From assembly GCA_950097015.1 (NCBI GenBank), contig CATNEN010000039.1:19654001-19718000 (forward strand): DNA of 64,000 nucleotides, given 5' to 3'. A model generated the notes under the pieces. It was not told the origin of the DNA, did not search any database, and worked only from the letters and a program-made list of their open reading frames with translations. Positions within the stretch are counted from its first letter, which is position 1, and each line of letters begins with the position of its first letter. Below, in pieces: positions 1 to 64,000 of this stretch. This stretch comes from Macrostomum hystrix. Lineage: Eukaryota > Animalia > Platyhelminthes. The position numbers and the translations under genes were made by a program.

Positions 1-849
1 CTGACAAAAAATATAAGCGACTTTTATGATTGAAACTTGTGTGTTAAATGAATTTCAAGTTCTTTGGTAAGTTTGCTATAAATCTCATAAATAGCGGATT
101 GTATTTATCTTAGGGTTAGGCAACAAGCTATAGGTACTAGAAAATAATAAACAAGTTTTATGATGGTCCAACAATAATAGCCTAATAAATGACAGAAGCA
201 AATAAAAACAAACTTAAAGTTTCAAAAAGAGAAGCACTAAACCTGCTGTTTGAAAATGTGTACGAAACAGTTCTATAGGGCAAAGCGATAAAAATTAACA
301 AATAGTTTACGGGTTTAACATGCAACTTTTAAATTGTTAAAAATGTTTAGATGAATGGCAACATCAAAGAGATACATGAACATGTCGTAAAAGGAGCGAA
401 CAAAAATGTAATTAGATATATATTAAAACTCTCTTTGATTTGGTTGCCCGACCACAAAAATATATTAGTTTACGGGTTTTTCGCGAAAAACGCAATTATT
501 TTAGTTTGTTATAATGAGTTTAATTCGCCTTAAAGTTGGTGGACTGCTCAAGTAGCTAAATCCGTGCTAAAGAAATCAGTACCACTAAAAGTAGTTTTAG
601 TAGACAGAAGCTCAGCTTCATATTGTGAGCGTAACAATAGGCACAATGTTAATGGTGGACAGCGAATCAACGTCACAATGGATAGAGCACGTTTGTTGCA
701 TGCATTTCAATAATATTTTTTTAGCTAACAATATTGGGTATTTAAAGCAAATAAAAAGCATAGAGTGTAAAGCAGCGAATCGCAATTCACACATTTTTTG
801 GAGTTTTTACGCAACAAATTGATGTACTCGTATCTGGCGTACTCTCAAA

Positions 850-3800
850 TCAAACCCAACTGTCGGCAATCGGCTGCTGCTGCTGGCTGTGCTTCGCAGT
901 GGTGGTCTTAGTGGTTGTGCTTGTTGTGCTGTAGCCATAGTTACGCTCGCCTCGGTTAATCTGGGCGTACTGCGGCTCAGAGGCCGTTGTTCGCAACTCC
1001 AGAGTGTTGGCCTGCGAGGTCAGGACGATGATGAAGTAAGGCTTTTGTTTTAATTTTTCAGTTCGTCATACTTAATATTTATTCATTAATTCTTACGAGA
1101 CCCTAAATACCGGAAAATCTTAATATGATGACGAAAAACATGTAATTGAATGAAGCTGTATGCCTAGAAGATCATTTGTCAAGACGATTGGAAAAAAGAA
1201 CCATCAGGCAGGACCCGCAGCCAGCGAGGAGGCATTCCGCTGACTCCTGAGCACACGCTCACACAGGTATGTACATCTGCCCCGACTTTCTCACGTCAGG
1301 CAGTGTACACTTTCACTGTGCCTTGGAGGTTGAATTGCACGGCAAGCCCCCAAGCCTTCTCTCCGCGGCTGCGCCCTAAATGAATGTGGCCTCGCCGCGG
1401 AATCGAGCTCAAGGAACTTGGCGTGAGTGGCCGACGCATTTGCCGCCAAGCAAGTCAAAGTAAGCAAACCTGGAATCCGGCATTGTCGTAGGCTTCGTCG
1501 CCACGAGGTCCTGTCACTCTGATGTTGATGCCGGCTCCACCGCCAGCTGAAGCTGAAGCGGTGGCTGACGAGGAGCTCTGCTGCTGCTGGCTAGTCGTCT
1601 TCTGCCCGGCGGGCGCCGAAGCCGTTGCAGAAGCGCCAGCGGTCTTCTGTTTCTGGCCCTGCTGCTTTTGCAACTGCTGCTGATTGGACTTGTGGGGACC
1701 GCTCCAGCTGAACTCGTCTCGCAAGCGATTTCTAAACGGAATTGGGCGTAAGCTGGAAACTTTATGTAGCTGGGAAAACGGGAAAATGGAAACTATGGGA
1801 AGCTGGGAACTATGGTAAAATGGAAACTATATTAATTATTGGAAACAAAGTGGGAAGCTGGAAGCAATGTTAATCTATAAAATAAATTTAGGAAGCTGAA
1901 AAGTATCTGTAAAAAACTCTTGTCCTAAGCTCACTTGTTGGCGGCGCCCTCTCCGCAGGTGGCAAGGAAAGCGAGCAGGGCGTCAGCGTAGCGGACCACG
2001 GTCTCCGTGTTGCCCGCCGGATTGCCGCTGATGTGCGCCAAGCTGGCCACGGCTCCGCAGCGGAATAGCTCCTCGCCGACGACGTTTGGCTCTCGGCGGA
2101 GAGCAGCGAAGAGAGCCGCGATGACGGCCGCCTGCTGATCTGCTGGTCGACGGGGACCGCCGATTGGCGGCGGCTGCGGCTGCGGCTGCGGCTGCGGCTT
2201 GGCGCCAGCGGTGGCTGCTGGCTGCGCCTGGGCTGGCGGTAGAATCGATGCCAGCAGCTGCACCTGCTGGGCTGTCACCTGAAGTTGGAGTAAATTTAAA
2301 TGCTGCTATCATTTTACAGCTGTGTGAACTGAAGCACGCAATATTTTAAGTGTCTTTCTCAAGGATACAAAATATCTACCTTGGGTTTGGGTCAAACGCG
2401 TCTGCCTCTCGCGCCAAGGTCCCTGAGCTCGATTCCGCAGCGAGGCAACATTGTTTGTGTGTGGGGGGCACACCTATTCTTAATTTCCCCCCAGCTTAAG
2501 TAAATACCCATTTAACAGCCTGGTGAACTGAAGCAAATCAGAGTTACGTATCTTACGAGAGGACACAATTTATACCCGTGGAATCAGGAATCAAAGCCCC
2601 CCCCTATTCAAGTCCTGAGTCCGATGCTCTTAACACGAGGCTAACCATTCCTAAAGAAAACTAAAGTTCAAAGTAAAGATACTGCGATGTACAACATACA
2701 GTTAGTAACAGTTTTCATAGAGTGAGTAATAAGAGGCTCATTAACTTCAAGAAACGTTTCTTAAATATTCCGGAAAACAATTTTAATTGTAGAGTGGTAC
2801 GCCCTTGAGGGCCAACATCCAAGGACACAGTGAGAGTGTGCACTGCATGACGATGAGAAAATCGAGGCAGATGTACACACCTGTGTTAAGGTGTGCTCAG
2901 GAGTTTGTGGAATTGGCAGAACTGCTCCCGACCTGTCGTAATATATAATTAAGGAATATTGTTGCACACCTGGCCAGTAGCCGAGTCCTGAAGCACATTG
3001 CGGTACGCGGTAGCCAGAGTGACCACGGCTGACCAGAGCGGAGGCTCAGCCTGCGCCACCAGCTGGCAGAGCATCAGGTGGCCGTTGGCCGCTCTGAACT
3101 GCTTGCGAAAGTCCACCGCCGGCTGCCAGGAGCAGGCGGACAGGTTCTGAACTGTGCCCGCTGCGGCCTCGAACATGTGCGGTCGTTGGCAGGTGTCCAG
3201 CAGGTGCAGAAGCAGCGGCGCCATGTCCGACGGGCACCAGATGCGGTCCATGCCGTGCATCGGGTTGGGCATTCTGCGTTGGATGATCGGAGACGGCTCT
3301 GGCGCAGCCGCTTTGCCCTTGTTGCCTTTGCCGGCCTGCGAATATGTTTGGTCGGGTGTCACAGCCTATGAGTTACTTCGGTTAGTATAAGCAAAATTTG
3401 GATTTAGTGATAGAGGAGCTCTATTCTGCCCATTTCGCTGACTGCTAGTAAATACACACAGACGCACACACACACACAGACACACACACAGATACCGAAC
3501 GCAGGCACACAGGTGTGTACATCTGCCCTGACTTTCTCATCGTCAGGCAGTGTACACTTCACTGTGCCTTGGAGGTTGCTTGGAAGGGCGTAAATTGCAC
3601 GACAAGCCCCCAAGCCTTCTCTCCGCTTTCTGCGCCACAAGTAAATGTGGCCTCGCTTGCGGAATCGAGCTCAGGGACCTTGGTGATGGCCGTGTGTTAC
3701 TCACCCCAAATGTTTATGATTTATCCAGTGAATTAATCTTTAATTGGATTATACCATAGATACTAAAATAACTATTTTATAGTAGTATAATAGCATATAG

Positions 3801-6800
3801 TAAATAGTATTTAGTAAATATATTATAGTTATTATAGTATCTATGGATTATACAATGTGAAGTTACACTATGGGCTATTCAGTTTTCAAATGAGACTTTA
3901 CGTCTTGCAGGCTCGTGCTTTCCGAGTGGGAAGGCTGACGGGGTACTTCCGAGCTTTGGGTCTATGGTACTTTTCTGATTACTAAAATATTTTAAAGCTA
4001 TATAGAGCGAGCTAAAAAATGTCAGTTTTTCTTTACATGTTTCTACTTTTTGTCTTCCGTGTCTCATATTTTGCCGTAGTGGAACTCCTAGTGAGGGCGT
4101 TTCACAAACGAGAAACGTTAAAATTTCACGCCGATATTTCACAACGTCGAATCGTACTACAAAGATAGGAGACTTCACAACGTCACAAAGTCTCCTATCT
4201 GTTCAGTACGATTCGTCGTTGTGAAATTTCAACGTCGAGAAATTTTAGCGTTCAAAAATGTAAGTTTTGCGAAAGTGCCCCCGAACTTTGCATGTTCAGA
4301 CGGATAAACTTGTGTGAAACTTGAAAAAATACGCTTTCAAATTTCGAAAAAATTGCCTTACCTGTTGCTTCTGCTTTTGCTGCTGTTCGGCCTTTGGCTG
4401 CCTCGGTCCGCAGCAGGCAAACGGTGACTTCTTCTGAACGGCGCCGGCAGCGGCGGCCCGGGCGGCCGCCTCTTGCCGTTTGAGGTAGCCGGGGTCGTCC
4501 ACCTCCTGGCAGGCGAAGGCCAGATTGCGCACGGCGCACAGGCAGTTCTCTAGGCCGGGCTGGTTCACCTCCAGCTGGGCTGCCTGGGCGGACAGCAGCG
4601 GCCAGACGATGGAGTCCGGCAGGCCGGCCGCCTTGCGCAGTCGGGCGCGCCACTGCTCGCCAGGGGTTGAAGACACAGAGCGGAGCACACCGGAGGCGAG
4701 GTAGAATAGGAAGGTAGCATGCATTGGCTGGTGCACACTGACATATGCGTCGCCACGCAGCTCCAGGCCAGCGTGAGACAGCAGCACCGTCTGGACCTTG
4801 GTGATTTTTCAAATAAATCAAAGCAACATGCGTTGAATTTTATTTAAAATTGCGATTAACGATGAATTGAAACCTTAAACTCAAGCTTGAGTTTAAAATT
4901 AAGCTTTGATGCTTCAACAAGAGGTTCGATTCTTTGTACGGGGGAGTGGCAGAGTGGTTTAACGCGTTTGTGTTACTTCATAGCTTTCATACTTCAACAG
5001 GAGCTTTGATACTTCAACAGGAGCTTTGATACTTCAATGGGAGCTTTGATACTTCAACGAGAGCTTTGATACTTCAACGGGAGCTTTGATACTTCAACGA
5101 GAGCTTTGATACTTCAACGGGAGCTTTGATACTTCAACGGGAGCTTTGATGCTTCAACGGGAGCTTTGATACTTCAACGGGAGCTTTGATACTTCAACGG
5201 GAGCTTTGATACTTCAACGGGAGCTTTGATACTTCAACGGGAGCTTTGATACTTCAACGGGAGCTTTGATACTTCAACGGGAGCTTTGATACTTCAACGG
5301 GAGCTTTGATACTTCAACGGGAGCTTTGATGCTTCAACGGGAGCTTTGATACTTTGGTTGGTAGCTACATGATTAGAGAAGCAATTTTTGAACTTGAAGG
5401 ACCAAAAGCCTAGGGTTTTAATTGTGAATTTAAAGTAAATTTCGCACCAGGGCTTGAACGCATGTGTCGATGACGTCCGGTTTTAAGCTCGGAGTGGAGC
5501 TTATGTTCCACACTGCGGCGCAGGCGATCTCGCGCGACTCCTCATCGCGGCTGTTGGCGATGACGTCGCTGAGCAGTTTCAACACGCCGAGGCGGCACAG
5601 CTCGAGCTTGAGCTCGTCGAGCTTCTGATCGGAGATCGGCTCGCGGTGCTTTATCAGCTCGTCATCCTCATTCGACCTGACAGATAGCGGTGGGGGCAAA
5701 AGTCCGCTCATGTTATAAATCAAACCAGTACATTAACCATCAATTTCCGAACCCGGCCGAGCAAGCACTAACCGAAAGGAGACATTGCGCACAATGCCTA
5801 GCAGATTCCTCAGAAGGTCAAAGCCGCTGCCGCGTCCGCCGCCTACAACCGATTGAAGCAGGGCCACCAATTGTGGTAAGCCGCCTAGCCGGAAGAACTC
5901 CAGCTTGGCGTAATTGTCGGAAAATGTAATGTGCTGGATGAAAGCTGTAGCGTGCAGAATAGTTTCGTCGTTTCCTGAGCGCAAGTAAGCAACGAGATCG
6001 GCCATTGTGGGGTCGCGAAAACCGGCCGTGCCGCTATCGACCGTCTCCACTTGGCGAGACTGCTGGTGCGTTACCGAGCGCTCAGTCTGAGTCTGCATGC
6101 GGGTTTCCTGGCGCATCGTTGACATGGCAACGGCTGCGGATGACTCTTCGTGCAGGTCGATGTCACGCACAGATAGGCCGTAGCCTCCGGCAGCTCTGCC
6201 GCCTCCGGTGCTGCCACCGCCGGCACTGCCCTGAGAGCGCAGTGTCAACGAGGCGCTGCCACCGACGCCACCGGCGATGCGAGCGTTGGGCGAGGGCAGA
6301 GCTACAGGGCAATGAAAGAGGCTATGAAAGCTATTGTCACAAGCTACTTGAAAATTCCCCTCTCTCTCCTTTGTTCAAGATCAACTTCTCAACTTACAGC
6401 CGAGCGAGCCAAACTTGTCAGATCGCGTCAAAGTGAGGCCTCCAACGCCGACACCAACTTCAAGGCCGTCAATATCGTCACTGTGCAGCTCCCTGTAGTT
6501 GACGTATTGGTTCTGATCAACCGCTACTGTAGCCGACTGGCGCGACTGCCTGCCAGCATAATCCAAGCCGGAAGCTTGCGAGGCGTGAAGGCTGCCCGCT
6601 GAAGGTCGCGAACCCTGACGTTTGGTCTCGATGGAGACCGTGTAGTCGTAGCCGACGCCAACGCCTCCACCGCCGTAGCCGTTGACATACTGGGGTGATC
6701 GAGGACCACTGAGGTTGGACACAGAGCCCAGTCGGCCTCCGCCATTGCTGCCGCCTGTCACCTGCCGGCTAGAAGTGGTTGTGGAGTACTCAAAACGCTG

Positions 6801-9384
6801 CTGCTGCGGCGGGAGGTTAGCGTAGCTGCTGTAGTCGTCAGCATCCGGTGGTGGCGGCAGCTGATGTGTGCGGTACTCCAACTGGTCTCTCTGAGCGACC
6901 AGGTGAAGACTACCAGCGCTAGCGGCTCTGATCAATTGTAGTGGGAAATTTGGGTGCGTTTTCATCGTACGCAGTTTAGGGATTTTATTTGGACCCATCT
7001 CAGCAACATACGTACGAATTATCTGAATTATCTGAACAATACATATTTTAGAACAAAAATTTCTCAACAAAAAGAAGCATTAATCCAATGCCACACATTT
7101 TTTCGAGCTTCAGTAGATGACATATTTTAGTTATCTAAGAATAGCTGCTAAATGAAAACTTGTAAGACTGCTGTTTGTTTTTCAAGTCTTGTCATCTCGC
7201 TTCTGTGAGTTCTCCTCGCGTTGAAGCCGTAAGATTACGAGCAGCGCTCGGGTCAATTCTCGATTAAACTAGCAGAAAACTTTATGTAATTGTGTCAAAG
7301 GCCAGTAATCGTTGAAAGGTATAGGTCAGAGAAATATTGTGGCGAGATGAAAGAAGGTCCTCGCTTCACTCCGAGGTGAGGTGACAGCGAGTGCAGAACT
7401 GGCTACTCGTCCCATCATGCCACAGAAAACGACAATAGACTCGCTCGCTACCAGCGAAAAAATAGACACAATTACGGAGTAAAAGGGCCACGAGAAACGC
7501 ACAATGGCCCATACCTCTTTTACAGTCAAAGAAAGCCGGCTAGAAAAGTTTTTGCCTCGTCGTGTAAGAATTCGTGGAGCTAAGAATGGTACGGGGTCGG
7601 ATAGGTTCAGTCATTCTGTCAACCCGTCTGAAAGGCGTCTCTCCAAACTTACTTCTATTCAGTGCCTGACTGAGCAACATTGGCGAAATAAAAAGCGCCC
7701 CCCAAACGATGTAAACTGAAGGGTGGTGAAGAAACGGCATGATTTGGTCACAGAAGATAGACAGTTGATGAACTGAAAGCTTGTCGCGTTTAATTATTAA
7801 AAAGCTCGAATATTTAAAAGTTGTGTTGAATTGAAAAGTTACACTGCCGCGTCAGTTCGATTTTCTAGCCAATGAGCAGAATTTGTACTGTTCATCTATT
7901 AGAGAGGTCGCTGCCCTCTTCTGGAAGCAATGCAGCCTTCTTGTGCTGCTGCGCCCATTGTGCATGAGTCAGCGCTGAAGTGCTTACTTATATCTGAAGG
8001 GGTAGCCTCTCAAGGTCTTCCGTCTCCCTCCCCATCTCTCTCTCTGTGTCTACTAAGTGAGGAGCCATATTCCTACGATACTAAATCATGAGGCAGGCAA
8101 ACAGGCACGCCTAAGTTGTGTCAGAACATAAACCTGTAAGCTTTTCCTTAGTTTTCTTCTTTCCAATGCGTCTACAGTTGGTTGTTCGTTTGCGCGTTCA
8201 GACATTATTTTGCACACCGAACAAATGAGCACACATGCTAAACATTTCTTAGACGCAACACTAAAAGCTCAACTGCGGCTGTAGCTGCGTAAGGCTGTTC
8301 AGTACATGGACTAGGGGCACAACACCCATTCTCAATTACCCCAGCTAAAGCTGGTACCCATATTGTACAAACAGATGCAGATGAAGCAATGCAGAGTGCC
8401 AGGGGGCACTAATTTTTCCCATGAAATCAGGAATCAAACCCCCTCCACAATTTCAAAATCGAGTCATGAGTGCGTGGCTAACCACGTGGCTTACTATTCC
8501 TAAAGACAACCAAAGTTTAACATAGATTTACAGCGATTTACAGCATACATTTAGCAACATTTTTCATAGAGTGTGTGGTAAGAGGCTCATAGAGTGTGTG
8601 GTAAGAGGCTCATAGAGTGTGGTAAGAGGCTCATTAAGTACAAGAAACGTTTTTTAAATATTCTGGAAAACTATTTTCGGTGGAAGAGTGGTGGCAGAGC
8701 GGATAACCATTTTGCCTCTCGCACCAAGCTCCCTGAGCTCGATTCCGCGGCGAGGCCACATTCATAGCGAGAGAAGGCTGGGGGACTTGTCGTACAATTT
8801 ACGCCCTTGAGGGCCAAACTCCAAGGTACAGTGAGAGTGTACACTGCCTGACGATGAGAAATTCAGGGCAGATGTACACACCTGTGTGTGCCTGCGTACA
8901 GTATCTGTGTGCGTGTGTGCTCAGGAGTCAGCGAAATAGGCAGAATGGCCTCCTCGAGTGGAGGGAGTGGCTAGCTGTGGATCTAGTGTCACCAAATGAT
9001 GAGCCATTGCCCGCAGCCCTCCCGCAGTTATAATTATTATTTTATTATAAGCAAATTTCATGCACCAATGATGGTGCCCTTCATATTTACTGCCGGGTCC
9101 ATTTGTCGCGAAATTTAAGCGGCCCAATCTCACCCGGGACTTCGAGGCTGCGCCGCCGCATTACTGTAGCCGACGTCCACGTCGAAGGAAGCGTTGCCCA
9201 AAGAAAACGGCGACGACAGGTCTACGCTGTACTCCACGCCAACTGGCTTGGACGATTCAACCGTGCGCACCTCGGTGCGGTACTCTCGCGAGTATTGTAC
9301 TCCACCGCCGACGTCTTGATAGGAGGCGTCAAGAGAATGTGGTGACCTCTCCGCTGTCAGATAGCTGTCGTGAAATTTAATCAT
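850..9384 (-). CDS. p120/delta-catenin family armadillo-repeat protein (about 1045 aa, 9 coding exons: 9384-9134, 6927-6398, 6301-5773, 5676-5448, 4796-4362, 3365-2970, 2278-1935, 1731-1470, 1011-850)
   Basis: All eight introns are GT-AG with matching phases. ARM-repeat motifs typical of the p120 family (FIQHITF..GGLPQLVALL, ACAAVWNISS, LENCLCAVRNLAF, EAAAGTVQNLSACSW). The last exon ends PIADSWV-stop, the C-terminal PDZ ligand of delta-catenin/ARVCF/p0071. Confidence 0.9.
1209..1449 (-). mobile_element. SINE family A copy (tRNA-derived head), internally deleted
   Basis: Reverse complement of the element at 31473-31817 (GAGCTCGATTCCGCGGCGAGGCCACA, GAGAAAGTC-GGGCAGATGTACA, GCCTCCTCGCTGGCTGCGGGT). 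Boundaries approximate. Confidence 0.85.
2470..2935. mobile_element. Composite block: SINE family B remnant (-), ~140-bp linker, SINE family A remnant (+)
   Basis: Same order and same linker sequence (TTCCTAAAGA...TTTTCATAGAGTG...AAGAGGCTCATTAA...CAAGAAACGTTT...AAATATTC-GGAAAAC) recur at 8285-9045. Confidence 0.7.
3421..3686 (-). mobile_element. SINE family A copy
   Basis: Reverse complement of family A head/body, with (TG)n tract. Boundaries approximate. Confidence 0.85.
4095..4282. repeat. Long imperfect inverted repeat (foldback / MITE-like) in catenin intron
   Basis: AACGTTAAAATTTC..TTTCACAACGTCGAATCGTACT..AGATAGGAGACTT mirrored by AAGTCTCCTATCT..AGTACGATTCGTCGTTGTGAAA..GAAATTTTAGCGTT around a ~10-nt loop at about 4177-4186. 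Confidence 0.8.
4979..5354. repeat. Minisatellite, 20-bp unit GAGCTTTGATACTTCAACGG
   Basis: About 18 near-identical tandem copies, directly after a family A SINE head fragment (4940-4971). Confidence 0.97.
8285..9045. mobile_element. Composite block: SINE B remnant (-), linker with a short triplicated ~22-bp motif, near-complete SINE A (+, about 8687-9045)
   Basis: A-box-like TGGCAGAGCGG and B-box-like GCTCGATTCC in SINE A, TTA-rich tail. Homologous to 2470-2935. Confidence 0.8.
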
Positions 9385-11200
9385 GGGAACTTATGGCGTT
9401 CATTCTAGTCGAGAAGGCACAATTTATGAATCAAATTGACTGACTGGCAATGCATTTTCTGTCTCAGACAAATATTTTTGGAAAGGAAATGAAGAGGCTT
9501 AAGCAAGATCGACTCACACTCGATTGGAGTAGCCGGGGCTGGCCACTGCCGTGGCGGATCCATTGAACGTGGAGAATCGCATGTCAGCCATGTTTTTTGG
9601 ATTGCGCTGCACTGCAAAAAGGACGCGGACTTTCAATGGTTCTTTCTAAGCGTCGAGCTAATTATAATAATTTATAAGAGGAAGACTGTGGATATGCGTA
9701 CGAGCAAAACCTAAAAAATATTTCCGCTCAAAATGTTTGGCTTCTGTAGCTTTAGAGAATGTGCTTACGTACTCTACTTTTGTGTGTAAATAAAGTGCTG
9801 CGAATGCAATTTGTGAATACCCATTAGTAACCTGTCAATTCTACTTTGATAATATATCGTAACCAAAGCTGAGACTGAGACTGATCAGGAACTTACGAAA
9901 TCGGAAGAAGGCTTTGTTCAAGTTTGATGTCTCCGATGCCGATTTTCTTCAAACCCAGGTCAGCCAGCTGGCCAGAATGACGCAAAGTTTCAAAGTTGTC
10001 GCTCTGAAGCAGCGGGAGCAGAGACAGGTAGATCTGCCGCAATTCTCGTAGCCACCCAGTGCTCCCAGTGCTCTCTTACTCTATTTTTCTCTTTGCTGCC
10101 AACCCCAGCTCCGTCTGGAGTTAGACGGCTGAGCCGAGTGGGCTTCAGGTGGGGTAGGGGAAGAGAGCTGGCAGGCAGTGGTTGGCGCGGTCGTGCCACT
10201 GCACCGAAGGCTGTTGGGTGCGAACAGTTGATGCAGAATGTTAAGGTGGACTGCGCGGGTTAGACAAGACTGCAGATGCCTTGTTAGCCAATTTAAGTAG
10301 AGAGCTAAGCTGTGTCGACAAAGAGAGGCTGGTAAAGAAATGTCTGCATAGAAACTCACTTGGCTATTCTAGGCATTCCGATTCAATGAGACTGCCAAAA
10401 ACGGGCGGGTTTAAAATGCATCTGGAACCCCACCTCAGCCCAGTCACCCTTTGGCTGTGCGCATTGCAAAGAGCCACACGTTAAGGGACATTGCAAGCGG
10501 CAACAGCTTAGCCTGGTTTCTGCCTTCTTTATTTCTTTCTCAGTTTCTCCCCACAATGCCCACAGACTGATGAACAATGGAGAAGAAAAACTTAGGCTGA
10601 GAAGTTTTGTAGCGCTTTCAGAAGCAGCCGGCCCTCCGGTTATAATGAGTTGTGCAAAACACGAGGCCTTGCAATCCATTTAAAGGAATGAGGCTAGACT
10701 ATTAGCTGAGACTTGCATGTACACCCCCTATAGACTCCGTGCTTTGCTACTGCTCAAAGGTTCTGCTCGGAGTCTATAGGGCTTTAGACAGAAATTCCTT
10801 TCCGCGTACGAAAAACAGCTCGAAACGTCGCAAGGGACTGTATAATGTCCAGCTTCACGCCCTGCATCTGCTCAAATGATTAGCTGGAAATGATAATAGC
10901 AATAGTGGAATGAACTCAGTGCGGGCAAGCACACAGTCCGTATTTTTCACTCTTCAAACATTTTTTGAGAATAAATAAGTAACAAATAGCGGTTGCTTCG
11001 TAGACGCCTTTGAATATTTCCGAGTGATAATTAATTATTGTTTTTTTTGTTGCTTTAACTGTTAAATTTCATCATCGGATGCGGCAGCTTTTCAGCAATT
11101 TTAAATTTAGAAAAGTCTGATAAACTTAGTGAAAATTGCTCCGGTAAAAATTGGATGTCAACTCAAGGCTCTAGAATGTAGCCAGGGGTTGCTTAGGGTT

Positions 11201-12590
11201 ACCCCAAGCCACCTCATCAGAAATCCCAACCCTCAGAAATCCCAACCCCAAGCTAGATCATCAGGAATCCCAACCCTCAGAAATCCCAACTCCAAGCCAC
11301 CTCATCAGAAATCCCAACCCCAAGCCACCTCATCAGAAATCCCAACCCCAAGCCACCTCATCAGAAATCCCAACCCTCAGAAATCCCAACCCCAAGCTAG
11401 ATCATCAGAAATCCCAACCCTCAGAAATCCCAACCCCAAGCCACCTCATCAGAAATCCCAACCCTCAGAAATCCCAACCCCAAGCCACCTCATCAGAAAT
11501 CCCAACCCCAAGCCACCTCATCAGAAATCCCAACCCCAAGCTAGATCATCAGGAATCCCACCCCAAGCCACCTCATCAGAAATCCCAACCCCAAGCCACC
11601 TCATCAGAAATCCCAACCCTCAGAAATCCCAACCCTCAGAAATCCCAACCCCAAGCCACCTCATCAGAAATCCCAACCCCAAGCCACCTCATCAGAAATC
11701 CCAACCCTCAGAAATCCCAACCCCAAGCTAGGTCATCAGGAATCCAACCCCAAGCTATATAATCAGGAATCCCAACCCTCAGAAATCCCAACCCCAAGCT
11801 AGATCATCAGGAATCCCAACCCCAAGCCACCTCATCAGAAATCCCAATCGCAAGCTGCCTCATCAGAAATCCCAACCCTAAGCTACCTCATCAGAAATCC
11901 CAATCGCAAGCTGCCTCATCAGAAATCCCAACCCTAAGCTACCTCATCAGAAATCCCAATCGCAAGCTGCCTCATCAGAAATCCGAACCCTAAGCTACCT
12001 CATCAGAAATCCCAACCCCAAGCCACCTCATCAGAAATCCCAACCCCAAGCCACCTCATCAGAAATCCGAACCCTAAGCTACCTCATCAGAAATCCCAAC
12101 CCCAAGCCACCTCATCAGAAATCCCAACCCTAAGCTACCTCATCAGAAATCCCAACCCTAAGCTACCTCATCAGAAATCCCAACCCTAAGCTACCTCATC
12201 AGAAATCCCAATCGCAAGCTGCCTCATCAGAAATCCCAACCCTAAGCTACCTCATCAGAAATCCCAATCGCAAGCTGCCTCATCAGAAATCCGAACCCTA
12301 AGCTACCTCATCAGAAATCCCAACCCCAAGCCACCTCATCAGAAATCCCAACCCCAAGCCACCTCATCAGAAATCCCAACCCTAAGCTACCTCATCAGAA
12401 ATCCCAACCCTAAGCTACCTCATCAGAAATCCCAACCCTAAGCTACCTCATCAGAAATCCCAATCGCAAGCTGCCTCATCAGAAATCCCAACCCTAATCT
12501 ACCTCATCAGAAATCCCAACCCTAAGCTACCTCATCAGAAATCCCAATCGCAAGCTGCCTCATCAGAAATCCCAACCCTAAGCTACCTCA
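11201..12590. repeat. Minisatellite, 28-bp unit AAGC(C/T)ACCTCATCAGAAATCCCAACCC(C/T) with 16-bp sub-unit TCAGAAATCCCAACCC
   Basis: Direct tandem repetition over ~1.4 kb, with variant units clustered in blocks. Confidence 0.97.
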
Positions 12591-12758
12591 AGCTGTCGGC
12601 AGTTCTATTTGACGATGAGAAAGTCAGGGCAGATGTGCACACCTATTTGATCGTGTGCCTGTGTACGGTATCTGAGTACGTGTGTGCTCAGTATTTTTCG
12701 AAATTTGCCGAATTGCCTCCTCGCTGGCTGTGGGTCTAGTGTCTAGTTTGGACTTGTA

Positions 12759-13074
12759 CAGTGTTGTGCGCGTTACTCGTTACTTTTTTGCTACGTTTTT
12801 TCCTATTGCCACGGGCTGGTAACGAAAATGAAAGTAACGATAGTAGAAAGTAGTATGGATATGAGAAATGACCGATAAAGAAAGCTGTACGTACCTCGTA
12901 TTTGTGACATGCTTACGTAAAAATAGCAGATTTATATTAAAAATGGAAGAAAACTGAAAGTAACGATTAAAAGTAATGACCGTTACTATTTTTGTTTTTT
13001 TTCGTTACATAATGGTCAGTATAACGATCGTTTTCGCCATCGATGTTAATTTTTGGGTAACGCGTTTAACACTG
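12759..13074. mobile_element. Non-autonomous hAT-type DNA transposon (MITE)
   Basis: Terminal inverted repeats CAGTGTTgtgCGCGTTAC / GTAACGCGtttAACACTG. 8-bp flanking duplication GACTTGTA / GGCTTGTA (7/8). Multiple internal GTAACG/CGTTAC subterminal motifs. Confidence 0.8.
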
Positions 13075-13902
13075 GGCTTGTAAGAAAACGAGATGCTGCT
13101 TATACTTTTTGACTGGAAATGCACAATTTTGGCTAAGAAAAGAAACCACTTAAATAGCAATAAACTGCGGCTCCATTTTTTCTCGCGTGAGAAAGTTAGA
13201 GAGATTTTGAAAAGCTTTTTCTAACCAAGTGAGTGTATCGGACGATGGGATGTGGTACTTGTATTATCAGAAGTTTATTGTTTCATTTTATGCATATAAT
13301 ACCCATGCAGGTCCACTAACTGTATTCACTAAGGCTGACTAAGCCGTTTAAACTTTCTATATCGTTTTCTGGACGTATCAATTAAACTCGAATCTACCCA
13401 TTAACACTACTTAACAGTAGAATACTATAGGGGAGTGTTTCAATTACCCACATTTTTTAATTTTTGTATCATCCAGAACTTTAATATTTAGTTTTTTAGT
13501 TTTTTACTACTGTATATTGCAGTGATTGTATTGTTAATAATTATACTATAGAACCTATTGAACCTTTTACAGAAGCGTTTACCGAACCCAGTTGGATTGA
13601 AGCAATTGAATAAAAAATTAATTCACGGGAGCAGAATCCGCTTGGGTACTCACACCACAGGAGCAGACTAGCGGCTCCAAGGCTTTCTATTGGTCCAGCT
13701 CTATTGGTGCCAGTATTCCTGTGCACCTGAATCAATAAAAATCAACTGCGATCTAAAATACGCTGAGAGCAACGAATTAAAGTAGCTGACAACTGTGGTT
13801 TTAGCTTGAGTAAACACTTGCAGAGCCTTTAAGAAATCGAGCTGGAAGGCCGCAGCTAAGGACTAAGGTAAATATTTCTTTACGAAAGCATTAATTTATT
13901 AA

Positions 13903-15790
13903 ATGCTACTGTTACGCAAAGCCTGCCAGGACACCACAGCCCACGGTCTGCCTCGTCTGGTCACTGGCAAGCCGGTCTTCATCCGCGTCGTCTGGCTGCT
14001 GCTCTTCCTGTTCTTCCTGTGCCTCTTTCTTCGCGGCCTAGTCGGCTTCGTGGTCAAGCTGCAGAGTCGTCAGGTGACCTCATCCTTGCAGGCTGGCGAG
14101 GCGAGGTTCCAGTTCCCGGATGTGTATGCGTGCTTTGAGAACCCAGTGTCCGGCACCTACTCTGCGAACATGAACGACAGCACTATTGAGCAGCTCAATA
14201 CCAGATTGAATGAAACTTCTATATGGCTTGAATTATTAGCAAAGAATTCGATGATACAAAACATTTCAACTAAAACCGAGACGCAGATTTCAGCAGAGGT
14301 CGAGCAAATTAAGCGAAAGTATAGTCAGTTTTATATTTCGTCACTACCATATAGCCTGCTGGTCGATACAATTGCTCAACGCCCGGAGCAATCTGTTCTG
14401 TACAGCGGGGTCATGAAAATTAACGAGATGGGTGTCCTTGTCGATTCAGCCGTCGATTACAATTCATTCTACCACGCAACCCAACTGCGCTGCTATCGCT
14501 GGAGCGCCGACATCTCACCTGTACTGAGGACTCTCGAGAGCCGGAACAGCCTAATTGTCACATTGTTCATTGACGACTATGACGGCACGTCGATTCCAAA
14601 ACTGAATGGCAAGTCGGTGGTGTCGCCAGTGTACGCATACTATGAACCGCCGAATGGCAGCAGCGCCATGTGGCGCAGGGTTCCCGTGTCCGACTGGTCA
14701 CTGAAGGCGGCTAACAGACTAAAGCAGGATCGAAAAGCTGGGATTCGAGTCTTTTTAATGACTCCTGGAGAATATCCGTCCGATTTTGGCAGTTCCTTTC
14801 TACTCGCTCCGGGGAAGCATCATGTGGTAAGAAGATATGCGACAAAAAAACTGAAGCACGTGATTTTTCAAACGCTGCGAAAAAGTATAATTTATTTTGT
14901 CTCTAATGATGAAAATGTACCATCATCGTGCTGATTTTCAGGTCGAAGTCACAATGCAAGAGGAGCTGCGCAGTTCTGATCAGTTTGACTGCCTCAGCAA
15001 TCCCAATCAAGTCCAGTTTTTAAACACATACGACTGGACGCCCTACAAGCACGAATACAGCTATTCCTACTGCTACTTTGACGAGTACAACAAGAACTCT
15101 GTGCTAGTAAGCAGCTTTCTAGCTCCCGACATTCCGCTAAATTGGAATGCTCGAGAAGCACAAAGCTATTTTAACCTCACTGGGCGGCCCCGAATCACAC
15201 TGACTGGAAGTTCATCATCCAACCAAGTTAATTTCGATGACCTGGCTTCCGCGGCCTGCAAAAGCCGAGAGCGCTGCTCCAGACTCATCTATGGTACCCG
15301 GATCTCCAGTGCGACCTGGCCGACGACCAGCTCTCTCGAAGGATTCCTGAGCGCAACAGTGACGAAGGCGAGAAACGAAGCTGCTGGACGAGGACTCTCC
15401 GTGCCAGGACTTGACTACCTGGTGAACGCCAGCTTGGGAAACTCCAGTGTCCCAGCTGCCGCGGTCGCATTCGCCAGAGCAAACCTGCTCAAGCTGGAGA
15501 TCCGACCGTCGCGCATGGACTGCGACAGATTGAAGTTCTCCATCGACTACGGCTTTGAGAACTTTGTTGCCGACATCGGAGGCATCATGGGCATCTACCT
15601 TGGCATGTCACTGCTCACCATCTGCGAGCTGTTCGACCTCATCGCTGAGCTGCTCTACCTGAAGCAGTGCGCATCCAGAGAGCGGAAATCTCGAAAAGTT
15701 ACGAATTCCACTAGTCAGGAGAATCCTAGTGATGAGCCGCCGCCTATGCGAACCGATTGTTATGAGACAACACAATCAGCCGCTAATTAG
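13903..15790 (+). CDS. DEG/ENaC (amiloride-sensitive channel family) subunit, copy 1 (exons 13903-14826, 14942-15790; about 590 aa)
   Basis: TTAHG gating motif, TM1, FPDVYAC, SSATWP, and ADIGGIMGIYLGMSLLTICELFDL (TM2 with GxS filter). One phase-0 GT-AG intron joins the two ORFs. Confidence 0.93.
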
Positions 15791-16585
15791 TTAACCAACT
15801 GACGGACAGTATTGGTCAATGAATGCTTCTGAAACTCATATTGTCATAAATGAATCATTTTTTATGACTAAGGCACACTTGCTCTTGTAGATGGGATAAA
15901 ATATTCTACGAGCGTAGGATGTGCCCTTTATACGAGTAGAACTATGACAGTAGTAGATTGTTCACTTTTTAACACAATTTTGAACTCCTCAGCAGTCTAA
16001 TATCATTTGGTCGATCGTATCAATTTTTCCCCATGAATATTTTATTTCTTTTTATTTGACGACTTTTTTATTGCGCGTCATTTAGTGACATTTGTAGACA
16101 GTAATATAACGACTTCGTTGGTCGTACGAAAAATGGTATAATTGTTTCATCAGTTTAAAACAAATGTAATTGGCATGTTTGTATTGCATTAATTATTTAA
16201 ATTGCAATGCAACGGATCATTGTTGATAGAAACTACCTTCTCCAAAAGTCCTGAAGTTTGAGCAAATTGGTTCAAACTCATTGGCTAAGTAAACGAGACT
16301 CATGTCACTCGGTAGGTCGGGTCCCTGCCAATGAGAGGTCTCTGTACAAACAATGTCCTATTTGTCCTGCCTGGACTAACAAAGCACTGGCGACTGAGGG
16401 TTAAGAAGAAATAGAAATCGATTAAATAAATTTCCCAAGCTGCCAGAGTATCGTAGAATCAAGCTTCGCCAGGATCTACTACATTTATTCTATTCCGACA
16501 GGCAAAAATACCCGTTCAAAAAGGTCGCCCTTCTCTAAACTTTACTCGATAGCTTTAAGCAGTTTGTGAAACTGCAATCGCATTA

Positions 16586-18373
16586 ATGCTGCAGTTAAAG
16601 CTTCGAGCAGCCTGCCAGGACACCACAGCCCACAGTCTGCCTCGTCTGGTCACTGGCAAGCCGGTCTTCATCCGCGTCGTCTGGCTGCTGCTCTTCCTGT
16701 TCTTCCTGTGCCTCTTTCTTCGCGGCCTAGTCGGCTTCGTGGTCAAGCTGCAGAGTCGTCAGGTGACCTCATCCTTGCAGGCTGGCGAGGTGAGGTTCCA
16801 GTTCCCGGATGTGTACGCGTGCTTTGAGAACGCAGTGTCCGGCACCTACTCTGTGAACATGAACGACAGCACTATTGAGCAGCTCAATACAAAAATAAAC
16901 GATACTTCATCAATAATGGAATATTATGCGCTAAAATCGAACCCAGCGAGTGAATTGTCGAGCATCAACAACTTCAGAGAACTATACAGCTATTTCTATC
17001 CACCTTCACTCCCCTTTCGGTTGCTCGCTGACTCTCTAGCTCGAAGGCCAGAACAAACGGTCCTGTCCAGCGTCACTTACGAGTATCAAACCAGCGGGAA
17101 CAGTACTCAACAAGAGGCTAGAGTCCCTTACGATAGCTTCTATCACCCAACGTTTCTCCGTTGCTTCCGATGGAGCCAGGCCACGTCTTCGACTCTGAAG
17201 ACCTTACAGAGAAGAAGCCTCACAATTTCTTTGTTCACCGATGCCTATGACGGCCGGTCCATACCTAGCCTCAATGGCAAGTCTATCGAATCGCCAGTTT
17301 ATCTAAAAGAGGACTCTTTCAACTACAAAGTTCCAGTTGGAGATTGGACTCTTTTGCCGAATGATCTAGCCAAGCCCGATCGAAATTCGGGAGTTCGAAT
17401 CTTTCTTATGCCCCCAGGGGAATATCCCTCGGAGTTCGGGACTTCGTTTCTGCTTTCACCTGGTCAGCATTTTCTGGTAGGTCTCGAGTCACATGCATAT
17501 TACCGCACACTCTTAAGAATTCATCTCATTGCTAGACCGAATGCTGTCATTGTCTTCGCCCTTTTGAAACAATTTTAGATTGAGCTTTCAATGCGAGAAG
17601 AGCTGCATAACCCGGATCAGTTTAACTGCGTCAACGATGTTCAACAAGTTCAATTTGTCAATCCGTACGACTCAACGCCGTATAACCACGAGTACAGCTA
17701 CTCGTACTGCTACTTCACAGAGCTCAACAGAGCAGCAGTGTCGTGGATCAACAATACAATTGCGGGCACTCCTATCCCATGGTCTCTGAAAGATACCAAC
17801 AACTGCGTCAACATGAGCAGTACACCGAACTTCTTAGAAACGTTAGTAAAGGTCCTCACGGACCCATCATTTGGAGCTTCGCTTTCAAAGATGGAACTAG
17901 ATAGCGTTGCAACATCAGCCTGCAAGAGCCGAGAGCGCTGCTCCAGACTCGTTTACGATGCTAGGATCTCCAGTGCGAGCTGGCCGACGACCGCCTCACT
18001 AGAAGGATTTCTCGGTACGACGGTGGCCACTGCGAGAGACAAAGCGGTCAGCAAGGGACTCTCCGTGCCAGGACTTGACTACCTGGTGAACGCCAGCTCG
18101 GGAAACTCCAGTGTCCCAGCTGCCGCGGTCGCATTCGCCAGAGCGAACCTGCTCAAGCTTGAGATCCGACCGTCGCGCATGGACTGCGACAGACTGAAGT
18201 TCTCCATCGACTACGGCTTCGAGAACTTTGTTGCCGACATCGGAGGCATCATGGGCATCTACCTTGGCATGTCACTGCTCACCATCTGCGAGCTGTTCGA
18301 CCTCATCGCTGAGCTGCTCTACCTGAGAGAGTGCTCAGGAAGATCTAAAAACTCGGTCAATGTGTCGAGGTAG
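16586..18373 (+). CDS. DEG/ENaC subunit, copy 2 (exons 16586-17476, 17579-18373; about 561 aa), HG motif changed to HS
   Basis: Same motifs and intron position as copy 1. TTAHSLPR instead of TTAHGLPR. Confidence 0.92.
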
Positions 18374-19227
18374 TCTTAAGTAGGTTTTTTGGTCCTCTGT
18401 CCGGAGGAGTCCTGAAAAACGTTTTGTAGATTTTGGCCATAGTTTTCCTTGATTTACCTTTTCGAAGCACAATTTACGTTGGATTTGACTATACAATTTT
18501 GAGCACAATGCGTATGTTTACTCCTGTTTTTGTTAAAATCTAAGAAAACTCCATAAATGTATATTGCTTGTCATGCTTTCAACCTAATCAAGACAGACTC
18601 TAAATTATCCTAATTAGAGTTAGTCACAGAATAAGATTATAGTTGAAGAGGTGTAGCCAGCTAACTTTGTTTGCGACAGACGAGCCTAACGTAGCGGTTT
18701 CCAAATAAAGCAGTTATGCTTAATAACCAAATTGGGCTGCATTGTCATAAAGCATTGCCACAGCCCTAACAATGGTGCTCTCTCAATAATTAGCGAAAAT
18801 GATAGATTTTGCTGCAAGATTGTTAGGCAAGCCTGGGCTAGCCTGCTTGTGGACATAAACTGGTATTGCCCTGCATGGGACCCTTAATTGCAAATACCTG
18901 CAGTAAAACAAATAAAGCTAGCTTGAGTATATTTACTCACCGGTTCTAAAATCAAAGGTAATAAGCCAATGAATGGTTAGAAGCTGAAGCATTTTAGTCC
19001 CCTCTGCATTGTGGGGTAGAAGAACAATGAGCTATATATATTTATTCAATGTGAGGCTCTAACTTAATTTGGTGCTAGTGTAAAATAACAAAGCATTCTT
19101 GGAGAGACTTATAGCATCGTCGCAATAAAAAAATTAACAACAAAAGGAAAATATTTTTCAGAAAGAAATCGCTCAGACTTTGAATAAAAAGGATTCAAGG
19201 GACTTCTCAATCACGGATTCAGACCTC

Positions 19228-21062
19228 ATGCTGCAGTTAAAGCTTCGAGCAGCCTGCCAGGACACCACAGCCCACGGCCTGCCTCGTCTGGTCACTGGCA
19301 AGCCGATCTTCATCCGCGTCGTCTGGCTGCTGCTCTTCCTGTTCTTCCTGTGCCTCTTTCTTCGCGGCCTAGTCGGCTTCGTGGTCAAGCTGCAGAGTCG
19401 TCAGGTGACCTCATCCTTGGAGGCTGGCAAGGCGAGGTTCCAGTTCCCGGATGTGTATGCGTGCTTTGAGAACCCAGTGTCCGGCACCTACTCTGTGAAC
19501 ATGAACGACAGCACTATTGAGCAGCTCAATGCCAGCATTTCACAGACATTCGATGCTATCAAAAGGTACATTAGAGTTGCAGCAGGTAATAATTCAGCAA
19601 GCACTGATGATATCATGAGGCAGTCGAGTGACTTCGCGAAGCAATCAGGGTACTACTTTCCGCAGTCGATGCCGTACACTCTGCTGGCAGATGCGCTAGC
19701 TCATAGAGCTGAGCAGTCAGTCCTTCTCAGCACAGCTTTTAAGGCTAACGAAATGGGTTACTTTTTAGACATGCCAGTGAACTTTAGCCAATTTTACCAT
19801 CAAACCTATCTTCGATGCTTTGTTTGGACCACCGAAAACTCTCCAGAATTAAAGACGATCTCCAGTCGAAACAGCCTGGACATTACAATGTTCCTTGACG
19901 TGCTCGATGACGCGTCAAGCTTAATTATCACTGGCAAGTCGATTGAGTCTCCTGTGTTTGTCAGTTACAAGCCTCTAAACTCATATGAAACCGTATTCAA
20001 ACGGCTCCCAGTCTCAGAGTGGTCATTGACACCCAGTGACAATTCTCGATCTGACCGTCGGTTGGGAGTTCGAGTTTTTTTAATGCCGCCTGGAGAATAT
20101 CCGTCCAATTTTGGCAGCTCGTTTCTTCTCGGCCCTGGTCGGCATCATCAGGTGTGATATTTTTACAACTTTTTGCTTTCATATGCGTCTTTTTTTCTGA
20201 CGACGTAATTTCGACTCCACGCTTTCCGTAGATCGAGGTTACCATGCAGGAGGAAGTGAGGGATCCTGAGCAGCTAGACTGTGTCAGCACTGTCGAACGA
20301 GTCCAGTTCCTCAATCCTTACGCTCAGACACCATACAGCCAAGCGTACAGCTACAGCTACTGCTACTTTGACGAGTACAACAAAGCGTCCATAGCCTACT
20401 CAAACTATTTAACCCCAGGAGTTCCATCGACATGGGACCAGAGATACTATTTGTCGGCTCTTAACTTGACTGGACCAAATACCTTCTTGGACCTATTGGC
20501 TCAGTACTTTTTACGACCACCACCAACAATAGCTCAAGTAAACCTGGACCAGCAAGCTACATCAGCCTGCCAGAGCCGAGAGCGCTGCTCCAGACTCATT
20601 TACGATGCTCGGATCTCCAGTGCGAGCTGGCCGACGCCTGCCTCTCTGGGGGCGTTCCTCGGTACGACGGTGGCCACCGCGAGAGACAAAGCGGTCAGCA
20701 AGGGACTCTCCGTGCCAGGACTTGACTACCTGGTGAACGCCAGCTCGGGAAACTCCAGTGTCCCAGCTGCCGCGGTCGCATTCGCCAGAGCGAACCTGCT
20801 CAAGCTTGAGATCCGACCGTCGCGCATGGACTGCGACAGACTGAAGTTCTCCATCGACTATGGCTTCGAGAACTTTGTTGCCGACATCGGAGGCATCATG
20901 GGCATCTACCTTGGCATGTCACTGCTCACCATCTGCGAGCTGTTCGACCTCATCGCTGAGCTGCTCTACCTGAGAGAGTGTTCAGGAAAATCTAAAAAAT
21001 CTGCTAAAGTTTCCGACGATGTTCAGGGTATGTCCCGTATTAATGTGGTTTCGATTCAGTGA
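19228..21062 (+). CDS. DEG/ENaC subunit, copy 3 (exons 19228-20151, 20232-21062; about 584 aa)
   Basis: Same motifs and intron position as copies 1 and 2. ATG at 19228 aligns with the copy 2 start. Confidence 0.93.
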
Positions 21063-22336
21063 TTAGTATTAGTAGTGACAAATTTATTACGATAGCGGTT
21101 CGGCTCTTGTCAACAACCAGTTGGTATGCTATATACTATGATATAATACAAGTGTATATCCTCTGACTACTGAGTACACACTCACACTCATTGTCAGAAA
21201 GTGTACAATCTCAATGTGCCTTTGAGGCTGGCAAGTGAGATGAGACAGGGGAGAGTTGAGACCGAGGAGAGATGAGACAGGGGAAATAAGACAGGATACT
21301 GTCGGTTTTGGAAGGGGCAATGGGCCGGATTTGGGAGCTTCGTGGGCCGCATCTGGTACTAATACTACTCTTCGTGGTTCTGAACCGAAGCAGTAAAGTA
21401 ATATTAAGCTCCAGAATCTAGCCCAGTCTCTCTAAGCTTCCCTCCTCATTGTGGTTTGAAGCCCTCCAAAGATGGAAAAATAACACTTTTTTTCTTGACA
21501 CATCAAGGTCTGGAGCAGTCTACCCAGCTGTTTGACAGCTGTATACTCTGTCTCCGGGGCGCTGCATGCATTCTGTAGTAATCAGTCCGATGCTAGTTTG
21601 CCTGCAGTTTGGGCCCGTTCTATCTTGTCGCTTCTCATTATTTTCAGAAGAAGATTTAAGGAAGTAATCAGGATTTGAGAAACCACGAGTCTGTATTTAT
21701 ATTTACCAAATACAGACTATTCACAGAATGCTTATGACACTTCAGAGCCGATTGAGTTGAGCAAATTCTGCATTGATTTGTCTTACGAGCGTGTCTGCAC
21801 ATAGAAATTTATATCCACTGATTGTTGTTTGGTCTTTGTGCAAATTTTAACTCGCTTTTGTAGACTTTCGTGGCGTGTTTACAGTCAGACAGACTGTCAC
21901 TGCATACTTGTTTTTAGCCGCCTACTTTCTGTCGCTTTTAAATCTGTACTACAAAATGCAGTCTCTATGAGTATCTTATTGATTTTCCTGCAGTATAGAA
22001 AAACAGACTGAGAAACAGACTTTTTTAAAATATACCTCTTACTTTTAAACGATTTTACTAGTGTTATGTTAAATTTGGAAACATATATATTTATTCATTA
22101 GTAATGGCTAGCTGTTTATTGTTTAGCTGATACAGAGTCATATCAGTAACTTGATCGTAAAATAAACTTTTTCTTGGAAAAATGTCAAGCTATTTTTTTT
22201 AGTTCTGGGAAATTGAAAAGTTAAATATTATGTTGCGGAAACAAGCGAATTTAATAACTATCTGATCGATAATGCACCAGCTAGACGAAAATAGTTAGTA
22301 GGTAGTCCGTCTTCTCAGGTCCGTTAGCAAACCTGT

Positions 22337-25300
22337 TCAGGTGGATGCAGACTGCATCGGATTAGCTGGTACAGTCCAGCCCACCGGCACCGAATTCCTG
22401 CTGTTGTAATCCTTCAGCCAGTTGTGCAGCGGCTGGAAGTACTCTAGCAGAGCGTCGGCTGAGATGTCGCGCCGGCCAGTGAGTTGCTGAAGCGCGTCGG
22501 GCCACGGCTTCGACCGGCCCAGCTCCAGCATGCGTCTAAACAAAAGAGCGAAGTTGTTTTCTCGCTTTGGGTAAGAAAAATATTTTAAGCATCTTTTGAA
22601 AACGAAAGTTTGCTTCTTTCTAATGCGCAGTTCTACTTATTCCTCTGACCACATTTGGATGCTGAAATTTAGATGCATCGCAGCCACGAGGCATGAGACA
22701 ATTTGTTATTGAATCTGAACTTACCTTACCGATATGTTTCAATGGAATACGAGTATATTGAGCTGCACTCACCTCAACTTGTCTCCAGCGGCGGTTGACT
22801 TATAAAAATCGCAGGTAGCAAGCGGACCTTTGTGTCCAGCCTCATCGCACATGGCCTTGTAGAATTGGAACTTTAGCAGGAAGCTAATGAAATACCTGAA
22901 AAAGCATGTATTTTTATGCATATTTTCAAGGCATTCTTTTCAGTGATTCGTTAAGTTGCAGAATAAAAAAATCAAAACGGCCAACCTAGCAATAATAATA
23001 AAAATTGCAGGAGGGCTGCTGGCAAGGCAATTCTGCCCATTTCGCTGACTCCTGAGCACACATGCGCACAGGTACTGTACGCAGGCACACGCTCACACAG
23101 GTGTGTGTACATCTGCCCTGACTTTCTCATCGTCAGGCAGTGTACGCATTTCACTGTGCCTTGGAGGTTGGCACGACAAGGGCGTAAATTGCGCGACAAG
23201 CCCCCAAGCCTTCTCTCAGCGGCTGCGCCCCAAATGAATGTGGCCTCGCCGCGGAATCGAGCTCAGGGACCTTGGTGCGATAGGCAAACGCGTTAACCGC
23301 TCTGCCACTGACCCCAAGTGCCTACCTAATGTATCCGATGTTCATTGCGGCGTGATACTTTGACAACGCATCGGTGTCCGCCTCAGATCTGGCCACAGAT
23401 GGTCCGATACCAGAGTAGAGACCCCTCAGCCGCCACCAGTCCTCGTTAAGTTGCTCCAAAGGCACCTGGCCGCTAAAATAGCGCCACTTCCACAGGTCGA
23501 CAGCCATTGCGAATGGCAGGAACATGACATTTTCTAGAGCCTGAGTCAGTTGGGCATTTACCTGGGACTCTGCAATGAATTTATGCGCACATGCATATTA
23601 CAAGCTGTAAATACGTCCATAACTAATTCAGTGACTATTTACCAATGGTGTCATTTAGGGCAGCGGAGAATTTGATTGCCTGGAAGTGCTTTGCTGTTTT
23701 CATGGACAGAGTGATTGTATCACCGATGGCCTCGTGGAAACCGCTGTTGGCGCTGCCCTGGAACAGTGAGGGCAGATGCGAGTACAGCATGAAGTACATT
23801 ATGTGGCCCATTTCGTGATGAACGGTGCTGAAGCTACTCATGTCCATGCGGGTGCACATCTTGATGCGGAAGTCATCTCTAGACAAGCTGTGCATGTCGA
23901 AAGCGGTGCCGTGACAGTTCATTTTGTGATCCTTGGCCTTCAGGAAGACGCTTTTGCGCCAAAATGTACGAGTCATGCGGGGCAGTCCCAGGCTCCGGTA
24001 GAACTCGTCAGCAATGTGCGGCAGTTGTGTCACCGTCAGGAGACCGCGTCTCTCTCTGTCCTTGAGAATGCCGTCAAAGTCGATCGAAGCGGCGCTAGGA
24101 AACGGAACGAACTCGCGATCCCACTTGGTGTACTGCGATCCCCACGGGTCGTTGCCAAGGTGACCAGGCAGAAGCCCGTCCGGTGCGAATCTGCCTGGAT
24201 ACTTCTGGTGCAGTCGGTGCCTCAGGTAGGCGTGCAGCTGCTCGTAGAGCGGCTTAAACTGGTTGTAGAGCGCGACAACCGTGTCCGGAAAGTTCGGATC
24301 TTCAAAGTCCGTGAAGTAGTCAAAGTAGGCGTAGTCACTGAAACCTAAAATTGTGAAAAAGCGAAGTAATATAAGTGGTGTATATTTTCATCTCACTTCG
24401 TCTGCTCGAATGCCTCGTGTTTGTAGCTCTGTCAGAATCAACTGATCAGCTCACCTGCTGGCCGAGCAGACTCGTTCAGCAGCTTGGCCCTCTCGGCGAA
24501 CGTGCTGCGGAACTTGGCTCCAGTGGCGTCGCGCCACGACTTCCACAGATGTCGCAGCTGGTCGTAGTCGTTTTGAGTGCGGAAAAAATTCTTCGCATTG
24601 TCTTCGCCGCTCTCTAGACACTTGCCCGGTGCATAGCAACCCTTGGCCGTATTGTAGCCCTGGGTCAGCTGGGAATCCAGCTGGGCTAGTCGCCTTGAAA
24701 GCGAAGTTTTGGATTCCGACAATTTAATGCTCGAGAAATTAGCGTTATGATTATGGGCTTTGGACTTGCAAGAACTCCTAATTGGGAGGTGCAGTTAACC
24801 GGCTTAAGTTACATTCCCCGTGGCCTCAATTCACCGAGCTATACTATAAATCAGGTACCAGCATTATAGCTACAATATAGAATATTTGATTGTACTTTTG
24901 CGCCGCCAGTCCACGGACTGAACAGCTGTTCAAGCCTTTTAATGCGTCTCCCAATAGCTACTCCGGCTGTCACTGCAGCTGTAGATCTGGCTCAATGCGA
25001 ACCATTTCTATTTATCCTACGGATCAGATATGGGGAGGTGCGACAGTAGTGCCTCACAAAAGTACAATTGTGGCTTTCAAATTTTTTAATGGGACAATTC
25101 AACGGCCGCCAGATGCGCGTGAATTTTGTACTAACGCGGAGTCTTTCTTCCGGCCCACGACCAGATTCCACTGCAGAGATCGCAGCATTCTGGCGTCTTG
25201 GGCCGACAGGCGAGTCAGCGGTCTGTCCTTGAACTTCAAGGCAAACAGGGTTAGCTTGCTGTTGAATCTGGTGTACTTGGTGTCCAGCTTTGTCATCTGG

Positions 25301-26897
25301 AAGGCGCGTTTGTTGAAGAGTAGGAATATTTAAATAATTACATCGTCATTTAGCTGTGCGATGCGCGCCAAAGCAACAAACTCATTAGGCCAACCCCAGG
25401 TTCCGCTCTTACGATTCTCTGATTCTCCTCGTTGATGTTGACATTGTAGTGGAACGAAGCCAGGGCGGATCTGTGCTTCCACTTCCTCAGCTGCTGGTTG
25501 GCATAGCGGATAAATTTGTGAGCACAGCTAGACAGCTGAGATTCGCTCAGTCCGTCTAGGCTGTACTTCCAGCCTGAAGTGTTGGGTTTCAGGATTAATT
25601 TGTTAATCTGTGTTTTTGAATTTCAGTTTCTAGCAACTGACAATTTTGATCACATTATTTTCTATTTAATAAAGCGATCAGAAAAAATTAACGACTTAAT
25701 GGCAAAAGGTCAGAGAAATAACTTAGGTGACTAAACTCAGGCACGAAACTTCAGGTACAAAACTTCAGGCACTAAACTTCAAGCACTAAACTTCAAGCAC
25801 TAAACTTCAGGTACTAAACTTCAGGTACTAAACTTCAGATACTAAACTTCAGATACTAAACTTCAGGTACCAAACTTCAGGCACTAAACTTCAGGCACTA
25901 AACTTCAGGCACTAAACTTCAGGTACTAAACTTCAGGTACTAAACTTCAGGCACTAAACTTCAGGCACTAAACTTCAGGCACTAAACTTCAACCACTAAA
26001 CTTCAGGTACTAAACTTCATGTACTAAACTTCGGATACTAAACTTCAGGTACTAAACTTCAGGCACTAAACTTCAGGTACTAAACGTCAGGTACTGAACT
26101 TCAGGTACTAAACTTCTTATATACTAAAAATGAAATGGTTGGTTGCTTGTCAGGTACTAAACTTCAGGCACTAAACTTCAGGTACTAAACTTCAGGTACT
26201 AAACTTCAGGCACTAAACTTCAGGCACTAAACTTCAGGCACTAAACTTCAAGCACTAAACTTCAGGTACTAAACTTCATGTACTAAACTTCGGATACTAA
26301 ACTTCAGGTACTGAACTTCAGGCACTAAACTTCACGTACTAAACTTCAGGCACTAAACTTCAGGCACTAAACTTCAGGCACTAAACTTCAGATACGAAAC
26401 TTCAGGCACTAAACTTCAACCACTAAACTTCAGGTACTAAACTTGAGGTACTAAACTTCAGGCACTAAACTTCAGGTACTAAACTTCAGGTACTGAACTT
26501 CAGGTACTAAACTTCAGGCACTAAACTTCAGGCACTAAACTTCAGATACTAAACTTCAGGTACTAAACTTCAGGTACTAAACTTCAGGTACTAAACTTCA
26601 GGCACTAAACTTCAGGTACTAAACTTCAGGTACTAAACTTCAGGTACTAAACTTCAGGTACTAAACTTCGAAGACTTAACAAACTTTAGAAGACCTAAGT
26701 GCGCACAGCAACTCACAATGCGCCCTGTGCTGATCCCGTCGTAGTTTCGATAGCAAGCGACCAAGCTCGCTAGACTGCCAGCCCGGATGTCTGGCTGAAG
26801 GCTCGTAGGCGGCCTGACCACAAACAAATGCTATGGCAATCGTCAGCAGGCTGGCGGTCAGCCATAGCAGCCTGGACGCCGACGGACGCAACTGCAT
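22337..26897 (-). CDS. ACE: Angiotensin-converting enzyme-like peptidyl-dipeptidase (peptidase M2), single domain, secreted (about 681 aa; exons 26897-26717, 25573-25413, 25296-25136, 24729-24455, 24344-23643, 23569-23326, 22895-22773, 22535-22337)
   Basis: Signal peptide, HHEMGH zinc motif, [11 protein letters not shown] third zinc ligand, GYIRYF, CDFYKS and [10 protein letters not shown] motifs. Intron phases are consistent (exon 4 needs a GAG acceptor, less certain). No C-terminal TM segment. Confidence 0.92.
22991..23313 (-). mobile_element. SINE family A copy in ACE intron 6
   Basis: tRNA-like head (TGGCAGAGCGG / GCTCGATTCC), family body and (TTA)n tail on the minus strand. Confidence 0.88.
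25727..26670. repeat. Minisatellite, 14-bp unit ACTTCAGG(T/C)ACTAA, in ACE intron 1
   Basis: Tandem copies over ~0.95 kb with one short interruption near 26120-26150. Confidence 0.97.
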
Positions 26898-27463
26898 GGC
26901 GTGGAGCTCTCGAATCTAACGAATACTTTTTAACAGAATCGCCGATGAAACTAAGTATCGCTATCAACAATTTTTGGAAATGCTAAAGGTTTTCAAGACG
27001 CCCGTTTTTGTGTTAACAATGGACCGGAAAAGCTCGTCGCTAGCTAAACCATCTGCACACCCACCCCCGAATACTCAACTGTCTCACTGGTTCAATGCAC
27101 ATGCCAGCCATTCATTCTCTATTTCGCAGCTTTCACAGACTCAGCTGGTCTGAGCACAGCTCAAACACCCACCCCAAATAAGGGTTGCATTGTGACTAAG
27201 CTCTCGAATGTTGGATTTTGCGTCATTGTCCTCACGAGAGCTCTGCGCGCCTGTTTCGTCTCTCTTCGCTATATAAATATCTTCCTACTTCACTGGGGCA
27301 GAATTGCTTGGAATTGTGACATTGGTGGCCTCTATAAGCACTAACATTTTATCTGTTGACCAACACGTGCGTGAATTGCAAGTTTTTGTGCTATATTAGC
27401 TAGGGCCTTTTGATCAAGCAAAACTGTTTGCAGAACGAAACAAATGCATTCCTAATAAAAGTG

Positions 27464-28165
27464 TGTGACGTTGTCACTTGTTGAAGGCACCCCTGCACCC
27501 CTACAATATTACTCTATGCGTTGATTATATGCTTAATTTCCAAATTATGTACTTGCGAGGGCCGTTTTAACTCATCGTATAATATTATCCAATTCTGTTA
27601 ATTTATATTAGTAAGTCAAATTATTAGTGCGCTACTGTCAGTAACCATAAACGTATATCGCGCCATTCTAGCTATTTACTACGCGTATCTTAATGTATTT
27701 TCCCCCCGGCCAATGAGCGTGCGAGCTCTGGCTGGCCGGAAGTATCGATCGCTTTGTTTTTCAATCAGCCTAGTTTACTTAATCAAGGGCTTCAGGCCCG
27801 CTCGCGTCTCACCTTTCTTTCTGGTTCTGGTCCTTTCTTTCCGGCCCGCTCGCGCTCCACTGGTTCTGCGCTCCACTGGTTCTGCGCTCCACTGGTTCTT
27901 TCTTCCTCACTTTCGTTATCGCCATTCTCGCTCTTCTACGTTTCGTGCCGTGACTTTTCTCACTCACTACACTCCACTACATTCGGTTCTGACACTCACC
28001 AGTACGAGCTCCTACGCCTTACATTACGCCCTGCTTGTCGACGTCCCAGTGCATACAGAATAAAAGTGCTACCGCTACGTCACCCACATTACTGACTTTG
28101 AATTGCCGAACTTACAATTGCCGCTGCTCAGACTTCGACTTCGTCCTTTGTGTTTAATCGTCACA
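27464..28165 (+). mobile_element. Solo LTR (Gypsy-like, 702 bp)
   Basis: Termini TGTGACG...CGTCACA (perfect 7-bp inverted repeat), 4-bp target duplication AGTG on both sides, AATAAA at about 28059, internal GCGCTCCACTGGTTCT repeats. Confidence 0.85.
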
Positions 28166-28607
28166 AGTGCATGATTATTTACGCCTAGTTTTTATAGACA
28201 AATATTTTCCTTTTATTTTTAAAGCTTAAGTTTAATTGGGAACAAGCGTTTGACATCCAAATAGTCTATACTTATCGCCAGGCCCCTACCACTTCCCCCC
28301 CAATTAAATTAAAATTTCCTAAAGCACTTTTCAGAGATTTATAACTGACTTGCAAAATATGATACCGGCACCCTACCTTGCACCTCAGACTGTACAACAA
28401 TGGGCCAATGAGAACACAGTCAGGCAGCCTGGATGTATTATAATTTGGTGTCATTAGGCTGAATTATTCTAGTATAGCTGATGGCTGCGTGATAATCTTA
28501 TTGGAATGGACGATCAACGTCCATAAATAATTTATTTATAGATTTTTTCTCACAAAGTTAACCAATATACAATATAATTACAATATTGCATGCGAACAGA
28601 GCTATAT

Positions 28608-28847
28608 TTAAAGCATATTTGAGCGTTTCAGCAGTTTCTTCTCGTAGTTCTCGATCATTCGCTCAACAAGAATCTCCTTGTTCCTCTTGCGTACCGTGCG
28701 CTGAATCTGGTTTAGCCGCTCGTTGAACCACTCTAGAAGCAGTATGGTAGAGGAGACTGTCAGCACTGTGGAGAAAAATAAGAGACCTCGCAGGAAGTCA
28801 TAAATGATGTCGTGATTCGGATTTGAAGATGACTTCTCTGCTGTCAT
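28608..28847 (-). CDS. Putative 79-aa single-pass membrane microprotein
   Basis: ATG-initiated ORF with one hydrophobic segment (GLLFFSTVLTVSSTILLLEW) and a charged helical tail. Candidate acceptor (TGTTTAG) just upstream and AATAAA about 70 nt downstream. No family recognised. Confidence 0.45.
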   Translation of the reverse strand: MTAEKSSSNPNHDIIYDFLRGLLFFSTVLTVSSTILLLEWFNERLNQIQRTVRKRNKEILVERMIENYEKKLLKRSNML

Positions 28848-30953
28848 CTAATCGATTTCTATCTAAACAGACAGCTTCTTTGTTGCGTAAGAAAGCTTTT
28901 TGTGATGATTTATAGTTTGAGCCGATAAGATCGATCCACGTTACGTTATTTTTTACTACAATTTTGGCCATAGATTATAAGTCATTATTTACCAAACTCG
29001 TAATTGGTAAACTACTTCAAACGCCTGAAAGAGCTCTAAGTTCCTCTGTGTAGTTAATAATGTATTGTGCCCTACTACAATAATATTTTATATACACAAT
29101 AAGGCATGGATTGAGTCAATTTTATAAGCAAAGAAATTGTTATTATTATGAGTAGTTTGGAAACCTTGGGAAAATTTCAGACACCACAAAGACTGCAGGC
29201 AGATTGCAGCTAAAATCTAGAGCCGTAACTGTTAAAAGCGTTGGTTAATATTGTAATGAACTACTGTTTGATTTCTAATGTTCATAAGAATAATATTGAT
29301 GTCTTTTGAGACTACTAAAGCAATTGTTTTTATTTCCTCGATAGCGTTTTTGACGAAAAATAAGCTACAAAAGAGTTATAAACAACGGCAAAGCGCAAAT
29401 TCAACTTGCATTCTTGGACCGGTTTTTTCATGACTTCATCCAAAGTAACTTATCAGACGATGTTATTTAAAATAACTGTTTTCCAATGCTAAAACTTACC
29501 TTTGTTCGTCCTTAAACTTCACGCTGAGTGAAAAAACCCTCTAAATGCCTAGTGCTCGAGAAAAATGGCTAACAGTTTGTTCTGAACGCAGTTTTAAGTA
29601 GTCAATCTCTATCAGGTAGTAAATCCCAGTCTGTTTTACTTTTTGAAGTCTACAATTAAGTCACTCACATATATAATGCGACTTAATTAGATCACTTAGC
29701 AAAAATTAAGTAAATTATTGGCATTTTATTTCTTATTAAAGATATTTTAAAGTATAAGATAATTTATAAGACTCTTAATTGATAAAACACGGCATATTTT
29801 ATAAATTATATGTATTGTGTTGTAGAGCTCTTTTATTACTATTAAAAAACTCACTTTTATCACCTTAAATTGACCCTTTGAAATAATTCTTAATTTCCTT
29901 TGTCAATGACTTAACTAAACTTCATAGACTGGCTATGTACTTTTCTCACTTCATATGTATATATTGCTCAATTTAGCCAGATATGCTGCTTTCTTTCCAA
30001 ATATGGTAGCGTTCTCACGAGTGTCCGAGTGGCAAGACACTTCTTCCCCTTCTTATTTACTCAAAAACTATCTGGCTTTCTGGTTTTTCCCAGTCTTTCT
30101 AGGCTTCCAAATGGACTGAATTTGCCCAACTTTGCACACAGTGCTATTCCACCAATTGGGGTTTACCCTCTGTTCTTTCAGTTATTAAACTATGCTGCTT
30201 TTGATGAATATCTCCTTCTTTATTCTTTCGAATATTTACTGACTTATGTGTAATCACAGACCTGCTTTTCTCTCTTAAAAAATAAGAACAATTAAACACT
30301 TTGATACTTTTCTCTTTCAACTCTTTCTCCTTTATTCACCACGAAACAGGGCACAGGGCACCAGTTGAAGTTTCTACAGCTAATTTGCGGTTGTATTTAT
30401 AGCAAAATTTTAGGTGGGTGACACGATACAGACAAACAAATGATAAAACGGGAAAAATGCGTTTGGCGGGAGTTCAAGTTATAAAAATTATACGATTTAA
30501 AATTAGGGCCTGCCTCAATTGTTATTTTGGATAACATAATATATTGCTATAAAGTTGCGCATAGTTTAGACTATTTATTAAATTATTATATAAAAAATCA
30601 TTCTAAAACACTTCTAATCGAGCTCTAAATATATTATATTTTATCAACCCTTTAAAACTCACAAATGTATAATTTCTAAACATTTTGGAGCTTTTAAATT
30701 TTGTATTTTGGTATTTGATCATTATTGTATGTTAGTATAACTAGTATGCTAATTTAAAAAATAATACTTAGCAAAGCTAAAATGCTAAAACTTAGTCAAC
30801 TATTTATTTATTTCAATTCCTTCGTTGCAACTTTCATAATTAATGATTGATCATTAATGTCATCTATAATTATCATTATTCATCATAGACACAAAATAAC
30901 ATGCTTAATTGTTTCCACAATTTCTTTCAGCTGGCCGTTCAGATTCAACAACA

Positions 30954-33552
30954 ATGGGGTGCGGCGCGTCAAAGTCAGTTTCGGTAATCACTGCTCAGCC
31001 TGTGAAGACTGACGGTGGCCAGACAAAGCCAGGTCTAAGCCAGCAGCAGCAGCAGCAGCAGCAAGGTGTTGGTACACCAAAAAAGCTGCCACCGATCAAG
31101 TCGGGTACATCGTCAAATTCTCAACCCGCACCATCGGGTTCAGCTGTCAATGGCAACGCGGTCTCCGTGGAGGGTGAGTAGCGTGTACAAAAGTAAAGCT
31201 TTTTGAAGCAAATTAATTTTTTTGTTAGATTTTTACTAATCGAACTTTTTCTTGTTCTCTCCAGACGAGAAAGCTGGCAAGGGCGGAGTTGCTTTCAGCA
31301 TCGCGGTGAACGGCGACGTCGGTAACGGCGCCCCATTGATGCAGACCAACTCCGACATTGACAAGATACTGCGAAAACCTCTGCCGCCCCGACTTAGGGT
31401 GCGCGCTGCCGCCGCTGCTGCTTATTCAACTTTCCTTAATGGATAACTATAAGACAGTGTTGCGTTACATTCGGGGGGTCGGTGGCAGAGCGGTCAACGT
31501 TTTTGCCTCTCGCACCACGGTCCCTAAGTTCGATTCCACGGCGAGGCCACATTTATTTGGGGCGCAGCCGCGGAGAGAAGGCTTGGGGGCTTGTCGTGCG
31601 TGCAATTTACACCCTTGAGGGCCAACCTCCAAGGCACAGTGAGAGTGTACACTGCTTGACGATGAGAAAGTCAGTGCAGATGTACACACCTGTGTGAGTG
31701 TGTGCCTGCGTGCCTGCGTGCAGTATCTGCGTGCGTGTGTGTTCCGGAGTCAGCGAAATGGCAGAATGGCCTCCTCGCTGGCTGCGGGTTTAGTGCCACC
31801 AAATAATAATAATAATAAAAAATAAATACTTGATTAAACCTGCCCCAATTGGGTCAGATGTGCAGCACAGCCGTAGTTAATGCGCGGCGCATCTGAAGGC
31901 TGCATACAGCTGTTCAGTCCATGGACTGGGGGGACGCCACACTCACCTTCAATTATCCCAGCTAATGCTGGTACCCATTATACAGCTGGGTGAACTGAAG
32001 CAATGCAGAGTTAAGTGTCTTGCTAAAGGACACAAATTGTTCCAGTGGAGTCGGGAATCGAACTGGCAAGTCTTCCCCCTTCCCCCCCGACCTTCAAGTC
32101 GTGAGTCCGACACTGCAACCACTAGGCTACAACCTAGTGAACAAATGATGTGTCCTTGCCCGCAGCTGTCCTGCAACTATTTATTATATTACGAGCTACA
32201 TTACATTCTAAAAAACCTAACACAATTCCGCTGCAGCACCTGGAGCCTCTGGACAGTGTTCCAGTGATGACGCCAGAGCAGCTGGCTGAGAAGCTGCGCA
32301 AAGCTGAGGAGAAGCGTGAACGGGTCAGTAGCAATTAACTCTTTTTTAACATTTCGATTATGATCTTGTAAAATCCGTAAGTTTTTATACTATCAATAGA
32401 ATGTTGATTTCTTTTTGCGCGCATCTCTACTGACAGTAGACGAGTTAGAACTCCCCTGATAAATTTAAATCAAACATCAGATGCTAGAAAAGCGACGGCA
32501 CTCCAAGGTGACAAAGAAGTCGAAGGCTCGCCGGGAGCTGCTGAAGGCGCAGGATTTCGCTGGCGTTGCCGCAGCCGGCGGTGGAGTGGATCTGAGCGCC
32601 AGCTCCGGCGCGGGCGGAAATCTTCAGGAGAGTCTGCAACAGAAGCAGGCCATCGCGGAGCAGAAGAGGCTGGCTCAACTTGCCGCGGTGCAGGAGAAGC
32701 AACGGCTGCGCGAGGAGCGAGCCAGGGCAGCCAGAGAGCGGGCCAGGCAGATGAAGCAGGAGATGCTGGAATCTGAGCTGCAAATTGAGAAGGACGAAGC
32801 GGCGGACGAATCAGATAGTGAGTCGGCCTGGTCTGGTCTCTAGGCAATGGCACATCATTGGGGGGTCAGTGGCAGAGCGGTCTAACTCGTTTGCCTCGTG
32901 CAACAACGTCCCTGAGCTCGATTCCGCGGCGAGGCCACATTTATTTGGGGTGCAGCCGCGGAGAGAAGGTTTGGCGCTTGTCGTACAATTTACGCCCTTG
33001 AGGGCCAACCTCCAAGGCACAGTGAGTGTACACTGCCTGACAGTAACCAAATGATGTGCCATAATAATAACTATGGCAGGAGGGTTGCGGACAGTGGCAC
33101 CTAATTAGGTGACACTAGACCCGCAGCCAGTGAGGAGGCAATTATGTATATTTCGCTTACTCCTAAGCACACAAGCACACAGATAACTGTACGCAGGCAC
33201 ACACTTACACGGACTTTCTCATCGTAAGGCAGTGTACACTTTCGCTTTAGGCAAACGCTTTAGACCTATTTGTCACTATGGTAGAACGTGACATTCTCCT
33301 TTTCCAGCTGACTCGTGGCTAGGAGACAATGATACAGCCAATCAGAACCGGGTTCACAATAAGAAGAATGCTTCAGCGCCACCGCTCGGTCACCAGCAGC
33401 AGCAGCAGCGAGACAGCAGTGGCTACAGCTCCAGAGACGCGTCAAGCGCCAATGACCGCGCTAGCGATTCGATCGCTGGCAGTCGAGTACAGACTGGCAA
33501 AACTGTGTCCACAGTGTTGGAGGGCGAGTTGGATAATGACTTTTACGACTAG
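30954..33552 (+). CDS. N-acylated stathmin-domain / coiled-coil protein (STMND1-like; about 340 aa; exons 30954-31173, 31265-31398, 32237-32323, 32481-32817, 33308-33552)
   Basis: All introns GT-AG and in phase. Starts MGCGASK (myristoylation/palmitoylation motif). GGVAFSI resembles stathmin GQAFEL. EQLAEKLRKAEEKR and LQQKQAIAEQKR resemble the stathmin helix start. Confidence 0.75.
31473..31817 (+). mobile_element. SINE family A, near full-length reference copy
   Basis: GGGGGTCGGTGGCAGAGCGG (A box), GTTCGATTCC (B box), body shared with about 10 other copies or fragments in the window, AT-rich triplet tail. Confidence 0.9.
31839..32134 (-). mobile_element. SINE family B (tRNA head + CORE-like central domain)
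   Basis: Minus strand reads TGGTTGCAGTG (A box), GTTCGATTCC (B box), then TGTGTCCTTTAGCAAGACACTTAACTCT...AATGGGTACC, which resembles the CORE domain. Homologous to 61958-62247. Confidence 0.85.
32860..33277. mobile_element. Two SINE family A copies tail-to-tail (+ 32860-33070; - 33061-33277)
   Basis: The plus copy has head and 5' body but lacks the 3' body. The minus copy has a head remnant and the 3' body. They meet at ATAATAATAA. Confidence 0.8.
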
Positions 33553-34504
33553 ACCACGACAGGTTAATGTGGACTAATTGCTAGAAAGTAATCTAGACTT
33601 TCAGTCAAGTAAAGTTCTATGCTTTTTGCTTGCTTCTCTTTTTCAAATATTCTCTGAAAAAATAGTCTATTTTAATACTTTTATCGCACATAGGTGTCTC
33701 TATTTAACCTACTTTGCCTTACGTTAGTGCTCTAAATGGGATGTTTTTATAATTATAGCTCCTGTGCAATTCTGCTTGTCCAAATTAATTTGGAATGTTT
33801 TTATTCCGCCAAATAGCAAATAACGTGCCTCTGTCTAATTCCTCGCTAGCACGCTTACTATCCTACTTTCAGTAAGCCGAAGAAATGCGACTTTAACTTT
33901 GTTCTAATGCGTGACCATTTTTCCGTCCATTTTTACTTAAAAAATCCAAACGATGCCGCGGTTATTTGCGTTCAATTTTTTGTTTTTTTTGTGACTTTTG
34001 CACACAAGCATTTTTGCTTAAACAAATCCTTCAACTAAACCGAAATTCTCCTTAGAGATGTTATTTTAGCCAGTCAAATTTGACAGCTCACGTCTGGCAT
34101 GTCCCGTTAATCTAACTAAATAATATTTTTTCAACAGTGCTTCACTTGTCTGCTTTTGCTGTTGTTTTATTTTTATAGTCCATCGATTTCTCTTTTCACA
34201 GATTTTCGGTAAAGACACATTATATACGGTTGTTGATATTGTGATGCAGATCAACTTTACTGCATGAAGAAAAATATACCATGGAAATTTGGTAATCAAA
34301 TTGCACAATAATTTAGCCCCTGTTCGATCGAATCTGCCACAGGCTTTTTTGTTGAGCTGATGTTGATGTCTGTGATAAACAAGAAGAGGAAAATTTACGA
34401 GTAAATTGTCGTGCTTTCTTTCAACTATACGTGATTTGGCTTCCTTACAACAACTTTCTGCTTTAAGTTTTATATTGGATCTAAACTGAACAGACTCAAC
34501 AAAT

Positions 34505-35700
34505 GGGGGTTGTAGGCTTGTGGTTAGAGCGTCGGACTCACGACATGAAGGTCAGTGGTTCGATTCCAGACTCCACTGGAACAATTTGTGTCCTTTAGCG
34601 AAACACTTAATGTAGACACTTAACGCGCTACTTAAAGTAATATCACATGGAAACCGAAGCTATAACTTTTTATCTATTTTTAGGAATGAGTCATGATGAC
34701 TCATATGCAAACAAAGTCATGTGACTTGAAGCCCCCCGGTTCTCGACAGCTGTATTGCTCATATTCCTATATATGGTAATGCTCACCATAAAAATACCCC
34801 AAAACGCAGCTGAACAAACAATTTCGACCTCACTGTGCAAATTTGTATGCCCTAAGTAAACACACGGCCCTAAACCGGTTCTCCCCTAAATTTTACTATA
34901 AATACAAGCGAAAATCCGAGCTGAAAATTCAGACTCGGAGCGGTCCACCGGACTTCAAAACATCTTACGAAGAAGAGGATTCATCTCTGAGGGAAAGACA
35001 AGTGGTAAGCGTAGGTTACATATCGTCGATACATTTGAGAAAGGCCTCCTTGTTTCCTAGAATACATTCCTAGAGGATTATTGATTGATTGATTTGAGTT
35101 ATCCGTTATCTTTCGGACGTAACGAAGAAGACACCTTTCAGGAGGACCTATTAGAGAGACACAAGAGAGATTTCAATTTCAATTTTCACTAGGGCGCACG
35201 TTTCTATTGTGAGTTCCGAGCTCGAGGAAACCGACAAGTAATCTGATTCGCTCTCGTCCTTTATTGGCCAACAGACAAACTCAAGCAGCTGCCAGGAAGA
35301 CAAAGAAGACAAGAAGACTACAAAGACTCAAGAAGCAACAGATCCGAAACTTCACGGTCGACCGGAACAAGGAGAAGAACTGCCGGATTACAAGGACCCA
35401 GAAGACTGCGAACTACTCAAGGAAGAAGAAGCAACTGCAGTAAGTGTCACGTGACTGTTATAAATTCTTAGGCAATTGTTCCCCACTGTCTAGAAGTGGC
35501 AGTTTTGTGTGCCTGATCAACACACAATACTCTTCACTTAACTCTGCACTGCTTCAGCTCACACAGCTGTTAAATGGGAACCAGCATTTGCTGGGGTAAA
35601 TGAGAGTGGGTGTGGCGTCTTCCCAGTCCATGGACTGAACAGGCGTACGTAGCCTTCAGATGCGCCGCGCAATAGCTGCGGCTGTACTGTCGGCTGCACA
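34505..35700 (+). mobile_element. SINE family B interrupted by a solo LTR
   Basis: Head 34505-34610 (TGGTTAGAGCG, GGTTCGATTCC) continues at 35537 with CTTAACTCTGCACTGCTTCAG. Confidence 0.85.
34611..35536 (+). mobile_element. Solo LTR (926 bp), possibly BEL/Pao
   Basis: TGTAGA...TCTTCA termini, perfect 5-bp TSD CTTAA (34606-34610, 35537-35541), splits a recognisable SINE, TATAAATA at 34897. Confidence 0.85.
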
Positions 35701-36439
35701 TAATGACAGTAAAAAGTGGATTGAGTGGGAGGGGACCACACAGGTGAAAAACTTAAGGCAAGAAGGCATGGCAACCAGTATAGCTCGTATCTTCCTGTTT
35801 CTACCTGTTTCTGCTTCTATAAATTTACGCACTTTCCGGTAATCTCTACTCTCACTTACTGAAACAATTATGATTGTTACGTAATATTGCAGATAATTCT
35901 AGGCAAAAGAAAAGCAAAAGCGATTTCTTAGCAAAACAAGTTACATAACATATGATAATGGTCGGGATCATACAACAGTTGCATTTCGTAATTGATTGAG
36001 TCATACCCCAATTGCCATGTGACAGGTGCTTATAAATATAATTAGGCAAGTTTATGACCGCACAGTCACACCCGCAAAACCAGTTGCTATTGCACAGAAA
36101 ATAATTTTAGCAGCAAAACACTGTAGCACAGCAACAGCTGCAGTTTTCTGGAGCGAAAATTAGTCAGGCCTATAAAAATATCGCCCTAACGACAAAATTG
36201 CGTCTTGCGTCCTAAAGCTTTCACTTGAAAAAAAGCTTATCAACTAAACTGCACAAATTAATTGTAGCAGAGAGCAAAGTGCACATGCTCTAATCTGGCA
36301 AGGTAGATTGTATAAATTCCACGCTTATATCGCTCACGAAGAAGCTTGGAACGACACCAGAGCGCCACCCAAGCGTATCAAAGGTTCGCAATCAATCATT
36401 TCTTTCAATATCAATCAATCAATCATTCAAGTGCAAGCG

Positions 36440-37060
36440 ATGCAAGTAGTCCTGTGTCAGTTAACTAACACTTCTGGCCATAGACGATTCCGCGCGTCTG
36501 ACAGCGAGTCAGCCGCTCTGGAGAACGGAGCGCTCGAAGTGGACTCAACTGAGAGCACAGCGGCCTCTGTGACTAGTCGATGGCACAAATTTTGGCGCCA
36601 AACACGCCAGGAAATTGTAGATTCGGCTCGCGAATCCAGAGAAATTGTGACTGGTCGTCGCGACTGGCGCCAGCCTAGGCGAAATTCGACCGCATCGTCA
36701 TCGACGTCGCTAACTCTAGACGACGACGGCGAAAAAGACTTTGACACCGAAATTGTCCTCTCTGATGACTTAGGTGATGCGTCAGCGTTAGATGACTTTA
36801 TATCGACGAAACAGCGTCAGATAAGTCGTCAGCAACGACTTCTGGCACGACTGCAGCGACTGACAATTTTCGGAGGCGGTGGCAGTCCGGCATTTCAAGC
36901 ACTCAACTGCGAGAGTTCGACCTGGAGTCTAGAGCGACTGCAGCAGCAGCAGCCAAATTTGCGGCAAAGCGGAAGGTCGGGCAACGCGTCGCCTCTCTGG
37001 CGTCGACCGCTGTCCTGGCTGGAGGGAATGCGGCGTCAGAAACGGGCCAGCCTTAACTAG
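36440..37060 (+). CDS. Orphan single-exon protein (about 206 aa), Ser/Arg/Asp-rich, probably disordered
   Basis: GC-rich open frame inside AT-rich flanks, with a CAG/poly-Q tract as in neighbouring genes. No family recognised. Confidence 0.5.
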   Translation: MQVVLCQLTNTSGHRRFRASDSESAALENGALEVDSTESTAASVTSRWHKFWRQTRQEIVDSARESREIVTGRRDWRQPRRNSTASSSTSLTLDDDGEKDFDTEIVLSDDLGDASALDDFISTKQRQISRQQRLLARLQRLTIFGGGGSPAFQALNCESSTWSLERLQQQQPNLRQSGRSGNASPLWRRPLSWLEGMRRQKRASLN

Positions 37061-37875
37061 CATGCAGCCCCAAGGTGATACATGTACATGTACTATGCGC
37101 ATAGTGTCTCGATGAAGTAAAAAACATCAGTAGCTGGCAATTATAACTAACTGCTACTTGTAAGTGTATCGCTCGTGTTAAGATGTTCTGATCAATGTAT
37201 TTCGCCTTCCAATGCATACTCTCTGTAAAAATGCAAGCTTTTAATTTGCCGTCGCAATACTATTGCATGATAGTATACCCAATCATATTGTAAATATATT
37301 CTAATTTATTACTTTATAATTTCATTACTCTACCGTTCGAGAGCCATTGCAGCCAAAGACAATCTGTCCCTTATCTCATTTTTTCCTTTTCTGTGTCATA
37401 GTTTACGGGTCTCGCTCTCAGAACTTAAATCGTTCGAAGATGTTGCTCATCGAACAGTTCAAAAATATATTCTAGAGTTCGGCGTTTATCAACGGTGCTT
37501 TTTCCTCGTCCTCAGTGTCTTCCAATTTGAGTGTGTTGTAAATGTCCAGCCCGGTGTCACCGATGACGTGCAGGAACAAATTAATTCAGCGCTTAACGAT
37601 GCCTGTGGCCCTGAGGTAGATCAAGAATTTCTGACGCCATCGTTTTTAAGTCTCTTTGGAGTCAGTCTCCAACTCTCGTTGCGATTTCAGGTGTTCCTCA
37701 AGCGAGGACAAGAGCAAAGCTCAATTGTTCTTTTCGGCTTCAGCCGATACATAAGCACACGCAGAGCCAGAAGCGATTCAATAATAAGGTTGCGAGAGAG
37801 AACGCGATAGCTTGTACAACTAGCTAGACCTGTTTACACACTTGCACAAACGCTACATATTACAATCTTCTCTGC

Positions 37876-38425
37876 TGTCACTGCTCACCATCTCATCAGC
37901 TGTCACTGCTCACCATCTCATCAGTTGTCACTGCTCACCATCTCATCAGCTGTCACTGCTCACCATCTCATCAGTTGTCACTGCTCACCATCTCATCAGC
38001 TGTCCCTGCTCACCATCTCATCAGCTGTCACTGCTCACCATCTCATCAGCTGTCACTGCTCACCATCTCATCAGCTGTCCCTGCTCACCATCTCATCAGC
38101 TGTCACTGCTCACCATCTCATCAGCTGTCACTGCTCACCATCTCATCAGTTGTCACTGCTCACCATCTCATCAGCTGTCACTGCTCACCATCTCATCAGT
38201 TGTCACTGCTCACCATCTCATCAGTTGTCACTGCTCACCATCTCATCAGTTGTCACTGCTCACCATCTCATCAGTTGTCACTGCTCACCATCTCATCAGC
38301 TGTCCCTGCTCACCATCTCATCAGCTGTCACTGCTCACCATCTCATCAGCTGTCACTGCTCACTATCTCATCAGTTGTCACTGCTCACCATCTCATCAGC
38401 TGTCACTGCTCACCATCTCATCAGC
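37876..38425. repeat. Minisatellite, 22 x 25-bp unit TGTCACTGCTCACCATCTCATCAG(C/T)
   Basis: Direct tandem repetition, 550 bp. Confidence 0.97.
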
Positions 38426-38926
38426 TTAGTAGCAGTCGCCAGCTTTCACCCCATCAAAGTCCTAGATAGCTGGACCCAATAGCTATGTACTCTAGCGGCT
38501 ATGAATTTCAAATTTACTTGAAATCTGAAATCATTTGTTAGTTGATCCACACTAAATTATTATTACCCCCAGGCCTGGGTACGCTTTTGAGTTAAGTTAG
38601 GTAAAAATGTTATGAGGCTTTTAAATTAGCTTAAATTAAACTGCAGTTGAGTTTATGGCATCCTGGCTGCATCCTGCCAGGCACGCAACTGCACAGCTCC
38701 TATCCATTCTTTTTAGTCGCATCCTCGCTTGCATGTTGAGTTGTCTTTTTTCTTTCCACCCTCAATATAGTTTGAACAATCCAATTAAATAAGCAAAAAA
38801 CGCAGCGTTGCTATGCATGCATCCCGCCCAGGGACAAACGCTATAAATGCAGAAAATGTATTTGCCTAAACCTCGACGTGACCATAAAACTCCGCTGTGC
38901 CAGTTTGACAAGAAAATAATTCGGTT

Positions 38927-39626
38927 ATGAAGCCAGTTCTGCTCACGGCCTGCTCAGCCATCGGCCTCTTGGCTGTGCTCACCTGCGCTGCAGGCCGGGT
39001 TTACCTGAGCTCCTACGTTGGCTGCTACGAGGACTATTCCGGGGGGAGAGACCTCGGCGGCCAACGGCCTGTATTACCCTAGCATGACGCATGAGTACTG
39101 CGCCAGCGTGTGCTCCGTCGGCGGGTTTCTCTATTTCGGTGTTCAGTACTCATCCTTCTGCGGCAATTCCTACGGCCGGTACAGACAGTACTTGACCAGC
39201 AGTTGCAGCCAAACCTGCGGCGGCAATTCAGCCCAGTTCTGCGGTCAGGCCTCCAATAACTCTGTGTACGCTCTGAACTATCCGAGTGAGTCGCTAACTC
39301 TCTGAGCAGTGGGTTCGCTCTCGGGCCTGGCATTGGCGCGGGGTACAAACGTTGACCGCGGCCCCTTTTAAATCCTTTAAATAATATTTTCAGACAACAA
39401 GCTCTTTACCAAGACTGACAGGCCTAGCCAGACTGTGAGCCCTGCCCCGGCTGCCGAGACGGCTGTTATTTTCGCCAGCGACATTCTGTGCCTCTTAGAG
39501 TGCCAGGCCCGCATCGACTGCCAGTTGGTGATCTTCGCGCAGGAGCGCCAGCAGTGCCACATGTTCCGCTTCTCCTACCTGCCAGCTGGGTACAATGTCA
39601 CCGGTGAATATTTACTGCGCGGATAA
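38927..39626 (+). pseudogene. Secreted WSC-domain + PAN/apple-like protein, frameshifted (exons 38927-39285, 39394-39626)
   Basis: Signal peptide, then YVGCYED..RDL in one frame (TAG at 39080). The rest of the WSC domain (MTHEYCASVC..YFGVQYS..CGN..C..TCGGNSAQFCG) is in the next frame. Exon 2 has CLLEC..C..QCHMF. TATAAA at about 38842. Confidence 0.7.
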
Positions 39627-40141
39627 GCGAGCAACCGGGTTTCATAACGAACAACCGCGAAGCTTACAGTCTTGATATGAGACCTGTCCTCTATTGCAGG
39701 AGTTGAGTTGGTGCAAGTGTCTTATCTAGGGCGAGACAATTATTTTGGCTACCATTTGGCCATTGGGAAGCTTTTGTGTGTAATCCCATTTACTCCCAAA
39801 AATGCAACTAAACTACCTTAGTAATTAGAGATTACATCCAATGACAGCTTTGATATAATTAGAGTTTCAGTAAAACTTCATTTCAACCTGCAACCCATGC
39901 GATTCCAGAATAGAAAACTAATTGGCATAAATTAATTGGACAGTTTTGAGTAAATATCACTACATGGCTAATTAGGCACCGCAGTGTTCTACGCTCGTAG
40001 AATAGCGAAGAACGTTATTTCTAGCTCATGACCGGCTAATTAAATTGATGCGCAATTAGTTGATTGCCTACTGCATTGTCCGTAACCCAAGTGAGCAGGT
40101 GACTGATGCTACTAGAGAAATAAATAACACCACAGTTGTTG

Positions 40142-41750
40142 TAACAGACACCCCATCAATGCACTGCAGATAACAGACACCCCATCAATGCACTGCAGAT
40201 ACCAGACACCCCATCAATACACTGCAGATACCAGACACCCCATCAATACACTGCAGATACCAGACACCCCATCAGTACACTGCAGATAACAGACACCCCA
40301 TCAATACACTGCAGATAACAGACACCCCATCAATGCACTGCAGATAACAGACACCCCATCAATGCACTGCAGATACCAGACACCCCATCAATGCACTGCA
40401 GATAACAGACACCCCATCAGTGCACTGCAGATAACAGACACCCCATCAATACACTGCAGATAACAGACACCCCATCAGTACACTGCAGATAACAGACACC
40501 CCATCAATGCACTGCAGATAACAGACACCCCATCAGTACACTGCAGATAACAGACACCCCATCAATGCACTGCAGATAACAGACACCCCATCAGTACACT
40601 GCAGATAACAGACACCCCATCAATGCACTGCAGATAACAGACACCCCATCAGTACACTGCAGATAACAGACACCCCATCAATGCACTGCAGATAACAGAC
40701 ACCCCATCAATGCACTGCAGATAACAGACACCCCATCAATGCACTGCAGATAACAGACAGCCCATCAATACACTGCAGATAACAGACACCCCATCAATAC
40801 ACTGCAGATAACAGACACCCCATCAATACACTGCAGATAACAGACACCCCATCAATACACTTCAGATAACAGACACCCCATCAATGCACTGCAGATAACA
40901 GACACCCCATCAATGCACTGCAGATAACAGACAGCCCATCAATACACTGCAGATACCAGACACCCCATCAATGCACTGCAGATAACAGATACCCCATCAA
41001 TACAGTGCAGATAACAGGCACCCCATCAATGCACTGCAGATAACAGACACCCCATCAATGCACTGCAGATAACAGATACCCCATCAATACAGTGCAGATA
41101 ACAGACACCCCATCAATACACTGCAGATAACAGACACCCCGTCAATGCACTGCAGATAACAGACACCCCATCAGTGCACTGCAGATAACAGACACCCCAT
41201 CAATATACTGCAGATACCAGACACCCCATCAATGCACTGCAGATAACAGACACCCCATCAATGCACTGCAGATAACAGACACCCCATCAATGCACTGCAG
41301 ATAACAGACACCCCATCAATGCACTGTAGATAACAGACACCCCATCAGTACACTGCAGATAACAGACACCCCATCAATACACTGCAGATAACAGACACCC
41401 CATCAGTACACTGCAGATAACAGACACCCCATCAATGCACTGCAGATAACAGACACCCCATCAATGCACTGCAGATAACAGACACCCCATCAATGCACTG
41501 CAGATAACAGACACCCCATCAATGCACTGCAGATAACAGACACCCCATCAATGCACTGCAGATAACAGACACCCCATCAATGCACTGCAGATAACAGACA
41601 CCCCTTCAATGCACTGCAGATAACAGACACCCCTTCAATGCACTGCAGATAACAGACACCCCTTCAATGAACTGCAGATACCCGACACCCCATCAATACA
41701 CTGCAGATACCAGACACCCATCAATGCACTGTAGATGACGGACACCCCGT
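40142..41750. repeat. Minisatellite, 29-bp unit TAACAGACACCCCATCAAT(G/A)CACTGCAGA
   Basis: About 55 tandem copies. Confidence 0.97.
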
Positions 41751-42620
41751 AGAGATTTGTTATGTAATATTTCAGCTAATTCCAGGGAAAAGAAAAAGTA
41801 AAAGCAAGTTTTATGCTAAACATTATTCGTAAAGTATGAGAACGCAACGTGCTGCTAAAATTGATAAACTTATTGAGTTTATAACTAACTGTACGGTAGA
41901 AATACAGAAGAAAATTTTTCAGTAGCTGAGACAACAGTATGTGTAACCCTTCCAGGCCAAGGGTTTTAGGGGCTGGGCCGTGTGTAATCCAGATGGGTAC
42001 ACAACATAGAAGCTCGTGAGTGCATGGAGACACGATTTGAAGATGCGCTTGAGAGCTAGCCGCCCATTTTATCCAGGGTGCAGCCTAAGGCCAATACTAT
42101 ATACGCTCGTAGGGTTGTAAAAACTGAAATTTGCTAAGTAGACTCTTACTAGAAATTGTAGCAAAACAGGCAAGACATAGAAGGTGGAGGTGGGTAGATC
42201 TGCTTTGTTGAAGTATTATTAAGTTCATTGTCTCTTAGTGAAAGAAATGCTTCACTCGGGGGAGCCGCAATGCCTGGGCAGCATTCTAGCAGTATCTCAG
42301 CAGCATTATCGCTTCTTAGAGATTCCTTTTAGTCTTGTATTTTATTGCAGGCCACCCCTGCAGCAGCCCATGCGTGGGAGTCTGCACACTGCAGATAGCT
42401 TTAGTTACTCGGCTTTTCTGGGATGGGTTGAAGGGCCGGATCATTGTGCCAGTGTACTGCATCGTGCGATTCCCGCAGAGCACTAAATGTCTCCAATGCA
42501 GACTACTATTTAACAGGCCGGAGCAGGCAGCACACCTACGGGGGAACGCAGAGAACTAGAACCGAGAGAAGAAACTGGGTCTGGCTTAGGAAGGTGACAG
42601 GCTCGATTTAAAATTGTGAG

Positions 42621-43397
42621 ATGCTGTCGAACTCAAACTGGACAAGAAACAGCACTCATTCTCCTGAGCATTCATTGATCGCACTGGCGCCTAAGTCGGC
42701 GCTCACTGTTTTTCTGGCCCTCGTGCTGCTTTCGATTGGCTTCGGCATTTCTAAACTGATTAATCGCTGCTACAAACGGAGACACTTGAGAGACGATCGC
42801 AGCGATGTCAGCGAGCACACGCGCCACCTGCTGCGGTTGCAGAAGGCAACAAGGCGCGGCCTGCTGCAACGACGCAACCGCGACAAAGAAATTTCGGAGG
42901 AAGAGAGGCAGCAGTGGCAGATGACCGTGCTAAGCATGTGGCAGCGTCGGCCTGAAGAGGAGAACGAGGAGGACATGGATCCGCACACGGCCATGCTGAG
43001 CCGACTACGCAACGCCTGGCTGCTCAAGCACCATCGAGGTAGGCAGCATACGCCAGGAACGGAAAACGGCCGCAAGAAGCGCACAGAGGAGGAGCTACAA
43101 GCCGAGGTGAAGCGGGTGGCGCTCGCCTGGCTGGCTGCTAGTCGCGCGTCGGCCGCCGTAATGCGCCGAAATCAGCGACGCCGATTGGCCAGTCACTACG
43201 CCATGATGCGCAGGCTTAGTAGGGCCTGGCGCCAGCACTTGGGCGCAATCAGCGAGGCGACATCTGGCGACTCCGACAATGATAGCTACACGACGGTGAC
43301 AGACGGACTGGCGAATGATTTCTCGGGCGACGCAGACTTGGAGGCTGCTTCGTCGCATCGGCCAGGAACTGATGGCTACTCGTGCCAGCTGCTGTGA
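42621..43397 (+). CDS. Orphan single-pass membrane protein (258 aa, single exon)
   Basis: ATG-initiated GC-rich ORF. N-terminal NxS/T sequons, one TM helix (ALTVFLALVLLSIGFGISKLI) followed by basic residues, helical cytoplasmic tail. Confidence 0.7.
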   Translation: MLSNSNWTRNSTHSPEHSLIALAPKSALTVFLALVLLSIGFGISKLINRCYKRRHLRDDRSDVSEHTRHLLRLQKATRRGLLQRRNRDKEISEEERQQWQMTVLSMWQRRPEEENEEDMDPHTAMLSRLRNAWLLKHHRGRQHTPGTENGRKKRTEEELQAEVKRVALAWLAASRASAAVMRRNQRRRLASHYAMMRRLSRAWRQHLGAISEATSGDSDNDSYTTVTDGLANDFSGDADLEAASSHRPGTDGYSCQLL

Positions 43398-43799
43398 TTT
43401 TGTCAGCTGATTGCTTGCTTGCTATATTCTCGCATTTATCTGTTATAAATATACGAGTGTAAATGGTAAATCATTTTGCATTCGCTTTCGCAATCATGTA
43501 CTAGGCTTTGCTTGCTTGGCCTGAGACTTTTTAAAACTCATTATTTAATTTTGGTGTTTTCAATGAATATTAATTGTGTCTTTATAAGCGATTGGTGGAG
43601 GAGCGTAGCAACACGAAACCAAAAGGCACCAAGTTTTCTTCCTTTAATTAAAAATGTGACGATCGATCAGATCATCGCGTAACAATACACAAGAAAACTG
43701 TACATGGAACTGATGTAATAAGATTGAAAAGCATTGAATTTCGAAAATCCATAAGTTAGAACTAAGTTCGATCACTGAGAAAAAATCACATGTACAGAC

Positions 43800-45985
43800 A
43801 CGTCGACGTCAGACACACAAACGCACAGACATTTTGATGTCAGACGCACAAACGCACAGACATTTTGATGTCAGACGCACAAACGCACAGACATTTTGAT
43901 GTCGGACACACAAACGCACAGACATTTTGATGTCAGACACACAAACGCACATACATTTTGATGTCAGACACACAAACACACAGACATTTTGATGTCGGAC
44001 ACACAAACAACGCACAGACATTTTGACGTCGGACACACAAACGCACAGACATTTTGACGTCGGACACACAAACGCACAGAAATTTTGACGTCAGACACAC
44101 AAACGCACAGACATTTTGATGTCAGACGCACAAACGCACAGACATTTTGATGTCAGACGCACAAACGCACAGACATTTTGATGTCGGACACACAAACGCA
44201 CAGACATTTTGATGTCGGACACACAAACGCACAGACATTTTGATGTCAGACGCACAAACACACAGACATTTTGATGTCGGACACACAAACAACGCACAGA
44301 CATTTTGACGTCGGACACACAAACGCACAGACATTTTGACGTCGGACACACAAACGCACAGAAATTTTGATGTCGGACACACAAACGCACAGACATTTCG
44401 TCGTCAGACACACAAACGCACAGACATTTTGATGTCGGACACACAAACGCACAGACATTTTGATGTCAGACACACAAACGCACAGACATTTTGACGTCAG
44501 ACACACAAACGCACAGACATTTTGATGTCGGACACACAAACGCACAGAAATTTTGATGTAGGACACACAAACGCACAGAAATTTTGACGTCAGACACACA
44601 AACGCACAGACATTTTGATGTCAGACACACAAACGCACAGACATTTTGACGTCAGACACACAAACGCACAGACATTTTGACGTCGGACACACAAACGCAC
44701 AGAAATTTTGATGTCGGACACACAAACAACGCACAGACATTTTGACGTCGGACACACAAACGCACAGACATTTTGACGTCGGACACACAAACGCACAGAC
44801 ATTTTGACGTCGGACACACAAACGCACAGACATTTTGATGTCAGACACACAAACACACAGACATTTTGATGTCGGACACACAAACAACGCACAGACATTT
44901 TGACGTCGGACACACAAACGCACAGACATTTTGACGTCGGACACACAAACGCACAGACATTTCGTCGTCAGACACACAAACGCACAGACATTTTGATGTC
45001 GGACACACAAACGCACAGAAATTTTGATGTAGGACACACAAACGCACAGAAATTTTGACGTCAGACACACAAACGCACAGACATTTTGATGTCAGACACA
45101 CAAACGCACAGACATTTTGACGTCGGACACACAAACGCACAGACATTTTGACGTCGGACACACAAACGCACAGACATTTCGTCGTCAGACACACAAACGC
45201 ACAGACATTTTGATGTCGGACACACAAACGCACAGAAATTTTGATGTAGGACACACAAACGCACAGAAATTTTGACGTCAGACACACAAACGCACAGACA
45301 TTTTGATGTCAGACACACAAACGCACAGACATTTTGACGTCAGACACACAAACGCACAGACATTTTGATGTCGGACACACAAACGCACAGACATTTTGAT
45401 GTCGGACACACAAACGCACAGACATTTTGATGTCAGACACACAAACACACAGACATTTTGATGTCGGACACACAAACAACGCACAGACATTTTGACGTCG
45501 GACACACAAACGCACAGACATTTTGACGTCGGACACACAAACGCACAGACATTTTGATGTCAGACACACAAACACACAGACATTTTGATGTCGGACACAC
45601 AAACAACGCACAGACATTTTGACGTCGGACACACAAACGCACAGACATTTTGACGTCGGACACACAAACGCACAGAAATTTTGATGTCGGACACACAAAC
45701 GCACAGACATTTCGTCGTCAGACACACAAACGCACAGACATTTTGATGTCGGACACACAAACGCACAGACATTTTGATGTCAGACACACAAACGCACAGA
45801 CATTTTGACGTCAGACACACAAACGCACAGACATTTTGATGTCGGACACACAAACGCACAGACATTTTGATGTCGGACACACAAACGCACAGACATTTTG
45901 ATGTCAGACACACAAACACACAGACATTTTGATGTCGGACACACAAACAACGCACAGACATTTTGACGTCGGACACACAAACGCA
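43800..45985. repeat. Satellite, 31-bp unit GTC(A/G)GACACACAAACGCACAGACATTTTGA(T/C) with 34-bp variants
   Basis: About 70 tandem copies. This explains all the CVCVSD-type ORFs in the track. Confidence 0.97.
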
Positions 45986-46736
45986 AAGCAACTTTCCATG
46001 GCAGAGACACAACTAGCGCGACGACACGATCGCTTAAAGCACTTGTGTATGAGTTCACGTGCATTTTTAGTAAGTTTATTTCTTTTAAGTTTTATAAAGT
46101 TTGCGTGTCTTGACTAAATCCATTGAAACTGTTCCTCTTGGTAAGACTCCATGCCGAATTTATGCCCTACATAGAAGCTAAAAATTTGTTACCACATGAT
46201 TTTAAAGTTTTTTTACATTCTCAAAAGCAATTTGAGAGTAAGCTACATACAGCCAAGGAATATAGAAAAAATTAATAAGAACCTTCTAAAAACTAATCTA
46301 AATCGATTCAATCGAATACGGAATTCTCCCAGAAGCAGCTGGGTTTTATTAAAAGCATCTTTTGCTAAGCTCCTAGCAACAAAAAGTTTTTCTTGCAACA
46401 AAAACAAATTCAAAAACTTCCGTCAAAGCTTGAACTAAACTTTTAAAATGCTTAGTTGATGTTTTTCAAAAAGTTTGCAGCAGATGACACAAAATATGTA
46501 ACTTGTTTTCAAATCAGGATGCAGTGTTAAAAACTAACGTGTGCCTGCATGGTTACATAAAAAACTGCCTTCTTAACCTCTTCTGAAAGCATATTAAACA
46601 CCGAAAACAAGGTATCCCAGACCCGGTCTTTGGTTCCCGCTCAGTCGCTTAAGTGCGCTCAAACTAAACTCTTCAGCGGCGAATTTGTTAGCGATTCAGG
46701 CGCCGCTACACAATTCTCGGATACTTAAAAAATACA

Positions 46737-47759
46737 ATGCAACTTCTACTGATTGTACTCGCATCTGTGTCTGTGGTATCAACGGATGCACAGGCTTCTG
46801 GAACTCGAGAATGGCTTCGCAGCAACGATAATCCGCTTCTCTATAGGCTAGTCCAGTCGCAGATGACGCAGACGCTGATTCAGTGCACAGCGGCCGCCAG
46901 CAGACTGGCTACAGCCCAGCTCGTGGTCTACAACTCCAGCTCTAAGAGCTGCTCAGCCTATTCGTGTCCGATGCCGTTGCCCGCTGACTGCAGGAAGTGC
47001 CGCAACATTAACTCGGCCAATCCGAAAGTTTGGGTAAGTTTCTGACGCTCTGATCGCTTCTTAGTCAAGATATTCTGGTCATTTGTCACTCGTCAAGCTC
47101 GCCTTGATTTCAGATCCTCAAACAGCTCGCAAACACCTGCTGGACCACGATCCAGCACCGAGTATCCAACACTGTGGACTTTGTTCGCACCTGGGCTGAC
47201 TACAAGGCCGGATTCGGAGACGGACCCGATGTGAACTTCTGGATTGGTATGTGATTCTCACTCGGTACATGTTCTGTGAGTACAGTGCTCATAACTGCAG
47301 TGCACCTGCTTGACCACTCGCGCTGCAGGTCTGGACGCGATCCGGTATCTCACGTCGCCTAGCGGAGGTCGCAAGCTCAGGTTCGAAATGAAGCCGTGGA
47401 ACGGCAGCGTGAGCTGGGCGCAGTACTCCAGCTTCTCCGTTGGACCCGAGACTGACGGCTACCGACTGAGCGTGTCCGGCTTCTCCAGCAGTCACTCCGC
47501 CATCGGCGACTCTTTCAGCGCGACTAACGGCTTCAAGTTTAGCACCAAGGATGTCGACAATGATGGATCGTCCGGCACCAACTGTGCTTTGTACTACAAC
47601 GGCGCCTGGTGGTTCAACGCCTGCTCGCTGATGCACGCCAACGGGCTGTACCACACCCTGCCCACGGCGCTGAACACACCGGCCGGACAGGGCATTGTGT
47701 GGGTGAACGGCTTCGGCTTCACCTACTCGCTCAAGGAGATTGAGATGCTGGTGTACTGA
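46737..47759 (+). CDS. Secreted fibrinogen-related protein A: PAN-like N-terminal module + fibrinogen C-terminal domain (exons 46737-47033, 47114-47246, 47329-47759; about 286 aa)
   Basis: Signal peptide, [57 protein letters not shown]. Introns in phase. Confidence 0.92.
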
Positions 47760-48247
47760 CGAATTTTTATCAACTAATAATTTAAGAAGTGATTGAAAAC
47801 TATTGCTTTACTGATTTGCATCGCGTGATTGAAGACCAATGACTTTGACATCGTTTTAAAGAACAATGGTTACGTTCGGAAATATGACAGGAAATGATAT
47901 ATCATTTGACTTTGCCTCCAAAAACCTATCTTGGATTTTTAACGACGACCGATATACCCTCGCATAATTTAGATTTCTTGTATCTATCCAAAGCAACCAT
48001 GAAAGCACAAGCGTGTCTATTTTATCGATTTTTCACAGCAAAGCCTTAAAACGTAGCCTTGGTAGTGGAAGGTGGGACACGGGTTTTTATTATTGATTGT
48101 TGCCAAAATTTTCCTTCACCTCCAAGGAGAGATGAGAATCATTTCTGCTTCGTTCTTAACCCACATTGATTCTTTTAATATTTGGCAATTTCCAGATTTT
48201 TTAATTTTCTTTTGTCTTTTGAAGTTCGTTTGATTGCATGGTGTTAT

Positions 48248-48681
48248 AATAATAATAATAATAATAGTTACACTCCACGCCGACCACAGAAGTGGCCAAG
48301 AGGGGGGAGCGTCAAAACGCGCGTTTCAGTGCCAGGTCTCTGACGTGCTTCACGCCTGCCGCCTGGCTGGGTGCTCGGGCGTCTTCAAAAAGGCGGTCAA
48401 TATAGCGGGCTGTACGTCCCTGGCCGCGCCTGCGCGGTCCCTGCGAGGTCCACAGCAGGACATCCTGCAGCGGCTCTGGGCAGTAGGCTTCGGCGCGGAT
48501 GACATGCCCGGCCAGCCGCAGTCGCCGCTGACTCAGCAGGACAGAAGGCCGCGTTAGGCGCGCACGCTGGTACAGGGACTCGGTTGTCTCGCTGCCAGGG
48601 CCGCGGCGGGCGCCGAAAGCGGCGCGAACTAGGGCCGCATGCGCCGCGTCGAGCTGCGCCTCGAGCGCCCCGGTCATCGTC
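48248..48681 (-). mobile_element. 5'-truncated RTE-like non-LTR retrotransposon (3' end)
   Basis: C-terminal peptide RRLRLAGHVIR..GPRRRGQGR..YID, (TTA)n tail, 11-bp TSD CATGGTGTTAT (48237-48247, 48682-48692). Confidence 0.85.
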
Positions 48682-49172
48682 CATGGTGTTATGTTACTGT
48701 TATGTTATGTAGCTCGTATGTTGATGTTACTAACTGACTTGCAGTCTTGGTGTAAATGCCTTTTCAGATGAATTCTGTTTTAAAACGAAACGTATTCAGA
48801 AATATTGTTTTCTCAGATGCTTGCAAATATAGAAGCCTTAATCATCTAGGATATTTTTTCTCACGATTTTAAAGGCGTAACTTTGTTTATTTGAAAACAT
48901 CGCTATTTCCTAGAAACACCTGCATCCTCTGGGATTATATTTGCTGCTTTGATGCCATGGTAACCTATCCACTCGATATTTTTCGTTTTCGCGGTAAAGT
49001 AAACTATTGATTAAACACTCTGCATATATTGTCCATCACACAAGCGTTGTCCATATATTTTGCCTTTCAGACATGGCGCAAATGAACTTAATCTAATTTT
49101 CAGACTCGTCATGCTTTTATCATTAGTCCCTTGACACAGATATTTATAAACTTGTCCTAAAAAATTCGCGAA

Positions 49173-50250
49173 TTAGTAGACAAGCATCTCGATCTCCATC
49201 AGCGAGTAGCAGCAGCCGTAGCTGTCTAGCCAGATCAGGCCTTGTCCGTGGGCAGTATTCAGTGCCGTTGGTGGCACCTGGAATGGCCCATTCGGATGAC
49301 ACCTCGAGGCCGCATTAAACCACCAGGCGCCGTTATAGCTCAGCGCGACATTCACTGTCGAGACACCGTCGTTGTCCCTCTCATAGGTGCTGAACTTGCT
49401 GCCGGACATTGGGCCGAACGAGTCACCGATGAATGAGCCGCTGCTCGAGAATCCGGACACGCTGAGCTGGTACTGTGTAGCCTCGGACCCGACGGAGAAG
49501 CTTGAGTATTGCGCCCAGGTCTGGCTACCGTTCCAGTTCTTCATGAGAAACCTCAGCTTGCGACCGCCACTCACTGCGGTGTAGCTGTAGATTGCCTCCA
49601 GGCCTTGAAAGTGTGTTGAGAAACAATGGGAAATGCCAGTCTGTGTTTATTGGGATCAAGTGTGCTCAAGATCTCACCAATCCAGTAGTTGCCATCGGCT
49701 CCCTCTCCGAATGGCAGTTTGTACTCCGCCCAGGTGCGATAAAAGTTCACGCTGTTAGAAACTCTGTGCTGCAGAGTCTTCCAGCAGCCTTTGGCAGCAG
49801 CGCTCGGAATCTGAAAGAACAACATGTCCCACACATTGTAGAAACCCCTTCTAGCAAAAACGTTTCCCTGCTTCAACTGTATAGATTTTAGCGACACTTT
49901 AAGAGAAAATGGACTTAGCATGTTTTTTTTTCGGCGCGACTCACCCAGACTTGCTGCTTAGCGGAGTTCACATTGCGGCACTTCCTGCAGTCTGGCAGCA
50001 GGGACAGAGGGCACTTGTAGACTCGGCACTCGGCTGTGGAAGTGTTGAACAGCGCCAGCTGAGCTTCATTGCCCATCGAGCTGGCCACGGACAGGCACTG
50101 CACAGTTGAGTCTGCTGGTGCAACTGTGAGCAGCTCATATTCTAGCTGGTTGTCATAGCTGCGAGTCCACAAAGCCAGCAGAGTCTGCGCCGATGTTGGG
50201 TCATAGAGGCATGCGAAAGTAATCATCAATAGAAGATACAGGTGCCTCAT
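49173..50250 (-). CDS. Secreted fibrinogen-related protein B (exons 50250-49945, 49810-49678, 49603-49173; about 289 aa)
   Basis: Paralog of protein A with the same intron positions. Signal peptide, PAN-like module, FBG motifs. Confidence 0.92.
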
Positions 50251-50990
50251 TATCACTGTATTATCACAGTATAATTTTGGGAGATGACAAGAAAGAACGT
50301 CGATTCTAAGCTAATGGCTGTTGGTTTCATCCGCTTTTATGCTAAGTTTCATCCCACGAACAAGCCTGACGGAATCAATTGTTAATGTCGCGGGCGTCGG
50401 AAAACGAAAAAATTCTGAGCCTGCTATGACAGGAAGCTGTGAGGCTGTGTCAATATCCGTAGGTAACGTCGCCGCATAAATTTTAAATAAAAAAACACCT
50501 TCCAGGGTCCTAAGTTCCGTTTCTAAAAAGCAACTTTTTAGTTCGGCGTCGAAAGTTAGTTTTTTACCAGAGCTCGTAGGGGAAATCGATGCAGGAAAAA
50601 CGCTATTCAAAAGGCAAAAGAATCAAAAAAGAATATTTGAAAAAAATCCTGAGAAATTGCACGTGCAGTTTTTGAAACCTGATTAAATCAATTTTTTGCC
50701 TTTCACCAAGGGCAGCAGAACTCTAAACCAATCCATTGTGATTGTTATTCAGAGCTGGAAGTGTTATTCCATGAATCTTGATAGAAAAACACTCTAAAAA
50801 TACTTCTCTGTTCAATTCTCCATTGACTCCATTGATTATTTTTCAGAGAAACAAAATTTCATGAAATTATATAAAAATGTGTATAGATCTTTCGCGTTTA
50901 AAACAGTTTATACTTAAAAAATTAATAACAGTTTTTTAATATCAACTCAAATCTAATGTCTCAATATAATATTAGGGGCACAGCCGAGGA

Positions 50991-51213
50991 GTGCAATTTA
51001 CGGCCTTGAGGGCACCAACCTCCAGGCACAGTGAGAGTGCACAGTGCCTGACGTCGAGATGTACACTCATCGACAGGGCAGGGCAGGGCAGACGCCTGTG
51101 TGAGCGTGTGCCTGCGTACAGTATTTGTGTGCGTGTGTGCACAAGAGTCAGCGAAATGGGCAGAATTGCCTCCTCGCTGGCTGCAGGTCCACTGTGAATA
51201 AATTATGTGCCAT
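50991..51213 (+). mobile_element. SINE family A, 5'-deleted copy
   Basis: Matches the family A body and 3' region. Confidence 0.8.
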
Positions 51214-51674
51214 TGCCTAAAATTTCACTTCGAGGCAATGGCCTTGAGGCACTCGTCGGCCATTGCATAGAATTACGAGTAATTGCCCCGTGGCTATGGG
51301 GTTGTTGGAAATTTTAACCAATGATGCTTTTCGCCGCCGCTATCACTCTGTTGCGGCTACCGCCGCTCGTGACAAAGGCCATTGTCTTAAACTCTAACTT
51401 CCGATGAACTTAATTGCCTGCAGCCTTACTGTATTTTTTTTCTTATTTCAGTATTGCAATGGTGTGAGTACACCAGCATCTTAATTTTCAGAAGAGAGTA
51501 GGCGTTGCGGAAGATATTCACCCACGCAATTTCCCTGTCCGGCCTCGTGAATCCAGGGGTCTTGACTTACTTGACTTATCTGCAGGGCGGTCCGACGGAC
51601 GCAGCGGGGAGGCGGGAGTCGCCCATTCCGCTAATCCCTGAAAGACCCGCAATCGGCCGATGGCGCGGGGCCAG

Positions 51675-54600
51675 TCAGGGAGGTCCGTGTTCGGTCCTTC
51701 CTGCAGCTTGTTCCTCGCTGGGGAAGAAAGAGGCTCGTCTGGTAGCCCTTAGGAACCGGACGAGCCGCGGGATGTTCTCGGATCTGCAAACATCGTCCAT
51801 TGATGGGTTTGGTCCGAGGTGATTGAGCCTCTCTCTGGTGAAGAAAGGGCAGTGGCAGACGAAGTGCAGGGCATCCTCGTCCTCAAGGTTGCAGAAAGGG
51901 CACAGCTCACTCCGGAGGTCTCCACGGAGGAAACAGTGTCTGGCGTAGCAGCCATGGCCCGTGAGGGTCATGGTGAGGGCCCGGATGTCCTTCCGGGTCT
52001 GGTTCAGAAGGACCTTCCGGAGCCGAGCGGATGGCACTGGAACTGCCGCTTTGGATTGGCGGCAGTTAGTGGTGCTTCTCCACCGGGTAAGATGGAGGTT
52101 GGCGGTCCAATCATTAATCTGACGATAAATGACGGTGCTCGGAATCGGAGCCGGGGGGGAGGGGCCCGGCGCAGAGCTGGCTCCTCCCTGCTTGGCCAGG
52201 TGGTCAGCAAGCTCGTTACCAGGAAAACCGGCGTGCCCTGGTATCCACTGAAGTCTGACGGTATTCTTACCGGCCAGGTTATTGAGCTGCCGGACACAGT
52301 CGGAGACTGTCCGGGAGGTTGTGGTGGTGTGACAGAGGGCTTGCAGAGCAGCCTGACTGTCCGAGTGAAAGATGATAGTCCTGCCTGAGATGTTTTTCTC
52401 ATTCAACTCCGCAGCGCAGGAGCTGATGGCCAGGACCTCGTTCTGGAAAACGCTCGAGGATTTTCCAGTGTGTTGGGCGTGTGTGGCGACAACACGTCCG
52501 TTGATAAGGATACAGACCCCGAAGCCAGCGGAGCCATCCTTCATGGATCCGTCCGTGTAGCAGTGGATCTCCTGGGTGTTCCAGTGGTCGCTAACTTGGT
52601 CCCTGGTGGGGATGAGAACCTTAAAGCGCTGAAGGAGGTTGAGCGAGCACGGTTCACCGTCCGTAAGGACATTGATTCCGTTGCTCGCACCCAAGTCTCT
52701 CAGGCAAAGGTCCGTGTGCGGCAGGAGCTTTCGCTTCGCTGCCGCTCGTTGGGGGACGAAGCGCACACCGGCATCAAGGAGACGCCGGGCGGTTTTTGCC
52801 GCCTCCCCGCGGATAAAGATATCGAGCGGGAGGATGTTCAAGAAGGCGTTGAGGCCATCGAAGGGGGCGGATGGCGGGGCGCTCATGATCGTCCGACATG
52901 CGTGACCTTGCACTCTCCGAAGAGTCTCATGGCAGGTCTTAAGCTGAAGGGCACTAGCCCAGATCAGTCCGGCGTACGAGACAGCCGGCCTGACCATAGC
53001 AGTGTAGATCCACCATAGGCGTTTGGGGGTGAGACCCCACGTGTTGCCCACCGCCCTGCGCAGCTGCGCCAGGATCGCAAAGGCCTTTTTGGCTTTGGCA
53101 TGGACATGAGGAGTCCAGCTGAGCCTGTGATCGAGCGTTATGCCCAGGCATTTAGTTTGCTTCTGGAAGGTGATGTCCTTTCCATACAGCTGCAGGGGGC
53201 GAATATGCCATTTGTTTTTGCTGGTGAACATGATCGCCGCTGTCTTAGACTCGGAGAGCTTCAGACCGCAGCGAGTTGCCCATCTTTCGGCGTTGTTGAT
53301 AAAGTTTTGCAGAAGGTCTCGGAGGGCCTCTGGTACCGGGCCAGATGCCACTGCCGTAACATCATCCGCATAGCCGACCTTTAGGATGGGGTCTGGCTGA
53401 GAGTCTCGTAAGAGCTCGTCGATAACCATGTTCCAGAGAACTGGTGAGAGGACGCCGCCTTGTGGGCAACCTTTGCAGACAGTGACCGTCCGCTGGTGTC
53501 CAAGAAGGTGTGCCGTAGCAGTGCGGTGGCGGACCATGTACATGATCCACCTCCTAAGATGCGAATGCGTGTGCCGCATACGTAGGGCCCTGTCAAACGC
53601 CTCGAAGAGAACGTTGTCGAAGGCCCCGTCAATATCCAGGAAGATGCTCAGGGCAAAGCCGTTCCCGAGGACGGCCTTTTCCAGAGCGTCCACCAGAGCG
53701 TGGAGAGCGCTTTCGGTGGAACGTCCCGACCGAAAGGCGTGTTGATTGCCGCTTAGTGGCATATTTTTCAGCTCCACGGAGAGGAGGCGCCAGAGCACCA
53801 ATCTCTCCATCAGTTTGACCATGGTGGAGGTAAGGCTAATTGGCCGAAACGATTTAATGGAATGGTAGTCCGGGCGGCCTGGCTTGGGGATAAAAACCAC
53901 CCTCGCCTCGGTCCATGCCTTCGGAACATACCCAAGCACAATGCAGGCCTTAAGGAGCTTGCAAAGATTAGTGAGGAAGCCATGGCATTTTACCGCCTCG
54001 CGGATGAAGGCTGGTATAATGCCGTCCGGCCCCGGGGATTTGAAGGGTTTGAAAGACTGGGCTGCCTTGGTAACCCGGTCTTCAGTAATGATGGACGTCG
54101 CAAGGATATGACCTCCCTCGGTGTGATCCGGGGGGTCTGTCCCTGCTGGCACGCTGGGGAAAAAGGCTGTGAGCATAGTGTCGAGCGTTTCCCCAGGGTT
54201 CTCGGTGGGTCGGCCATCGGCCTTCCTCACCGTCGAAAGCTTGGACATTTTGTCCAGCGTGAGGGCTTTGACAATTCTGGAGGTGGGGCGAGTGCCCTCA
54301 AGCTCCTCACAGTATTGCCGCCACTTGCTGTTTTTGGCGTTTCTGACTTCCTTCTTGAAGCTATGGATGGCTTCGAGATACGCAGCCTGATCAGCCGGGT
54401 TTTTTGTCTTCGTGGCCCTGCGGTGCAGCCGCTTCGCCGTTCGACGGAGCTCGCCGAGCTGCGGATTCCACCATGGGGCCGAAGTTTTGCCTCTGTAAGC
54501 TTTGAGGGGGCAGGAGGCCTCGAAGGCGGTGGTCAGCGAGTTGGTGAGAAACTCAGCTAGCTCATCCGCTTCATCGCAGGTGTTGGCGGGGGGGCTTAGG

Positions 54601-55376
54601 TTTCGTTGGGTTCCTTCGAGGTTATGCCTGAAGGCTTCCCAATCGGTATTCCTAGCGTTCCTTTTCCAAGTGATCTGGTTAGTGCAGCGTGCACCCGCCA
54701 GTTGGAAAGAGATGTATTTGTGATCGGAGAGGGAGGTCTCCGGCAGAACCTGCCACTCCCTAAGGCTCTGGTAAAGCCCAGGTGTGGCTAGAGTGGCGTC
54801 GATGACCTCAGACCACCGGCCATTGTCAAAGGTCGGGGTGCTCCCTGTGTTGCAGAACTCCAGGGACGTGGTTAAGATGTAGGCAAGGAGGTCCTCGCCT
54901 CTCGAGTTAATGTCAGAGCTCCCCCAGTGGGTGTGGTGGGCGTTAATATCGCCAGCCACTATGAGCTCATAGTTTTTGGCAGCGCAGGTTTCAGTCAGAG
55001 AGATCAGCTCCTCAGGGACTGCCGGCCTGTCGCCCGGTAAGTAAACCGAGGCGATTAAGACGGTTTTTCCTGGGAGGATGTTCTCCGTCTGGATGACACA
55101 GGTGTCCCGATCAGAAAGGTCGGGTCTGTGCCAGGCGTTGAGGGAGTTTCTCACGAGGATGCACGCCCTGGGAGTTTGGTTCTCCCAGTGACGGCTGTTG
55201 TAGAGGCAGTGATACCCATTGGGTACATTTTGAGGCTTACCTTTATGAGTCCACGGCTCCTGGACGAGGATGAGACCCGGCATGTTGAGCTCGACACAGC
55301 GCATCAGATTGACGGATGCAGCTATGCAGTGTTGCAGGTTAACCTGCAGGCAGGTGATCCCAGTGTGGCCGATCAT
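51675..55376 (-). CDS. LINE ORF2: AP endonuclease + reverse transcriptase + RNase H + CCHC knuckle (1233 aa)
   Basis: QVNLQH, LVQEPW, GDINAH, SDH (endonuclease). KSPGPDG, RPISLT, GCPQGGVLSP, YADD (RT). YTDGS, HSDSQAA, WIPGH, GNELAD (RNase H). CPFC..H..C. Confidence 0.97.
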   Translation of the reverse strand: MIGHTGITCLQVNLQHCIAASVNLMRCVELNMPGLILVQEPWTHKGKPQNVPNGYHCLYNSRHWENQTPRACILVRNSLNAWHRPDLSDRDTCVIQTENILPGKTVLIASVYLPGDRPAVPEELISLTETCAAKNYELIVAGDINAHHTHWGSSDINSRGEDLLAYILTTSLEFCNTGSTPTFDNGRWSEVIDATLATPGLYQSLREWQVLPETSLSDHKYISFQLAGARCTNQITWKRNARNTDWEAFRHNLEGTQRNLSPPANTCDEADELAEFLTNSLTTAFEASCPLKAYRGKTSAPWWNPQLGELRRTAKRLHRRATKTKNPADQAAYLEAIHSFKKEVRNAKNSKWRQYCEELEGTRPTSRIVKALTLDKMSKLSTVRKADGRPTENPGETLDTMLTAFFPSVPAGTDPPDHTEGGHILATSIITEDRVTKAAQSFKPFKSPGPDGIIPAFIREAVKCHGFLTNLCKLLKACIVLGYVPKAWTEARVVFIPKPGRPDYHSIKSFRPISLTSTMVKLMERLVLWRLLSVELKNMPLSGNQHAFRSGRSTESALHALVDALEKAVLGNGFALSIFLDIDGAFDNVLFEAFDRALRMRHTHSHLRRWIMYMVRHRTATAHLLGHQRTVTVCKGCPQGGVLSPVLWNMVIDELLRDSQPDPILKVGYADDVTAVASGPVPEALRDLLQNFINNAERWATRCGLKLSESKTAAIMFTSKNKWHIRPLQLYGKDITFQKQTKCLGITLDHRLSWTPHVHAKAKKAFAILAQLRRAVGNTWGLTPKRLWWIYTAMVRPAVSYAGLIWASALQLKTCHETLRRVQGHACRTIMSAPPSAPFDGLNAFLNILPLDIFIRGEAAKTARRLLDAGVRFVPQRAAAKRKLLPHTDLCLRDLGASNGINVLTDGEPCSLNLLQRFKVLIPTRDQVSDHWNTQEIHCYTDGSMKDGSAGFGVCILINGRVVATHAQHTGKSSSVFQNEVLAISSCAAELNEKNISGRTIIFHSDSQAALQALCHTTTTSRTVSDCVRQLNNLAGKNTVRLQWIPGHAGFPGNELADHLAKQGGASSAPGPSPPAPIPSTVIYRQINDWTANLHLTRWRSTTNCRQSKAAVPVPSARLRKVLLNQTRKDIRALTMTLTGHGCYARHCFLRGDLRSELCPFCNLEDEDALHFVCHCPFFTRERLNHLGPNPSMDDVCRSENIPRLVRFLRATRRASFFPSEEQAAGRTEHGPP

Positions 55377-56065
55377 GGTCCAGCGGGAGTCTCCTTGAGC
55401 AGCTCGTCCTCCTCAGACGGGGTCGGGCTGCAGACCTCCATGAGTAGCGGCGCGCCCGCAACCGCTGTGGAGGGAACGGCGGGAATTGCTGCGGAGAGCT
55501 GCTGCTCTGACCGCTGCGTGTCCCGGCCGCTCCACCCAACAACGGTGCAGTCGCTGCCGTCACTCGACGCCTCGCCCTCGGGGGTCGGGTCCGTGTGGAT
55601 GGCAGCCTCCTTCCGGTGAGGGGGATCCTCAGACCAGTCGGTGGCCACCGCTCCGTGGGTCCCGGCACTTTGCGGCTGGCTGGGAGGAAGGGAGGTTTGC
55701 GCTTTTGTAGCGCGGGAGCGCTCCAGGTGCTCTCTGAGCGCTCGGGCTTCGCTGAGCGCCCGCAAGACCAGGCCCGATTTGCGGTTGTTGCGGGCTGGTC
55801 TACGATCTCGGGGGCCGGATTCGGCGATGCGGATATTTTTGCCCGGGCGGGGGTCCGCGGACGTTGCATGCCGACACCCCAAGCCAGCCGGGAGCAGCAA
55901 AAAGGCACCGTTAGCGGCTGGAATACTCCCCAACCAAAGCGCGGACTGAAGTCCGGCAAAGCCCAGCAGCACGGATGCACTGGGGACATTAGAGGGTACC
56001 AAAAGGCCGGTACCGAGGCCTGCGGACTGGCCGCATACCCTGTTAGGGTCAAAGGGTAGTACCAT
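55373..56065 (-). CDS. Putative LINE ORF1 (about 230 aa, start uncertain)
   Basis: Its TGA overlaps the ORF2 ATG (ATGA). Basic stretch, short helical segment and acidic tail. No zinc knuckle seen. Confidence 0.5.
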   Translation of the reverse strand: MVLPFDPNRVCGQSAGLGTGLLVPSNVPSASVLLGFAGLQSALWLGSIPAANGAFLLLPAGLGCRHATSADPRPGKNIRIAESGPRDRRPARNNRKSGLVLRALSEARALREHLERSRATKAQTSLPPSQPQSAGTHGAVATDWSEDPPHRKEAAIHTDPTPEGEASSDGSDCTVVGWSGRDTQRSEQQLSAAIPAVPSTAVAGAPLLMEVCSPTPSEEDELLKETPAGP

Positions 56066-56575
56066 TTCCTCAGAGCCGTAGCCAGAGGTACCTGATCACG
56101 CACAGGTGCACGAAGCTGCGGACTGGCCGCATACCCTGTTAAGGTCAAAGGGTAACACCATTTCCTCAGAGCCGTAGCCAGAGGTACCTGATCACGCACA
56201 GGTGCACGAAGCTGCGGACTGGCCGCATACCCTGTTAAGGTCAAAGGGTGACACCTTTCCCTCAGAGCCGTAGCCAGAGGTACCTGATCACGCACAGGTG
56301 CACGAAGCTGCGGACTGGCCGCATACCCTGTTAAGGTCAAAGGGTGACACCTTTCCCTCAGAGCCGTAGCCAGAGGTACCTGATCACGCACAGGTGCACG
56401 AAAAACTGCGGACTGGCCGCATACCCTGTTAAGGTCAATGGGTGACACCTTTCCCTCAGAGCCGTAGCCAGAGGTACCTGATCACGCACAGGTGCACGAA
56501 CGTTGCGGACTGGCCGCATACCCTGTTAAGGTCAAAGGGTGGCACCTTTCCCTCCAGCCGGGGCTAGAGGTACCC
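56021..56575 (-). repeat. 96-98-bp tandem monomers (about 5.5 copies) in the LINE 5' region
   Basis: TGCGGACTGGCCGCATACCC recurs at 56021, 56117, 56213, 56309, 56407 and 56504. Confidence 0.95.
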
Positions 56576-57436
56576 AGTTTGGCCAGAGGCCCTGGATCCA
56601 GCGCTGTTGCCCATTCTGTCCGGCTGCCCTAGGGGCAGCCTTGAACACTCGCGGGGCGTGTACCCATGGGTCAGCTGACGGGACAGCGTGGAGGGATTCC
56701 TGCACCCGAAGGCACAGGTCTCCTTCCTGCCAAGCCTGCTCAAAAAGCGACTGCAGGTGTGAGGCATCGCAGACCTTAGCCCGTGGGCCTGGTCTGACTC
56801 ATACCTCACAGGCACTGTGTCCCGCCGGTGCGAGCGAATCCAGGGGTCGCTACTACTTTGTTAAAACTCTGACCGCGATGCAAAATATTGACCATGTCAG
56901 TTTTTTATCTTGAGGACCCAGCGACTAGGATCATAACAAATCGTTTTCCGCTTTGTTCGTTTGATTTCTCGGATTTTCACTCCATTATACAGATTCATTG
57001 TTTGCAACAGCAATGACGCGTGACTTGCAACTCATTGGTGAGAGGTCAAAGCGTTAGTAGTTTTTTTCACTCTCATTTTTGCTATAGCCTTCTGTGTTAA
57101 GAGACTGGCGTCATGTTTTCAACTTTGCTCTCACTTTTAGTCGGTGACGATGTTGCTGTCTATTTGCTACGTGCACAATTCGTTTAAAAGTTACACGAGT
57201 ATAGAAGGTCAGCTATTCAATGCGTTTTTTCTCGCAATCTAGTTTCATCGACTGTCATACGGGCTTGAAATACTTTGAGTATAAACAGCCATTGTGACAA
57301 AATAATTCCCTTTTTCATGCTTGCTTTTGTTTACGTTTCGCTTGCTGCCTTTGTGAATTCGGACGAGTTTGTAACAAATGTTTCTTTCCTAGCCAACAAT
57401 TATGCTCAGTCATGTTCTGTTGACCTCAGCGAGTTC

Positions 57437-58492
57437 TCACTTAATTAGCATTTCAATCTCCATCAACGAGTAATAGTAGCCGAACGGGTCTAGCCAAATC
57501 AGGCCTTGCCCAAACGAGGTGCTCAGAGCGTTTGGGTAGGCCACGTAGAGTCCGTTCGGGTGCGTGCGCGATTGCGTGCTGAACCACCACGCGCCATTGT
57601 AGGACGAAGCCGCATTTCCGCTCATGCCATCGTTGTCCCTGTCCTTGGTGGTGAATCCCATGCCGCTGGTGCTGGTGAAGGAGTCGCCAATGGAGGCCAG
57701 GCTGCTGGAGAAGCCGGACACACTCAGCTTGTACTGGCTGATTTCGGTGCCAACGGAGAAGCTTGAGTACTGCGCCCAGTTCTCGCTGTTGTTCCAGGAC
57801 TTCATGATAAACCTGAGCTTTCGCCCTCCGCTGGCCGATGTGAGCACGTGAAGCGTTTCTAGTCCTGAGGAATCAAGTTTGGGATGAAAATTTGGTCAAA
57901 CTGCAAATATGATTGAGTGAATTTGTCAGAAAGCCCCACCAATCCAGTAGTTGCCATCGGGTCCTTCACCGAATCCAGCCTTGTAGTCGGCCCAGTTCCG
58001 GTAGAAGTCAACCGAGCCAGAAACTCGATGTTGCACTGTGGCCCAGCAGTCCGTAGGGGCCTCGGAGCTGTTGTACTGTCAGGTATGGTGTTCAGAGTCA
58101 TTGCAGCGAACAATCGCATTGATATTTCATCTTAGGAATAGCAACTGAACTTCGCTCACCCAAACTGGCGTTTTATCCGGACTGATTTCTCGACATCTGA
58201 CAATGTCCAATCGTGGCTCCCGAAATTTGTAGCAGTTGCAGATGCGAGTTGTGGAATTGAAGGCAACTAGGTGTATCCCGGATGCACGGCCGGCCGCAGA
58301 TAAGCACTGCATGTTGGATTCGACTCGGGCTGTCGAGACCAGAGCACAGTCCCGTAGGCTGTTGTGACCTTTAATCCACTTGCTATCGCGTAGCTTGGAT
58401 GAATGCACAATGGCACAGTAGTTAGTTATCAGTGTTAAGCACAAAATAATAAATCGTTGATGAATTATTGATGACATTTTTAACAGCTTCAT
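57437..58492 (-). CDS. Secreted fibrinogen-related protein C (exons 58492-58160, 58075-57940, 57864-57437; about 298 aa; start may be the second Met)
   Basis: Paralog of A and B with the same intron positions. [37 protein letters not shown]. Confidence 0.9.
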
Positions 58493-59209
58493 CTGCTGAT
58501 TTTAGCTCTTAAAGATTTGCAATGCTTGGAAAGTTTCGTGGACGTTATTTATATTCCTAGCAAGCTTGTTTTCTCAAGTAATTTAAGGACGTAATTTCGT
58601 TTGAAAAGCTGATTTCAAAAATCATTTTTACGCTTCTACTATGTCAGTGTCAGATTGCGCGTCCGTGTCAGAACAATGGGTGACTACACAGGCCTCGCTG
58701 TTTAATTACTTTTTTTAATTATACTTTTTTAATCTAGACAACATATTCTGTGGGGAAAAGTTTACAAAAATCACGCTCAGTTGCTGATACTAATACTAAC
58801 TCGTTGGATTGCTTCCTTTGTTAAATGCCTACCAGTTAGTCAGGAATTACAAAAAGCAAAAAGAATTACGTCAGCGAAAAGGCTTCATAAGCTACTAGCA
58901 GTAGATAAGGTGTTGTTCGCTTGTGTAGTCGCAAATTTATTAATTCAAACAAAATTTATGTGAATGCATGTGTACAGAAATATAAATTATTAGATTAAAA
59001 ATTTTTCTTATTGGCCGTATGTATTAGTGGCGATGGCCTATTATGGTAGTGGCGCTTGCTTGATTGGTCGAGTTGTCCATGAAGGTTTGAACCATAGAAA
59101 AATTCAAATCGCGCTTGTGTATTTTTCCTTGAAAATCTGTCTTTAATAAACTTCCCGAGAAACGAAGTGTCTCGTCCTTCCTCTTCCAGTGGTCCTTGGT
59201 TCCGAGTTA

Positions 59210-59746
59210 AGTATAAGTTATCACCCACTTTTTTTATTTATTTTGGCCGGGAACGGCTGAGGACTCGTTTATTGGCCGAGGCGAAGCCGAGATAAGTCAA
59301 ACAAGTGGGTGATAATGTATTTATTCCACAGTTGAAGCCAGATAATTGTCACCGGACCAGATAAATTTCAACGGCCAAATAAATAAATGTTATCCCCCTT
59401 TTGCCCCGGGCGAGTGTCTATGTGACGCATGTTTTCATTTATTTCCCTAGGTAAATAAATCATTTATTTCCCGCTGCCCCGCGGGCTGATAAATTCGAGA
59501 CAACAACCATAGACTAACAAAAACTAGCAAAAAAGTGTAGCACACAAAAGCTACACACACCGAACGGGGGATACATATCATATTCCCCACTCATTTAGCC
59601 GTCTAGGGCCAAAAGCACTCGGTGTCTCGATCATTGACCTCGGCTTCGCCTCGGTCAATAAACGAGACACCTCTTGCTTTTGCCCGCTAGACAACAAAAT
59701 ATACCATTTATCTGGTCTATGGGCCAATCCAACTGGGGAATAAATT
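59210..59746. mobile_element. Degenerate foldback / non-autonomous DNA element
   Basis: Inverted pairs TTATCACCCACTT/AAGTGGGTGATAA, CCGAGGCGAAGCCGAG/CTCGGCTTCGCCTCGG and ATTTATTCCACAGTTG/CAACTGGGGAATAAAT. No TSD identified. Confidence 0.45.
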
Positions 59747-61957
59747 AATCGAACCAAACACGGATCACATGCAGTTAGTATACCAACTCAATAAAAGTAC
59801 TTTACTCCGTTCCCATTTGATCTCTGAATGGTATCAGAAATCTCATCGTTGCTGTATAATAGTACATTTCGAACGCTATTCTAATTATACGCGAGTAAAC
59901 TCTGAGTTTAGGAATCAATGTATATTCAATGTATATTCCAATATAAATTATCAATCCGAAGTCGGAAGGTTAAGCAGAGTTAGGCTGATTGATGTCTTCA
60001 ATATTTTCTGTAAGTTAAAAATTGCTTGTGAAGAGATAGATCCGCGCTATTCAGAATATATGGAAGCTTGGAATAAGTCCGAGGATTTCAGAAAGTTATC
60101 AGATTAGCATCGAGAAATTTCTTTGCGAAACATTTCTCCGAATGCATGGGCTTAAAAAATATTTGCTAAGTCAAGTTTGGAGTATCAACATATAAATAAA
60201 TTTTTACCAGCAATTTTCTGAGGTAACATTTTCCTACCGTTCCGTTCCGCAAAGTTTTTACAGAAATGATACTTTTTATTTATCCTCACACGAAAGGGTG
60301 ACATTTAATAAAAATAAGTTTTCAAGGTGCAAAGCTGTCACCGAGCTCAGGTTACCAAGTCAAATACCTCCGTAGGTCAGTATTAGGTAAGACCTGTAGC
60401 CGCTTCTATTTCTTTGCGTTGTGCAATAAATGATTTAAGTTGCACAGTGATTTTGTATTGTTTAGCGCAGCAGCTGGCGGTGGGGTGACCTTTGTCCAAG
60501 TATTAATTGTTCAACACTGCTGTACCATATTGTTGGTGCGGAGACTTTTTGCAGTTTCAATGTTTGAAGCATAATTTCATGCGGTCGCGGCGGGTCGCCA
60601 GCAACGTAATGACTATTCTGGTCAAAGAAGTTACGATTCTCGTAATGACTAATGACTGTGTAGACGCTATCCTAAAAGAAAAGATTGTCTGTAATAATAC
60701 TGTTTTTCGTGTCTTTTTTCTTCAGTTCCAGAAAGTGCAGCTAGTGACCGCGGCGTGTATCTGCTTCATTTACCGTGCGAAACCTAGCCTTGACTTGCCT
60801 TTGACTTTTTGTCTAAGATTTCATCCCTTCAAATCCCTTAGAATAACTTTTTTTAGCAATGGGCCTGAGGTGGGGAAAATCCTTCTTGGGAGGGGCTCCC
60901 ATCAGTGCCTCAAACTGTCCGCGGTCACCGATGGATTAGCGGCAAGTCTTAGAGAAGCGCGAGTTGCCACGCAAAGTGAACCGGACAGATTAAAAGGCCC
61001 GTTTATATAGTGCCTTGCGCGTGGGCTTCTAAACCAGGCACACGACTATCGTTTAAAACACTCAGCATATTGGCCTGTCTCCCTGTCAGTTGGTCATGCC
61101 GCGTCTTGCCACTCAGCACCTCAAGTTCGCTTTTGTAGTTCATGCATTAGAGTGGGGTCATAGATTTCCAGCACTTCAACCTTTGCAGGGTCGGCTTACT
61201 TCCAGAAAATTCACCCGCTTGACTTCAGACACTTGTATATAGAAAGTATGCGGACTATTTAACAGAACACAGTCTGTCTGTACTGTGAAAAGACACGAAG
61301 CTTAAGTTATAAGCGACCCTTGGCACCTCGTTAATCATATAGAATGCAACTTAAGAAAGAAAGAATGTTTGAATAACATTCTTTTAATTTTGGTTCGTGA
61401 ATTTAATTTATTAATCCTTTAAAATAGTTCGGAATTATTGTCATTTAATATATTGCATTTGTAATAGCTTTCTCGGAGCGTTAAATAACTGACAAAAGAA
61501 TGAAGAGAGTGCATCTGATTCTGTGTGTACTTTTAGCTGAGGTTTGGAGTTAATAAAGCCCTCCAAGCACTGAACGTCTGTTAAGTATTGAATAGATGAG
61601 AAGAGCAACTGAAGCGTGATAGAGATGCATGCTTTCACCCTATGTTTTAAGCGGCAATTAATCATCGAGCAGAATATTTACGGTGCATTCTTCACTGTCA
61701 ATGCAGTATGCCCCTGTGTGGTTGCCTATGTTTTGTAACATTGTCTCCACGAGTATGTGTCTCTAACTCCCGTTCACCCAACAGTCCTGGGATGTGTTAG
61801 CTGCATGGCCTGCCCATTGGGAAGGGGATAGAAAAAACGTAAAATATACGACCTCCAGTGGCCCTGGCTGACTGGATCTCACCAAACAGCGAGTTTGTCT
61901 ACCGATGTTGAGGCATGAGGCAGATTTTCCAGTGACCATTGCAGAGCCATTCTTTGG

Positions 61958-62247
61958 CACCTACCCCAATTGAGCCAGATGTGCTGCCGACAGCACAGTC
62001 GCAGCTATTGCACGGCGCATCTGAAGGCTGCGTACAGCTGTTCAGTCCATGGACTGGGGGGACGCCACACCCACCCTCAATTACTCCAGCTAATGCTGGT
62101 ACCCAATTTTACAGCTGGGTGAACTGAAGCAATGCAGAGTTAAGTGTCTTGCTAAAGACCAAAAATTGTTCCAGTTCAACCGGGAAACGAACCCCCGACC
62201 TTCAAGTCGTGAGACCGACACCCTAACCACAAAGCTATACAACCCCC
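61958..62247 (-). mobile_element. SINE family B, near full-length
   Basis: Homologous along its length to 31839-32134 and to the split copy at 34505-35700. Confidence 0.88.
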
Positions 62248-63435
62248 ATAAATCAAATATGATTTAAAAGACTAGACGCAGTGGGATTTGAAGATGGGGA
62301 CCACAGAATAGCTAAAAAAGCAATCTGTTTACGACCCACATGCTCTATAAATATATAAATTCGTTTTTGTCTGACGTGCAGACATGTGCCGGGATTTACC
62401 AAATGTCGTTATTTAGAGCCAAGATACGCGCGTAAGCTTAGTGCCGGACACTGGTTTATGGGGGCCATTCCGAAAAGACCAGTTTGATGACATGAGGCCA
62501 AGGGCGGCATCAGCCGTCTTACTTTCACCACTTCAGACTTGGGATTGGCATCTCGGCTGAGCTAGACCAAACGGTCCGGGAATTTCAGAAAACCCAATTA
62601 GAACGAGTGCCTGACTGTACAAAAATCCTCCCATTATCAGAGGCTTAACTGCGGCAGTATAGTTCCTGCAATCTAGTTGATCTCTTCATTTATCGTCTAT
62701 CAGGCGGCTTTGAAAAAGGGAGGGTACCAGATAGTGCCAATGGTGCCTCACAATGATCTAATTGATGAAAAAAAACTCATTAAGCTTTTTCATCAGCTGC
62801 AGAAATGCCCACTAAATTACATCAATCAAGCGCTTAACACGATAAAGTACGATGGCGAAACACGACTAGCAAACCCTGAATTACTTTCATCAGCTTATTC
62901 AACTAGCGAAACTTGTATTTTTTCGACTATCATTGCTCTGGGATAAATCTGAGTGACTAAATTAGTAATTGCTGCATTTTTTACGGGCAGTGCATATACT
63001 AACAGTTAGTCTGCAGACAAGAAATTATCATGGAATAATGACTGTATTATAGAATATCCATTTAATTATCAGTCAAGCTAGGCAATGTAGGTAAGGGTAA
63101 AATAAGATAAAACTGACAGTACTAGAAGTGAAAGAACTATGACAGGTAGTCTAAAAGTAACTAAAAGGTTTTAACTTTCAAAAATTATTTGTAATTGATA
63201 TGAAATTCGCAAAAATGCAGAAGATTGATGTTGCATTGTGAAAATATAAAAGTACGAGTATTACATGTACTTAGATTAGCAAACGGAAGGATCGTGGTGA
63301 GATTGATTAAGGGACTAATAAATACTTTGGTATTATTTGCAAAGTACTTATATTATCGTATTACACCCCAGTTAGTATTTATTAGTCCCTGGACTCCACA
63401 GGTAAGCTCAATAGATTACTAGTTCTCTTAATCAG

Positions 63436-64000
63436 TTATCGTACAGTTTCGCCGGGAAAATTGTCATAAAATGACGGCAGTGGTCGCGAAAGAACTAGCA
63501 GAGGAAGCTGAACTTCAGACTCTTCATCATCATCTGCGGCAGCAGCGCCGAGCAAATCACCGTTAAGTAAAATTTGCGCATTGGCCTCTCTATTTTCGGC
63601 TTCATCAGCAGTGTCGGCATCAGGTTTTACATCTGCGGTGTGCTGCTGCGAACATGTAGCAGCTGTGGCCGGTTTAGGAACAGCACACTTAAACAGGCGT
63701 CGACTTGACAGGTATAACAACTCCAGAATCTCAAAGGCTGTAGTGACCGTCACGCCGAGAGTGAGCCCTCCCAGACCGCCAATACGACTCATGAGAGCGC
63801 TCAGGCTGATCTGCAAAGTTTCCCGGTTGACTTGGGTGTTGTAACCTTGGCGACTAATCGTAACAAGAGCCATTTTGTTTGATAGACGCTTCTCCAGACT
63901 GCGAAGTTTTATCACCTGAGGCGCGGTGGCAATCAGCTCCAGGTCGCTGTACGACAGGAGCTGTTCCAGTTTTTCTAAAGTCTTCTTGTCACTGCGGCCC
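63436..64000 (-). CDS. 3' part of a divergent DEG/ENaC subunit (runs off the window)
   Basis: Frame is open to the window edge. LSALMSRIGGLGGLTLGVTVTTAFEILELLY matches the DEG/ENaC TM2 pattern. Confidence 0.75.
   Translation of the reverse strand, partial: GRSDKKTLEKLEQLLSYSDLELIATAPQVIKLRSLEKRLSNKMALVTISRQGYNTQVNRETLQISLSALMSRIGGLGGLTLGVTVTTAFEILELLYLSSRRLFKCAVPKPATAATCSQQHTADVKPDADTADEAENREANAQILLNGDLLGAAAADDDEESEVQLPLLVLSRPLPSFYDNFPGETVR

What the first reader, a model, noticed from the sequence alone, without database searches (positions are those of the whole stretch)
13903..21062. Tandem DEG/ENaC array with homogenised pore segments and hypervariable extracellular domains
Seen: a ~280-nt block covering the N-terminus, TM1 and the first beta strands (13921-14199, 16610-16888, 19252-19530) and a ~270-nt block covering the pre-TM2/TM2 region (about 15392-15662, 18056-18326, 20703-20973) are almost identical among the three genes, including synonymous positions. 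The ~1.2 kb between them, the intron and the intergenic DNA are strongly diverged with indels, and the first boundary is abrupt (after GAGCAGCTCAAT, EQLN). Known: in DEG/ENaC channels the finger and thumb regions determine the stimulus, and the TM segments form the pore of a trimer. Inference: recurrent gene conversion or unequal crossover keeps a common pore and assembly interface while sensor domains diversify. This would give a combinatorial receptor repertoire, and the identical flanks could act as recombination arms for swapping variable cassettes.
Basis: partly seen in the sequence, partly recalled or inferred. Interest (0 to 1): 0.82.

Follow-up and report, generated by a model that had tools for sequence, protein, structure and literature searches.

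The report
Gene-converted ends in three flatworm channel genes
Three old neighbouring sodium-channel (DEG/ENaC) genes of the flatworm Macrostomum hystrix keep copying two short stretches, the membrane-pore ends, between each other while the outer domain has drifted far apart; this is a clean new example of the familiar process of gene conversion, not a new kind of receptor system.

Summary
Window 13903-21062 holds three intact, same-strand, two-exon DEG/ENaC genes (Pfam ASC).

- **Homogenised blocks.** Block A (N-terminus, TM1, first strands; about 276 nt) and block B (pre-TM2 and TM2; 271 nt) are 97-100% identical among the three genes. Synonymous difference (pS) there is 0.01-0.07.
- **Everything else is old.** The 1.2 kb between the blocks has saturated pS (0.56-0.83). 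The introns and spacers cannot be aligned.
- **Not a family-wide constraint.** The same columns in other paralogs of this genome have pS 0.6-0.8.
- **Other evidence.** The blocks show no RNA structure signal. Third-position GC is 0.78 in the blocks and 0.54 elsewhere, in these three genes only. Genes 2 and 3 share longer, nested tracts.

Best reading: repeated, region-restricted ectopic gene conversion between old tandem paralogs (confidence 0.85).

"Hypervariable" is not supported, because ectodomain divergence is ordinary for old paralogs here. "Cassette swapping" and a "combinatorial repertoire" are untested.

The phenomenon is known from TLR1/TLR6 and clustered protocadherins. Earlier notes of this scan reported mosaic conversion in polycystin and EGFR paralogs of this same genome. 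I found no paper reporting it for DEG/ENaC. Verdict: new member of a known kind, moderate interest.

The parts
13903..14826 (+). Gene 1, exon 1 (308 codons): N-terminus with the HG motif, TM1, first half of the ectodomain
   Evidence: The ORF matches Pfam ASC profile positions 2-258. A GT donor follows at 14827. The M. lignano relative P0001 aligns colinearly across the exon junction.
14827..14941 (+). Gene 1 intron (115 nt, GT..AG, phase 0). It cannot be aligned to the introns of genes 2 and 3.
14942..15790 (+). Gene 1, exon 2 (282 codons plus stop): second half of the ectodomain, TM2 with the GMS filter motif, C-terminal tail
   Evidence: Matches Pfam ASC profile positions 249-454. Aligns to FaNaC and ASIC1 around TM2.
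16586..17476 (+). Gene 2, exon 1 (297 codons)
17579..18373 (+). Gene 2, exon 2 (264 codons plus stop). The intron is 17477-17578.
19228..20151 (+). Gene 3, exon 1 (308 codons)
20232..21062 (+). Gene 3, exon 2 (276 codons plus stop). The intron is 20152-20231.
13924..14199 (+). Block A, copy in gene 1: homogenised tract covering the HG motif, TM1 (13957-14067) and about 45 residues after TM1
   Evidence: pS is 0.01 against genes 2 and 3. Only 9 single-gene differences occur among the three copies. The tract ends abruptly at 14199.
16586..16888 (+). Block A, copy in gene 2. It is identical to gene 3 from the ATG onward.
19228..19530 (+). Block A, copy in gene 3
15392..15662 (+). Block B, copy in gene 1: homogenised tract covering the last ectodomain strands and TM2 (15566-15661). 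It ends at the inner end of TM2.
   Evidence: pS is 0.06-0.07 against genes 2 and 3. There are 6 differences in 271 nt.
18056..18326 (+). Block B, copy in gene 2
20703..20973 (+). Block B, copy in gene 3
17912..18355 (+). Longer tract shared only by genes 2 and 3, gene 2 copy. The upstream part is of intermediate age (pS 0.13-0.35). The core has one difference in 271 nt.
20559..21002 (+). Longer tract shared only by genes 2 and 3, gene 3 copy

Best explanation
Three intact tandem DEG/ENaC channel genes in Macrostomum hystrix arose by old tandem duplications. Their silent sites, introns and spacers are saturated or unalignable.

Since then, non-crossover ectopic gene conversion between the copies has repeatedly overwritten two short coding tracts.
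- Block A covers the N-terminus, HG motif, TM1 and first strands.
- Block B covers the last palm strands and TM2.

The 1.2 kb ectodomain-coding middle has escaped conversion and diverged to about 50% amino-acid identity under ordinary purifying selection.

At least four or five events are needed: two per block to homogenise three genes, plus an older and longer tract between genes 2 and 3.

**Shown:** the mosaic, its statistics, and its restriction to this trio.

**Inferred:** the mechanism (heteroduplex repair or synthesis-dependent strand annealing between misaligned copies). Also inferred is why the tracts stop where they do. I favour a self-reinforcing limit. Conversion needs long, near-identical homology. 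Only the slowly evolving pore-forming ends kept that homology, and each event renews it. Selection for a shared pore or assembly module may add to this, but it was not tested.
For: - **Silent-site contrast.** pS is 0.01-0.07 in blocks A and B, against 0.56-0.83 in the variable coding parts of the same genes.
- **Old duplicates.** Introns and intergenic DNA cannot be aligned.
- **No general silent-site constraint.** The same alignment columns give pS 0.59-0.81 between gene 1 and 8-9 other paralogs (nine for block A, eight for block B). They give 0.63-0.72 within other pairs (X2-X3 and Y1-Y2 tandem; X3-P27 not tandem). So TM regions of this family carry no general constraint on silent sites.
- **Not chance.** Identical runs of 106-182 nt compare with at most 35-73 nt in 5000 shuffles.
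- **Nested tracts of different age.** The adjacent genes 2 and 3 share the longest tracts.
- **GC bias.** Third-position GC is 0.78-0.79 in the blocks and 0.54-0.55 elsewhere (Fisher p between 3e-7 and 1e-8). This holds in the trio only. Eight other paralogs differ by -0.05 to +0.07, as expected for GC-biased conversion.
- **Favourable geometry.** The copies are in the same orientation, 2.6-5.3 kb apart, and are each other's closest relatives in the variable part too (48-55% amino-acid identity; next paralogs 36-45%).
- **No RNA explanation.** There is no Rfam match, and the blocks fold no better than shuffled sequence.
- **Precedent elsewhere in this genome.** Partial homogenised blocks are seen in other DEG/ENaC pairs. 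Earlier scan notes, which I did not re-test, report the same in other receptor families.
Against: - No second species or population data could be examined. The classic proof, paralogs more alike than orthologs, is therefore missing. The only database relatives are two M. lignano proteins at 38-42% identity.
- Raw reads were not available, so the assembly is taken on trust.
- The GC3 contrast has two sources. The trio's variable parts are AT-shifted relative to other paralogs (27 against 99 changes), and the blocks are also unusually GC-rich. It is compatible with biased conversion but not unique to it.
- The three block copies are not independent observations.
Confidence: 0.85

Rival explanations
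1. Selection-maintained shared pore module. This is the adaptive version of the reader's idea. Conversion tracts are retained by selection because the three subunits must co-assemble, or must share gating and pore properties. Selection also keeps conversion out of the sensor domains.
For: The blocks coincide closely with functional units. Block A starts at or near the ATG and holds the HG motif and TM1. Block B ends at the inner end of TM2. Conserved mid-gene segments (pN 0.1-0.2 around the exon junction) were not converted. The TLR1/TLR6 case was interpreted in the same way (PMC2077338).
Against: There is no evidence of co-expression or co-assembly. The unconverted conserved segments are short (about 90-150 nt at 70-80% identity) and may simply be below the homology needed for conversion. 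Most other tandem DEG/ENaC arrays in this genome show no such blocks, so a shared pore is not a general requirement of tandem subunits.
Confidence: 0.3
2. Recent tandem triplication followed by very fast, positively selected divergence of the ectodomain. On this view the blocks are simply unchanged since a recent duplication.
For: The three genes are each other's closest relatives throughout.
Against: Silent sites between the blocks are saturated (pS 0.56-0.83). Introns and spacers cannot be aligned, and neutral DNA cannot reach that state in the time that leaves pS at 0.01-0.07 in the blocks. Ectodomain pN is below pS and typical of old paralogs.
Confidence: 0.03
3. Constraint at the nucleotide level on the blocks, from an RNA structure, an overlapping element or a regulatory target, rather than copying.
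For: The identity includes silent sites.
Against: Other paralogs show saturated silent divergence in the same columns. There is no Rfam hit. Fold z-scores are +1.21 and -0.17. The antisense ORFs in block A are only the reverse complement of the hydrophobic TM1 codons. The tracts differ in length between gene pairs.
Confidence: 0.03
4. Assembly or polishing artefact. On this view, reads from one paralog were used to correct the others during Arrow or Pilon polishing.
For: The published assembly was built from PacBio reads with canu and polished with Arrow and Pilon (PMC10468722). Short reads can mis-map between near-identical copies.
Against: Mis-mapping needs pre-existing near-identity and cannot turn about 70% identity into 98%. 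The copies keep 15 single-gene differences. A graded tract of intermediate divergence exists between genes 2 and 3. The reading frames are intact. The reported assembly quality value is 42.8, with mostly single-copy k-mers.
Confidence: 0.05

Closest known systems
Region-restricted gene conversion between the tandem paralogs TLR1 and TLR6 (Kruithof et al. 2007, PMC2077338)
   Same: Both are neighbouring receptor paralogs in which a defined tract is kept near-identical by conversion. In TLR1/TLR6 the tract covers the last LRRs, the transmembrane segment and the signalling domain. In both cases the ligand-binding part diverges and the tract limits recur.
   Different: Here there are two separate tracts that bracket the ectodomain, three genes instead of two, and an ion-channel family. 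Independence of events across species was shown for the TLRs but could not be tested here.
Regional sequence homogenisation in clustered protocadherin variable exons (for example fugu, Yu et al. 2007, PMC1852091)
   Same: Both are tandem arrays of membrane receptors with lineage-specific regional conversion. Part of each paralog is homogenised while other ectodomain parts stay diverse.
   Different: Protocadherins also share constant exons by splicing. The DEG/ENaC trio consists of three complete, separate genes, and its array is tiny (3 genes).
Mosaic conversion in other tandem receptor genes of the same genome
   Same: Same genome and the same kind of patchwork: about 99% identical blocks within anciently diverged paralogs.
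   Different: A different gene family. Those notes are AI reports that I did not re-test.
DEG/ENaC channels with solved structures (ASIC1, FaNaC)
   Same: The Pfam ASC domain, two TM segments, the HG motif, a GxS-type filter motif (GMS) in TM2, and a cysteine-bearing ectodomain.
   Different: These genes are very distant from characterised channels. Exon 1 finds no solved structure by sequence. Exon 2 matches only around TM2, with E-values of 2e-8 and weaker. The ligand or stimulus is unknown.

Membership tests
DEG/ENaC channel family (Pfam PF00858 ASC) | Match to the ASC profile above the curated cut-off | tested here: met
   All six exon ORFs score 48.6-63.2 bits against a cut-off of 23.6. 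The exon 1 ORFs cover the first part of the 455-position profile (from position 2 to 256-266). The exon 2 ORFs cover the rest (from 249-288 to 454).
DEG/ENaC channel family (Pfam PF00858 ASC) | Two transmembrane segments flanking a large extracellular domain | tested here: met
   A Kyte-Doolittle scan finds exactly one hydrophobic segment per exon, near the N-terminus of exon 1 and near the C-terminus of exon 2.
DEG/ENaC channel family (Pfam PF00858 ASC) | HG motif before TM1 and a G/S-x-S filter motif in TM2 | tested here: met
   TTAHGLPR lies before TM1, and YLGMSLLT lies in TM2, in all three genes. That these motifs define the family rests on established knowledge of it.
DEG/ENaC channel family (Pfam PF00858 ASC) | Trimeric, amiloride-sensitive cation channel activity | not testable with these tools
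   This needs expression and electrophysiology.
Region-restricted ectopic gene conversion between tandem paralogs | The tract is far more alike than its flanks at synonymous sites, beyond chance | tested here: met
   pS is 0.01-0.07 in the tracts against 0.56-0.83 outside them. Identical runs of 106-182 nt compare with at most 73 nt in 5000 shuffles.
Region-restricted ectopic gene conversion between tandem paralogs | The same region is not under general silent-site constraint in unconverted relatives | tested here: met
   pS is 0.59-0.81 in the same columns against 8-9 other paralogs (nine for block A, eight for block B) and 0.63-0.72 within other pairs.
Region-restricted ectopic gene conversion between tandem paralogs | Within the tract, paralogs of one species are closer to each other than to their orthologs in a sister species | not testable with these tools
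   No DNA from another Macrostomum species is available in these tools. The only relatives found are M. lignano proteins at 38-42% identity.
Region-restricted ectopic gene conversion between tandem paralogs | GC-biased composition of the converted tracts | tested here: met
   GC3 is 0.78-0.79 in the blocks against 0.54-0.55 elsewhere, in the trio only. Part of the contrast comes from an AT shift in the variable parts.

The most novel reading that the evidence does not exclude
The two conversion-maintained tracts are held by selection as a common pore and assembly module. This would let the three neighbouring subunits co-assemble into heterotrimers with mixed sensor domains. It would be a genomic counterpart, without shared exons, of the constant-region logic of clustered protocadherins, and a general route by which expanded DEG/ENaC families build combinatorial receptors.
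Probability: 0.2. Interest if true: 0.65.

Novelty: new member of a known kind. Interest (0 to 1): 0.38.

Why it matters
This is a very clean natural example of conversion confined to the pore-forming ends of an ion-channel gene while the ligand- or stimulus-sensing domain is left alone. There are two tracts, sharp limits, a GC-bias signature, and unconverted arrays in the same genome that serve as internal controls.

For people working on DEG/ENaC channels, it flags three subunits with an identical pore and about 50% different ectodomains. That is a ready-made set of natural chimeras for asking which part sets the stimulus, and whether an identical pore module favours heteromer formation.

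For genome evolution, it adds to signs that mosaic conversion between tandem receptor genes is frequent in Macrostomum hystrix. It does not reveal a new mechanism.

Tried and rejected
- **The look-up of encoding contigs.** I tried it to look for independent assemblies or transcripts of the exon ORFs.
- **Cross-species test.** The word search with the gene 1 exon 1 ORF found only one relative, M. lignano A0A1I8GD92, at 39% identity. Searching with that protein found one more at 38%. Both are too distant, and protein only.
- **Solved structures.** Exon 1 finds none by sequence. Exon 2 matches only around TM2. The domain mapping of the variable part therefore rests on the Pfam alignment and family knowledge.
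- **Joined protein.** I did not build, search or fold the joined protein, so no 3D model was made.
- **RNA-level explanations.** There is no Rfam hit and no fold signal.
- **A general rule for tandem DEG/ENaC arrays.** Rejected. Arrays X, Y, W and V show uniformly saturated pS, and several other pairs are whole-gene young copies. Only two other pairs show a partial block.
- **Older mosaics inside the variable region.** The three possible groupings are about equally frequent, so none was found.
- **The big protein search (search of protein representatives).** Not used, because the family assignment was not in doubt.
- **Source of the contig.** It is not human. Its assembly statistics match the published M. 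hystrix assembly exactly.
Full report
**Source.** The window is G000:C39:19654001-19718000 of a 220,453,370-base assembly in 42 contigs. The total length, contig number, N50 (13,505,968, the length of C7) and longest contig (35,345,953, C38) match exactly the Macrostomum hystrix assembly of Wiberg et al. 2023 (PMC10468722). The best database relatives are M. lignano proteins. The contig is from a flatworm, not from a human.

**What is there.** Window 13903-21062 holds three same-strand genes, each with two exons and one short GT..AG phase-0 intron.

| Gene | Exon 1 | Exon 2 |
|---|---|---|
| 1 | 13903-14826 | 14942-15790 |
| 2 | 16586-17476 | 17579-18373 |
| 3 | 19228-20151 | 20232-21062 |

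- All six exon ORFs match Pfam ASC (PF00858) above the cut-off. Exon 1 covers roughly the first half of the profile and exon 2 the second.
- The M. lignano relative P0001 aligns colinearly across the junction, which supports the splice model.
- Each gene has exactly two hydrophobic segments, an HG motif before TM1, a GMS motif in TM2 and conserved ectodomain cysteines.
- No frame is broken.
- The joined protein was not built, searched or folded.

- Blocks A and B sit at the coordinates given and are 97.8-98.2% identical between genes.
- On a genomic alignment, identity is 0.95-1.00 inside the blocks. It is 0.3-0.8 in the coding DNA between them, and at the level of unrelated sequence in introns and spacers.
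- Site by site, block A has 9 single-gene differences and block B has 6.
- Block A ends for all three genes at the same base, after GAGCAGCTCAAT.
- Block B starts for all three at GGACTCTCC (15392) and ends at the inner end of TM2 (15662).
- Genes 2 and 3 are identical from their ATG, with unalignable DNA just upstream. Gene 1 joins at codon 8.
- Genes 2 and 3 also share a longer 3' tract (about 17912-18355 and 20559-21002). Its upstream part is of intermediate divergence.

**Is it conversion?**
- Nei-Gojobori counts give pS 0.01-0.03 in block A and 0.01-0.07 in block B. The variable parts give 0.56-0.83, which is at or near saturation.
- The introns and spacers cannot be aligned, so the duplications are old. 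A recent triplication with fast ectodomain evolution is excluded.
- The same alignment columns give pS 0.59-0.81 between gene 1 and eight or nine other paralogs.
- They give 0.63-0.72 within other pairs whose ectodomains are no more diverged than the trio's.
- The family therefore has no general silent-site constraint on its TM regions.
- The blocks fold no better than shuffled sequence, and nothing matches Rfam.
- Identical runs of 106-182 nt exceed anything seen in 5000 column shuffles, where the maximum was 35-73 nt.
- Third-position GC is 0.78-0.79 in the blocks and 0.54-0.55 elsewhere in the trio (Fisher p between 3e-7 and 1e-8). Eight other paralogs show no such contrast, with differences of -0.05 to +0.07.
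- This fits GC-biased conversion acting over a long time. Part of the contrast, however, comes from an AT shift of the trio's variable parts.
- Homogenising three genes at two tracts, plus the nested older tract between genes 2 and 3, needs at least four or five events. "Recurrent" is therefore justified.
- In unconverted pairs these blocks have drifted to about 70-79% nucleotide identity. That is too low to restart homology-dependent exchange. This last step is my inference from the known homology requirement of recombination.
- It follows that exchange in the trio must have continued since the duplications, while the middle dropped out early.

**What is not supported.**
- The ectodomains are not "hypervariable". 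Their pN is 0.28-0.39, within the range of other old pairs (0.19-0.43) and below pS. The cysteine scaffold is kept. They are simply old.
- The trio are each other's closest relatives in the variable part as well (48-55% amino-acid identity; next paralogs 36-45%). The middles were therefore not imported from elsewhere.
- The three possible groupings are about equally supported along the variable part. Nothing suggests that cassettes were swapped between the identical arms.
- Unequal crossover would homogenise whole flanks, not two short blocks.
- Whether the tract limits reflect selection for a shared pore or assembly module, or merely the places where purifying selection preserved enough homology, cannot be decided here. 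I lean to the second, with selection possibly contributing.

**How unusual is it?**
- The genome holds a very large DEG/ENaC family: at least 99 matches to the profile and 517 first-look candidates.
- Among the other arrays I sampled, most pairs show uniformly saturated pS or are whole-gene young copies.
- Two pairs show a partial block.
  - One is a tandem pair at C39:10.386/10.394 Mb. Its last exon (pre-TM2, TM2 and tail; 502 nt) is 94.6% identical, while the exon before it is about 72% identical.
  - The other is a pair on C3, whose first roughly 100 codons have pS 0.2-0.3.
- Earlier notes of this scan describe mosaic conversion in polycystin-like and EGFR paralogs of the same genome. I did not re-test those notes.
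- In the literature held here I found no report of gene conversion within DEG/ENaC arrays.
- The phenomenon itself is well known from TLR1/TLR6 (PMC2077338) and from clustered protocadherins (PMC1852091).

**Artefact.**
- The assembly was made with canu from PacBio reads and polished with Arrow and Pilon.
- Cross-polishing can only act on copies that are already near-identical.
- The copies keep private differences, and one tract shows a graded, intermediate divergence.
- I rate an artefact at about 5%. Raw reads would settle it.

**Verdict.** The adaptive and "cassette" parts of the interpretation are unproven, and "hypervariable" is wrong. This is a new member of a known kind and is of moderate interest.

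Noticed in passing
L018 and L019 (G000:C39:10392399-10395481 and 10384881-10387963), positions about 1213-1702 of each locus: This is a second tandem DEG/ENaC pair, 7.5 kb apart. Its last exon (pre-TM2, TM2 and C-terminal tail) is 94.6% identical over 502 nt. The preceding exon is only about 72% identical and differently spaced. It looks like another 3'-end conversion block.
   Followed up: partly
L029 and L030 (G000:C3:5940001-5957000), genes Z1 and Z2: The first roughly 100 codons (N-terminus and TM1) have pS 0.2-0.3, against 0.5-1.0 (mostly 0.6-0.8) for most of the rest of the gene. This may be an older 5' conversion tract in another tandem DEG/ENaC pair.
   Followed up: partly
window 51675-55376 (-), with an adjoining ORF at 55339-56448 (-): An intact 1233-residue ORF carries endonuclease, reverse-transcriptase and RNase H domains. 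It is a non-LTR retrotransposon and lies in the GC-rich part of the window (57-60% GC).
   Followed up: partly
window 4982-5354, 11201-12590, 25720-26669, 37874-38426, 40142-41748, 43794-45985, 56020-56574: There are seven long minisatellite arrays (units of 14-96 nt, up to 70 copies). Several have strong strand skew. The array at 11201-12590 lies 1.3 kb upstream of gene 1.
   Followed up: no
window 63718-64000 (-), continuing beyond the window (G000:C39:19717718-19719262): A fourth, unrelated, intronless DEG/ENaC gene (630-residue open frame) is cut by the right edge of the window. It shares no block with the trio.
   Followed up: no
L022:858-1166, L025:507-812, L031:7840-8094, L019:937-1190, L029:3533-3731, L036:2523-2701, L047:420-630: A dispersed repeat of about 170-310 nt (88-92% identity between copies) lies next to many DEG/ENaC genes. 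It is probably a SINE-like element.
   Followed up: no
L050/L051 (C7:10.838 and 10.919 Mb), L033/L034 (C1:14.40-14.41 Mb), L041/L042 (C11:3.37-3.38 Mb): These are whole-gene, near-identical inverted DEG/ENaC duplicates: 99.7%, 98.7% and 94.1% identical over 1.8-2.0 kb. The family is still expanding, or whole genes are being converted.
   Followed up: no
window 14200-15391 and the matching parts of genes 2 and 3: Third codon positions of the trio's variable parts are AT-shifted relative to the majority of eight paralogs (27 changes to G/C against 99 to A/T in gene 1). This suggests a local AT-biased mutation pressure that the converted blocks escape.
   Followed up: partly
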